From assembly GCA_964016885.1 (NCBI GenBank), contig OZ024740.1:404240001-404304000 (forward strand): DNA of 64,000 nucleotides, written 5' to 3'. Positions within the stretch are counted from its first letter, which is position 1. The number at the start of each line of letters is the position of its first letter. The position numbers and the translations under genes were made by a program. Below, piece by piece: positions 1 to 64,000 of the stretch. The DNA comes from Eledone cirrhosa. Lineage: Eukaryota. Under the pieces are notes generated by a model, which was not told the DNA's origin, did no database searches, and saw only the letters and a program-made list of their open reading frames with translations.

Positions 1-15
1 CTGATTTTGTCAAGG

Positions 16-501
16 CTGTATGACTGTCCAAGTAAATATGGTGGTATTTATATCTTTTCTTGTGGTAGGAGAGTGTGAGGATTGGGATGCGTGGAGGTCA
101 TTGGTTTAAAGAAAAGGGAATTCTTTAAAAGCTAATTCTTTCAAGCTATATATAAACCCATCAACCAATGACCTCGACCCATCTTGTAGACACCTGAAAT
201 ATAGGCATTGTTAGCTTAAGAGAAACTTAAAAATAAGGAGTGGCTCCCCAATCTGAACTTGTTTATAGAATTCTTTCTGCCTTTGTCACTCTAAATATAA
301 ATTATACCTTTAAAGAATTAGCTTTTAAAGAATTCCCTTTTCTTTAAACCCATCAACTAATGACCTCCACCCATCCCAATCCCCACCCTCTCCTACCACC
401 AGAAAAGATATAAATACCACCATATTTACTTGGAGAGTCAGCTTCCTGATGATTTCTCACGAATGAAACAGTTCTAGTCCTGTAGAAGCTTTTCTATATT
501 A

Positions 502-506
<5 letters not shown>
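16..506 (+). mobile_element. Short PLE-type fold-back insertion (inverted terminal-repeat fragments) ending in (TA)n
   Basis: ~16-135 is the reverse complement of ~305-440; HHR near the 3' end; followed by a (TA)n tract. Confidence 0.65.
440..490 (+). ncRNA. Type I hammerhead ribozyme
   Basis: agcttc-CTGATGA-tttctcacgaat-GAAAC-ag(ttctagtc)ct-GTA-gaagct; stem I agcttc/gaagct, stem III cag/ctg. Confidence 0.8.
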
Positions 507-580
<74 letters not shown>

Positions 581-885
581 TGCTTTTAGATGGTCTTATT
601 CTACATTTTATATATAGGATTGAAGGAGCCAGAAAAAAATGTGTGGTACCGTAAGATGATGTGCAGACTTCCTGCTTCCCGCTCTCTCTTTCAACATACT
701 CTACTTGTTGAGGAATAAGGGCGGTGAGAGTAGAACAAGGCAGGTGCCTGGAAGGGAAATAACATGTTTATATTAGTCAAAAGGAAATTACATTTGCTCT
801 AGATTTCCTATTGACAAGAACAAATTATCGTCTTTGACGAGTTTTTTGATTCCGTGGCATGAACTACAAGAACGACACTTTCACT

Positions 886-1035
886 AATAATTGTTTCTAC
901 GTTTGGCACAAGGCCAGCAATTATCCCAGTGTATTACTGGTACTTTAATTTATCGACCCCGTAAGGATAAAAGGCAAAGTTCACCTCAGCGGAATATGAA
1001 CTCAGAATGGCAAGGGCCATAACTCTATGCGCCAA
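886..1035 (-). mobile_element. tRNA-derived SINE (octopus-type), 5'-degraded
   Basis: Reverse complement of the family motif ctgagttca...ctttgccttt.atccttacggggtcgataaa...gctggccttgtgcc found in many copies in this window. Confidence 0.8.
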
Positions 1036-1134
1036 TTCACAAGAACATTTAAAGGCAGATAGGTGGGACTGCTAACACAATCTAAACAACGATATATGCA
1101 ATAATTTTTCCTTATGTGTATAGGGAAAAGTAGA

Positions 1135-1238
<104 letters not shown>

Positions 1239-1339
1239 AAATGTGTGAAATCCTTGGTGTAGTTAGGTATATTTGAAAAAAAGGAAAAAGAATGACTTCA
1301 CTTGTAGTTCTAAACAATTTTATTTAATTTTATAATATA

Positions 1340-1375
1340 ACTAGCAGTGTATCCCGGCGTTGCACGGGTAAGAAC
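1340..1375 (-). mobile_element. Helitron-like 3' terminus
   Basis: Reverse complement reads cttacccgtgcaacgccgggatacactgCTAG|t (GC hairpin then CTAG); near-identical to 40638-40670. Confidence 0.6.
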
Positions 1376-1415
1376 ATTGGTAATAGCACCTCCAATGAGA
1401 AACGGTTATTTGTTA

Positions 1416-1595
1416 GTGGATTGGCAGTATCGGTAGAGGGTCGGACGCCATGCTTTCCAGTATAGTTACGTCCCTTTACGATCTGAGTTCAAATCCCGCC
1501 GAGGTTGACTTTGCCTTTCATCCTTACGGGGTCGATAAAGTACCAGTAATGCACTGGGTAATTGCTGGCCTTGTGCCTAAAGTAGAAACAGTTAT
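1416..1595 (+). mobile_element. tRNA-derived SINE
   Basis: tggcagtatcggtag (A-box-like) ... gagttcaaatcc (B-box) ... family body. Confidence 0.85.
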
Positions 1596-1609
1596 TTGTT
1601 AGTGCCTGT

Positions 1610-1862
1610 TAAAAACTCACGAACTGGACATGCTCACCGACATCCAGAGTCGACATTGCACTCAGTGCTCCTGTGGGAGCCCCTGCATGGACACACTGGA
1701 AGAGGAAGAACGAAGTTAACATATGTTGATGCCCTATGGACAGACACTGGTCTGTTGGAGACGCAGAACGTGGCAGCGATAATGAGGGACAGGCACCGCT
1801 GGAGAGAACTCGTCCATGGATCTCGGGAGTTTTACCCGCCCTAGATAGATAGATAGATAGAT
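1610..1862 (+). mobile_element. RTE-like LINE 3' end with (TAGA)n tail
   Basis: GHAHRHPE...VLLWEPLHGHTGRGRTKLTYVDAL...MRDRHRWR is typical of the RTE C-terminus; second copy at 38420-38592. Confidence 0.75.
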
Positions 1863-1994
1863 TTTTATGTGTATATTTATATATATGTATATGTGTATAT
1901 GCGTATATGTGTTTGTATATCTATACATATATATATAAAAGTGAAATTGTGTGTGTGTGTGGGGGGGGGGGGGTGCGCGTGTCTTCAGTTTTGC

Positions 1995-2425
1995 ACCATC
2001 AAGAAAGCACCTGAGATGTCGCAGCCTCAGCGCGTGTTTGCGCATCATCAGCCACGGCACGCCCAGCCCTCCACGCAACGCCCAGCCCTCCGCGCAACGG
2101 GTGTTGACAGCAGAAGGATCGTCTGACCATGGTAGCACGTCCCTTCCATAAAAAGCGGAAAAGGAGGCGCTCCATTTTTGTCAGAGTTGGGCCGGGGCAA
2201 GGCACAACGGTTAGGCGGTAGCAGATGACGGATGCGATGAACGCATTTGCCACCTTTGCCCGATCTTTCAGGGACAGCTTCCTCTCAGCCCATTTCTGGA
2301 TGAGAGAGGCCACCCTGTTCGTCACCGCGCTCCAGTTTTTCTCCATCTGGAGGTCCGGACCGAACCAGACCTCGAGCAATTTAACCGGTCCTTCCGTCCA
2401 GCGCCCCACGACGCTGTCGGGTGGC
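1995..2425 (-). mobile_element. Tx1/L1-like LINE ORF2 fragment (post-RT region)
   Basis: KLLEVWFG...NWSAVTNRV...KWAERKLSLKDRAKVANAFIASVICYRLTV...LLFRFLWKG...GGLG. Confidence 0.7.
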
Positions 2426-2453
2426 ATATATATAAATGTGTGTGTATGTATAC

Positions 2454-2510
<57 letters not shown>

Positions 2511-2616
2511 TGGGTGTCTGTGATCTATATGCACTGGTCATAGACACACACACACATATACACATACATATATATATACACACACAAATATATATATATA
2601 TATACCAAACACCACC

Positions 2617-2673
<57 letters not shown>

Positions 2674-2780
2674 TCTCTCTTCATTCTCTTTCTCTGTCTC
2701 CTCTCCCACTCTGTATGTGTCTATTTCAATCTAGTCTCTCACAACCACTATCTCTCTCTCCCCCTCTCTCTCTCTCACAC

Positions 2781-2852
<72 letters not shown>

Positions 2853-3034
2853 ATGAAGGTACCCGGAACATCCCATATCTCGGGAACACGTGGTCCTATT
2901 TTCACGAAACTTGTTTTATTTCTTTTCTATTGCCATTTCAGGGTCAACTTCCTTCAAAGTATTTTCCCATTATGTGCCCCTTTGGCTGCATTACATTACA
3001 GACAAGCGAGCAAGCAATCACAGACTTTTAGTAA

Positions 3035-3215
3035 TATAGAGATAGATATACATGTGGTATTTATAACGTATATAGAGATAGATATACATGTGGTATTTAT
3101 AACGTATATAGAGATAGATATACATGTGGTATTTATAACGTATATAGAGATAGATATACATGTGGTATTTATAACGTATATAGAAATAGATATACAAGTG
3201 GTATTTACAGCGTAT
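3035..3215. repeat. 36-bp minisatellite, about 5 copies
   Basis: atagagatagatatacatgtggtatttataacgtat repeated in tandem. Confidence 0.9.
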
Positions 3216-3438
3216 ATATTGATATTTATTCAGCTAAAGCAGTATGTTGGTAATTATACGTTCACACGATCTTGCATACGTCTGAATTACCATGTAGACG
3301 TGATACATAAACAGCATCAGGTTCAGCTGAATATGTATTTATACATTTATGTATATTTGTGTCTGTCTGTCTGTATATATGTATGCATGTAATGTATGCA
3401 TGTATGTAAGTATGTATATATACATACATACATATTTA

Positions 3439-3531
<93 letters not shown>

Positions 3532-3588
3532 AGTATATGTCCCTACACGCACTTTATTTTGAAACTTTTTCTTATTTGCTAAACCTTG

Positions 3589-3627
<39 letters not shown>

Positions 3628-3633
<6 letters not shown>

Positions 3634-4016
3634 CATTATAAAGAAAGAAGAAACATTAGATGTAATTAATAAGATATACCATACCCAAATTCCCTAATTA
3701 CTCCTCGACTACGTAGTTTCGCGGCATATTATGTAAGAGAATTAGCTTTGTTTCTTGACCGCTGTATCACGTGATTGACTCCCCCTCCGCCTTTCGGGAT
3801 TCTATCTCGCGCCCTATGGATGTGTTTTGAAACTCTAAATGAGGTATACTCTTGATAAGTCGGCAAACCTCACAAAAATACTGTATCTCTGTGATGTAGT
3901 GTTTTTGCATAATATGCCACGAAACTACGTAGTCGAGGGGTAGTGAAGGAATTTGGGTATGGTATATCTTATTAATTATATCTAATGTTTCTTCTTTCTT
4001 TACAATGTATTATATA
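3628..4016 (+). mobile_element. PLE-type fold-back mini-element with HHR
   Basis: 3628-3733 is inverted relative to 3908-4016; preceded by (TA)n. Confidence 0.65.
3849..3937 (+). ncRNA. Hammerhead ribozyme, U3-A8 core variant, extended stem II
   Basis: ctc-TTGATAA-gtcggc...caaaaatact/agtgtttttg...gccac-GAAAC-tacgta-GTC-gag. Confidence 0.6.
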
Positions 4017-4172
4017 GCTCTGATACTGAATCAATCTAATCCATTCGGATTATTTTGTCCCAGTTATTCATAGAGCAACAACGGTTGAGGTTGGCACCAC
4101 AAATCCAGGGATATATGTAGATATATTCATGTATATGTATGTGTTCGCATGTATCTGTGTATTTCTTTATAT

Positions 4173-4222
<50 letters not shown>

Positions 4223-4265
4223 TAAGTTAAACATGTTAAATTTGGCTTCGTTTATTATAAATTCT

Positions 4266-4318
4266 CTGCTATATATATTTCAGTGACAGCTATTATTGGC
4301 TGAGACCTCATCAGGCAG
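4266..4318 (-). ncRNA. Hammerhead ribozyme (family C terminal-repeat fragment ~4221-4400)
   Basis: Reverse complement: ctgc-CTGATGA-ggtctcagcc...agctgtcact-GAAA-tatata-TA-gcag; homologous to 11516-11570. Confidence 0.7.
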
Positions 4319-4764
4319 TACGAATTAATGTAGAAAGAACAGATAAACATGGTGTTGAAATGTGTTCTACTCTGTCAATTCATCGATATATCCAGCTCCT
4401 GGGTGTGTTGTTAGTCCTACGAGGAACTGGAATTATATGGTTGTATTTTAGTTTTACGACATTTCCCCTCCTCACGAGTGAGCCTGACTATATTAACACC
4501 AGCCTGTATAAAACTAGTTACCTTCAACTATTAATATTTATTTGCCTGTTGGTGGTGCCGTGATGCGTTTATGTAATTTATGTTCCAGAAAAATATATAG
4601 AATATGTTTTATTTTAATATGTTTACCCTGTAATATTTTTCACGCGTCATTTCGTTATTTCATATGTTGTCAACGCTCTGACGTTAAATTCTTCTGTTTC
4701 TTTGAGCTCTTCTATTCCTATTACTATTCATTTCTATTATTAATAAATTGACATCTTCCGACAG

Positions 4765-4935
4765 GTTTGCAGTCGTGCCTAAACAGTGGAGACTTATGGT
4801 GTCCTTGGCCCCAGGGCTACCTCCCTACTTTCCACCATAGGCGCTGGGCTGACCAGCCGCAGGTGTAAGCCTGCATCTGCATCTCCCTTACCATCCTCCG
4901 GGGAAACGCCTTCTCCATTCTGTCCACTGGGGCTA
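4765..4935 (+). mobile_element. CRE-like non-LTR retrotransposon C-terminal endonuclease remnant
   Basis: VETYGVLGPRATSLLSTIG followed, after a frameshift, by SLTILRGNAFSIL (cf. CRE motif ET.G...GP.A...IQRGNA). Confidence 0.55.
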
Positions 4936-5180
4936 TTGGGCGGCCAGCACCGGGATCCCATCTGCTCATAATACAGAAAGATGGGGAGGAAGAGAGAGAT
5001 GGAGGCGATGACAGTGGGAGTTCGGTTCTTCCGTGTGCCAGATTATTATAGAACTTTAAAAATGAAACATATATTTACCATTCACACAATAGTCATTGAC
5101 ACTTGGTCCCATTCTCTCGGCTTTGTTTCTTTTCAGATTCCAAACATTTATTTACAAGTGTCATTATATTTACAATCCTA

Positions 5181-5400
5181 AGGGCGGTGGATTGGCAGTA
5201 TCGGTAGAAATTCGGACGCCATGCTTTTCAGTATAGAGTTACGGCCCTTTATGATCTGAGTTCAAATCTTGCCGAGGTTAACTTTGCCTTTCATCCTTAC
5301 GGGGTCGATAAAATAATGTACTAGTAATACACCGGAGTTGATTTAGTCGATTTAGCCCCAAAAATTGCTGGCCTTGTGCCTAAATAAGAAACCATTATTA
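5181..5400 (+). mobile_element. tRNA-derived SINE, near full length
   Basis: gggcggtggattggcagtatcggtag...gagttcaaatc...gctggccttgtgcctaaa...(tta)n. Confidence 0.85.
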
Positions 5401-5959
5401 CCTCATTAAATATGATATTGTAACCGCATGCGCTACGTTAATTCAAAGTACTTGTACTAATTCATAAATGTCATACTCTAGTCGTTTTTTTTAGATTTAA
5501 TTTCATTCTACTTCTACTTAATCTTTAATTTATTAATAAAAAGAAAATATGCCATTATGTCCTATTTAACTATGTCCTAATAAACTTCTTGTCATGAACA
5601 ATATGTAATTAGGTTCGGGTCTTGAAGAGATGTCCAGTCAATCCAGTATAATATATTTGGCCCTCAAGTACAATTTAACGCAGTAAACCACCCAGCGGGC
5701 AGTTATGTTCATCATAGCTGCAAGTATAGGATTCAAATTCTGATTGTTGTTTTTGTTGTCATCGTCGTTGTTGTTGTCATTATTAGCAAGCTATTGTATG
5801 TTGTGGTGTTTAATGTATGTAGCGAAGTTTTTATATGTAGAGTAGCCAAATTAAATGAGATTCTTGTTGAAGAGCTTGTGATACCTCTGGTCCGCCGAGC
5901 AACTCACTTGATATGTTCTTTTTTCTATCTTTTTTGTCTTTTCTACGTTTCTGTGTATT

Positions 5960-6038
<79 letters not shown>

Positions 6039-6414
6039 CAAATATAGAAATAGGTGTTTTTTATACACAATATTTATGTGTATAATTGTATATGAGTACA
6101 TATATAAACCCAATTACACAAAATATCGATAGTATTGTCTGGCAAATACACAGGCCAACAGAAATGCTAAATATAGCTCATTGTTGGGTCCTTAAGCTAA
6201 CTTAACAATTTTTAGGAGCAGAAAATACAATATTACAAAAGTAAATATTGAGGAGACGAAATGTAACCAAGACCATGCGTATATGTACATATATATATAT
6301 ATGTTGAAACCTCGGAAAACTATACATATATATGTATATATATATATATATATGAAAGACGTAAAACAAGAAAATTTTAAAAAATTAAAAATTAACTTAC
6401 TTACTAAATTTTTC

Positions 6415-6496
6415 ACTCCAACTAATTAGTTTCTGTAATGGGATAAAGATAGTTACGTAATGTAACCATCGAGAATTCATTACGTCATCAGGGAGT
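6415..6496 (-). ncRNA. Hammerhead ribozyme (inverted copy of 7054-7135)
   Basis: Reverse complement of 7054-7135. Confidence 0.75.
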
Positions 6497-7053
6497 CTAT
6501 TCTCAGCTAAGTCTCCAGGCAATGCGCGGACACTAGGGACTCATATAAAAATAATAATTCGGTGGATGGAACAGCTAGCGGGGACTGAATTCCATGCACT
6601 GAAAAAGTTCAGTCTTTAATTTTTAATTTTTTTTAAATTTTCTTGTTTTACGTCTTTCATATAATTGTTCTGCATCCTCCTGCATTGAACCACCTAGGTA
6701 CTATGACATAACTTATGTATTTGCTAGCATTAGTGTACATCTGTACACATGTGTTGGTAGATATACTAATTCTCTATATTTATCTCCAAATTATTTATTT
6801 GTTGAGCAAACCTGCCAAATCCACTACTAATTCATTGGTGTGGTAGTAGGCTTTTGTCATTTTACCACCCCACTCCTTCCGACTATCCTCAGTGTCACGT
6901 GATTGATTCTTTAGAATCTGTCATTTGACCAGAGACAGTGAACTTTTTCAGTGCATGGAATTCAGTCCCCGCTAGCTGTTCCATCCACCGAATTATTATT
7001 TTTATATGAGTCCCTAGTGTCCGCGCATTGCCTGGAGACTTAGCTGAGAATAG

Positions 7054-7135
7054 ACTCCCTGATGACGTAATGAATTCTCGATGGTTACATTACGTAACTA
7101 TCTTTATCCCATTACAGAAACTAATTAGTTGGAGT
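7054..7135 (+). ncRNA. Hammerhead ribozyme with extended stem II
   Basis: actcc-CTGATGA-cgtaatg...cattaca-GAAAC-taatta-GTT-ggagt. Confidence 0.75.
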
Positions 7136-7308
7136 GAAAATTTTAGTAAGTAAGTTAATTTTTAATTTTTTTAAATGTTCTTGTTTTACGTCTTTCATAT
7201 AATTGTTCTGCATCCTCCTGCATTGAACCACCTAGGTACTATGACATAACTTATGTATTTGCTAGCATTAGTGTACATCTGTACGCATATGTTGGTAGAT
7301 ATACTAAT

Positions 7309-8832
<1,524 letters not shown>

Positions 8833-8835
<3 letters not shown>

Positions 8836-9525
8836 CGTTTCTGAATTTAGATTCTTTATCTGAAAACGTGTGTTGAAACCGATATTGTTATACTTTGGGA
8901 GGGTCATGTTGCCAATAAGAAACACACGCACCAGTTGCTTTCACTCCAATTTATTATAAACTAAATTATAAATTTGAAAAATTTATAAATTTCCGGTTGG
9001 TTGGTTCCACAACCGGATGGTTATTCATATATTGTTAAAGTTCTTTCGTCACACATTCTGTGACCTCATCAGTGACCGGGGATTCTTTTCTTTGTTTTGT
9101 GCCTCTCCTTTGTTCTGTCCTACGCCATATTGTTTTTGTGTGTGTTGCGTGCTTAGTTTGCGCATGTGTTACATCCGGGTGTCTGTGTGTGTTTTTATTT
9201 AAATAAACAAATAAAAACACACACAGACACCCGGATGTAACACATGCGCAAACTAAGCACGCAACACACACAAAAACAATATGGCGTATGACAGAACAAA
9301 GGAGAGGCACAAAACAAAGAAAAGAATCCCCGATCACTGATGAGGTCACAGAATGTGTGACGAAAGAACTTTGACAATATATGAACAACCATCCGGTTGT
9401 AGAACCAACCAACCGGAAATTTATAAATTTTTTAAATTTATAATTTAATTTATGATAAATTGGAGTGAAAGCAACTGGTGCGTGTGTTTCTTATTGGCAA
9501 CATGACCCTCCCAAAGTATAACAAT
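8833..9525. mobile_element. Family-B PLE terminal repeats forming a near-perfect fold-back
   Basis: 8882-9199 is inverted versus 9210-9526; minimal HHR-like motifs at 9035-9075(-) and 9334-9374(+); same repeat follows the GIY-YIG fragment at 48730-49118. Confidence 0.8.
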
Positions 9526-9600
9526 ATATATATATATATATATATAGTGAAAGATTGAAGAATAACATGGTCGGCTGTAAAAAAAAAGGGTTTTATTTCA

Positions 9601-9713
9601 AGTATTAACAATTGTTTCATTGATCAGGTGAGTCTAAAGGCCGTTAATCACTCGTAGTTGCGTCACTTGACCCTAAATACAGTGTCTACCTCTGATCAAA
9701 TCATCGGAATACT
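9601..9713 (-). ncRNA. Hammerhead ribozyme with very long stem II (core CCGATGA, one substitution)
   Basis: Reverse complement: agtatt-CCGATGA-tttgatcag...ctgatcaat-GAAAC-aatt-GTT-aatact. Confidence 0.6.
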
Positions 9714-10157
9714 GGAGGCTTTACATGTGGCATTGGTATATATAGATACAACGGAGAATCAAAACAATAACATCAATAATAAATGATAATGATAAAGAGG
9801 TAAAGTAGTTACAGATGTAAAAATTAAGTTAAAACATAATAATAATAAGTACAGAATACGATTGCTGATAATAGTGGTGGTAGTGAATAAGTGTATGTAT
9901 AAAGATGTGGTGAGCGTGGAGATAACACTAACACGAAAAGCAACATTAGATACATACATACGTGGTGGTCAAATCTCAGAGGGTTAGAAGTAGAGAATAA
10001 AAAATAGTAACAAATGAGAGATAAAAGATAAAAAATAATAAATTAAAAATTAAGTGAGAGGGGAAGAGATTTGAGGATGAGACATAAGGGGTAGGGCTAA
10101 GGACGTGGAAGGAGTAGATAGGTAGATAGAGAATAAAAATTGAGAGGAAGAGTCTTG

Positions 10158-10257
<100 letters not shown>

Positions 10258-10915
10258 TAAATGACTAGCATGCTGATTGTCTTATCTTAATGGGGTTGAT
10301 GTGGCTTTAGGGAGAGAGAATGAAAGAAAGGTTAGGAGATTTATGATGTTGATCTAGTGACCAGTCGATTAGTTGACAGCTAATAACAGTGGCGTAGTAT
10401 GTCGTTAGTACATTAAAATCCGGGTGATTCAGCTCGAATTTTGAGATTGCTGGATCGAATCATATTGGTTTGAAATTTGCGAACTTGGTAGCTGCTTTGT
10501 GCCTACAGAAAATTGATCGTTTTATTTTGCTGTTAAGCAGCATCTCATCATACTTTAAAATATGGAACAGCTCCATATTGCAAAGTCCACAGTGGGACAT
10601 TCCATTGTTGTAGGCCCTTGCTCCTGATAATTTTGATACAAGAAAACTACAGAATTTACACTCACTAGCATTAATAAGGAAGGACTTAGCATAGTAAAAA
10701 AACTGAAAATATCTGATAGAACCGAGCCTCTAACTCCTTGTAACCCCACATTTAACCTAAAGATCATAACAATAATTTCGAAACTGACCCCACAATTATA
10801 TTATTATAATCGAAGTCGGATATAGGTATAATTAGTAAGTATATACTAGATAGAGTAATAGCACAAATCAAGGACAAACTAGTAATTAAGCTATGGGGTA
10901 ACACTAACGAAGCAA

Positions 10916-11030
10916 TAATTCTGACCTCAGGTACCAGTCCGCTGACCATCAGGGCGTTAGCTGTCCCAAGTCTGACTTGGGACAGCTAACGCCCTGATGG
11001 TCAGCGGACTGGTACCTGTGGTCAGAATTA
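10916..11030. repeat. Near-perfect palindrome, 57-bp arms, 1-nt loop
   Basis: taattctgacc...cccaagtc t gacttggg...ggtcagaatta, one mismatch. Confidence 0.9.
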
Positions 11031-11278
11031 TGATGACGTCGACAACCAGCGGCCAATCACAGGATGCGCAAAGAGGATGAAGTTTTTGACGGTACTGGCC
11101 CAGAGGGTCAGATACCCCAGTGAGAGAATATGCTCCGAAATCATTAGACGTGTCCGTCGAACCTGCGGGTCCAGAATCAGACAGATCCACACAATGATCG
11201 TGTCTCGAGCTGTCCGCCGGTGAAACAATTGTAACACAATAAATTGAGTTCAGATGCATCACTGATTTTTCGTTTTCT

Positions 11279-11363
<85 letters not shown>

Positions 11364-11515
11364 GTTGAGTATATGTTGGTTGTATACCAACACCTCAGTA
11401 TGCAGATTGGAGCACTCGACGAAGTGCGCAGGTTGGTTTGGTTACTCCGGAGTAACGTAAAATAAAATAAAATAAAATAAATAAGTCAAATTTTTAAAAT
11501 TTGGCTTCGTTTATT

Positions 11516-11570
11516 ACTGCTATATATATTTCGGTGACAGCCATCTTTGGCTGTGACATCTTCAGGCAGT
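11516..11570 (-). ncRNA. Hammerhead ribozyme (family C)
   Basis: Reverse complement: actgc-CTGAAGA-tgtcacagcc aaaga tggctgtcacc-GAAA-tatata-TA-gcagt. Confidence 0.75.
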
Positions 11571-12907
11571 CCGAATTAGTGTGGTAGAGACGAGTACACA
11601 TGTTGTTGAGGTGTTTAACTTTGTCAGTACTCTGATATGCCCAGTTCCTGGTTGGGTTGTTGTTTCATTGAGGAACTGGAATCATATGAATTTAAACAAG
11701 CGAATTTCAGCGTCAAAGGACATCTTCTCCTCTCATTGGTCAGTTGTGAGAACATTCCTCAGTCAAAAGTCTATAAAAATTCATTCTGAGGTAAGGCAAT
11801 CTGTAGTGGTTGTTCTTGTTATTGTTAAATACATCTGACCTCTACTCTTATGTTGGTAGTGGTGTTGGTGTTAGAGTCAGCTCAAAAAAAGATAAAGTGG
11901 TAGAAGGAATAAGGTGGTAAAGGAACAAAAAACAAAAAAAAATAGTCAAATAAAATGTGTGTGTGTTATACCCAATCTCAATGTTATGAAAATTTGTAAG
12001 TTCACTCCTCCCATTGGTCAGTTTTGAGAGCATTCCTCAGTCAAAAGTCTATAGAAATTCTTTCTGAGGTGAGATTCCCTGTAGTGTTTGTTTTTGCTAT
12101 TGTTAAGTACATCTGACCTCTACCCTTAATTTGGTAGTGTTGTTGGTGTTGTGGTCAGCCTATGTCTTGCTGCTGCTGACATTTATAAGTATCTGTGCGT
12201 GTTTCTTCACCCATCCTGCCACCATCTCTCGTGGTGGTGGGGGGAGGGTCTGCCATGTATATGAAGAAATATAAGGCAATAAAATAAAGAAAACAGAAAA
12301 TAAATAATAAATAGAGAATAAAAAATAAATGAAAAAGTAATTAATGAAAAACGAAAAATGAAAAATGAAAAATGAAAAATGAAAAATGGAAATTGAAAAA
12401 TGAAAAATGAAAAATGAAAAATGAAAAATGAAAAATGAAAAATGAAAAATGAAAAATGAAAAATGAAAAATGAAAAATGAAAAATGAAAAATGAAAAATG
12501 AAAAATGAAAATGAAAAGTGGAAAATAGAAGTGAATATTCAAATAAAATAAAATGTGTGTGTGCTATAACCAATCTCAAGGTCAGAAAGATGTTGGATAA
12601 AGTGGTAGGAGGAACAAGATGGTAACAGAATAAAACGAAATAAGATAGTCAAATAAAAAGTGTGTGTGTGTTATAACCATTCTCAACTTAAATGTAAGGC
12701 AATAAAGTGAAGAAAACAAAACAAATGAAAAATCAATGAAAAATCAAAAATCAATGAAAAATCAAGTAAAATAAAATGTGTGTGTGTTATAAAGATGTTG
12801 TCCAAATTAGAAAGGCTGTGTCAGAATCAATCTCTAGGCTATCACGGTGTCTGCTCAGCCTGGGTGGGTCCCTATAGCTTGAGGGGAGTTCACATATCAG
12901 TGTGTTG

Positions 12908-13675
12908 CTACTGTCCATATAGCTTGAGGAAGGTCTTGACCCTGAGGTGTCTGCATGTCCCGAAGAAGTCGGTTCTGAGGTTTATCAGGCGGCTTCCACC
13001 TCTTAGTATATCGAGGGTCTCGTTCAGACATAGTTTGCATATGCCAGATCCCCCTTTATCGGGTGGTACCTTTCTGATTAGGGACCAGGCCAGAGAGTAC
13101 GGGGTCCTGTCCAGCTTCAGCTTCCAGATCAGGTCGGAAAGAGCCGTAGTTTTCCTTTTGGCCTCCTTATTGAAGGAATGGCGATGGTTATACCAACGAT
13201 CTTTATAGCTCGTTGATGTGGCTCCTATGTAGAGGTGTTCGGAGTTGGGGGTTTTAACCCTACATCCGTATATTAGGTTCCTCTTAAGGCATTCATTACT
13301 AAGGGGACATGTTTCGGGGTTTCTGCAGTTGCAGAGGGTGGTCGACCTATGCGTGCCTAGTGTGGGGTTCCCGTTACGTGTTACATGGTGGTCTTCCCCC
13401 GGGCATGGTGGGGGGTCCCCGGGTCTGTTTGAGTTTCTTGGGTGGGCACTGGGTCCCCCCTTCCTTCCTTCCACATGGTTCTGCTGGGTGCTTATATTGC
13501 CATCTTCTGGTTGTGTGTGTTTTTTAAGCCTACTCCTGTTGATGCTAGCTATGTGTTGTGCCAGATTTCTCGTGGTGGAATACGAGAGCTTCACAGTATG
13601 TCTGTTGAAGATCTTGTGGTATCTATGGTCCCTCGGGAAGCAATTATCAAGTGCTCCAAAGAATGATCGGGCCAA
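12908..13675 (-). CDS. PLE C-terminal fragment, GIY-YIG endonuclease (Nematis-like, tentative)
   Basis: HKIFNRHTVKLSYS...CNCRNPETCPLSNECL...LIYGCRV...YIGATSTSYKDRWYNH...CKLCLNE...CRH. Confidence 0.85.
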   Translation of the reverse strand: MARSFFGALDNCFPRDHRYHKIFNRHTVKLSYSTTRNLAQHIASINRSRLKKHTQPEDGNISTQQNHVEGRKGGPSAHPRNSNRPGDPPPCPGEDHHVTRNGNPTLGTHRSTTLCNCRNPETCPLSNECLKRNLIYGCRVKTPNSEHLYIGATSTSYKDRWYNHRHSFNKEAKRKTTALSDLIWKLKLDRTPYSLAWSLIRKVPPDKGGSGICKLCLNETLDILRGGSRLINLRTDFFGTCRHLRVKTFLKLYGQ

Positions 13676-14083
13676 GCTGTTCTTTACGGCTGCTGAGTAG
13701 GGTGGGTTGTACCACGTGATTTTTCTGCGTCTACTCCTATATGGGTGGGTTTGGGGCGTCGTGAGTTGTTGGAGAGTTGTTGGGTTGCTGGTGGTTCCCG
13801 CATTGTTGCTTCCCCTTTGGGCGCTATGCGTTTTGCTATCTTCACGGCCTGAATCTGTGGGGTGGTCGTTGCCCGCGCTGGGAGATCCACTGTGGGGTGG
13901 TCCCCCCCCCCACGTGTCCTGTTCAAAGTTAGGAGCAGAAATACTATGTATGTATATATATGTATGAATGTATGCATGGATGTATGGATGTATTTATCTG
14001 TATGTATGCGTGTATATATGTATGCATTATGTATAAACTATATAAATTCTGTATAGACTATAGTCTATTTCATACCAATACAC

Positions 14084-14149
14084 TTTGAGTAAATGTCACT
14101 GATGAAAGATTAAGAAAACTTTGAAACAGCGTTGTCTGACATACTCAAA
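14084..14149 (+). ncRNA. Hammerhead ribozyme with extended stem I
   Basis: tttgagt.aatgtca-CTGATGA-aag...ctt t-GAAAC-agcgtt-GTC-tgacat-actcaaa. Confidence 0.8.
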
Positions 14150-14345
14150 ACAAGCTAACAACTATGTGATATATCCACGGGGGAAAAGAGTGAAAAATAA
14201 AACTATTTTCCATTTCGAAAAACTATTTTTCCCCGCAGCGAGGGCTACTCATATGTTTATTGGATATAAACGTATTATATATGTTTATATATATTTTCAT
14301 ACATACCTCTAGTATGCTTAAACGCTGCCTTAGTGCAACCACCAA

Positions 14346-14377
<32 letters not shown>

Positions 14378-14674
14378 ATGTGTGTATTTGTGTGTGTGTG
14401 TATGAGTTTGTGCTTCTGTGTGTGTAGGGGGAGTTTTAATTGTGTGTGCGTGTTTGTGTGTGTTTGTATGTGTGTGTGAGTGTGAGTGTGTGTGTGTGTG
14501 GTTCTGTGTGTATGTGTCTGTGCGTGTGCGTTTGTGTTTGTGTGTGAAAGTGGGCGAGAGTGTATGAGTTTGTGTGTGTGTTTGCGTGTGTGTGCGTCTG
14601 CGCGTGTGTGTGGAAGTTTTAATTGTGCGTGTGTGCGTGTGTGTATGTATGTGAGTTTGCATGAGTGTGTAAGT

Positions 14675-14705
<31 letters not shown>

Positions 14706-14987
14706 CGCGTATGTGTGTGTGTTTGTGTTTGTGTGAGTGTTTGTGTGTGTGCTTCTGTGTGTGTGAGTTTGGGTGTGCGTGTATGTGTATGTGTGTATGA
14801 GTGTGTGTATGTGTTTGTATGTGTATGTGTGTGGGTGTATGTGAGCGTATGTGTGTGTATGTACGTGTGTGTGTGAGTACGTGTGTGTATGTGTGTGTAT
14901 GAATGTGTGTATGTACGTGTGTGGGTGGGTGTATGTGTGTATGTGGGTGTGTGTATGTGTGTGTATGTGTGTGTATGAGTGTGTGTA

Positions 14988-15080
<93 letters not shown>

Positions 15081-15699
15081 TTAATTAGTCAATGGTTCTA
15101 AACTGAACATTCTAGTATGATGGATGAAATTTAAAGCGATGTCAAATACGATAAATTGATAAATTGCTTGCCTAGAGTAATAAATGTAGTTTACTTTTCA
15201 CTAATATAAACAAGTAGTTTCCTATTCAGAAACCTGGGCTGCTCCTTTTTCATAGTACTAATTTAAAGAGTATATACTAACCAGAGTGTTAATGTGTGTT
15301 TGTGGGGTGTTTTATCTATAGGTAAATAAATCCGTTTCCGAATTCCAGTAATAGTGGGAAGTTGTGTTGCTGTTGTTGTTGTTGTTGTTTGTGGTGGTGG
15401 GGGGGGTGCTGCTGCTGCTGCTGCGGTTGGTAGGAGTGAAGGTGAGAGTGGGGATGATGACAAAGATACGTGCATGTGTTTTTGTGTGTGTATGTACATA
15501 TGTAACTGAACTGAGAAAATATACATATATATATAGAGAGAGAGATATATATAAATAAATATACACGGGTGTGTATGATTGTGTATAGAAGATTATATTA
15601 ATAAAAGGAATTCCAACTTTGTCTGATTTACGCGTTTTATTTACTATCCTTTAAAATGTATAATGGTACTAGAATGAAATAGTATGGTAGAATATGAAA

Positions 15700-18045
15700 T
15701 CTTAAGTGTTAATTGAACAAGTACTTTCATGCTTTCGGTGTGTGTGATTATAGGTCTGTACGAAACTAAGAAGAGATATGTGTGTATAGGTGAGTAAAAG
15801 AGTGTGTGTGCATGTAAGTACGAAGCTATGAGCAAAGAGAAAGCGATAGGAATCTAGGGGTGTGATAATGAGGTTAGAGAAATTGGGGAGGTGAGTTAAA
15901 TCCAAGAGAGGAATAGGACCAAGACGGTGAATCAGACTTTGTTCAGTCCTGGTGCGCGAGGCCTGTGATCCATGATGTAAAAGGACACTCAGGACTGAAA
16001 CATGTAGGGAAGAATGACCAGGAGAACAGAAATGACGGGCGACAGGAGTATCCAAACCGAGTCGTATGTCCCTCAAACGTTCGGCAAAACGGTCCGCCAT
16101 ACGGCGTCCCGTTTGTCCGATATATAAAGACCCACAAAGGGAACACCGGGGAGCATAGACAACGTGGGTGAATGTGCAGGTGAAGGAATAGCGGATACGG
16201 AAAGACCCGTTAGGGCCTGTAAGAGTGGTGAGGGTGGAAATAAAGAGACAAGTGTTGCTGCGGGAAAGGGAACAAGGATGAGGGCCGGGTGGAGTCGTGA
16301 GAGAGGACGAAAAAGAACTACGAACCAGGAGGTCGCGGAGGTTTCGGGCGCGCTTAAAAGCAGTAATGGGTGGGTTTGGAAAAAAGCGAGAAGTGACGGG
16401 GTCAGAAGAGAGGATACAGAAGGAACGGAGGATATGTCGCCGGAGTGGTAGGGTGCTGGGGTGGTAGGTGAGAGGGAAAGGAACACGAGTGTTGGGAGGG
16501 CGGGGTGAGGTGAGAGGGCTTTGGTGCGGTCTGTTTCACGGGCGCGGGTGAGAGCAGCGTGGATCAAGGTGGGTGGATATCCACGCTGGATAAAGCAGGA
16601 AGCCATGCGAAGGGAATGGGTTTCGAAATCGTTGTCCTGGCTACAGAGTCGACGAAGACGGAGGAATTGGGAATAGGCTATGGAGTGTTTGGTGTGGGTT
16701 GGATGGGAGGAGGTGAAGTCGAGATAGGATTGGTAGTCTGTTGTTTTAATGTAGATGGAAGTAGAGACGGTGTGGTGAGAGTGATTAATAGATAGAGAGA
16801 TATCTAAAAAAGCGACAGAAGAATCGGAGACGGAGGCGGTGAATTTGAGAGCAGGATAGAAAGATTGGACAAAAGAAAGAAAACAGTCGAGCTGTTCTCG
16901 TGATAGAGAGGTGGCGCCGATACAGTCGTCGATATAACGACCGTATAGCTCAGGAGTCGGTCCAGCGTACTGGGAGAAGATCTGGGCTTCGACGTAGCTA
17001 ACAAACAAGTTGGCATAGTTCGGATCCATTCTGGTTCCCATCGCTACCCCAGAGACCTGCTGGTAAAATTCACCCGAAAAAGAAAATCCATTAAGGGTGA
17101 GAACAAGCTCAGTCAGACGGAGAAGAGTGGTAGTGCTGGGGTAAGGGGTAGGGCGTAAATCTAAAAAATGCTGGAGAGCGCGGACGCCGTCATCATGAGG
17201 GATGACGGTATAGAGAGAAGTGATGTCCAGGGTAAAGAGAAGGTGGGAGGAACCAGGAGGGAGGGAGAAAGAGTTGAAAAGTCTAAGGGCATGATTTGTA
17301 TCGTGGATGTGGGAGGGGATATTGCGGACTAATGGGGCGAGGGTGGTGTCTAAATATTCAGAAACTATCTCGCTGGGGCAGTTGCACGCAGAAACGATAG
17401 CACGGCCAGGATTATTTTGTTTGTTTATTTGGGGGAGGAAGTAGATGGTGGGTGTGCAAGGGGTGCGTACAATAAGGTTGGTGGCTGTGGGGGGTAGGTG
17501 AGAGGAGGAGATGAGCTTGTGGATGGTGGAGGACACGAGTTGTTGGTAGCCAGGAGTGGGGTCGGAGGATAAAGGGTGGTAAAAAAGGTTATTGTGAAGC
17601 TGGCGGAGAGCCTCAGCCCTATAGAGGTCAGCGTTCCAAACCACCACAGCGCCACCTTTGTCAGCAGGTTTGATGACAATGTCATCGAGACATCGAAGGT
17701 TGCGAAGAGCGGAGAGCTCAGTTAGCGTGATGTTAGAGCGACGAGAATGCTGGTGGAAACTGAACCGATTCACAGTACGCCGGCAAGTATCGACAAAGGA
17801 GTCGAGGGTGCTGAACTGGCCAGAGCTCGGCGTCCAATGTGATTGCCGGCGACTGAGACGAGTGAAGTCGTCCGTCTGTGTTGATGATGGCGTGTCGTGA
17901 AAAAAAGCTTTCAGCTTTAAACGACGGAAGAACCCTTCAATCTCGGCACGTGTGCGGAACTCGTCGCAGGTAGATGTTGTTGGTATAACACGCAAACCAC
18001 GGGCGAGGAGGGAGCGCTCAGCTTCGGAAACAGAAATAACAACAC
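15700..18045 (-). mobile_element. Neptune-like Penelope element, frameshifted RT and GIY-YIG ORF
   Basis: IKPADKGGAVVVW, TLDITSLYTVIP, GVAMGTRMDPNYANLF, RYIDD, FLDI, SQFLRLRRLCS; endonuclease end ADRFAERLRDIR in ORF 15702-16100. Confidence 0.9.
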
Positions 18046-18061
18046 AATTGGTACAGTATAT

Positions 18062-20465
18062 CAGGCATGTCAAACTGAGGATCCCATAAAGGCCGCATGG
18101 GTCAGATATGTGTTGTCTGAGGGCCGCACATGACAACTAATTGTGCACATTACAACTAATTAAAGTCATTTAATAAAATTTATTGCAGAAAAATTTGTTA
18201 CTTAAATTTAGAAACTTACAATGTACATACAAATGTTTTAGCAACATTCATGAATACAAAGTAATGAAATGGTTTGACAAAAAACTAAAATTTTAAATGG
18301 CAACATATACTTGCAGCTTGCAACAGCAACAAATACATTGTACAAAAATTACAACAGTTCAAAACTGAACATTTATTTGCCACTATTCGACCATTTTAGT
18401 GTTTTGTCCTGGGGCTTGACACCTCTTTTTGTGGACAATTTTTGGTATGTCTGGCTGAAATGTCTGTACAGTTCCGACTTTGATCAGAGATGACAGGTGT
18501 TGATCAGTCAGCCTTGTTCTCTGGGAAGTTTTTGTTAATTTCATGAAGGAAAATAACTGTTCACACACATAGGTAGAACCAAACATTGCCATAATCTTTG
18601 TGGCAAACTTTCTAGAGTTTTTAAACTTTTCAGGAAGGTATGAAAAGAAACCAGGTATCCCCACTTCAAGATATTTTGCTCTGAGTGGAGAATCTGACTG
18701 CATTTCCAATAGTTCCATCTGCAGGCTGTCTTCTGCCTTGGCAACATCTAAGGTGAATGGTGCTGAGAATAATGCAAACTGATGTTCAAAAGTTGAGAAA
18801 TCACTAAATCTTTCCTGAAATTCCTTTGACAACAATTCCAGGTGACTGTCATACATAGCAAAGCTAAGTACAGAATCAGTATTGACAGTGTTTTTCAGCT
18901 CTTTGCACGTAGGAAAATTATCTAAATTTTCATTTGACAACTGTGACTTCCATAAGCTTAGTTTTCTAACAAAGCACTTGATGTCATCATACAACTGAGT
19001 GATGAGTTTGTTTTTACCTTGTAATTTCAAATTAAGATCAGTTAATTGTGCAGTAATATCCACAGCAAAAGCCAAATCTTGGAGCCAACTTTCATCTTTT
19101 ATTTCATCTGTGTTTTGATCTTTCATCTCTAAAAGCATAATTATTTCTTGTCTCAACAAATAGAATCTTTTCAGCACTTTGTCACATAACAACCAGCATA
19201 CTTCTGTGTATAATGGAACATCGGTGAACTGATTATCCCTATCTTCTAATAACTGGCTGAACTGACGGTGGTTGAGAGTACGGCCTCTGATATAGTTCAC
19301 TGTCTTTGTGACCAAGCTAAGCACATGATGCAATTTAAAAATCTTTGAACACAAGTTTTGCTGATAAATAATACAGTGAAAATGTGCAAATAATGAATCT
19401 GGATGCGAGTTTTCTATTTTTGTTCGTAACTTGGCAGCAACACCATTATGTCTGTCAACCACATTCGCTGCACCGTCAGTAGATAAGCATGCACGTTTAC
19501 TCAAATCAAAACCATAGTCATGAAAAACCTGCTCGACCTTCTCAAAGATGTCCTGGCTTGTTATAGTGTCATGCATGGGGACCAGTTCAATCAGTTCTTC
19601 ATAAATATTAAATTGACTATCACAGGCCCTGATGAAGAATGCAAGCTGTGCTATTCCAGTGATGTCAACGGTTTCATCAATAGCAATAGAAAAACATTCA
19701 AACCTTGATGATACAGCCTTCAGCTGTTGTTTCAGATCACCTGACATTTCATCAATCCATTTAGCAACAGTGTTCCAGGTTAATGAAATGTCTTTGAATA
19801 ACTGTGCTTTCTCTGGACATACAATTTCAGCTGTTTTTACAAGGCATTGCTTTACAAAATCTCCTTCGCTGTAAGATTTCCTACTCATGGCGATCATTCG
19901 GCTGAGTTCATAGCTTGCAGTAACGGAAGCGACATTCTCTTCTTGAATTTACATAAAACAGGTCTGTTGCTGTGTCAAGTTAGCCTTCAATCCTTGAGTC
20001 TTGAAAAACACATTTGGCCTTCATATTTATCGTAAGATCGATGGTTTGTTTCATTATTCCTTTTCAAATTGTACTCTTTTGGTGTGGCGATACAATTGTT
20101 GCAGTGTATCTTTCCGTTCACTGTTGTGTAAAATTACTGTAATTTCCGCTTTTCTTGAAACACTCGCCTTCGTTCAATTTCCTTTTTCTCTTAGCTGGAG
20201 GAGCACTAGCCATTTTAAAAGAAAAAACTTTTGAAAATTTGAAAGAAAGTTTTCTGTTTACAACTGTTAATGAGCTGCGCGTGATTCATCGGAAGTTAAA
20301 AGTAGTTGACAAAAATCGCATAAAAGAAACAATCGTATAGAAATTATTTTTAATTTCATATTACGAAGATAAAACATGCTCGCGCTGTAAAAACCTTTGT
20401 GCGGACCGCAGGTGTGCTTGCAAAGGGCCGCATGCGGTCCGCAGGCCGCATGTTTCTTATGTCTG
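18062..20465 (-). mobile_element. hAT DNA transposon (Charlie/SPIN/GTF2IRD2-like)
   Basis: TIRs caggcatgtcaaac (18062) and gtttcttatgtctg (20465); GC-rich subterminal repeats; internal transposase. Confidence 0.85.
18383..19897 (-). CDS. hAT transposase; N-terminus frameshifted (probable start ~20213); probably inactive
   Basis: FSIAIDETVDITGIAQLAFFIR, STDGAANV, HCIIY (CxxH altered), WLQDLAFAVDI, MFGSTYVCEQLFS, RTRLTD. Confidence 0.88.
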   Translation of the reverse strand: MIAMSRKSYSEGDFVKQCLVKTAEIVCPEKAQLFKDISLTWNTVAKWIDEMSGDLKQQLKAVSSRFECFSIAIDETVDITGIAQLAFFIRACDSQFNIYEELIELVPMHDTITSQDIFEKVEQVFHDYGFDLSKRACLSTDGAANVVDRHNGVAAKLRTKIENSHPDSLFAHFHCIIYQQNLCSKIFKLHHVLSLVTKTVNYIRGRTLNHRQFSQLLEDRDNQFTDVPLYTEVCWLLCDKVLKRFYLLRQEIIMLLEMKDQNTDEIKDESWLQDLAFAVDITAQLTDLNLKLQGKNKLITQLYDDIKCFVRKLSLWKSQLSNENLDNFPTCKELKNTVNTDSVLSFAMYDSHLELLSKEFQERFSDFSTFEHQFALFSAPFTLDVAKAEDSLQMELLEMQSDSPLRAKYLEVGIPGFFSYLPEKFKNSRKFATKIMAMFGSTYVCEQLFSFMKLTKTSQRTRLTDQHLSSLIKVGTVQTFQPDIPKIVHKKRCQAPGQNTKMVE

Positions 20466-20524
20466 GTCTAGATAGATGAGAAATAAAACGTGGATGTAGT
20501 TTATGGAACATCCAAATGATTTAG

Positions 20525-20955
20525 AAGTCGACCTTAAGAAAGACATGAACGACACCACATCCTTTTGAATTGAACATTTTGAAAGTAGGCTTGTAAGTAT
20601 GAATTTTCAGTAGATTTTTTGTAGCTGTCTCAGTGGCCTAGTGATAGGTGCTAGAGACGGTGGAAATCCTCGTCTTGGTTTCAATCCTGGTCAAGAGATA
20701 CATGTAAAAATGTTGTTTTTATTTTACATCCCATAGAAAAAGACTGAAAAGGTTTACCGGGAACCCTACTCCCGACCAGGATCGAACTTCAGACCAGGAT
20801 CACCATCATCTATGATTCCTCCACCTAGACCGCCGAAACAGCTCCAAAGGTTTAATGAAAATTAATAATTATAAACCTGCTTTCAAAATCAAAGTTAAAA
20901 AGATGTGGTGTCGTTCATGACTTTCCTGGAGCTATTAGTCATATTTAGGGTCGAC
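20525..20955. mobile_element. Degenerate fold-back element with two convergent tRNA-like heads
   Basis: catgaacgacaccacatc (20544) / gatgtggtgtcgttcatg (20902); agctgtctcagtggcctag...ttcaatcctggtc and its inverted homolog. Confidence 0.5.
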
Positions 20956-21041
20956 TTGTCAATCTTCTGGCTCTTTGGTAACAACCTATTATTCCTATGT
21001 GTGTTTAACTGTTGAATTATTTTAATTTAATTATTTTAACA

Positions 21042-21133
<92 letters not shown>

Positions 21134-21220
21134 AAAATGGAACTGGAACAAAACAGAGAGGCAGTACGAACAAAGGTTTATTAGTTTCATGCTCTTGAGA
21201 GTGGGGGGTAGTGGGGAACG

Positions 21221-21250
21221 ACGTTTCGGGCATAAGCCCTTCTTCAGGTG
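21221..21250 (-). ncRNA. Minimal PLE hammerhead motif
   Basis: Reverse complement: CTGAAGA-agggc ttat gccc-GAAAC-GTC; stem I is poorly paired. Confidence 0.55.
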
Positions 21251-22140
21251 AAAAGTGTGTGGGAAGAGAGTTCCGAGGGTGTGTGGGTGAGTGGAGGAGA
21301 GACATTTAGAAAAAGGGGGGAAGGAGGAAAAACGGTCGAAGGGGTACAAATAAAAATAAATATAAAAAAATGAAAATAAAAATAAACATGAAGATAAACA
21401 AGTGGTGGAAGGGTGTGGGGCGTGTTGGGGTGGTGGCGGGTGGAATGGGGAGAGGGAGGCGGCGTGTCCGAGCGGGGAGGGCTAAGGTCGTGTATGTGTG
21501 TAGGTGTACGTGTGTGTGTGTGTGTGTGTGTGAATGTGAGAGTTGAGGGAAGAACGAGGTTCCATGTTCAGGAAAAGGGGTGTGTGTGGGGTGGGGTGTA
21601 GGTCGGATGGGGAGGGATCAGAGGGGTGGGGAGGGGGGAAAGGATTCCGGAGGCTGAGTGTGTATATATGTGGGGGTACGTACGTGTGTGTGTAGGTGGC
21701 GTGGTGGGAAAAAAATGTTGTGAGTGTATGTCCGTGGGTAAGTTCCTAAGGTAGTTCCGTAGAGGGTGTGGTGAGTTGCCGGAGATTTTCCTTGTGATGG
21801 AGTTGATGGTGGGAACGATGGCCGATGTGTGTAATCCGTGGTTGTGTTGGTCGGAAGAGGGGAGATGTGGGGTGCGCGCGCAACAGGAAGTGGTCAGAGG
21901 GTCAAAGCAGGAGGAGGATAGAGGAGAATGACAGGTGGAGAGCGCTGTGTGTCTGTGTGTGCGGAGAAGTGGTCAGAGGGTCAAGGCATAGCAGCAGTAG
22001 AGGAGAATGGCAGGTGGAGAAAGTCGTTGTGTCAGTGTGTGCGGAGGTGCGGTGGACAGGAGAGAGGGTGGTTAGGTGTGAAAGGTGGAGTGGGGAGGGG
22101 ACTATGCGGGGGGGGGGGTATTAGTAGATGTGTTAATGGG

Positions 22141-22183
<43 letters not shown>

Positions 22184-22298
22184 GGGGTGTGGGTGGAGCG
22201 GGGAGAGGGAGAGAAAGGTGTGGGGGACGGTGGACGGAGTGTAGTGTACTGGTGTGTGTGTGCGTGTTTGAATGAGTGTGTGTGTGGTGAAGGATGTG

Positions 22299-24780
22299 TT
22301 AGTGGCTGGTGTAAGTGGGTGTGGGTGGGTGTGGGTGTTCGTGTGCGTGGGTAGGGGGGATGTTAGTGGTATTAGTTGTGGGGTGGTGGGAGTGGATGTG
22401 TGGGTGAGGGTTAGTGGTAGTAGTAGGGTGTGTGGATAGTGTGAGTGCGTGTATATATGTACCGGTGGGTGTGTGCGTGATGGGGGTAGGGGTATGGAGG
22501 GGGAGGGGGAAATGGGGGATAGTATTGTTAGTTGGGGAGGGTAGTCGGGGGTGGGTGGGGGTGTTAGTATTGTTAGTTGTGGGGTGGGCGGTGAAAGAGG
22601 AGTGTGTTAGTGGTGTTAGTGTGGAATATGTGTGGGGGGGAGGAACAGGGCGGTCAACGGCTAAAGGAATAGGCGTGGCGAGTTCAGGCCGGGGGAGTGT
22701 GGTCTGTAGGGTGAGGATGGTGCGTTGTTCGACCCTGAGGAGGGTGGTGGGTGTTCCGTGGCGTTGGAGTAGACCACAGACTGTGAGGTGGTGCGCGGAA
22801 TGTCCAGGGGAGCCAAAGTGGCGGGCGATGGGGGAACTCCCGCCGAGACGAATATCCCGGAGGTGTTCGGTGAAACGGTCCGCCAGGCGACGCCCAGTCT
22901 GTCCGACGTAGGTTGCGCTACACTCCGTGCAGCGAAGTCCATAGACTAGGTTGGAGGAGGTGCAGCGGAAGGCGTGCCGGACAGAGAGAGAGTGGCCGTT
23001 GGGACCCTGGAAGATGGTGGTGTTGGTGATGTGGGGACAGGTGTTGCAACGAGGCCTGGAACAGAGAAGGGAACCGGGGGGCGTGGGTTGGGGGGGTAGG
23101 GAGCTGGGGACGAGGAGGGTGCGGAGGTTGCGTGTGCGTTTGAAGGAGGGGAGTGGTAGGGATGGGAAGATGTGGGAGGTGGAGGGGTCGGACTGGAGGC
23201 GTCGGAAGAGGCGGAGGATGGTGCGGTGGAGGGCTAGGGTGGAGGGGTGGTAGGTGATGGGGAAGGGGAGACGGTGGGTGGGTGTGCGGTGGTGTGGGAT
23301 GAGGGTGGTGGAGTGGTGGACAGCACGGGCGTGAGTGATGGCGGTGTGGACGGGGGAGGAAGTGGGGGGGCCTCTGCGGATGAAATGGCTGACTAGGGAA
23401 AGGGCCTGGGACTCAAAGTCAGCATCTCGGCTGCAGAGGCGGCGGATCCTGAGGAGTTGGGAGTAGGGAATAGAGTGTTTAGTGTGTGTAGGGTGGGAGG
23501 AGGTGAAGTCGAGGTAGAAGTGGGAGTCGGTAGGTTTGATGAAGGCGGAGGTGATGAGGGAGTGGTGGGAGGGGTCGAAGGCGACGGAGATGTCTAAGAA
23601 GTGGACGTGGGTGATGGAGATAGAGATGGTGAAGTGGAGGGACGGGTGGAAAGAGCAGAAGAAGGAGAGAAAGGAGTCGAGCTGTTCTCGGGTGAGGGTC
23701 ATGGCTCCGATACAGTCGTCGATGTAACGACCGTACAGTTCGGGTGTGGGGCCGGTGTACTGGGCAAAGATTTGGGCCTCAACATGGCCAACGAAAAGGT
23801 TGGCATAGTGTGGGCCCATTCTTGTGCCCATGGCTACCCCCGTGACCTGTTGGTAAAACTCACCTGAGAAGGAGAAACAGTTGAAGGTGAGGACCATCTC
23901 GGCGAGGAGAAGGAGGGGGGGGGGCGAAGTTCGAGGTAGTGCTTGAGGGCACGTAGGCCGTCGGGGTGGGGGATGACGGTATAAAGCGACTTGATATCTA
24001 GGGTGAAGAGGAAGGGCTGTGGGCCGGGTGGGAAGGTGAAGGAGTCTAATAGGAGAAGGGCGTGGTTGGTGTCGGATATGTGGGAGGGGAAGGTGGTGAC
24101 GAGGGGGGCGAGGATGGAGTCAAGAAAGGCGGAAATGAGTTCGGTGGGGCAGTTGCAAGCGGAGACGATGGGGCGACCGGGGTTGTCGGGTTTGTGGAGT
24201 TTGGGGAGAAAGTAGATAGTGGGGGTGCGGGGGTACGGACGATGAGGTGGGAAGCGGTTGGGGGTGGGGGGAGACAAGGTGTTGGAGGGTAGAGGGCGGT
24301 AGAAGAGGGGGTTACGGAGCTGCCTGAGGGCTTCAGCCGTGTAGAGGTCTGCGCGCCACACTACCACCGCGCCTCCCTTGTCCGCCGATTTGATGACGAT
24401 GTCATCTCGGCTACGGAGGGAGCGGATACCGAGGAGTTCGCCCCGTGAGATGTTATTCCGTTTGGAACGGTGGCGGAAGTCGAAGCGATTTACTGCGCTA
24501 CGGCAGGCGACGACGAACGCGTCCAGGGTGCTAAATTTCCCTGGGGCCGGCGTCCAAGACGTTGGTCGTCGACCCAGGGCGAGAAACGGGTCTGGGGCGT
24601 TCGGAGCCGGTGGCGTTTGATCGAAATGTGCCTGTAGCTTCGTGCGTCGCACGAATCGCTCGACTTCCGTTCGGGTGCTGAACTCGTCGCTGTGCGGAGT
24701 GTGGAGTATGAAGCGAAGGCCTCTACTGAGGAGTGAGCGCTCAGGTGCGGAGAGAAGGAGGTCGGGGGGTATGGTGACAA
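22299..24780 (-). pseudogene. PLE RT, zinc finger and GIY-YIG ORF with frameshifts
   Basis: KSADKGG, PGRPIVS, DIKSLYT, GVAMGT, RYIDD, CSRPRCNTC, VYGLRCTEC..YVGQTGRRLADRFTEH. Confidence 0.9.
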
Positions 24781-25298
24781 CAAGTGGTGGGGTTTGGGTG
24801 TGTGAAGGAGGAGGGGAGGGTGTGGTGAAGGGTGAGGTGGAGGGTGGAGATTGGGTAGAGTTGTGGGGTGGGGTGGAGAGTGGTGGACAGGGGTGGGTGG
24901 GGTGGATAGTGGTGGGGAGGGTGTGAGGGGTGGGGAGGGGGGGAGGATTCCGGAGGCTGAGTGTGTATATATGTGGGGGTACGCACGTGTGTGTGGTGTT
25001 TATATGTATTGTTGATATAGGTGGTGTGGTGGGAAAAAATGTTTGTGAGTGTATGTCTGTGGGTAAGTTCCTAAGGTAGTTCCGTAGAGGGTGTGGTGAG
25101 GTGCCGGATATTTTCCTTGTGATGGAATGCCAATCATTGTATGTTTGAATCTAACTGACATGAAAAAACATATATATATATATATGAATAAGGTGAGCCG
25201 AAATCATAGTAGATTCAAATATCACAAAGAGAGAGAGAGGGGGGAATGAGGTGCGACAGAAATGAAACATGGATTACAGGTTAAAATATAGTCTAGAT

Positions 25299-25478
25299 CA
25301 GGCATCGGAAACTGAAGATCTCCCGAGTGCCACATGGGTCACATATGTGTTGTCTGAGGTCCGCACACGACAACTAATTTTGTTAATTTTATTAAGAAAA
25401 TGAAACATGTTTGGGCTATAAAAACCTTTGTGCGGGCCGCAGGTGTGTTTGTAAAGGGTCACATATTTGACATGCCTG
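25299..25478. mobile_element. hAT MITE, internal-deletion derivative of the 18062-20465 family
   Basis: Both ends are homologous to the ends of the hAT; TIRs caggcatcggaaac / tttgacatgcctg. Confidence 0.85.
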
Positions 25479-25491
25479 CTGTATATGGAAG

Positions 25492-25629
<138 letters not shown>

Positions 25630-25741
25630 ATGTATGTATAGGGTAAACAGATAATATTCATATATATATATATATACCTTCCATATACTGTACCGATTGT
25701 GTTGTTATTTCTGTTTACCGTTTACATACATATATATATAT

Positions 25742-26608
<867 letters not shown>

Positions 26609-27364
26609 AATTCAATTCCGGGCTGCTCAACAACTAACTGTTGGAATGTGCACTTATTGACATAATTGCACCTAACAGCTTGGCATCAGTGAAACTAGTG
26701 CTAGTATACATCAGTATTTCAGTTGTTGTTTTTTTATTAATTGATTTATTAATCAGTTGATATTGTATTAATTGATAACCCTAATCGTTTTGCTAGATCG
26801 TTGCCACCACACTGCTAAATCTGGTATTCTCTGTTTCTGAAACTTATTTCAGTTAAAATTGAATACGATAGTGAGTAGCGCATGTTTACACTACCATAGT
26901 TGCACAAAGCATCTTGTGGTAGTAGGATTTTGTAAACCTATATATATATTGCTCACTCCACTTTTCCCTTCACTGCTCTGTATACACACATACACACCCT
27001 TATATTAACATACTTTTGCTCATAGCTTCGTACTTACATGCACACACACTCTTTTACTCACATATACACACACATTTCTTCTTAGCTTCGTACGGACGTA
27101 TAATAACACACGCATACACACACAGACACACACACATGCTTACACATGTGCACAAGTATAGCTTTTTTTACAAAACGGTTTTTTTCCATTTCAGGTAGAC
27201 GCGCTCCATCATCCACTTTTCTAAAAAATAAATCATACACAAAACGCCAGCATCAACAGTTTTGCAAGAGATGTCAACATGAATGGACCTGTTATTTTTA
27301 TCTAAAGACATTTTTTCCGATTCCAGCCCGCCCGTCCCCTCAAATTATCTTATTTCTCATTCTT

Positions 27365-27400
27365 TCTTCTGATGAAGGACTAGCGTCCGAAACGTTAAGA
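27365..27400 (+). ncRNA. Minimal hammerhead in a terminal-repeat fragment (~27015-27425) related to the 15700-18045 PLE
   Basis: tctt-CTGATGA-a ggac tagc gtcc-GAAAC-GTT-aaga; upstream gctcatagcttcgtacttacatgc matches 15790-15835(-). Confidence 0.75.
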
Positions 27401-27557
27401 GCCTCTTCCTCATTGAATTAATATCACAACATTATCATTAAAGGACTTTAACATCTGGACAAGGGAACGGACGAAGGACCCAAAAGCACCTGCTTTTTCC
27501 GTTCCCTTGTCGATTCACTTTGGATTACCTCGGGAACATAACCTTATTATGTAAGAA

Positions 27558-27632
27558 GCTGTCTGATGATGTCACGACACTGGGTACACCGAAGAGGGTC
27601 ACCACTCTCGTCATTGAAATATGTTTCACAGC
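27558..27632 (+). ncRNA. Hammerhead ribozyme with extended stem II
   Basis: gctgt-CTGATGA-tgtcacga...tcgtcatt-GAAA-tatgtt-TC-acagc. Confidence 0.6.
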
Positions 27633-27678
27633 ATTATCATTAAAAGACTTTAACATCTGAAACTACTTTGGATTTTAT

Positions 27679-27713
<35 letters not shown>

Positions 27714-27717
<4 letters not shown>

Positions 27718-29529
27718 AACCAGTAAGACCCCGACAGCTGAGCTCAAGCCGTTTCGACGGCTAATTCTGGACTAAATGAAAATTTATCCTGGTATTTAAA
27801 TAGCCGATCTTTTCAAGGGGTAATTCCATATATGGTCAAAGTGATTGTCAAAAATCAGTAGTAATTCTGTGGTTGCAAATTAGTAGGGGAGATGGTGGCT
27901 AAACCTGCCAGTAGGAGAAAGAGGGGAGGGGGTGGAGTAGACCCAATCAAGCGTTTGTAGTGCCAGCTACAGCTGGGCATGAGGTCAAAGAAGATACAGG
28001 GGAGGGGGAGGGGGAGGAAGTCGGAACGGTAGGTAGAACAATGGGGGGTAGAAATATATAGGAAAGAAAAAATACTGAGAGTGAAGAAAAAAATGCTGTT
28101 TTACTCCTAAACAAGAAAGATGAACTGGTTACTGCATGTAAACATAGATTGCGTAGGACTTACCTCGCCCTCAAACCCCATAATGACCCGGGGGGGGGGG
28201 GGTAGACTAGGGCTATAACACCCCACTTGCCGATTTTGCAATGGGTAACCCCTGCTTGCCAAGGGAGACGTAAGATCTTCTTTGTATACTTTTATCGCTT
28301 CCTTAATTTCCTTCCTTCCCCCCTCTCTCCTTAGTCCTTCTACCCCAGCTCTTCTCCTTTGTCGGCGTCTTTTCTCGCCAACCCGAGGCTGCCCTTTGGC
28401 CCCTTGTAGCCTTAGTACCCCCACCCCCTCCCCTAGTCTAGGATAGATTTGGCGGACTCCGCCCTTTATAGCAGTTGGTTTAAACCCCGGATACTTGTTC
28501 CCTTTTTCCGACCGCTCCCACTATTCTCTGTGCCCTCTATATTTCTTAGTGGCACTTATGCCTTATTTTTTCGTTTCAGTATTTCTTTCTTCGCTTTTCT
28601 TTTGGGCGGGGTGGATTCTGAATTTATGTTTCCGTATTCTACCTTTACTTCGTACGAACTTTCATGTAGCTTGTTTTAGATCTTTTAGAGTTAGCATTAG
28701 TATATATTTTTCTCGGGACTCAGAATTATTATCTCGTATTAGTTCACTTTGCTGCACTGGGTGGTTGCTGGAATTGTGCCCGGGATGGAAACCTTTATTG
28801 TTTATTTCGTGGTAGTCTCTTTAGTATTTTGGCCCCTTTTGTTGACCCGTCACCGTATCATTTACGTACTTATACCTCTTAAAAGGGTCCTCGCCTATTT
28901 CGTCCCACCTAGTTCTTTTACTTATTTCGTTATTTCTTTATTTCTTTCTTTACTTCTTTCTTTCTTTATTTATTTATTTATTCTAGCCTAACAATAGCTA
29001 GAGACCTAGGTCGTAGAATTTAATTTACTTTACTTTTTTCTTTACACTCATTTGTTTTTCTTTACACTTATTTGCTTTTCTTCACTCTCAGTATTTTTTC
29101 TTTCCTATATATTTCTACCCCCCATTGTTCTACCTACCGTTCCGACTTCCTCCCCCTCCCCCTCCCCTGTATCTTCTTTGACCTCATGCCCAGCTGTAGC
29201 TGGCACTACAAACGCTTGATTGGGTCTACTCCACCCCCTCCCCTCTTTCTCCTACTGGCAGGTTTAGCCACCATCTCCCCTACTAATTTGCAACCACAGA
29301 ATTACTACTGATTTTTGACAATCACTTTGACCATATATGGAATTACCCCTTGAGAAGATCGGCTATTTAAATACCAGGATAAATTTTCATTTAGTCCAGA
29401 ATTAGCCGTCGAAACGGCTTGAGCTCAGCTGTCGGGGTCTTACTGGTTCCTATTACCCACTCTACTACCTCAAGTATTGAGTACTTTGGTGCGTTATGGT
29501 CCACCTGGTTCCTTACCACATTTCCTTCG

Positions 29530-29531
<2 letters not shown>
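27714..29531 (+). mobile_element. Family-A PLE, heavily truncated, with inverted 5' terminal repeat
   Basis: 27716-28100 inverted repeat; 28103 onward LLNKKDELVTACKHRLRRTYL plus full 3' repeat; HHRs at 27728-27821(-) and 29345-29438(+). Confidence 0.88.
29345..29438 (+). ncRNA. Hammerhead ribozyme, U3-A8 core variant (family A)
   Basis: acccc-TTGAGAA-gatcggcta...tagccgtc-GAAAC-ggct tgagctc agct-GTC-ggggt. Confidence 0.75.
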
Positions 29532-29567
<36 letters not shown>

Positions 29568-29570
<3 letters not shown>

Positions 29571-29781
29571 AACGAGTAGGACCCCGACGGCTGAGCTCAA
29601 GCCGTTTCGACGGCTAATTCTGGACTAAATGTGCAGAATTAGTCCAGAATTAGCCGTCGAAACGGCTTGAGCTCAGCCGTCGGGGGTCCTACTAGTTCCT
29701 ATTACCCACTCTACTACCCTAAGTATTGAGTACTTTGGTGCGTTATGGTCCACCTGGTTCCTTACCACATTTCCTTCGTTA
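29568..29781. mobile_element. Family-A mini fold-back (~210 bp)
   Basis: Two inverted copies of the HHR 3' half joined at tgtgcagaa; (TA)n on both sides. Confidence 0.8.
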
Positions 29782-30868
29782 TATATATATATATATGGGG
29801 GTGGGGGTGGGGGGGTGAATCTCATGGTCAACACTCAGATGCTCATAAGTAAGGCGGCGTCACATCATATGTCCGCAGACAACTGATCTGGTAGACACGT
29901 ACTTTCCTGCCTTGGTTGCTATGGAAGCCATTAACTACCAACCTAGAAATATTTACTTTTCATAACATATTGGACGGGCTTTTCTATCGTTTGTATAACC
30001 ATATATGTGTCTGCATGTATGTGTGTCTGTCTGTGTGTGTCGGCTCGTGTGTTTGCTTGTATGTGTGACATGTATATATGTCCCGGAGGCCAGGTCTAAT
30101 ATTAGGTACACCAGGGGAATATTAAGGTATCTAACCAGGGGAATTTAGGCCCCCCCATAAAGCAAAGTGGGATCTTCGGTTGTGTCGATGACAGACAGTC
30201 TCCTTAATGTTGATACCATCATAAAACGCACCTAGCACTGAAAATGGTTGGCTTAGGAATGACATCCAACTGTAAAAACCATGCCCAAAAATGTTTGGGA
30301 GGACTCTTCAGTTTTGATATTTGCACGACAAACGGAGAGGTGGGGATACCGAAAGAGATGGAGGCGTTGGCAGTGGAAGTTCGGCTCTTCCGTGTTCGGA
30401 TTACATTTATCATACGGTAGGTTTTATGTACTTGCTATGCATGTTTTATTCAATGATGTTCATTGCCTGGATGGACTAATGTCTACAGAGAATAGATAAC
30501 ATTCTCTCTCGCCCTAAACAATTTCTAGTTTGACAAATCAAAAATATCATCTCCGCAATAACAACAAAACCACCTCACTAGTGCTAATGCCACGATACTA
30601 CGTACTCAGTGAAGAAATCTGTGTAAGTGAGACGCGTCTGTGAGGTCAGTAGCTTCGATGAATTACATACTTGTTCTGTGAAGACCGTTCGAACACGAAA
30701 AGAGAAAACAGACGTTAAATGATGATAAAGATGATGGTGGTGATGATACTCGCACGTATTAACATGTATTGTCAGACCTTCGTGTACTTCCAGATGAGAT
30801 AAACATATTTTTCTATTAATATACTAAGAACTGACAGTTGTTTATATATATATATATATATACACATA

Positions 30869-30906
<38 letters not shown>

Positions 30907-30910
30907 CATA

Positions 30911-31648
30911 TGTAACGGAATATTTGTGTGGTTGTAACGATAAGTGGATGGATGTAACTGTTGGTATGGTGGTTTCGATATAAAGAAAAATACCAGGATT
31001 GTGTTGTTACAAAGTTTATTTTATTATAACAATATTCAATTTGAATATTGAATGATAAAATCAATAACACAAAATATTCGTACAATAGTTTGGTGGATCT
31101 TCGAGCCACGTAAATACAAGTATCACAGAATAAGATTATAATATAATTTGTATAGCATCCGAAAGATACAACGTGAATAAACAGAAATGGTGCGTGTGAA
31201 GATGCAAACAGTGTGAACTTACTATGAATGCGTGTTTGCGTATCAGTATATTTGCTTGTAGGAGTCAGCGATCAGCCAAGCAGGTGAGAATAAGTGACAG
31301 ACTGGTATTTCGTGACGAGAGCTTGTAAATGCTACTTGTCTTGTCTGTATATAACTTCTTTTCTGCCGGGGCGTAAACAACCCCTGCATTTACAAGGGTT
31401 GAAAGTTAGAAGGATAGATATATCCTCTGAACTTTGGTTAGAGCCTCCCAAGGGATTAGTTTGCCAAGCGTAAACAAGTCAGAAAGATGTATATATCCTA
31501 TGACCTATTTTCTGTCAGGCGTAAACACCTCTGACCTGTGTTTAGCCTCTCCCAAGGGGTTAGTCTCTTGAGCGTAAACAACTTACCACGGCTTGTCCCA
31601 GAGGAAGGGAAAGCTCAGATTCGGTTTCGAATCTTCGCCGCCGTTATA
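30911..31648 (-). mobile_element. 3' LTR of a Gypsy retrotransposon
   Basis: Inverted ends tgtaacgg / ccgttata; polypurine tract (rc gaagggggtac) at 31649-31659. Confidence 0.7.
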
Positions 31649-32019
31649 GTACCCCCTTCAAGTGAGACAGCTAAGATTGAACGATCTAGGTGCATGTGAA
31701 ATAAAGATAGGTATGACTAGGTGTGTGTTGAAGAAAATAAGTAAAAAAAAAAATAAAAAAAAACACATGAAAATCATTTACAAACAGGCGAAATGAAAGA
31801 AAACATACAAAGCAAAAGAAATTTACATGCAGGACTATGTACTGTGATGTTACATAAAATTGAAAATGTTCGTACGAAAAGTTTGTTGATTAAAAGTTCG
31901 TTCATTTCATAGAAACGGAAAAATGATCTTTTGATGTGTGTGATGCACAGAGTCAATTGATTTGTGTGTAGCAATATTTCATGACCACAGAAATTGGCCG
32001 ATTCGTTGAAATGTACAAA

Positions 32020-33330
32020 TTAGCCGAAATGTCGACCAGATGCATAATATGTACTTACCCGATAAACTTGTATGTATCGCGTGGGCCATCGAACTGTTCT
32101 TCCAGATTTGGTGTGTCGGGGTTGTGCAGAATTTGTCATGTTTGTGTCGGGCAAAGTTGTTGGTGAGTCTGCTGGAGAAACGGTTGGTAGTGGTGGAAAT
32201 TCCTGTTCTATGAACGCTTTTTTTAAACGATCAATGGAGGCGACATTTCGTTTCCCGTTCAAGTCGAGGACGAAATACTTAGGGCGTTTCTGTATCACCT
32301 TATAGGGCCCAGAATACGGCGGACGAACTTGCGATGGAATACCGTCGTTTCTAACGAAAACATGCGTCCATGTATCGATGTCTTTTGGTATGTGTGAAGT
32401 AACGTGCTGTTGTTTAGGGGTTGAAGGAGACAGATGCGACATCGATGACCGTAAACGGTGCACATATTTTGTAGGGTCTGGAAGTTCTTGTGGCGAAACA
32501 GGAGCGATCATTTGTCCGGGTAGAGTGAGTACGGTGCCATACACCATTTCAGCCGGAGAATGTCCGACTCCCTCCTTAACAGTAGAATGAATCGAATATC
32601 AAGTAGAATGAGTGGGAGGTATTCGAACCAGTTAGTGGAGTCTTCGTAAGCCTTGATAGATGCTTTTAGCTGGCGGTGGAAGCGTTCTACCATGCCGTTA
32701 GCGGCAGGGTGATACGCTGTTGTACGGATGTGTTTGCACCCGAGGAGACGAGTCAGCTCGGTAAATAGATGCGAATCGAACTGACGTCCTCTACCGTAGT
32801 GATGGTCGCGGGTGTGCCGAAACGCGAAACCCAGTGAAACACTAGCGTTTTGGCGACAGTTTCCTCAGTAATATCCGTCAGGGGAAAAGCTTCTGGCCAG
32901 CGAGAAAATCGGTCTACACAAGTGAGAAGATGAGTGTAGTTGTGAGAAGGAGGCAAAGGTCCAACGATGTCTATATGCACATGTTGGAACCGTGCATCAG
33001 GTTTTGCGAAAGAACAGGTCGGGGCTTTGATGTGCCGGTGAATTTTCGCCTTCTGGCACGCGATACAGTTCCTAGCCCATTCGCGGGTGTCCTTGTTGAT
33101 GTTGGGCCGATGTTTCCGGGGCACGTATGGGCGCTCGTGGCCTGTGGAGATATCGCACCAAGTATAACCCGAAGAAGAGGGCAGCGGGCATTGCTGCAAT
33201 TTCAAGGATGATTTCCGGAGTTGCAGCAGTTCCTCGTCATTCTGTTGATCCGCTGCAATCTTCTGGAGGTCGATAGTGGCAGTGGTGTGGATTGCGTTAA
33301 GCTTCATGCGCGATAGGGCATCAGCTGCTG
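32020..33330 (-). pseudogene. Gypsy pol fragment (integrase), frameshifted and cut by a family-B PLE
   Basis: [61 protein letters not shown]. Confidence 0.9.
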
Positions 33331-33335
33331 AGAAA

Positions 33336-33844
33336 GACGCATCACAAATCACAGAGGCAATAAACATAAATGAACTCCATCCAAAATTAAATAGAAAACA
33401 TGAATGGAATAGCAACATCACAACTTACAATTAAGGACAAAATGAAAACACACACTCACATAGAACAAACAACCAACCAGTAACATGTAAATAAACAAAT
33501 AAAAACACACACAGACACCCGGATGTAACACATTCGCAAACTAAGCACACAACACACACAAAAACAAGATGGCGTAGGACAGAACAAAGGAGAGGCACAA
33601 AACAAAGAAAAGAATCCCCACTCACTGAAGAGGTCAGAGAATGTGTGACGAAAGAACTTTGACAATATATAAACAACCATCCGGTTGTGGAACCAACCAA
33701 CCAACCGGAAACTTATAATAAATTGAAGTGAAAGCAACTGGTGCGTGTGTTTCTTATTGGCAACATGACCCTCCCAAAGTATAACTATATCGGTTTCAAC
33801 ACACGTTTTCAGATAATGAATCTTGCTAAACAAATTCAGAAACG

Positions 33845-33848
<4 letters not shown>
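33336..33848 (+). mobile_element. Family-B PLE 3' end (endonuclease tail plus terminal repeat, HHR-like motif 33622-33662)
   Basis: [19 protein letters not shown] matches 49028-49095; terminal repeat matches 8833-9525. Confidence 0.8.
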
Positions 33849-33917
<69 letters not shown>

Positions 33918-33918
33918 C

Positions 33919-33970
<52 letters not shown>

Positions 33971-34245
33971 CAATAACAGAGATAGCTTAACGCTAAACTC
34001 CGACTGGCAACCATCTCACTCAACAAACATTAGGTTATATGTTAGTATAACCGAATTTATGTGTTTGGGGTGCTAACTATATGTATTTTGTGGAAAGCCA
34101 GTTGTATTATTTTATGAGATATAATTAAAGTTAAAATGTGTGTGTGTGTGTGTGTGTGTGTGTTTCGTTTCTGAATTTGTTTAGCAAGATTCTTTATCTG
34201 AAAACGTGTGTTGAAACCCATATATATATATATATCTTTAAGTAA

Positions 34246-34317
<72 letters not shown>

Positions 34318-34784
34318 GGGGGGAGAGGGGGGGAGATAGAGAGAGAGAAGTAAACAGTTCTACTATTCGTCCTCAACAAACTTAAAGTTTGTAAAATGAG
34401 TAATTCGGTCAATACTTCGTGCTAACAATAGACATTAGCTAGTTTAGCTCCTTTGATTCAATTTCAACTTTAAATTTGGTAACTGAATTTTAGTGATAGT
34501 AAGTAATAAACTGTTGACATTTTTATCATTTATGCTGAGTTTTCGACAGACTAATCCACGCTTCCCGGTCCACAATGTTTAGTTCGTTCAAAAGTAAAAT
34601 GGCTTGAAAAAATGCTCTAAATCGAATACTAGGATGCCATATACAAACTTGTTCGTAAGTTTACATAAGAAAGTCGATTGAAATAAACACCACAACTTTA
34701 GATATAGTCAACAATAATGGAGAAGGTGCATTTCAACATTGTTTAGAATATACTTTCCAGGATATACTTTCCAGGATATACTTT

Positions 34785-35880
<1,096 letters not shown>

Positions 35881-35904
35881 ATGTATGTATGTATATGTAT
35901 ATAT

Positions 35905-36516
35905 TATGTCAGATCACCACTTGGTGCTACTGGTAACATGAATCCCAGTACAACCTGTCTCATGGTCGGGTCGTTGGCGACTAAACTGGCAACCCCACCA
36001 AGGTTTCTTGGTGAGGAGGGTGACTTTGGACATCCTGCAGGACTAAAAACAAAACCTGTCAAAGGGCCAAGGAGCTCTTAAGAGTCGATGGCCATCCAAA
36101 ATCACCGGGAGAGATGACTCCTTAGCCTTTATCAAGGCAGAATTCTAGGAGAAGGAAAACTCTGATATAACACCTGCAACTCTGATGGTATCCAATGATG
36201 TTGACTTGTTCTTCTTTTTGGTAAATATCATCTTGGTTAAGAGAGTGGGACTGGCTTTGTGCAGTGCTTTTGCTCACTATAAAAGCTTCACGGCACAGGC
36301 ATTGCTTTATATCTGGAGATCTCTCTGCACTTGTCGTCACATGGTACCATGGGCCCAGCACTGTGTCAATAATTGTCACAGGTGTAGGGTTTGTACCAGA
36401 GTTTTCAAGTCGCTGGCTGGACTAAAAAGTCACACTCGTTCAGCGCATCGGTAGGGGTTCTCCTACATGGATATAAAGTAGTGGTTGTACTCGAAAACGA
36501 GTTGGCAGCCACCATA
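35905..36516 (+). mobile_element. ~600-bp non-autonomous retroelement with an RTE-like 3' end (C2H2 remnant)
   Basis: Highly similar copy at 54517-55077(-) and 5' part at 55545-55725(-); CRVCTRVFKSLAGLKSHTRSAH. Confidence 0.65.
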
Positions 36517-36520
36517 TGTA

Positions 36521-36656
<136 letters not shown>

Positions 36657-36868
36657 CTATGTTTGAGAGAGAGAGAGTGATTGAAGTTAGGTTTGTGCGT
36701 TCACGACATTAATTACTCGATTGCTTAATGGGATAATGAAAGTAATTATATCTATTTCTGAAACATCTCTTAACCCATTCACCATCCTGTTTATATTGAA
36801 GAGCCAAATAATTTACCAGCAACCAAGGTATTGACTGATCGATTCTCTTTTGTGCTTATCACTTTATT

Positions 36869-36925
36869 TCACGCATCTAAGTACTAAGTACTAACTAGGC
36901 TCGACGTTGCTTAACTTCGGAGATC
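36869..36925 (-). pseudogene. 5S rRNA internal fragment
   Basis: Reverse complement gatctccgaagttaagcaacgtcgagcctagttagtactta(gtactta)gatgcgtga matches the 5S box A to box C region. Confidence 0.7.
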
Positions 36926-36932
36926 ACATGAT

Positions 36933-37797
36933 GTGAAGGCGCATGGCTTAGTGGTTAGAGCATTGGACTTGCAATCGAAAGGTTGTGAGTTCAATTCTCG
37001 GACCGGGTGATGTGTTGTTTCCTTGAGCAAGACACTTTATTTCACGTTGCTCCAGTTTACTCAGCTGTAGAAATGAGATGATAGGACTGGGGTCCCAATC
37101 ATTAAATCACCCAAGACACCTCCAACGAGATATACCTTGGAGGAGGCCAGCTAAACCTGCATAGATGTGAGCTGTCACACACACACTTTATTTCACATTG
37201 CTTCTTCTACCTAGAGTTGCGACCGATAGATAGTATTAGCAATTGGAAAGACCAATGGAAACATTATTTCCTCGGTCCGATTTGACGAAAGTCGATCGAC
37301 TGTCGATATATATATATATACGCTCTCACTATGGACACCTCTGGTGTCCTCGGTTTTCAGCTGGGCCGGATTTAATGAGTGGGGAGAAAGGGAGCAATTG
37401 TCCCTGCCTCCCACTGTGGAGGGGCTCACCAGTAACGGCCGTAGCAATTTATTTGTGCCCTCTGCTGGGATTTTTAGTTTTATCCCTTTGACAACAGGAA
37501 CTATATTTTTAACAAAAAGTATTTAATGTCCTTACTGTGTGTGTGTGTGTGTGACAGCTCACATCTATGCAAGTTTAGCTGGCCTCCTACAAGGTATATT
37601 TCGTTGGAGGTATCTTGGGTAATTTAATGATATGGACCCCAGTCCTATCATCTCATTTCTACATCTGAGTAAACTGGAGTAACGTGAAATAAAGTGTCTT
37701 GCTCAAGGAAACAACACATCACCCGGTCCGAGAATTGAACTCACAACCTTTCGATTGTAAGCCCAATGCTCTTAACCACTAAGCCATGCGCCTTCAC
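36933..37797. mobile_element. Inverted pair of tRNA-derived SINEs (36933-37190 +, 37537-37797 -)
   Basis: gaaggcgcatggcttagtggttagagc...gagttcaattc...ccttgagcaagacacttt; third copy at 58442-58625. Confidence 0.8.
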
Positions 37798-37939
37798 ATT
37801 TTACTGCGGCAAAATTCATCACATTTTCTTAATTTTAGAGACAACAGGTAATCAGAACAATGTTCTAATAAAAAATATTTGATGTCGCTATGTAAAGTGG
37901 TTGTGCCTGTATTGCAAAAATTAATGCGCTAAAGTGGTT

Positions 37940-38078
37940 ATGTTAGGAAGGGCATCCAGCCTTAGAAACCATGCCAAATATGTTATGTATGAGCAAGATG
38001 AAGTCACTCCGATATGTCTGGTCTTGGACTGCGACAATCTGTCCAACACATGCCAGTGTAGAAAGTGGACATAAAATA
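37940..38078 (+). mobile_element. SINE 3' fragment (octopus-type repeat)
   Basis: ggaagggcatccagcc.tagaaacc...ctgtccaacacatgccag, recognised from recall only. Confidence 0.5.
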
Positions 38079-38109
38079 AGGATAATTAGATTTTGGGAAT
38101 TTAATACCT

Positions 38110-38592
38110 GTTTGTCGTCAACCAACTCTAACGGCTTCACGACTTCATTAGTAATCTTCTCTGGCTTCTTAATATTCTCTACCAGATACTTCGTCTTAAT
38201 CTCATTCATTCTCAGCCCCACACTCATCAACACAGTCTCCACCTCCTGCATCAACTCCTCTGCTTCCTTCACTGTGTTTGTCACCAGAACTATGTCATCG
38301 GCAAATTCAGCATCCGATATCTTTTTCGCCTTAACACTCCTGCTCTGAGCCAGTGTTACGGTAAAGCCAGAGTCCTGGTGTTTCTCCAGCGCAAGGCGCA
38401 TACAATAGTCCACTGTGGGAGCTCCTGCATGGACACACTGGAAGAGGAAGATCGAAGTTAACATATGTTGATGCCTTAAAGACAGACACTGGTCTGTTGG
38501 AGACGCAGGACATGGCAGTGATAATGAGGGACAGAGACCGCTGGAGAGAACTCGTCCATGGATCTCGGGAATTTTACCCGTCCTAGATAGAT
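38110..38592. mobile_element. RTE LINE insertion with 5' inversion (RT fragment on -, 3' end on +)
   Basis: DAEFADDIVLV...VGLRMNEIKTKY on - abuts the 3' end homologous to 1680-1860 on +. Confidence 0.65.
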
Positions 38593-39404
38593 ACCTGTAT
38601 CTATAACGATTCAATTCCAATTACTTGCACCAGCTGTAAAACTAGGGATTTGTTGTGTATTCTATTTCTTTTTTTTTTTTTTTTTGTATGAGGGCTCCTC
38701 CTCCAAACCTGAAGTGCCCGCCCCGGACCACGTATGGTCTAAACCCGCCCCTAGTCTTTAGATTGCTGTTTTCTTTCACTAAATAGGGAGGAGGGTCTCA
38801 CGCCTGAGGAAAGATCCCACGATGTATGAAAGCTGTGTTGGTATCATTGACTGTTCTCTGCGGCAACACATTCGTCATCGAGTCTGTGGGGCGCAGCTGT
38901 TCAGTCAGGGGTGTAGAGTTTGTCTCACCTCATTTCTCTTTTCGTATTTTTTGTCATAATTATATAAACGTACTTGAAATAAATTTCACATTCTCTTTAA
39001 AGGCCACACTCTTAACAACTTAACAACTGTCGCGTAAATAGTTGAGACAGTTCTTTCAAATACAGGTATATTAATAGAAACCGTTAGAGAATGCGGCTGA
39101 ATGTGGGAATTAATTTCACTGTACGCTGTGACATAAAAAAGAAAATGGTATAATTTGGTCACTGAAACATGTGAGAGGAAGCAATTAATGATATAATGTG
39201 AGGAAGGGCTAAACGGAGATGACCGACATTTCACCGTTGCTTTGAACTTAATGAGATAACATATAAAGAGGGTGGCGAGAACGAAGATGAGGAGGAGAAA
39301 CAGAAAGTGGATGAGGAAAAGTTCGAGAGAGGTAGCAAACTAGAGAAAGAGAGAATTACACTGAAAAAGAAAATGGAGAGGAGTTTATAACTGGAGAGAC
39401 GTTG

Positions 39405-39450
<46 letters not shown>

Positions 39451-39475
39451 CAGAGAGAGAGAGGGGGGGCAGATA

Positions 39476-39547
<72 letters not shown>

Positions 39548-39549
39548 TA

Positions 39550-39622
<73 letters not shown>

Positions 39623-39672
39623 GGGGAGAGAGAAGCAGGTAGACACAGATAGAAAGACAAGCAGACAGCTAG

Positions 39673-39729
<57 letters not shown>

Positions 39730-39767
39730 GAGAGAGAGAGAGAGGGGGGAGAGAGAGAGAGGGGGGA

Positions 39768-39813
<46 letters not shown>

Positions 39814-40204
39814 TACGACGCTTTAGAATTTCTTTCACTCTACCACCTAGATGTGACGATGATGATTTCTTTCAGAAAGCCCCCGTTTATAACTCTTTAT
39901 TATTAATACTTAGTGCAAAATATCGCGGGTTATCCCTCCCAGATCATGCCTTGCTTTTTCAAAATGTAAAAGCTGACTAAATTGAGCTATGTAGCTATAA
40001 ATGCATTATATCTAGGGGAAATGAAATAGGGTATCTTATGTGTGTGATCGGTGGTGACTCGAGACTAAAAACAAGTACAAATTCTTATAAATAAAACCAT
40101 CCTTCAAAGATAAAAAAATTAAATACGACTTTATATCACTCTATAGAAGAAATAGCAATGATATTATACGCAGATATATATATATACATGTAGATATGAT
40201 ACAT

Positions 40205-40670
40205 AAAATAAAATCGTATATAATACATAGAAATTGAACGATTTTTTGAGGCGTTACGTCAGACCGATTTCCTTGAAATTGTAACTATGTATTAGTCAGT
40301 CTCTTTTTCATACCGTAAGCAAAGAAAATCCAACTTTCTTATAGCCTAGGGCCATTAGGTGAAAAACTTCATTTTTTCAGCTTCTTATGGCTTTTTGGAG
40401 GCGTTACGTCTAGCCGATTTTCCCGAAATTTAAAGGCATATTATGCACACATAAAAAATTCATTTTCTTGATTCCCTAGGACCCCATTAGGTGAAAACCT
40501 GCATTTTTCCTGCTTCATCGAGGAAAATCTTAAAGATTATCCAGCCATCAGAGTATTCGGTTTATTTTCTTTACATATTGTCCAGGCATGCAGTTTTTCC
40601 ACGATTAGGTCTGTTGGCGGCCCGTGTTCCAAAATACCTTACCCGTGCAACGCCGAGTAACACTGCTAGT
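40205..40670 (+). mobile_element. Non-autonomous Helitron-like element
   Basis: Internal ~170-bp imperfect duplication; 3' hairpin cccgtgcaacgccgag followed by CTAG|t. Confidence 0.6.
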
Positions 40671-40692
40671 ATGTATATATATATATATATGA

Positions 40693-40741
40693 GATTCTAC
40701 AGGACTAGAACTGTTTCATTCTTTAGAAATCATCAGGAATC
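40693..40741 (-). ncRNA. Solo hammerhead ribozyme (same family as 440-490)
   Basis: Reverse complement: gattc-CTGATGA-tttctaaagaat-GAAAC-agttctagtcct-GTA-gaatc. Confidence 0.8.
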
Positions 40742-40755
40742 AACCGGGAATAACG

Positions 40756-40787
<32 letters not shown>

Positions 40788-40810
40788 TATATATATACAT
40801 ATATATATAC

Positions 40811-40880
<70 letters not shown>

Positions 40881-41244
40881 ATAAAAATAGAATTAATATA
40901 TATTAATATATATATTAATGGCAATAAAAGTAGAATTTCTATAACAGCTGTTTTCCTTATATATATATATATGTATTTGTGGTCACACATACACTAATAT
41001 GTTTGCCTTCATGTATGTACTTATGCACACATGTTTTCACTATACACATGCAGTTGTACATACACACACATTTACATATGTACATATGTATGTGCATATA
41101 CACATATTTACACACATCCCCTTACTATATTTCTTTATTTTTATTTTTTATAAATTCTTGTATTATTACTTTTATTTATTTTTGCCCGTTAATCTTTTTT
41201 AGCCTTTCTTGAGAATTTTCAAATATCTCACTATGTTTAAATTG

Positions 41245-41312
41245 CCTTGTCTGACGAACGAATGCGGACGTTTCTTGTATCCGTCTTATTCGGCAAACCT
41301 CTGGTAATGAGG
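41245..41312 (+). ncRNA. Degenerate hammerhead ribozyme
   Basis: ccttgt-CTGACGA-acgaat...attcg-gcAAAC-ctctg-GTA-atgagg; GAAA core altered. Confidence 0.45.
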
Positions 41313-41340
41313 TAATTATATTGTATTGTTTATTATACAT

Positions 41341-41423
<83 letters not shown>

Positions 41424-41426
<3 letters not shown>

Positions 41427-44400
41427 AACCAGTAAGACCCCGACGGCTGAGCTCAAGCCGTTTCGACGGCTAATTCTGGACTAAATGAAAATTTATCCTG
41501 GTATTTAAATAGCCGAGCTTCTCAAGGGGTAATTCCATATATGGTCAAAGTGATTGTCAAAAGGTAGTAGTAATTCTGTGATTGCAAATTAGTAGGGGAG
41601 ATGGCGGCTAAACCTGCCAGTAGGAGAAAAAGGGGAGGGGTGGAGTAGACCCAATCATGCGTTGGTAGTGCCAGCTACAGCTGGGCATGAGGTCAAAGAA
41701 GATACTGGGGAGGGGGAGGGGAGGAAGTCGAAACGGTAGGTAGAACAACGAGGGGTAAAAAATATATATATGAAAGAAAAAATACTGAGAGTGATGAAAA
41801 GCGAATAAGTGTAAAGAAAAAAGAGTATAAAAGCAAGTTCTACGACCTAAGTCTCTAGCTATTGTTAGGCTAGAAAAATAAATAAATAAAGAAAGAAAGA
41901 AATAAAGAAATAACGAAATAAGTAGATAAACTAGGTGGGACGGAATAGGCAAGGACCCTTTAAAGAGGTATAAGTACGTAAATCATACGGTGACGGGTCA
42001 ACAAATGGGGCCAAAATACTAAAGAAACTACCACGAAATAAATAATAAAGGTTTCTATCCCGGGCACCAGGCCAGCAACCACCCAGTGCAGCAGAGTAAA
42101 CTAGTACTAGATAATAATTCTGAGTCACGAAAAGGTACCGCCGCGCTACGAAAGATCTTATACAAGCTACATGAAAGTTCGTACGAAGTAAAGGTAGAAT
42201 ACGGAAAAATAAATTCAGAATCCACCCCGCCCAAAAGAAAAGAGAAGAAAGAAATACTGAAACGAGAAAATAAGGCATAAGTGCCACTAAGAAATATAGA
42301 AGGCACGGAAAATAGGGGAGCGGTCGGAAAAGGGGGGCAAGTATCCGGAGTCTAACACAACTGCTATAAAAAGCAGAGTCCGCCAAATCTATCATAGACT
42401 AGGGGAAGAGGTGGGGGTACTGAGGCTACACGGGGCCAAAGGGCAGCCTCGGGTGGGCGAGAAAAGACGCCGACAAAGGAGAAGAGCTGGGGTAGAAGGA
42501 CTAAGGAGGGATGGGGCGAAGAGGGAAATAAAGGAAGCGATAAAAGAATAAAAAGAAGATCTTACGTCTCCCTTGGCAAGCAGGGGTTACCCATTGCAAA
42601 ATCGGCAAGTGGGGTATTATAGCCCTAGTCTACCCCCCCCCCCCCCCGGTCATTATGGGGTTTGAGGGTGAGGTAAGTCCTACGCAATCTATGTTTACAT
42701 GCAGTAACCAGTTCATCTTTCTTGTTTAGGAGTTGGTCCGTCGAAAACAGCATTTGTAAAGTTTCCTCCGAGCATAAATTGCACGGACGGCGTCCTCCCG
42801 TGTAAGAATTGGCTCTGGACAGTAATCTCCAAGTGAGATCATAGGTGATGTTGTTGTCCTTGAGGTCCCATATGTGGCCCGAAAGTGTAGTGGCGTGACG
42901 CCGGGCCGGGTATCGGAAGGTATGTCTGTGTTGGTATAGCCGGGTCTTGAAGTCACATGCGGTTAGTCCTATATAAGCTTTTTTGGAGGTATCCGTCCTC
43001 ACGTTGCACTGGTAGATCACATTACGGTCTCTGCATCTATTGTCGAGTGGGCAAATGGATCTATCCGGACAGTTGCACCTCCTGGTCGGCTCTCCACTGC
43101 TATTTAGGTTATTTCTTCCATCGGGGTTAAGTTTTTTGTTGTTAGAGGAGACGATGTTTTGTGCGAAGTTAGGTGTAGTGCTGTAAGAGAGTTTGATGGT
43201 ATTTTGTTAATTATGTTGTGGTAGCGGTGTTGTAGTGGGAAGTGTTTTTCAATGAGCCTAAAGAATAGTTTCCCGATGGGAGTTGTCACCTCTGCGTTGT
43301 GGGGAGGATTGAACCATGTTACATTGCGTGAGCGGCGGTGTCTCCTGCTGGTTCCGCTAATGGGAGCTGGACAGTAGGATATTTCCTCCCGGAAACCACT
43401 CCGCTTGAGGGCCTGGTTGTAATAAGGCGCATGTTCATCGAATATCCGCTCATCAGCTGACAAACGGGATATGCGGAGGGAGATGTTTTTGACCAGGTTG
43501 TTGGTGATGTTCCTAGGATGGTTTGATCGGCGGTGGATGTAGTGCAGGTTGTCATTAGGTTTCCTGTATGGGTAGTACAGGTCGTTTTCGAGGTCGAGGG
43601 TCACGTCCAGGAAGTTTACTCGGGTCAGGGACGTTTGTAGGGTTATTTTAAATCCCCAGTCACGGAAGAAGCTGATTAATTTTTTCCGGACCCGATCTGT
43701 ACTACTGGGGTTGTACCCTTTAAGGGTAAGGAGCCCATCATCACGGTACAATCCACCACCGAATGCAGGAAACATATCGGTGAGTTTGGCTATTAGGAAT
43801 AATCCTATAAGATCTGTGACCTCCGCCGAATCCGTGGCGCCCATGCTGACGTCGAAGGGTGAGTCGGGAGCTCTTTTTATCCATTTAGAGTCGTCAAAGA
43901 GTAAGACTGTCTTCCTGGCGTGGAGGATGATTTTTCTTTCCTGGTCGGTGATGGGCACAAGTGTTTCGGCGAAGTCCAAGGCGGCAGTAAGTAGCGGTAA
44001 GGTGATTGAAGCATAGTAGCTCTCTATGTCGAACTGTATGAATTTAGTGTCTCGTTTATCATCCATATTGCTGAACCATGAGATTACTTCCTGGGTGTTG
44101 ATCCATAGGCTAAGCCGGGCGTGTTGCTTGACTTTTGGTATCACGCGGTCTAGGATTTTTTTGCTGATTCTCCCTATGTCGGACTTCGTTGGGTTAATAA
44201 GCCTGATAGAGGGTTTACGGTCAAAATCGGATTTATGGTCCTTCAGTGTGAAGTATGGTGTCCGTGGGTCTAGGGGTTCCGTGCGGTCGGCGACCCCGAG
44301 GCTGGAGGTAATTTGTTGTCCATCTCGATTTATGTCCTCGATGCAAGAGTGGTTGGCCTTTTTATAGGTGGAGTTTAGGCTGCTCCTGATCAGTGTGTGG

Positions 44401-45356
44401 TATCTGTCAGGGTTGACAAAGTATAGGTTCCCAGTTTTATCCGAATGCACTATGATGTCATTGGTGTTATCATACTCGTACGAACTTTCATGTAGCTTGT
44501 ATAAGATCTTTCGTAGCGCGGCGGTACCTTTAGAGTTAGCATTAGTATTTTTTTTTTTCGGGACTCAGAATTATTATCTAGTACTAGTTTACTTTGCTGC
44601 ACTGGGTGGTTGCTGGCCTGGTGCCCGGGATAGAAACCTTTATTATTTATTTCGTGGTAGTTTCTTTAGTATTTTGGCCCCATTTGTTGACCCGTCACCG
44701 TATGATTTACGTACTTATACCTCTTTAAAGGGTCCTTGCCTATTCCGTCCCACCTAGTTTATCTACTTATTTCGTTATTTCTTTATTTATTTCTTTATTT
44801 CTTTCTTTCTTTATTTATTTATCTATCTAGCCTAACAATAGCTAGAGACTTAGGTCGTAGAACTTGCTTTTATACTCTTTTTTCTTTACACTTATTCGCT
44901 TTTCATCACTCTCAGTATTTTTTCTTTCATATATATATTTTTTACCCCTCGTTGTTCTACCTACCGTTTCGACTTCCTCCCCCTCCCCCTCCCCAGTATC
45001 TTCTTTGACCTCATGCCCAGCTGTAGCTGGCACTACCAACGCATGATTGGGTCTACTCCACCCCCTCCCCTTTTTCTCCTACTGGCAGGTTTAGCCACCA
45101 TCTCCCCTACTAATTTGCAATCACAGAATTACTACTGACTTTTGACAATCACTTTGACCATATATGGAATTATCCCTTGAGAAGCTCGGCTATTTAAATA
45201 CCAGGATAAATTTTCATTTAGTCCAGAATTAGCCGTCGAAACGGCTTGAGCACAGCCGTCGGGGTCTTACTGGTTCCTATTACCCACTCTACTACCCTAA
45301 GTATTGAGTACTTTGGTGCGTTATGGTCCACCTGGTTCCTTACCACATTTCCTTCG

Positions 45357-45360
<4 letters not shown>
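41424..45360 (-). mobile_element. Family-A Penelope-like element, 5'-truncated, with inverted terminal repeat
   Basis: 3' repeat 41424-42624(-), ORF 42625-44470(-), inverted repeat 44476-45360(+); HHRs at 41437-41530(-) and 45172-45265(+); (TA)n flanks. Confidence 0.92.
42625..44470 (-). pseudogene. PLE RT and GIY-YIG endonuclease (Nematis-like, tentative), one frameshift near 43200
   Basis: SDKTGNLY, TLKDHK, RLINPTKSDIG, FDIESYY, MGATDSAE, LYRDDGL, FLDVTLDL; IYQCNV...YIGLTACDFKTRLYQH...CNLCSEE. Confidence 0.92.
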
Positions 45361-45390
<30 letters not shown>

Positions 45391-45496
45391 TAATCATTAA
45401 GCACAGCTTATTTTTCATTCCCATTGCCATCTTAAGTATTTAAGATATGCTGCTTTTTTACCTCTCATTTTTTTATTTCATTATCGTTCAAAGTTT

Positions 45497-45752
45497 GAGG
45501 TGGTGGATAACCGTTAAAGCGACGAACAAACAAACAAAATGCTTTGCAGTATCTAATTTCGGCCCTTTATGTTCTGAGTTCAATTCCCACCGAGGTTAAC
45601 ATTGCCTTACATCCTTCCAGGAACGATAATATATAGTACCTGTCGCGTACTGAGATCGATAATATAAAGTACCAGTCACGTACTGGAATCGATATAATCG
45701 ACTTTCCCCTCCCCATAAAGTGCTGGCTTCGTGCCTAAATTAGAAATTATCA
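45497..45752 (+). mobile_element. Diverged tRNA-SINE
   Basis: ctgagttcaattcccaccgaggttaac...gctggcttcgtgcctaaa. Confidence 0.7.
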
Positions 45753-46074
45753 TTCAATGTTTCGTATTTGAGCACAGTTGGGATTCTTTTCGTATTTTTC
45801 CACGTAACACTTACAGAAGAGACAAATCTGCATTAAGATAATTTTACATTTTGCACTAAATAGCCCTGCTATTAGCAATAGAAAAGAATCGATTCGATCT
45901 CTTCTCTATCAAAATATTGAGTAGGTAAACAAAGTTGTTTTCTTTTAATTAATGGCAATAAAAGTAGAATTTCTATAACAGCTGTTTTCCTTACACGAAA
46001 TGTTCAATTTTATCTAGATAAAATTACAGTCAGATAAATTGTTTCATAGTATCATAAAAATCCTCATTATATTA

Positions 46075-46256
46075 TTGGCAGTATCGGTAGAGGGTCGGAC
46101 ACCATGCTTTGCAGCCAAGAATTACGTTCCTTTATGATCTGAGTTCAAATCCCGCCGAGGTTAACGTTGCCTTTCATCTTTACGGGGTCGATAAAATAAA
46201 GTACCAGTAATACACTGAGATAATTGCTGGCCTTGTGCCAAAAATAGAAACAATTA
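46075..46256 (+). mobile_element. tRNA-SINE
   Basis: Family consensus motifs. Confidence 0.85.
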
Positions 46257-46834
46257 TATAATACCTATTAATGAGAACCAGTTAATACTTAACAGCAAGA
46301 ATAGTCAAGCAATCCATGAAGTCCTCATTTATTTAAATATAATCCTATGATTACTGTGTGTGAGAAAATATTCACCTGAGTTCAACAAATAGTTGTAGAA
46401 GGCCATATGGTATGTGCCATTTATATACTTAATTTCAGATTTTGTGAGGACAAAAATTAACATGGTTTGGTTGGGTATACACCCTTGATAAAAAACAATG
46501 TTTCCTAATACAGCGGATTCTCAGTAATTTTTTAGTGACCAGCTGATGGAATACATATTAACCAATAACACATCAACTATACGTTAAAATAATTTTGGTT
46601 TTTCCTAACAAACTGAATAATTTATTGCTAATTAATCTATGGGAGCTGTTGTTTGAGCTGTTGTTTGAACTTCTTTAAGGTATACTTAAAATATTTTTAA
46701 ATGTATATAGTTAATGTAAATCCATTTTAATGGAATGTACATCAAGTATATATTGATGTGATGTTAACGAACTCTGATATTTGATATATGAAGGGGATAG
46801 TTCATTCAACAACAAATTTTATGCGTGTTATTAA

Positions 46835-47049
46835 TGATTTCTACTATAGGCACAAGGCCAGCAATTTAGGGAGAGAGGAAAGTCGATTAAATCAACCCCA
46901 GTACATTACTGTTACTTTATTTTATCGACCCCGTAAGGATGAAAGGCAAAGATAACCTCGGCGGGATTTGAACTCAGAACGTAAAGGGCCGTAACTATGC
47001 AGCCAAGCATGTTGTCCGATGCTCTACCGATACCACCAATCTCCCGCCC
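46835..47049 (-). mobile_element. tRNA-SINE
   Basis: Reverse complement of family motifs; a further 5' half lies at 47634-47746(-). Confidence 0.85.
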
Positions 47050-48353
47050 TATATTTTTGTTATTAATGAAAGCTCATGTAAAGGATGAATTTTGTAATGA
47101 AGTTCACGGGTCTTAAGGAAACAGGAATGTTATGTAAGCTTTCTATAAGCTGCATTACGGGGTTTTAATAATTATTATACAAGCCTTACAAAATAAATAA
47201 ACTGAAAAAGACTCCAGATTATTATTTATAATTTTAGTTACTTTAGTTACTGCTTAATGGAAGTTATGAAAATGCATAGTAGTAATATTTAGCATGAAAA
47301 GATTTGTCCGTTTTATGTGCATTGCTTATGAATAATACTTCAAAATGATCAACTAGACTAGGTAGGCTTCTAGGTATATTTTCTGTCCAATTAAGATTTT
47401 ATTTTAGACTTTGCATTAGAATACTGTTTGATTACAATACGCTGTATGCTGTATAAAAATATCGTTCATCTGTCTTTGCAGCTTTACGAGTATTCTTACA
47501 TAAATCTTCTTACATACCAATGCTAGATAAACCATTTTTCTACTAATGTCCCAAGAATTGTGAGTTAATGGAGGATACAATGACTTTTCTCTTGTTCTTA
47601 TTATGGTGGCCGTGAGTAGAATGAGTGATGTCTGTAAGGATGAAAGGCAAAGTTAACCTCGGCAGTATTTGAACTCAGAATGGAAAGGGCCGTAACTGTA
47701 TGCTAGAAAGCATGGCGCCCGACCCTCTACCGATACTGCCAATCCAATGCCATGGCTAGAGCATTGTTTTTATTTTTAAAAATATGATCATGATAAGTAA
47801 GCGCATTTTTATCAAAATGGAATGTCCCTGTTTTTCTCCCTTTTTCTTTTTATTTTGTTGGTATCATAGTAGTATCGATCACAACGATAGTGATAACCAA
47901 TTTTTATATTTATTGACTTAAAAAGTAACACATAACTCTTCATCGCAAAGCTTCAATTTCCATCTTCGTGGTGTTTTCGGTAACAATTTCATCCTCTTTG
48001 TAATCGTATTTTGATCCACATTGCTGTGAAGTCAACAAATCGTTTTTCAGTTATAGTTCAAGATGTAATAAAGTTGTTTTCATTGACGGAACGATATGAA
48101 TTACGTACAAATTATGACGAAAATAAGATAGCTTTCACAGAGGATTTGTTATCTAAATATGCGAACATTTTGGACTTTAACCACTTAATACGGTAATCGG
48201 TATTTGTCAATTGCTTTATCAGTCCATCGTATTCTTGTGGCATGGCAATGCCGCCAATTGTCTGAACGTATGACCTCAAACGTTCAAATTTCAAAGCCGA
48301 GAATTTTCTTACAGATTTCTGTGCAGTCTATTGATGGGAATAATAATGTTTTG

Positions 48354-48480
<127 letters not shown>

Positions 48481-48492
48481 TGGGTGTGTTTG

Positions 48493-48526
<34 letters not shown>

Positions 48527-48527
<1 letters not shown>

Positions 48528-49395
48528 TTCGTTTCTGAATTTGTTTATCAAGATTCTTTATCTGAAAACGTGTGTTGAAACCGTTATTGTTATACTTTGG
48601 GAGGGTCATGTTGCCAATAAGAAACACACGCACCAGTTGCTTTCACTCCAATTTATTATAAATTTAAAAAACTTTTTTTTTTTTTTTAAATTAAAAACAC
48701 TTATTAGTAATACATACCCTTTTCAAAGACCCCCTGTATAGATAAGAAATGCATAATCTGTAAAATAAGCCCTCATATTAACTGTAAAACTAGAAACATA
48801 GTATATAGCATAAGATGTACTGAAGGACAATGTAAAGATAAGAATATAGTGTACATAGGTGAGACAGCTCGCAGTATAGGAGAACGGTTAAATCAACACT
48901 GGCGAGAGCTTCAAGATAGAAAAGAATCATCAATACTCCACCAACATGCTAAAATAGAACATAAGGGCAAATTAGAGAACATAGAAATAAAAATAAAATC
49001 TACACACGGAAAAGACGCAAAGTTTAGACAAATCACAGAGGCAATAAACATAATTGAACTCCAACCAAAATTAAATAGAAAACATGAATGGAATAGCAAC
49101 ATCACAACTTACAATTAAGGACAACACACACACACATAGAACAAACAACCAACCAGTAACATGTAAATAAACAAATAAATAAACAAATAAAAACACACAC
49201 AGACACCCGGATGTAACACATGCCATACGCAAACTAAGCACACAACATACACAAAAACAAAATGGCGTGGGACAGAACAAAGGAGAGGCACAAAACAAAG
49301 AAAATAATCCCCGGTCACTGAAGAGGTCACAGAAGGTGTGACGAAAGAACTTTGACAATATATGGAACCAACCAACCAATCGGAAATTTATAAAT
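48527..49395 (+). mobile_element. Family-B PLE fragment: inverted repeat end, GIY-YIG domain and terminal repeat
   Basis: CIICKI...CKTRNIVYSIRC...VYIGETARSIGERLNQH...EAINI; HHR-like motif gtca-CTGAAGA-ggtcaca..tgtgac-GAAA-gaactt-tgac at 49314-49356. Confidence 0.82.
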
Positions 49396-49596
49396 GTCTA
49401 TATATATACATATATACATAACTTTGATAGGCTTCGGCCAGTATTGGCCCAGGCAATGTCAAATTTAATTGCGCCACCATATATATATAAGAAAAGATTC
49501 CGGACCGCAACGGCTGAGCTCAGGCCGTTTCGACAGCTAAATCCGAACTCATTATATGTGTTATGGTCCACCTGGTATTTTACCACACCCTTTCTG

Positions 49597-49644
<48 letters not shown>

Positions 49645-50187
49645 CAACTCTATGGCCATCGACTGTCGAAATGGAGGTACACAGTACTGTAGGTTTATTC
49701 AGGATGACAGTGTCTAATAAGGTTGTCAAACAACACTGTCCTGGGGGTTTTAAAAGAGGAAAACGAAGCAGGACTTATTTGAAATTACATGGCGAGGACC
49801 AAATACGCAAGTAATTAAAGTCGAACAGTGTGTGATGAAAATGGCCAATTAAACCCATGGATACGAAAACAAACACAAATTAGATTGTGCACAGAGAAAA
49901 AAAGTGGGCTAATACTGAAAGCCAGGTCAGAACGGTGTGGTGACACCGCGACGAAAGAGAGAATAAAGCCACGTGATAGAGAAGAAGTCGTGGTGAAAGC
50001 AGTGAGCATCTTAACAAAGAAAGATGAGGGGATTCGAGTGCATCACAGATAATATTGCAAAATGTTCGACATTTAAGTCGAACATTTAATTATATAAATA
50101 TTATCTATGACTCACGCACTTATCATCCTACTCTTTTATTGAGTTTCTCACAATATATATATGTACGTATATGCATATATAATATAC

Positions 50188-50281
<94 letters not shown>

Positions 50282-50397
50282 ATATTACAGATTAAAGTTC
50301 AATGAACGAATTTCTGCTTTCACCCTATTACGGGAACTTCTGAAACTAAGAGAAATCAATCTGTAGAAGCAGAATTTGGTTTTCATAATTATTATTA

Positions 50398-50586
50398 CTG
50401 GATTGGCAGTATCGGTAGAGGGTCGGACGCCATGCTTTCTAGCATAGTTACGCCCCTTTACAGTCTGAGTTCAAATCCCGCCGAGGTTAACTTTGCCTTT
50501 CATCCTTACGGGGTCGATAAAATAAAGTACCAGTAATGTACTGGGTAATTGCTGGCCTTGTGCCTAAAGTAGAAACAATTATTACT
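50398..50586 (+). mobile_element. tRNA-SINE
   Basis: Close to family consensus. Confidence 0.88.
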
Positions 50587-50679
50587 ATATATATATATAT
50601 ATACATAAATATTCACAAAACATCTACATGACATTCCAAATTCTTCAATGGATATTGCAGCGTTTTCACATCTATTTGT

Positions 50680-50900
50680 TTAACAACAACTGTGATTCTG
50701 TCTTTTTAAATTGTCAATGATTGTCACTCGTTTATTAGCGAATTCCCAAAGACAGAAATCACAGGCTGTAATGTTGCGAGATCTTGCCAACCAATGAATT
50801 TCATTTCCACGGCCAACCCACCTGTTTGGAAATATTTCATCTAATGACTTGGAAGCGTTCAAGACCCACGTGGCTCTGCGGCATCTTGCTGAAATATTAT
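50680..50900 (-). mobile_element. Tc1/mariner-type transposase remnant
   Basis: FPNRWVGRG..HWLARSRNITACDFCLW (cf. WP.RSPDL.P.DF.LWG). Confidence 0.65.
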
Positions 50901-51029
50901 GCGTGGCTGCAGTTCTTCCAGATGCACAAAACAACAGAACATATGTATAGCATAGCGGCCAAGCTAATTTATTTAAAACATCTATGCTTGTAATGCAGTT
51001 ATGCTTTTGCCACAGATATTTGAAGTATA

Positions 51030-51745
51030 ACATTAGGTCAGAAAAATGTAATTCAACTTTAGAATTCGGTTCACGCAGCCGAGTTGGACGTGGTATCACG
51101 ACTGGTAAGTGTAAAATCAGTCGGCTAGAATTTAAAGACGACAGGGTGTTACTTAACTTGATAGATGGTGATCTCCAACTTATACTTGAGAGGTTTGATG
51201 CGCCAGCTTCAGTATTCGATAATCAGATGAAGGGTGGTAGGTGTCAAAGCCAAATGCGCTATCTTCAATTCGGTATTCATGCCAACCCTTACCTATGGTC
51301 ATGAATCTTGGGTAATGACTAAAAGAATACAATCGCGAATACAAGCGGCCAAAATGAGGTACCTCTGAAGGGTTTTTGGAGTAACGTTACTCCGAACTGA
51401 GAGATCACAGCTCCAATACTACGAGCATGTAACCAGAATGTCTCCGGAAAGAATCGTTGGATAAATTTTACAGGCAAAACCAGCCGGCAGGAGACCAAGC
51501 GATATACCTCGAGTAAGGTGGTTGGATAACACCCATGAGCTTCGCTGGTCTCGCCTGGAGATCCAACTGGATCAGTTGGAGATGGTTGCTTCTGACAGGA
51601 CCCACTGGAAAATCTGTCTGAATAATCTGTCCCCACGACCCTCCCAGGGAGGAGGAGGAGGAGGAGGAGGAGGAGAAGAAGAAGAAGAAGAAGAAGAAGA
51701 AGAAGAAGAAGAAGAAGAAGAAGAAGAAGAAGAAGAAGAAGAAGA
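51030..51745 (+). mobile_element. Degraded RTE-like LINE fragment with (GGA/GAA)n tail
   Basis: ISRLEFKDDRVLL...DLQLILERF; LTYGHESWVMTKRIQSRIQAA; related 3' end at 52905-53165. Confidence 0.6.
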
Positions 51746-51866
51746 CAATTTGGTTCAATGCTTGTTTCTTTTAATTAGTTTAAATCTTAAGTTTTAGAAT
51801 CGAGATAGCTATTGTTATTGTTATTCAATATATCTGATCAATCAGGACTGCTCAATCATGCTCTTT

Positions 51867-52000
51867 GTCATATAGACGAAAGACCTGTGGTTTATATCCT
51901 AACACCGGTTCTGCATTATCCTCATGCTCTTTGCCTTAGACATGAGGATAATGCAGAGCCAGTGTTAGGATATAACCCACAGATCTCTCGTCTATATGAC
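51867..52000. repeat. Imperfect hairpin, ~60-bp arms
   Basis: gtcatatagacga...ttatcctcatg / catgaggataa...tcgtctatatgac. Confidence 0.85.
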
Positions 52001-52074
52001 TGGTACTATACCATATTCACCATCCGTTTTCTCAGATACAGTAAATTCCAAACCAATTTAAGTTATTATCAGCA

Positions 52075-52256
52075 ATGGCAGTGTTGGTAGAGGGTCGGAC
52101 GCCATATTTCCAGAATAGAGTTACGTCCCTTTATTATCTGAGTTCCAATCCCGCCGAGGTTAACTTTACCTTTCATCCTTACGGGGTCGATAAAATAAAG
52201 CACCAGTAATGCACTGGGGTAATTGCTGGCCTTGTGCCAAAAGTAGAAACAATTAT
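52075..52256 (+). mobile_element. tRNA-SINE
   Basis: Family motifs; duplicated with its flank at 56851-57078. Confidence 0.85.
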
Positions 52257-53192
52257 TTTATGGACTCTAGCGACATTGCAGCTCAAAATTGAAAAACGAA
52301 GGAAGTAGTTACAGTAAAGCAGTTAATCTGGTATTATATTTATTCAGCCATCGTCACAGCTCTGTCAATATAGAACGAAACATATGAGAAAATTGTGTTA
52401 ATTATTTCACCCCTCTTAACAGTTAAATAACTTGAGTATGGATATCTGTGTTTTTTTTTGTGTTTTTTGTTGTTGTTTTTTTACTCGAACATACAGGATT
52501 TGTTATATTCAGATACTTTTACAGCTGTATAATTAATTATTTGTAGTATTGTGACACAGCAATGCTTTAAAACAGCTTTTTGCTTTAAACTTACAGGAAC
52601 CACTGCCATTCCAATAACAGACATCTAAAGAGAAGTTGAAATCACATTAAACAAAAAAATTACTACTTCTCAATATCCTACAGTGAAACACTGATCCCTT
52701 GTATTCAACTCCTACACATATACAAAACAATATATTGAGTCAAGTGGCTAGTCCTATAGATACAGAAATTATTTACTAAGTCAGATATCCTCAGCCAAGA
52801 TACAATTCCTACTTGTATTTATTTCATTTATATACTATTGAGAGCGAGCATAAATGTCACAGGTCATATTTTTACCAAAAGAAAATTTTATTTAGTGAGA
52901 TCTTCGAATTGAGAGATCACAGCTCCAATACTATGGGCATGTGGTTAGAATGTTTCAGGAAAGAATCACTGGATACATTTTGTGGGCAAAACCAACCGAC
53001 AGGAGACCTAGGGTAGACCCTGAGCAAGTTGTTGGGATAACATCCATGAGCTTGGCTGGTTTCGCTTGGGGACGGTTGTTTCTGACAGGACCCGCCGGAA
53101 GAAGAAGAAGAAGAAGAAGAAGAAGAAGAAGAAGAAGAAGAAGAAGAAGAAGAAGAAGAAGAAGATCATCATCATCATCGTCGTCGTCGTCG

Positions 53193-53224
<32 letters not shown>

Positions 53225-53299
53225 TGGAAAAAAAAGCAGTGTTCATGGCCGTTGCAAGCCCTCCGAAATCAGTGAGATGCCGCTAACATTCAGTGTTAC

Positions 53300-54285
53300 T
53301 GAAAGCTTTAACATCAATGGTGGCGTGGGCAAGCTATATTTCCCACGTAAGCAGGGTGATCGGAGCTTAAAAACCATAACATCATACGATACCCGGGTAG
53401 CAACACTGAAACAATATCTTTAACAGAAGAAGGTTTACGAGCCTGAAAATAACATTGTTAGGAAAGCCATTGATCTAAGAGGGACAGGAAATGAAAGCTA
53501 ACACAAATATCTCTCTCGGAAATATTGGACAACTCTATTTAATTCCCGAACAACATTAAAAATGAACCAGTTCAAAGAGAAGGTTGTATATTGGTACTTG
53601 AGGCGAAAGACGCAGACCATAGAAGGGATAAACCATACTAAAAGCCTGGCACGGAGTTCCGACCGGTTCATAACATCCAAGAACAAGAAATCCCCATTAA
53701 ATATCTACTGCATAAAAGAGGAAAGTCATCATTTGACAATAAATGTTGGCTGTGCAAAACAAAAACCGCGAAGAGTGCCTTCTCGTCACTACTTCTCCGT
53801 GAGGCATGATACGGTAGCTAGAACAATCTAGAATGCACTACGGAAAAAGAAAATAACAAATAGGACGAAATATGTTGAGACTAATGGATCAAAGGATTAC
53901 TTGGGGAAGCTAAGAAACAAACCGCCAGCAAGTTAAAATACAACCGACCTGATATTTGTGTTTGGGACTACATATTAAAACATGCTCTGTTGTAGAAGTC
54001 AGTTGCCCACTTGATCTCAATGTAGTAAGAACATTGTAAGAGAAGGGGGATATCTACGGACCATTAGTGAGGAGTTTGCAGATCATTTACCCAAGATACA
54101 CGTTCGGCTTTATATCTATAATTATTGGAGCTAAATGACATTCGCCAACCCGTCTGGACAAAAGTATGGCTGAACTTGGATTTATGGTGGAAAATGTAGC
54201 TCTTTAATTCATAAGCTACAAATGGCTGCGGTAACTGGAACCTTCAAAATCAGTAAAAGATTCTTACGATTGAAAGGATGAACGA
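53300..54285 (+). mobile_element. Degraded RLE-type (R4/NeSL-like) non-LTR retrotransposon 3' region
   Basis: RHDTVARTI, YNRPDICVWD, VVEVSCPLD, YGPLVRSLQ; related fragment at 55880-56250 (HDVVAK, HNRPDTMIWD, VVEV). Confidence 0.65.
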
Positions 54286-56796
54286 TTGCACAAGAGACGA
54301 CGACATCCTTTTCTTCACAAATTTGCCACAAGGAAAATGGGCGGTCAAAAATAAACTGAAAATTAAGAGAAAAAGTACATACATACATAATACATACATA
54401 CATACATACATACATACATACATACATACACACATACATAATACACACATACACACATACATACATACATACATACATACATACATACATACATACATAC
54501 ATACATACATACATACATGGTGGCTGCCAACTCGTTTTCGAGTACAACCACTACTTTATATCCATGTAGGAGAACCCCTACCGATGCGCTGAACGAGTGT
54601 GACTTTTTAGTCCAGCCAGCGACTTGAAAACTCTGGTACAAACACTACACTTGTGACAATTATTGACACATAGTACTGGGCCCATGGTACCATGTGACGA
54701 CAAGTGCAAAGAGATCTCCAGATATAAAGCAATTCCTGTGCCATGAAGCTTTTATAGTGAGCAAAAGCACTGCACAAAGCCAGTCCCACTCTCTTAACCA
54801 AGATGATATTTACCAAAAAGAAGAACAAGTCAACATCATTGGATACCATCAGGGTTGCAGGTGTTATATCAGAGTTTTCCTTCTCCTAGAATTCTGCCTT
54901 GACAAAGGCTAAGGGGTCATCTCTCCCGGTGATTTTGGATGGCCATTGACTCCTAAGAGCTCCTTTGGCCTTTAACAGGTTTTGTTTTTAGTCCTGCAGG
55001 ATGTCCAAAGTCACCCTCCTCACCAAGAAACCTTGGTCGGGTTGCCAGTTTAGTCGCCAACGACCCGACCATGAGACATACATACATACATACATACATA
55101 CATACATACATACATACATACATACATACATACATACATACATACATACATGATGGCTTCCCCCTCGTTATTGAGTATGGCCATTGCACGATATACCATT
55201 ATTAGTAATTATTAATTAATTCTATCTTTCAAAGCCTGTGCGCAAAGATTTTTTTAAAGAGAGGAAAGACTGTGCACTGAGCCAATCCCACTCTCTGAGC
55301 GTCAGTAGCTATAACCCGAAAAGAAGAAAAGATCAACATCATCGGTAACTACTGAGCCGCAGGTTTTATGTCGGAGTTATCCCAGTTTCCTGAGTTGCCT
55401 TCTCCTAGAAGAATGCCCTGACAAAGGCTAGGGGTCCTTGACTCCAAGTGGTTTAACCGCGCGATCGGGTGTCCAACCCGACTATTTCTATGTCCCCGCG
55501 CATATACATACACATACATATGTACAGGTGTATATACATATTTACACAATTTTGGATGGCCGTTGACTCTTATGAGTTCTTCCGCCCTTTGTCAGGTTTT
55601 GTTTTTTGTCCTGCAGGGTGTCCAAAATCACCCTCCTCACCAAGTATACTTGGTGGAGTTGCCAGTTTAGTCGCCGATGACCCGACCATGCGACAGGTTG
55701 TACTGGGTTACATGTTACCAGTAGCACATACATACATACATACATACATACATACATACATACATACATACATACATACATACATACATACATACATACA
55801 TACATACATACATACATACATACATAGCCTATTGAACTGTTCATTGCAAAAATGCTTTTGCAATCCCAAAACAGGAAATCAATACAAAATACCTTATTCA
55901 CAAAAGAGATAGGGATGCAGGCAAAACACCTAGATGCGACAAGTGCAGACTCTGCAGAATTAACATCGAAGATGTCACCCATGTCATCACGGTACTATCT
56001 ACCTATGGGGCATGATGTAGTGGCCAAAACACCGTACAATGCAATCCGTAGAAAAGATAGCCCCGATAATAAACACATTAAAAGCTACAGCAATGTGGAA
56101 GACATACATATACATAATATGAAAGTGTACTGGAAGAATGTTCCAGTAAAAACCCCAATAAAATCCAGGCATAACAGACCAGATACTATGATATGGGACT
56201 GGGAAAAGAAAGCATGCACAGTAGTGGAAGTTAACTGTGAATCAATTGATTAATCCCATATGATAATCACCTAGTCAGTTATAAATTAGCAAAGCCAATT
56301 GTTAAATATTTTTTTCCACTCTCATAATATCCACTAAATTGAATTTTAAACTAAGATAAATTGTCTACGAAATTAGTAATCTATAATTTTCCTCTATTAT
56401 ATAGTTACATAATTACTTTAGCATCTTCTAATATATATTTTTAGTTTCGTGTCTAATTTAATTTAACATAAGTTATAAATAAATAGACTTACGCTCACTT
56501 TTTGTTTTTGTTTTGATATTTTTTTTATCTATCCGGTAACATCATACTCTCGCTAGTTCAAATACGTCAATACCAACTGTAATATGTCTCCCACTCATAT
56601 ATCTTCTGTGTTGAGGTTGTTGGTCACGTATCTGAACAGCTCGTTCGACCGCCTGCATATCAAATGATTCCTACACTTCCCGTATATTTTACCTGAAGAG
56701 ATGTTTCGGCTTATGTGATACATAAGCCTTACATCTTCGAAATACGTATAATAAGATAAATTGGGATGGACTAAAGTAACTGTCATTCGTTTATTA

Positions 56797-57078
56797 TGGA
56801 TTGTCAGTATCGGTAGCGGGTCGGACGCCATGCTTTGCAGTACATAGTTACAGATACAGTAAATTCCAAACCAATTTAAGTTACTATCAGCAATGGCAGT
56901 GTTGGTAGAGGGTCGGACGCCATATTTCCAGAATAGAGTTACGTCCCTTTATTGACTGAGTTCAAATCCCGCCGAGGTTAACTTTGCCTTTCATCCTTAC
57001 GGGGTCGATAAAATAAAGTACCAGTAATTAACTGGGATAATTGCTGGCCTTGTGCCAAAAGTAGAAGCAATTATTATT
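56797..57078 (+). mobile_element. Chimeric SINE (truncated head, captured flank, second SINE)
   Basis: Head 56797-56850, then a copy of 52033-52256. Confidence 0.75.
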
Positions 57079-57195
57079 AATAAAACTCCGGATAAACATA
57101 TACCGTTGAGTGCTTGACATCTGTTATATATAAGTCAGGTGATTCTAAATCAACTAACTCGTTTTCATTGAACAAATATATATTTATATATATAT

Positions 57196-57228
<33 letters not shown>

Positions 57229-57404
57229 CATAATAGAATATAAAAGAAAAACGAACACAGGCATATACATATATGTGTTCAAATCGTAAGGGACTGGATT
57301 CGCTAAGGTGAAAAGAATACTAACTATAGACAATAGGGTTTGCTTGTCTCAATTTAAGAAAAAATTAAGAAAATAAATACAAACCGGAATTGTGGTAACT
57401 ACCA

Positions 57405-57482
57405 ATCACCCAGACAACTTGGTGTTGTTTCGCAATTTTAATTGTGAATAGAAATATCAATTCAAGCTCATCAGTGGGTGAT
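57405..57482 (-). ncRNA. Hammerhead ribozyme in a PLE-type terminal repeat (57230-57500)
   Basis: Reverse complement: atcaccca-CTGATGA-gc...gc-GAAAC-aac accaa gtt-GTC-tgggtgat. Confidence 0.8.
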
Positions 57483-58085
57483 GAATTAGTATCCTAGACA
57501 CTTCTAAGTATATTAAGAAACTGAATAGTGTGCTATTTTGAGTTCCTAATATATTAATATGTGTAGAAGAAAACACAGTAAATTCTGCGTCTAAAATTAC
57601 GAGGGTAGATTTCACTACAAATGTTTTATATATTTAAACTGAAGCGTTACAGTAGGGTACAAGTTTTCTTATACATACCGTATCAATAACGATTTCATCT
57701 CTCGGACAGACTAAATATTTAATCTGTTTCGCCCTGAAAAAATTGTGCTTGTAACAAATAATCCTTAAGCATTTCGTCAGCGAGAGATTAGATTAAATGA
57801 TACAGAACACCCTTAACAAGAAACTCACGGAAGTAGATTCCTCGCGCGTTGAAAGTCATACGTGGTGCGAGTGGTTATGCTACAAATAATAGCCTAATTA
57901 CACTCATTTTTATAAGCTCACCAGATAAGGAGCCGAAATACAAATAAAATATAGAGTTATTAATTTTAGACGCAGAATTTACTGTGTTTACTTCTACACA
58001 TATTAATATTATAATGCTCAGTATTTATACTTTGAGCTTGTTAATTGCAGGGTATCTATATGAGTTAATAACTCTATATTTTATT

Positions 58086-58134
<49 letters not shown>

Positions 58135-58649
58135 ATATTAAATAAATGGAAACTATATTTATAAAACCATATTTATTTTATTATATATATTTCAAGGGCA
58201 ACCAAGACAACATTGGTACGCTTTCATCAGATAAAATACAAAGTTTGTTTTATAAATAGAGACGTACCCAAGAAAATCATACCTTATCGGTTGGAAATTC
58301 ACTGGAGGTTTAACCTTGCGATGGACTAGCGTCCTGTTCAGGGGGGAGTCTTGTACTCTCAGTCGCTTCCCGCCATGAAACCGAGATAAGCACCGGCCAA
58401 ATGAGCCTTCTGGCTTAAGACAGACTTTAGATATATCTATATGAAGGCATGTGGCTGATTGGTTTGAGAACTGGAGCCGCAATCGTGAAGTTGTCAGTTC
58501 GATTCCTGGACCGGGCGATGCATTATATCCTTGATTGAGCAAAATACTATTTCACGCTGCCCCTTCTACCTGGAGTTGCGACCGATAGATAGTATTACCA
58601 ATTGGAAGGACCAATTTGACGAAAATCGATCGACAAATATATATATATA

Positions 58650-59108
58650 TATTGTTATACGTTGGGAGGGCAATGTTGCCAATAAAAACACACGCATCTG
58701 TGGTTTTCATTTCAATTTATTATAAATTTCCGGTTGGTTGGTACGATAACCGGAGGATTGTTTATATATTATCAAAGCCCTTTCGTCACACATTCAGTGA
58801 CTTCCTCGGTGACTAGGTTTTTATTTTCTGTGTCTCTCTTTTGTTCTGTCCTACACTATTTTAAATAAATATATACACAAGTTCGATAATAACAAACACA
58901 TATAACACTAGTGAACAAAGATAGAATACAAAAACAAAAACACATACATTCAAACACGAACACACACACCAAACATTAAACACACACGCAAACGCATGCG
59001 CAAATCGAGACAGAGACAAGAAGAAATAAATAAATTATTAGATAAAAATGGAGGAAACATAATAGTACCACTGATGATGTCACAGATCTGTGACGGAGGA
59101 ACTTTGAT

Positions 59109-59110
<2 letters not shown>
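58650..59110. mobile_element. Diverged family-B-like fold-back with degenerate HHR motifs
   Basis: Homology to 8882-9125; ctgatga-tgtcaca gatc tgtgac-ggag-gaactttga at 59071-59107. Confidence 0.6.
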
Positions 59111-59163
<53 letters not shown>

Positions 59164-59165
<2 letters not shown>

Positions 59166-60752
59166 CGAAGGAAATGTGGTAAGGAACCAGATGGACCATA
59201 ACGTACCAAAGTACTCAATACTTAGGGTAGTAGAGTGGGTAATAGGAACGAGTAGGACCCCGACGGCTGAGCTCAAGCCGTTTCGACGGCTAATTCTGGA
59301 CTAAATGAAATTTTTTATCCTGGTAAATGAATAGCCGAGCTTCTCAGGGGGTAATTCCATATATGGTAAAAGTGATTGTCACAAGGATTGGTCAAAAGTT
59401 TTTTGTTGAGACATAATTCTATCATGGCATTTTGTGGAAGGAAGGGGTAGCTGAACTTGTCAGTAGAAGAAAGAGGGAGAGGGAGTAGAGGAAACCCAGT
59501 CGTGCGTTGAAAGTGACAACTACAGCAGAATCCTAAGGATAAGAGGTCAAGAGAAGTATACTAGGGAGGGGGAGGGGGGAGGAAGTCGAAACAATAAGTA
59601 ACTCTATATGGAGTAAATATATAGAAAAATAAGAATGTTAAAAATATTTAAAAAAACAATTTCTGGTTACTATTCCCTTACCACAATCATCAAATCTCTC
59701 ACTGGTACTGCTAAACTATAGAAATGGTTACCAAACGACAACCTGCACTACATCCACCGCCGGTCAAACCATCCTAGAAACATCACCAATAACCTGGTTA
59801 AAAGCATCTCCCTCCGCATATCTCGTTTGTCCGCTAATGAGCAGATATTCGAGGAACATACGCCTTATTACAACCAGGCCATCAAGCGGAGTGGCTTCCG
59901 GGAGGAAATATCCTACTGTCCAGCTTCCATTAGCGGAACCAGCAGGCGATACCGCCGCTCACGCAACGTTACATGGCTCAATCCTCCCCACAACGCCGAG
60001 GTAACAACACCTATCGGGAAAATCTTCTTTAGGCTCATCGAAAAACACTTCCCACTACAACACCGCTACCACAACATAATCAACAAAAATACCATCAAAC
60101 TCTCCTACAGTACCACACCTAACTTTGCACAAAACATCCTCTCCTCTAACAACAAAAAACTCAACCCTTATGGAAGAAATAACCTAGATAGCAGTGGAGA
60201 GCCGACCAGGAGGTGTAACTGTCCTGTTGGATCCATTTTCCCCCTCGACAACAGATGCAGAGATCGTAATGTGATCTACCAGTGCAACGTGAGGACGGAC
60301 ACCTCCAACAAAGCTTATATAGGATTAACCGCTTGTGACTTCAAGACCCGACTATACCAACACAGACATACTTTCCGAAACCCGGCCCGGCGTCACGCCA
60401 CTACACTTTCGGGCCACATCCGGGACCTCAAAGATAACAATATAACCTATAATCTCACTTGGAGCTTACTGTCCAGAGCCAACTCTTACACGGGAGGACG
60501 CCGTCCGTGTAACTTATGCTCGGAGGAAACATTACAAATGCTGTTTTCGATGGACCAACTCCTAAACAAGAAAGACGAACTGGTAACTGCATGCAAACAC
60601 AGTTTGGGGGTAGACAAGGGCTGTAACACCCCACTTGCCGACTTTGTAATGGGTAACCCCTGCTTACAAAGGTAGACGTAAGATATTCTTATATATTTTT
60701 TATCATTTCCCCTATATTTCCTTCTTCCCCTCCATCCCTTCCTAGTCCTTCC
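59164..60752 (+). mobile_element. Family-A PLE fragment: inverted terminal repeat (59164-~59640, -) plus RT end/GIY-YIG (59730-60752, +)
   Basis: ORF 59827-60675 is closely similar to 42625-43560; HHR at 59257-59352(-) with core CTGAGAA. Confidence 0.9.
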
Positions 60753-61143
60753 AGGTGTTTCCTCGAAAACCAGTATGACTCTAAAAACCGGTTTGTCTGT
60801 GTGTTTACATACAGAATAGCTGGACACTCACAGTAAAGTGTCCAGTGAAAAACTCGGTACATCTACGTATGTACACGTGTGTGTATTCATATGCATACTA
60901 GTATTTCAGTATACATATGTGGATGTACATTTTTAACTTAATTGTTTAAGCGTCAGTCATACAAAAGTGAGTTACAAACGAAACGAAATTTAATTTCGTT
61001 TCGTTATTTGTTTTTATCGTCTCCGCTGAACCGGTACGTACTCACGCTCTATGCAAATTAGTCTGCCCACTACTAATTTTCATAGAAAAAGTATATAACG
61101 ATATGTGCTTTTACGATTCTCTAGAAAGGCCGGAAGATAGGTA

Positions 61144-61188
61144 AATATTGCTGATGAGATGTAACAACATCGAAACTAGTCCAATATT
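61144..61188 (+). ncRNA. Type I hammerhead ribozyme (array unit 1), predicted cleavage after 61181
   Basis: aatattg-CTGATGA-gatgt aaca acatc-GAAAC-ta-GTC-caatatt; stem I extends over 61117-61210. Confidence 0.9.
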
Positions 61189-61609
61189 CCTTGTCTGGCT
61201 TTCTGGAGAATAGAGGAAAGGTGTTTCCTCGAAAACCAGTATGACTCTAAAAACCGGTTTGTCTGTGTGTTTACATACAGAATAGCTGGACACTCACAGT
61301 AAAGTGTCCAGTGAAAAACTCGGTACATCTACATATGTACACGTGTGTGTATTCATATGCATACTAGTATTTCAGTATACATATGTGGATGTACATTTTT
61401 AACTTAATTGTTTAAGCGTCAGTCATACAAAAGTGAGTTACAAACGAAACGAAATTTAATTTCGTTTCGTTATTTGTTTTTATCGTCTCCGCTGAACCGG
61501 TACGTACTCACGCTCTATGCAAATTAGTCTGCCCACTACTAATTTTCATAGAAAAAGTATATAACGATATGTGCTTTTACGATTCTCTAGAAAGGCCGGA
61601 AGATAGGTA

Positions 61610-61654
61610 AATATTGCTGATGAGATGTAACAACATCGAAACTAGTCCAATATT
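61610..61654 (+). ncRNA. Type I hammerhead ribozyme (unit 2)
   Basis: Identical to unit 1. Confidence 0.9.
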
Positions 61655-62075
61655 CCTTGTCTGGCTTTCTGGAGAATAGAGGAAAGGTGTTTCCTCGAAA
61701 ACCAGTATGACTCTAAAAACCGGTTTGTCTGTGTGTTTACATACAGAATAGCTGGACACTCACAGTAAAGTGTCCAGTGAAAAACTCGGTACATCTACAT
61801 ATGTACACGTGTGTGTATTCATATGCATACTAGTATTTCAGTATACATATGTGGATGTACATTTTTAACTTAATTGTTTAAGCGTCAGTCATACAAAAGT
61901 GAGTTACAAACGAAACGAAATTTAATTTCGTTTCGTTATTTGTTTTTATCGTCTCCGCTGAACCGGTACGTACTCACGCTCTATGCAAATTAGTCTGCCC
62001 ACTACTAATTTTCATAGAAAAAGCATATAACGATATGTGCTTTTACGATTCTCTAGAAAGGCCGGAAGATAGGTA

Positions 62076-62120
62076 AATATTGCTGATGAGATGTAACAAC
62101 ATCGAAACTAGTCCAATATT
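62076..62120 (+). ncRNA. Type I hammerhead ribozyme (unit 3)
   Basis: Identical to unit 1. Confidence 0.9.
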
Positions 62121-62541
62121 CCTTGTCTGGCTTTCTGGAGAATAGAGGAAAGGTGTTTCCTCGAAAACCAGTATGACTCTAAAAACCGGTTTGTCTGTGT
62201 GTTTACATACAGAATAGCTGGACACTCACAGTAAAGTGTACAGTGAAAAACTCGGTACATCTACATATGTACACGTGTGTGTATTCATATGCATACTAGT
62301 ATTTCAGTATACATATGTGGATGTACATTTTTAACTTAATTGTTTAAGCGTCAGTCATACAAAAGTGAGTTACAAACGAAACGAAATTTAATTTCGTTTC
62401 GTTATTTGTTTTTATCGTCTCCGCTGAACCGGTACGTACTCACGCTCTATGCAAATTAGTCTGCCCACTACTAATTTTCATAGAAAAAGCATATAACGAT
62501 ATGTGCTTTTACGATTCTCTAGAAAGGCCGGAAGATAGGTA

Positions 62542-62586
62542 AATATTGCTGATGAGATGTAACAACATCGAAACTAGTCCAATATT
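62542..62586 (+). ncRNA. Type I hammerhead ribozyme (unit 4)
   Basis: Identical to unit 1. Confidence 0.9.
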
Positions 62587-63125
62587 CCTTGTCTGGCTTT
62601 CTGGAGAATAGAGGAAAGGTGTTTCCTCGAAAACCAGTATGACTCTAAAAACCGGTTTGTCTGTGTGTTTACATACAGAATAGCTGGACACTCACAGTAA
62701 AGTGTCCAGTGAAAAACTCGGTACATCTACATATGTACACGTGTGTGTATTCATATGCATACTAGTATTTCAGTATACATATGTGGATGTACATTTTTAA
62801 CTTAATTGTTTATATATATATATATATTCATATATATATATAGATATGTATTCATATATATATATATATATATACATATATATTCATATATATATATACA
62901 TTCATATATATATATACATATATATTCATATATATATATACATTCATATATATATATACATATATATTCATATATATATATGTGTGTACATTTATATATA
63001 TATATATAAGTAAGAATATTTTCGAAACAGCGAGCGAGATTGAAATTAGAAATATAAGGATGCCATGTGCGCTGTTTTATGCATTTTATATATAGCATAC
63101 TTTGATGTGTCTAGGATACTAATTC

Positions 63126-63203
63126 ATCATCCACTGATGAGCTTGGATTGGTATTTCTATTCACAATTAACATTGCGAAACAACACCAAGTTGTCTGGGT
63201 GAT
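63126..63203 (+). ncRNA. Hammerhead ribozyme in a PLE-type terminal repeat (63108-63385)
   Basis: atcatcca-CTGATGA-gc...gc-GAAAC-aac accaa gtt-GTC-tgggtgat; inverted homolog of 57405-57482. Confidence 0.8.
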
Positions 63204-63411
63204 TGGTAGTTACCACAATTCCGGTTTGTATTTTTTTTTTTTTTTTTTCTTAAATTGAGACAAGCAAACCCTATTGTCTATAGTTAGTATTCTTTTCACC
63301 TTAGCGAATCAGGTCCCTTACGATTTGAACACATGTATATATATGTCTGTGTTCGTTTTTCATTTATATTCTATATTCTATTATTATATATATATTTATA
63401 CATTCATATAC

Positions 63412-63503
<92 letters not shown>

Positions 63504-63525
63504 GTATATACATATATACATTCAT

Positions 63526-63557
<32 letters not shown>

Positions 63558-64000
63558 ATACATATATACATTCATATATATATATATATATATATATATA
63601 CGATATTAAATAAATGGAAACTATATTTATAAAACCATATTTATTTCATTATATATATTTCAGGGATATCATATTAACAATATGCTATGCCTTCCTCGGA
63701 CAAAATACAATATAGACAGTTTTATAGATAAATAGATTTGACATACCGTTCAACATCGACTTGTATTTGAAAAGTTGAATTGGCAGTGAAAAAATTGTAA
63801 ACAGAAAGAAAGAAAGAGAGAAAAAAGGAAAGAAAGACAGAAAACGAAGAAAAAGAAGAAAAAGAAGAAATGCATGGAACAAAATAGAGAGATGGAAAGA
63901 TAGATAAAGAGAAGAACTTCATGTAAAGAAACAGAGAGAGAGATATATAGAGAGAGGAAATAGATAGAGATAGATATATATATAGAAAAATAGGTAGTTG

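Follow-up and report, generated by a model that had tools for sequence, protein, structure and literature searches.

Architecture of the composite locus

The window, i.e., the whole stretch of 64,000 nucleotides of Eledone cirrhosa DNA that we analysed, contains a composite of Penelope element (PLE) and retrozyme sequence between two (TA)n tracts. Both the left target tract (59113-59164) and the right (TA)n-rich target tract (62811..63008) were delimited from the sequence and with TRF. Against the left tract lies the 'long' (tailed) 3' end of the left arm of a family-A2, Hydra-type PLE, which consists of 3' UTR and pLTR on the minus strand (59162..59729). The arms invert at about 59729/59730, and the right arm (59730..60752, plus strand) contains the end of the RT, a CxCX5C linker and the GIY-YIG endonuclease, followed by approximately 80 bp of 3' UTR. 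This arm is joined to a plus-strand retrozyme arm of 4.42 x 466 bp (60753..62812), which runs from unit position 38 to a 'short' end at unit position 233, the units being numbered from the hammerhead cleavage site (61182 = 1). The succession of (TA)n, inverted family-A arm, ORF end, 466-bp array and (TA)n described in an earlier note on this DNA is real, as sequence and TRF agree. The inverted family-A repeat of that note is also present, but instead of ending at about 59636 it reaches 59729 and includes the full long end.

The PLE was further said to break off early in its 3' UTR, with the array adjoining in the same sense. Both points hold, but the continuation that had been expected past the break is not that of subfamily A2. 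Since the A2 3' UTR goes on with ATCCCAG, a single base (A, 60753) is common to both sides of the junction at 60752/60753. Compared with the nearest subfamily copy (L097), 583 bp of PLE sequence are absent at this point (98 bp of UTR and 486 bp of repeat up to the short end), and the exact junction 27-mer occurs only once in the genome. The PLE part belongs to subfamily A2, unlike the other family-A copies in the window, and shares 87% identity with 42495-43560 and 86% identity with intact young family-A copies. Three insertions in the window served as comparators: a complete two-armed family-A insertion (27713..29533) and a two-armed family-A insertion with most of the ORF (41422..45362), both with the short end on the left and the long end on the right, and a two-armed family-B PLE terminal insertion (8833..9527) with the long end on the left and the short end on the right. 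A family-B PLE is also the partner to which the retrozyme is joined at another locus, L035.

A putative hammerhead-like motif lies in the family-A pLTR of the left arm (59257..59352, minus strand). The hammerhead previously ascribed to the family-A 3' repeat can be retained for its stems and its GAAA/GUC parts but not for a canonical core: the box reads CUGAGAA or UUGAGAA in place of CUGANGA, and the canonical-core scan missed the motif. In the array, the core scan identified a hammerhead of the canonical type I in every unit, its stem III being short and palindromic, namely at 61144..61188, with predicted cleavage after 61181, and, one per unit, at 61610-61654, 62076-62120 and 62542-62586 (all on the plus strand). 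At Rfam gathering scores, the window scan returned no hammerhead family, and its only match was a tRNA at 36944.

The 466-bp unit as a retrozyme

The 466-bp unit has a low GC content (36%), is repeated 4.42 times in tandem with 99% matches between units (TRF) and contains no ORF longer than 60 aa. Folded as a circle, its monomer gave an MFE of -154.5 compared with -94.5 +/- 5.3 for shuffled sequences, none of which was as low (0/60; z = -11.3). Copies of the unit were found on many contigs of the 3.0-Gb genome, with 99-100% identity among the best 40 of 343 candidates, and exact matches to the 37-nt hammerhead number 1,584 genome-wide. When full copies of families A and B were compared with the unit, only chance-level matches of 11-22 nt to their repeats (pLTR) were seen. 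Type I hammerheads with a palindromic stem III are described as the canonical metazoan form, active as dimers (PMC4209133), and the hammerheads in the window fit this description. Tandem, low-GC, non-coding and self-paired units with a canonical type I hammerhead are likewise described for metazoan non-LTR retrozymes (Cervera and de la Pena 2020, PMC7229834), in which the units measure 150-450 bp, the 466 nt found here being just above this range. All sequence features that could be tested here identify the 466-nt unit as a dispersed, young, protein-free non-LTR retrozyme.

Retrozyme arms are up to about 16 units long. In some of the long arms (L058, L054, L041 and L075) variants recur with a period of 2, 4 or 6, a pattern that is compatible with multimeric circles but could also come from unequal exchange, and that we regard as suggestive only. 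No RNA run appeared among the public runs listed for the sequence.

PLE families A and B

Family A includes intact young members with open frames of 784 codons, which are 99.6-99.7% identical to each other. Its protein carries RWR for RWK, DKT, a CxCX5C linker, and CxxC and CxH around conserved E and N; it has a C-terminal GIY-YIG and no CCHH, and the family targets (TA)n. By motifs alone, family A matches a Hydra-clade PLE. As Pfam and PDB sequence searches gave no match for the family-A protein, this identity rests on the motifs together with homologues that are unnamed proteins of about 700 aa. Motifs and (TA)n targets are shared with the Hydra-clade PLEs of Craig et al. (2021, PMC8557442), from which family A differs by its non-canonical hammerhead core. 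In family B, open frames of 830-882 codons encode both RT and GIY-YIG. A Neptune or Nematis type is suggested by the DKS motif, the CX4CxxC linker and the C-C-H-H residues of this family.

Retrozyme insertions end at two internal positions

Retrozyme DNA was sampled in 104 stretches (about 102 loci), made up of the 37 best-scoring ones, 27 taken in positional order and 40 picked for an apparent single end. Retrozyme arms end either at unit position 302 (long) or at 228/233 (short), 69-74 nt apart and in both cases far from the hammerhead cleavage site. Genome-wide, at least 2,591 long and 1,098 short ends abut TA, compared with 0 in the controls. A looser second pattern for the short end gave 1,108, scarcely higher; since it added so few, the surplus of long ends probably comes from very short or variant short arms, and tiny second arms were seen at L032, L158, L161, L167 and L181. 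TA-like sequence adjoins 113 of the 119 classified ends. The ends show 1-3 nt of TA pairing, and the insertions carry no poly(A) and no repeat tail of their own. These genome-wide copies and ends support the view of the earlier note that the ribozyme-bearing array is a dispersed repeat, internally primed at (TA)n and copied over several unit lengths.

We then considered how the ends are combined. Among 65 inverted arm pairs, five had an atypical end and four ran off the stretch, and all 56 two-armed insertions in which both ends were classifiable paired a long with a short end (56/56). The rule is not absolute, because two short+short insertions were confirmed among targeted picks from the genome-wide end list. 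The two arms of one insertion are a median of 0.21% apart compared with 1.4% to other loci (50 pairs), and they share subtype markers, suggesting that both are usually derived from a single template or a single source. The long+short pairing is likewise seen in families A and B. The spacing of the two ends is 82 nt in family A and 52-61 nt in family B and, set beside that of the retrozyme, picks out no helper. We also observed a shared 8-9-nt motif near the long ends, each of the two families matching a single strand of the hairpin that precedes position 302; this observation was made post hoc and was not used as evidence.

Relative age of the two parts

To date the composite, we aligned 31 ORF-end copies and 23 left-arm copies of the PLE, taken from the best 40 of 3,801 and of 2,710 candidates, respectively. 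The ORF-end segment of the window differs from the majority at 25 positions over 1,021 bp, nine of them private, and about 45 bp near 60615, close to where the ORF ends, are deleted in this copy alone, while the left arm shows 11 differences over 560 bp, four of them private. Private substitutions in the window PLE thus total 13 over 1,581 bp, and its nearest relatives among the best 40 scored are 2.9% (right arm) to 3.4% (left arm) away. Even the closest pair among the 31 A2 copies from the best 40 of 3,801 is at least 2.4% apart. All private coding changes of the window PLE are non-synonymous (7/7). This resembles the private changes in the copy set as a whole (236 N:91 S, versus 158 N:251 S for changes common to several copies) and looks like neutral decay.

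The array has only 4 variant sites (3 events) over 2,060 bp. Equal rates in the PLE part and the array were rejected (binomial p 0.002-0.006), a test that would weaken to an estimated p of about 0.02-0.1 if the array recently expanded from one unit. The PLE part is some 4-5 times more decayed than the array, which speaks against the single chimeric insertion that the earlier note had proposed for the locus. CpG decay as the source of the excess substitutions in the PLE was rejected, as none of the 13 is a CpG transition. Base composition differs between the parts, with 40-47% GC in the PLE and 36% in the array. Arm-versus-arm divergence was 1.1-3.8% in 10 of 11 A2 loci from the ORF search (the eleventh, at 10%, is probably no pair and was set aside). 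By comparison, a young A copy gave 0.14% and three B copies gave 0.2-1.2%. A decayed source copy of the window PLE could be absent from the assembly or could lie among the unscored copies.

Fusions at other loci

Inner junctions with non-TA DNA were present in 7 of the 104 stretches. None of the 104 has a direct family-A junction with the retrozyme, the association that had been anticipated at other arrays; the count of chimeras rests on these stretches, and about 39 further listed orphan-end loci fall outside it. The partner is a family-B PLE at L035, a family-C-like UTR at L154, another PLE RT whose ORF has a stop codon at L177, an unclassified two-armed repeat without its outer 200 bp at L070, a non-PLE repeat with a (TACA)n end at L155 and sequence without PLE match at L047 and L159. 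At L070 and L177 the palindrome centre and about 40 bp of the second arm are kept, and for both loci a deletion that ran into a neighbour is the simplest reading. Within 600 bp of 122 retrozyme outer ends, family-A PLEs occurred 12 times and family-B PLEs 9 times, and L090 presents the unfused state, in which an A2 copy is separated from a complete retrozyme insertion by 100 bp of (TA)n. Given such common PLE neighbours and the arrangement at L090, fusion by deletion is frequent enough, and geometrically sufficient, to account for the window.

L035 (G000:C4, about 377,869,585-377,871,626) is the sole age-matched PLE-retrozyme chimera found in the 104 stretches. Its order is (TA)n, family-B arm, blunt join, retrozyme arm, (TA)n, with the B arm antisense from its short end and the retrozyme arm sense to its long end. 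This is the geometry of the ordinary two-arm form, without an extra template switch. Four copies elsewhere, on other contigs, match the 504-bp ORF end of the B arm exactly, and the identity of each of the 40 scored copies rounds to 100%; against L192, the arm shows 1 mismatch and 4 gaps over about 1,170 bp. Over 868 bp, the retrozyme arm agrees with the family majority at every position (0 differences). These features suggest a true heterologous chimera at L035, although, for a single locus, a rapid deletion between two new neighbours may also be responsible.

A two-level account of the retrozyme and the window

On balance, we favour an account with two levels, a PLE-mobilised retrozyme family and a two-step composite at the window. 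For the family, we consider it very likely that the 466-nt retrozyme is non-autonomous and owes its mobility to a PLE RT/GIY-YIG protein acting in trans. The PLE enzyme would nick both strands of a (TA)n tract, whereupon one 3'-OH would prime on retrozyme RNA at position 302 and the other at 228/233, via 1-3 nt of TA pairing. Each cDNA would read past the hammerhead sites, over as many as about 16 units, so that the template would be either circular or a multimer left uncleaved. The two cDNAs would be joined tail-out. To the observed end positions, pairing, flanks and arm identity, this model adds a presumed enzyme, a presumed circularity of the RNA and presumed self-cleavage.

For the window, the probable origin is a two-step composite, in which an older family-A2 PLE and a younger retrozyme insertion were joined by deletion. 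The family-A2 PLE would have inserted at the site first, and the retrozyme would then have inserted in its right-hand (TA)n. A deletion of at least 583 bp, at or after the retrozyme insertion, would have taken the PLE end together with the (TA)n between the two insertions and, had one been present, a left retrozyme arm; target-site resection or palindrome instability may have caused it. A counterpoint to the two-step reading is that the ends in the window are complementary (PLE long and retrozyme short) and the parts lie in the same sense, for which the chance odds are about even.

This counterpoint would be explained if the composite arose in one twin-primed event, with family-A RNA as the template of the top strand, primed at the long site, and retrozyme RNA as that of the bottom strand, primed at the short site and copied for 4.4 rounds before a switch to family-A RNA. 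The complementary ends, the common sense, the 1-nt shared base and the (TA)n on each side are all as such an event would leave them; L035 looks like a true chimera, and family A has intact young members. We nevertheless consider a single event unlikely at this locus: the PLE part and the array are mismatched in age, the PLE part is just 86% identical to the intact young subfamily, and no A2 pair among the 31 copies from the best 40 of 3,801 is closer than 2.4%. It would also need an extra internal template switch, unlike L035, and the family-A junction has no counterpart in the 104 other stretches.

A second alternative concerns the family, and holds that the unit spreads without PLEs, through another LINE RT or through satellite amplification at the DNA level with repair at fragile (TA)n, so that its contacts with PLEs reflect co-targeting. 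The unit is indeed without sequence homology to the A or B repeats, the periodic variants of long arrays could stem from unequal exchange and the arm at L155 is fused to a non-PLE repeat. This mode of spread is improbable, however, in view of the fixed long+short pairing, which is of the same kind as in two PLE families, of ends that lie distant from the hammerhead cleavage site with no poly(A) or own repeat tail, and of a tail signature that has been called unique to PLEs (PMC11167929). Finally, an assembly error between two nearby repeats is very improbable, since the junction is unique and in non-simple sequence and palindromic arrays of many kilobases are resolved elsewhere in the assembly, even if inverted and tandem repeats are hard to assemble and no listed contig of four public runs bridges 60752/60753 (these contigs are about 60 bp in repeats and hence uninformative).

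The two-level account thus keeps one half of what the earlier note had concluded about the helper. PLE machinery as the mobiliser of the ribozyme repeat gains strong support from the end anatomy genome-wide, whereas family A as the identified helper is not supported. Family A is not singled out because it provides none of the junctions in the 104 stretches, L035 involves family B and fusions to other neighbours, non-PLE repeats among them, occur. The helper may be a young family-A element, a young family-B element or a member of PLE families beyond those surveyed.

Comparison with known systems and implications

Among the closest known systems is PAc, a Poseidon PLE from Anolis, whose protein nicks both strands of AT-rich DNA in vitro and starts RT at two internal sites that match the genomic tail (Frangieh et al. 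2024, PMC11167929). In the same work, hammerhead cleavage is dispensable for PAc insertion. The spacing of the two sites in Eledone exceeds the 30-40 bp of the PAc tail both for the retrozyme and for families A and B, and, unlike in PAc, the ends show 1-3 nt of TA pairing and the template would be a non-coding parasite acting in trans. Non-autonomous Chlamys PLEs such as MRC1 (PMC8557442) are likewise non-coding and form PLE-type head-to-tail insertions. They share 3'-end sequence with their helper, in contrast to the 466-bp unit, which shares none with family A or B and is a hammerhead-processed repeat by its predicted features.

For metazoan retrozymes, PLEs were named as a 'strong candidate' helper, and insertion of multimeric cDNA was predicted, by Cervera and de la Pena (2020, PMC7229834). 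The arrays described there are simple and have TSDs, whereas those found here are two-armed, tail-out insertions with fixed long and short ends in (TA)n. PMC7761336, too, names PLEs as candidates. In a preprint, Li, Clavereau and Pollet (2026, 10.64898/2026.07.22.740005) propose that animal retrozymes, with units of 51-972 bp, are non-autonomous partners of PLEs, on the basis of pLTR homology and of co-occurrence, both in Xenopus; by their own statement, the mechanism is still to be settled. The link described here is instead an integration footprint, with no pLTR homology to family A or B. In the literature searched, with subscription papers and bioRxiv supplements outside the search, we did not find two-site ends of the PLE type described for any retrozyme insertion.

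It is tempting to speculate further, on grounds that we place somewhat short of probable, that a PLE RT/endonuclease dimer loads two different RNAs, primed on opposite strands of one (TA)n, one at a long and one at a short site. A hammerhead circle without homology to its helpers would then exploit this by presenting a PLE-like pair of start sites, possibly to helpers from two PLE families that are unrelated to each other, Hydra-type A and CCHH-type B. The locus L035 (and, with lower probability, the window) might then be a direct genomic trace of a helper and its parasite acting in a single reaction, and the periodic variants might reflect rolling-circle copying of multimeric circles.

The question of what moves animal retrozymes has been open since 2020, and the case for PLEs has been built on shared hammerheads, co-occurrence and, in 2026, pLTR homology. 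The evidence added here is of a mechanistic kind, in that ends in their thousands map to two fixed internal positions and are paired in PLE fashion. The window itself counsels caution, as PLE-retrozyme fusions can arise via shared (TA)n targeting and deletion, and both parts of a fusion should therefore be dated before it is read as evidence for a helper. The fixed ends, distant from the ribozyme cut site, give exact predicted RT start sites, and since intact young candidates of families A and B reside in the same genome and an in vitro PLE assay has been published, the identity of the helper is directly testable.

PLE-retrozyme chimera and intact PLE copies

Among the junctions found between Penelope-like elements (PLEs) and the retrozyme, the strongest candidate for a single event is a genome stretch, L035, in which a family-B PLE arm with the short end is joined to a retrozyme arm with the long end (L035:1699-3850; G000:C4:377869498-377871650). 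(TA)n tracts lie on either side of this chimera, and its two arms are matched in age. Young and intact copies of family A were found in L194-L196 and at G000:C2:51277250-51285619; the young copies have identical open frames of 784 codons, and some are arranged in tandem with a period of 3,528 bp. In these copies the tail region, from short to long end, precedes the first Met and is in the same frame as it. Words from the junction region of the window (60300-61218) were present in 16 public runs labelled as other organisms at a share of 7-25%, which may come from the PLE part, the retrozyme part or both.

Retrozyme arrays and a related family

In the long retrozyme arms of six stretches (L041, L054, L058, L075, L039 and L033), unit variants repeat with a period of 2, 4 or 6, and in L048 and L058 some variants are common to both arms. 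These sequence patterns suggest that the templates were multimeric. The insertion at G000:C1:5738091-5752748 (L145 and L162) is a single one of about 14.6 kb, and in L083 an array with 90% identity extends over at least 7.5 kb, both of its ends lying outside the stretch. The retrozyme insertion at L064:2860-5890 lies in DNA other than (TA)n; a 7-bp sequence (ATTATAA), apparently duplicated, borders it on both sides and may show the nick stagger.

A second retrozyme family, related to the 466-bp one, occurs at L077:1-1090, L048:9300-9870, L169:2310-2830 and L039:1-500. Its unit of about 520 bp contains a TA run and is about 80% identical to the 466-bp unit across positions 325-382 of the latter. 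It carries a type I hammerhead of its own, the palindromic start of stem III being identical in both families, and a hairpin precedes its TA-abutting end.

Other elements in the window

An inverted pair with a tRNA-like head (36931-37799; Rfam tRNA match at 36944-37001) is probably a tRNA-derived SINE. Two minus-strand translations are labelled by resemblance: a 521-codon frame (18386-19948) resembles a hAT-type transposase, and a 223-codon fragment (32756-33424) looks integrase-like. The fusion locus is enclosed by an inverted repeat pair (57176-57511 and 63097-63435), each member adjoining (TA)n and containing a hammerhead-like core (57428-57474 and 63134-63180), which is probably another terminal repeat of PLE type. 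Minus-strand ORF fragments of PLE-like RT/GIY-YIG at 12911-13993, 15705-18136 and 22302-25150 represent at least two families besides those studied, and are candidates for the helper whose protein would mobilise the retrozyme in trans.
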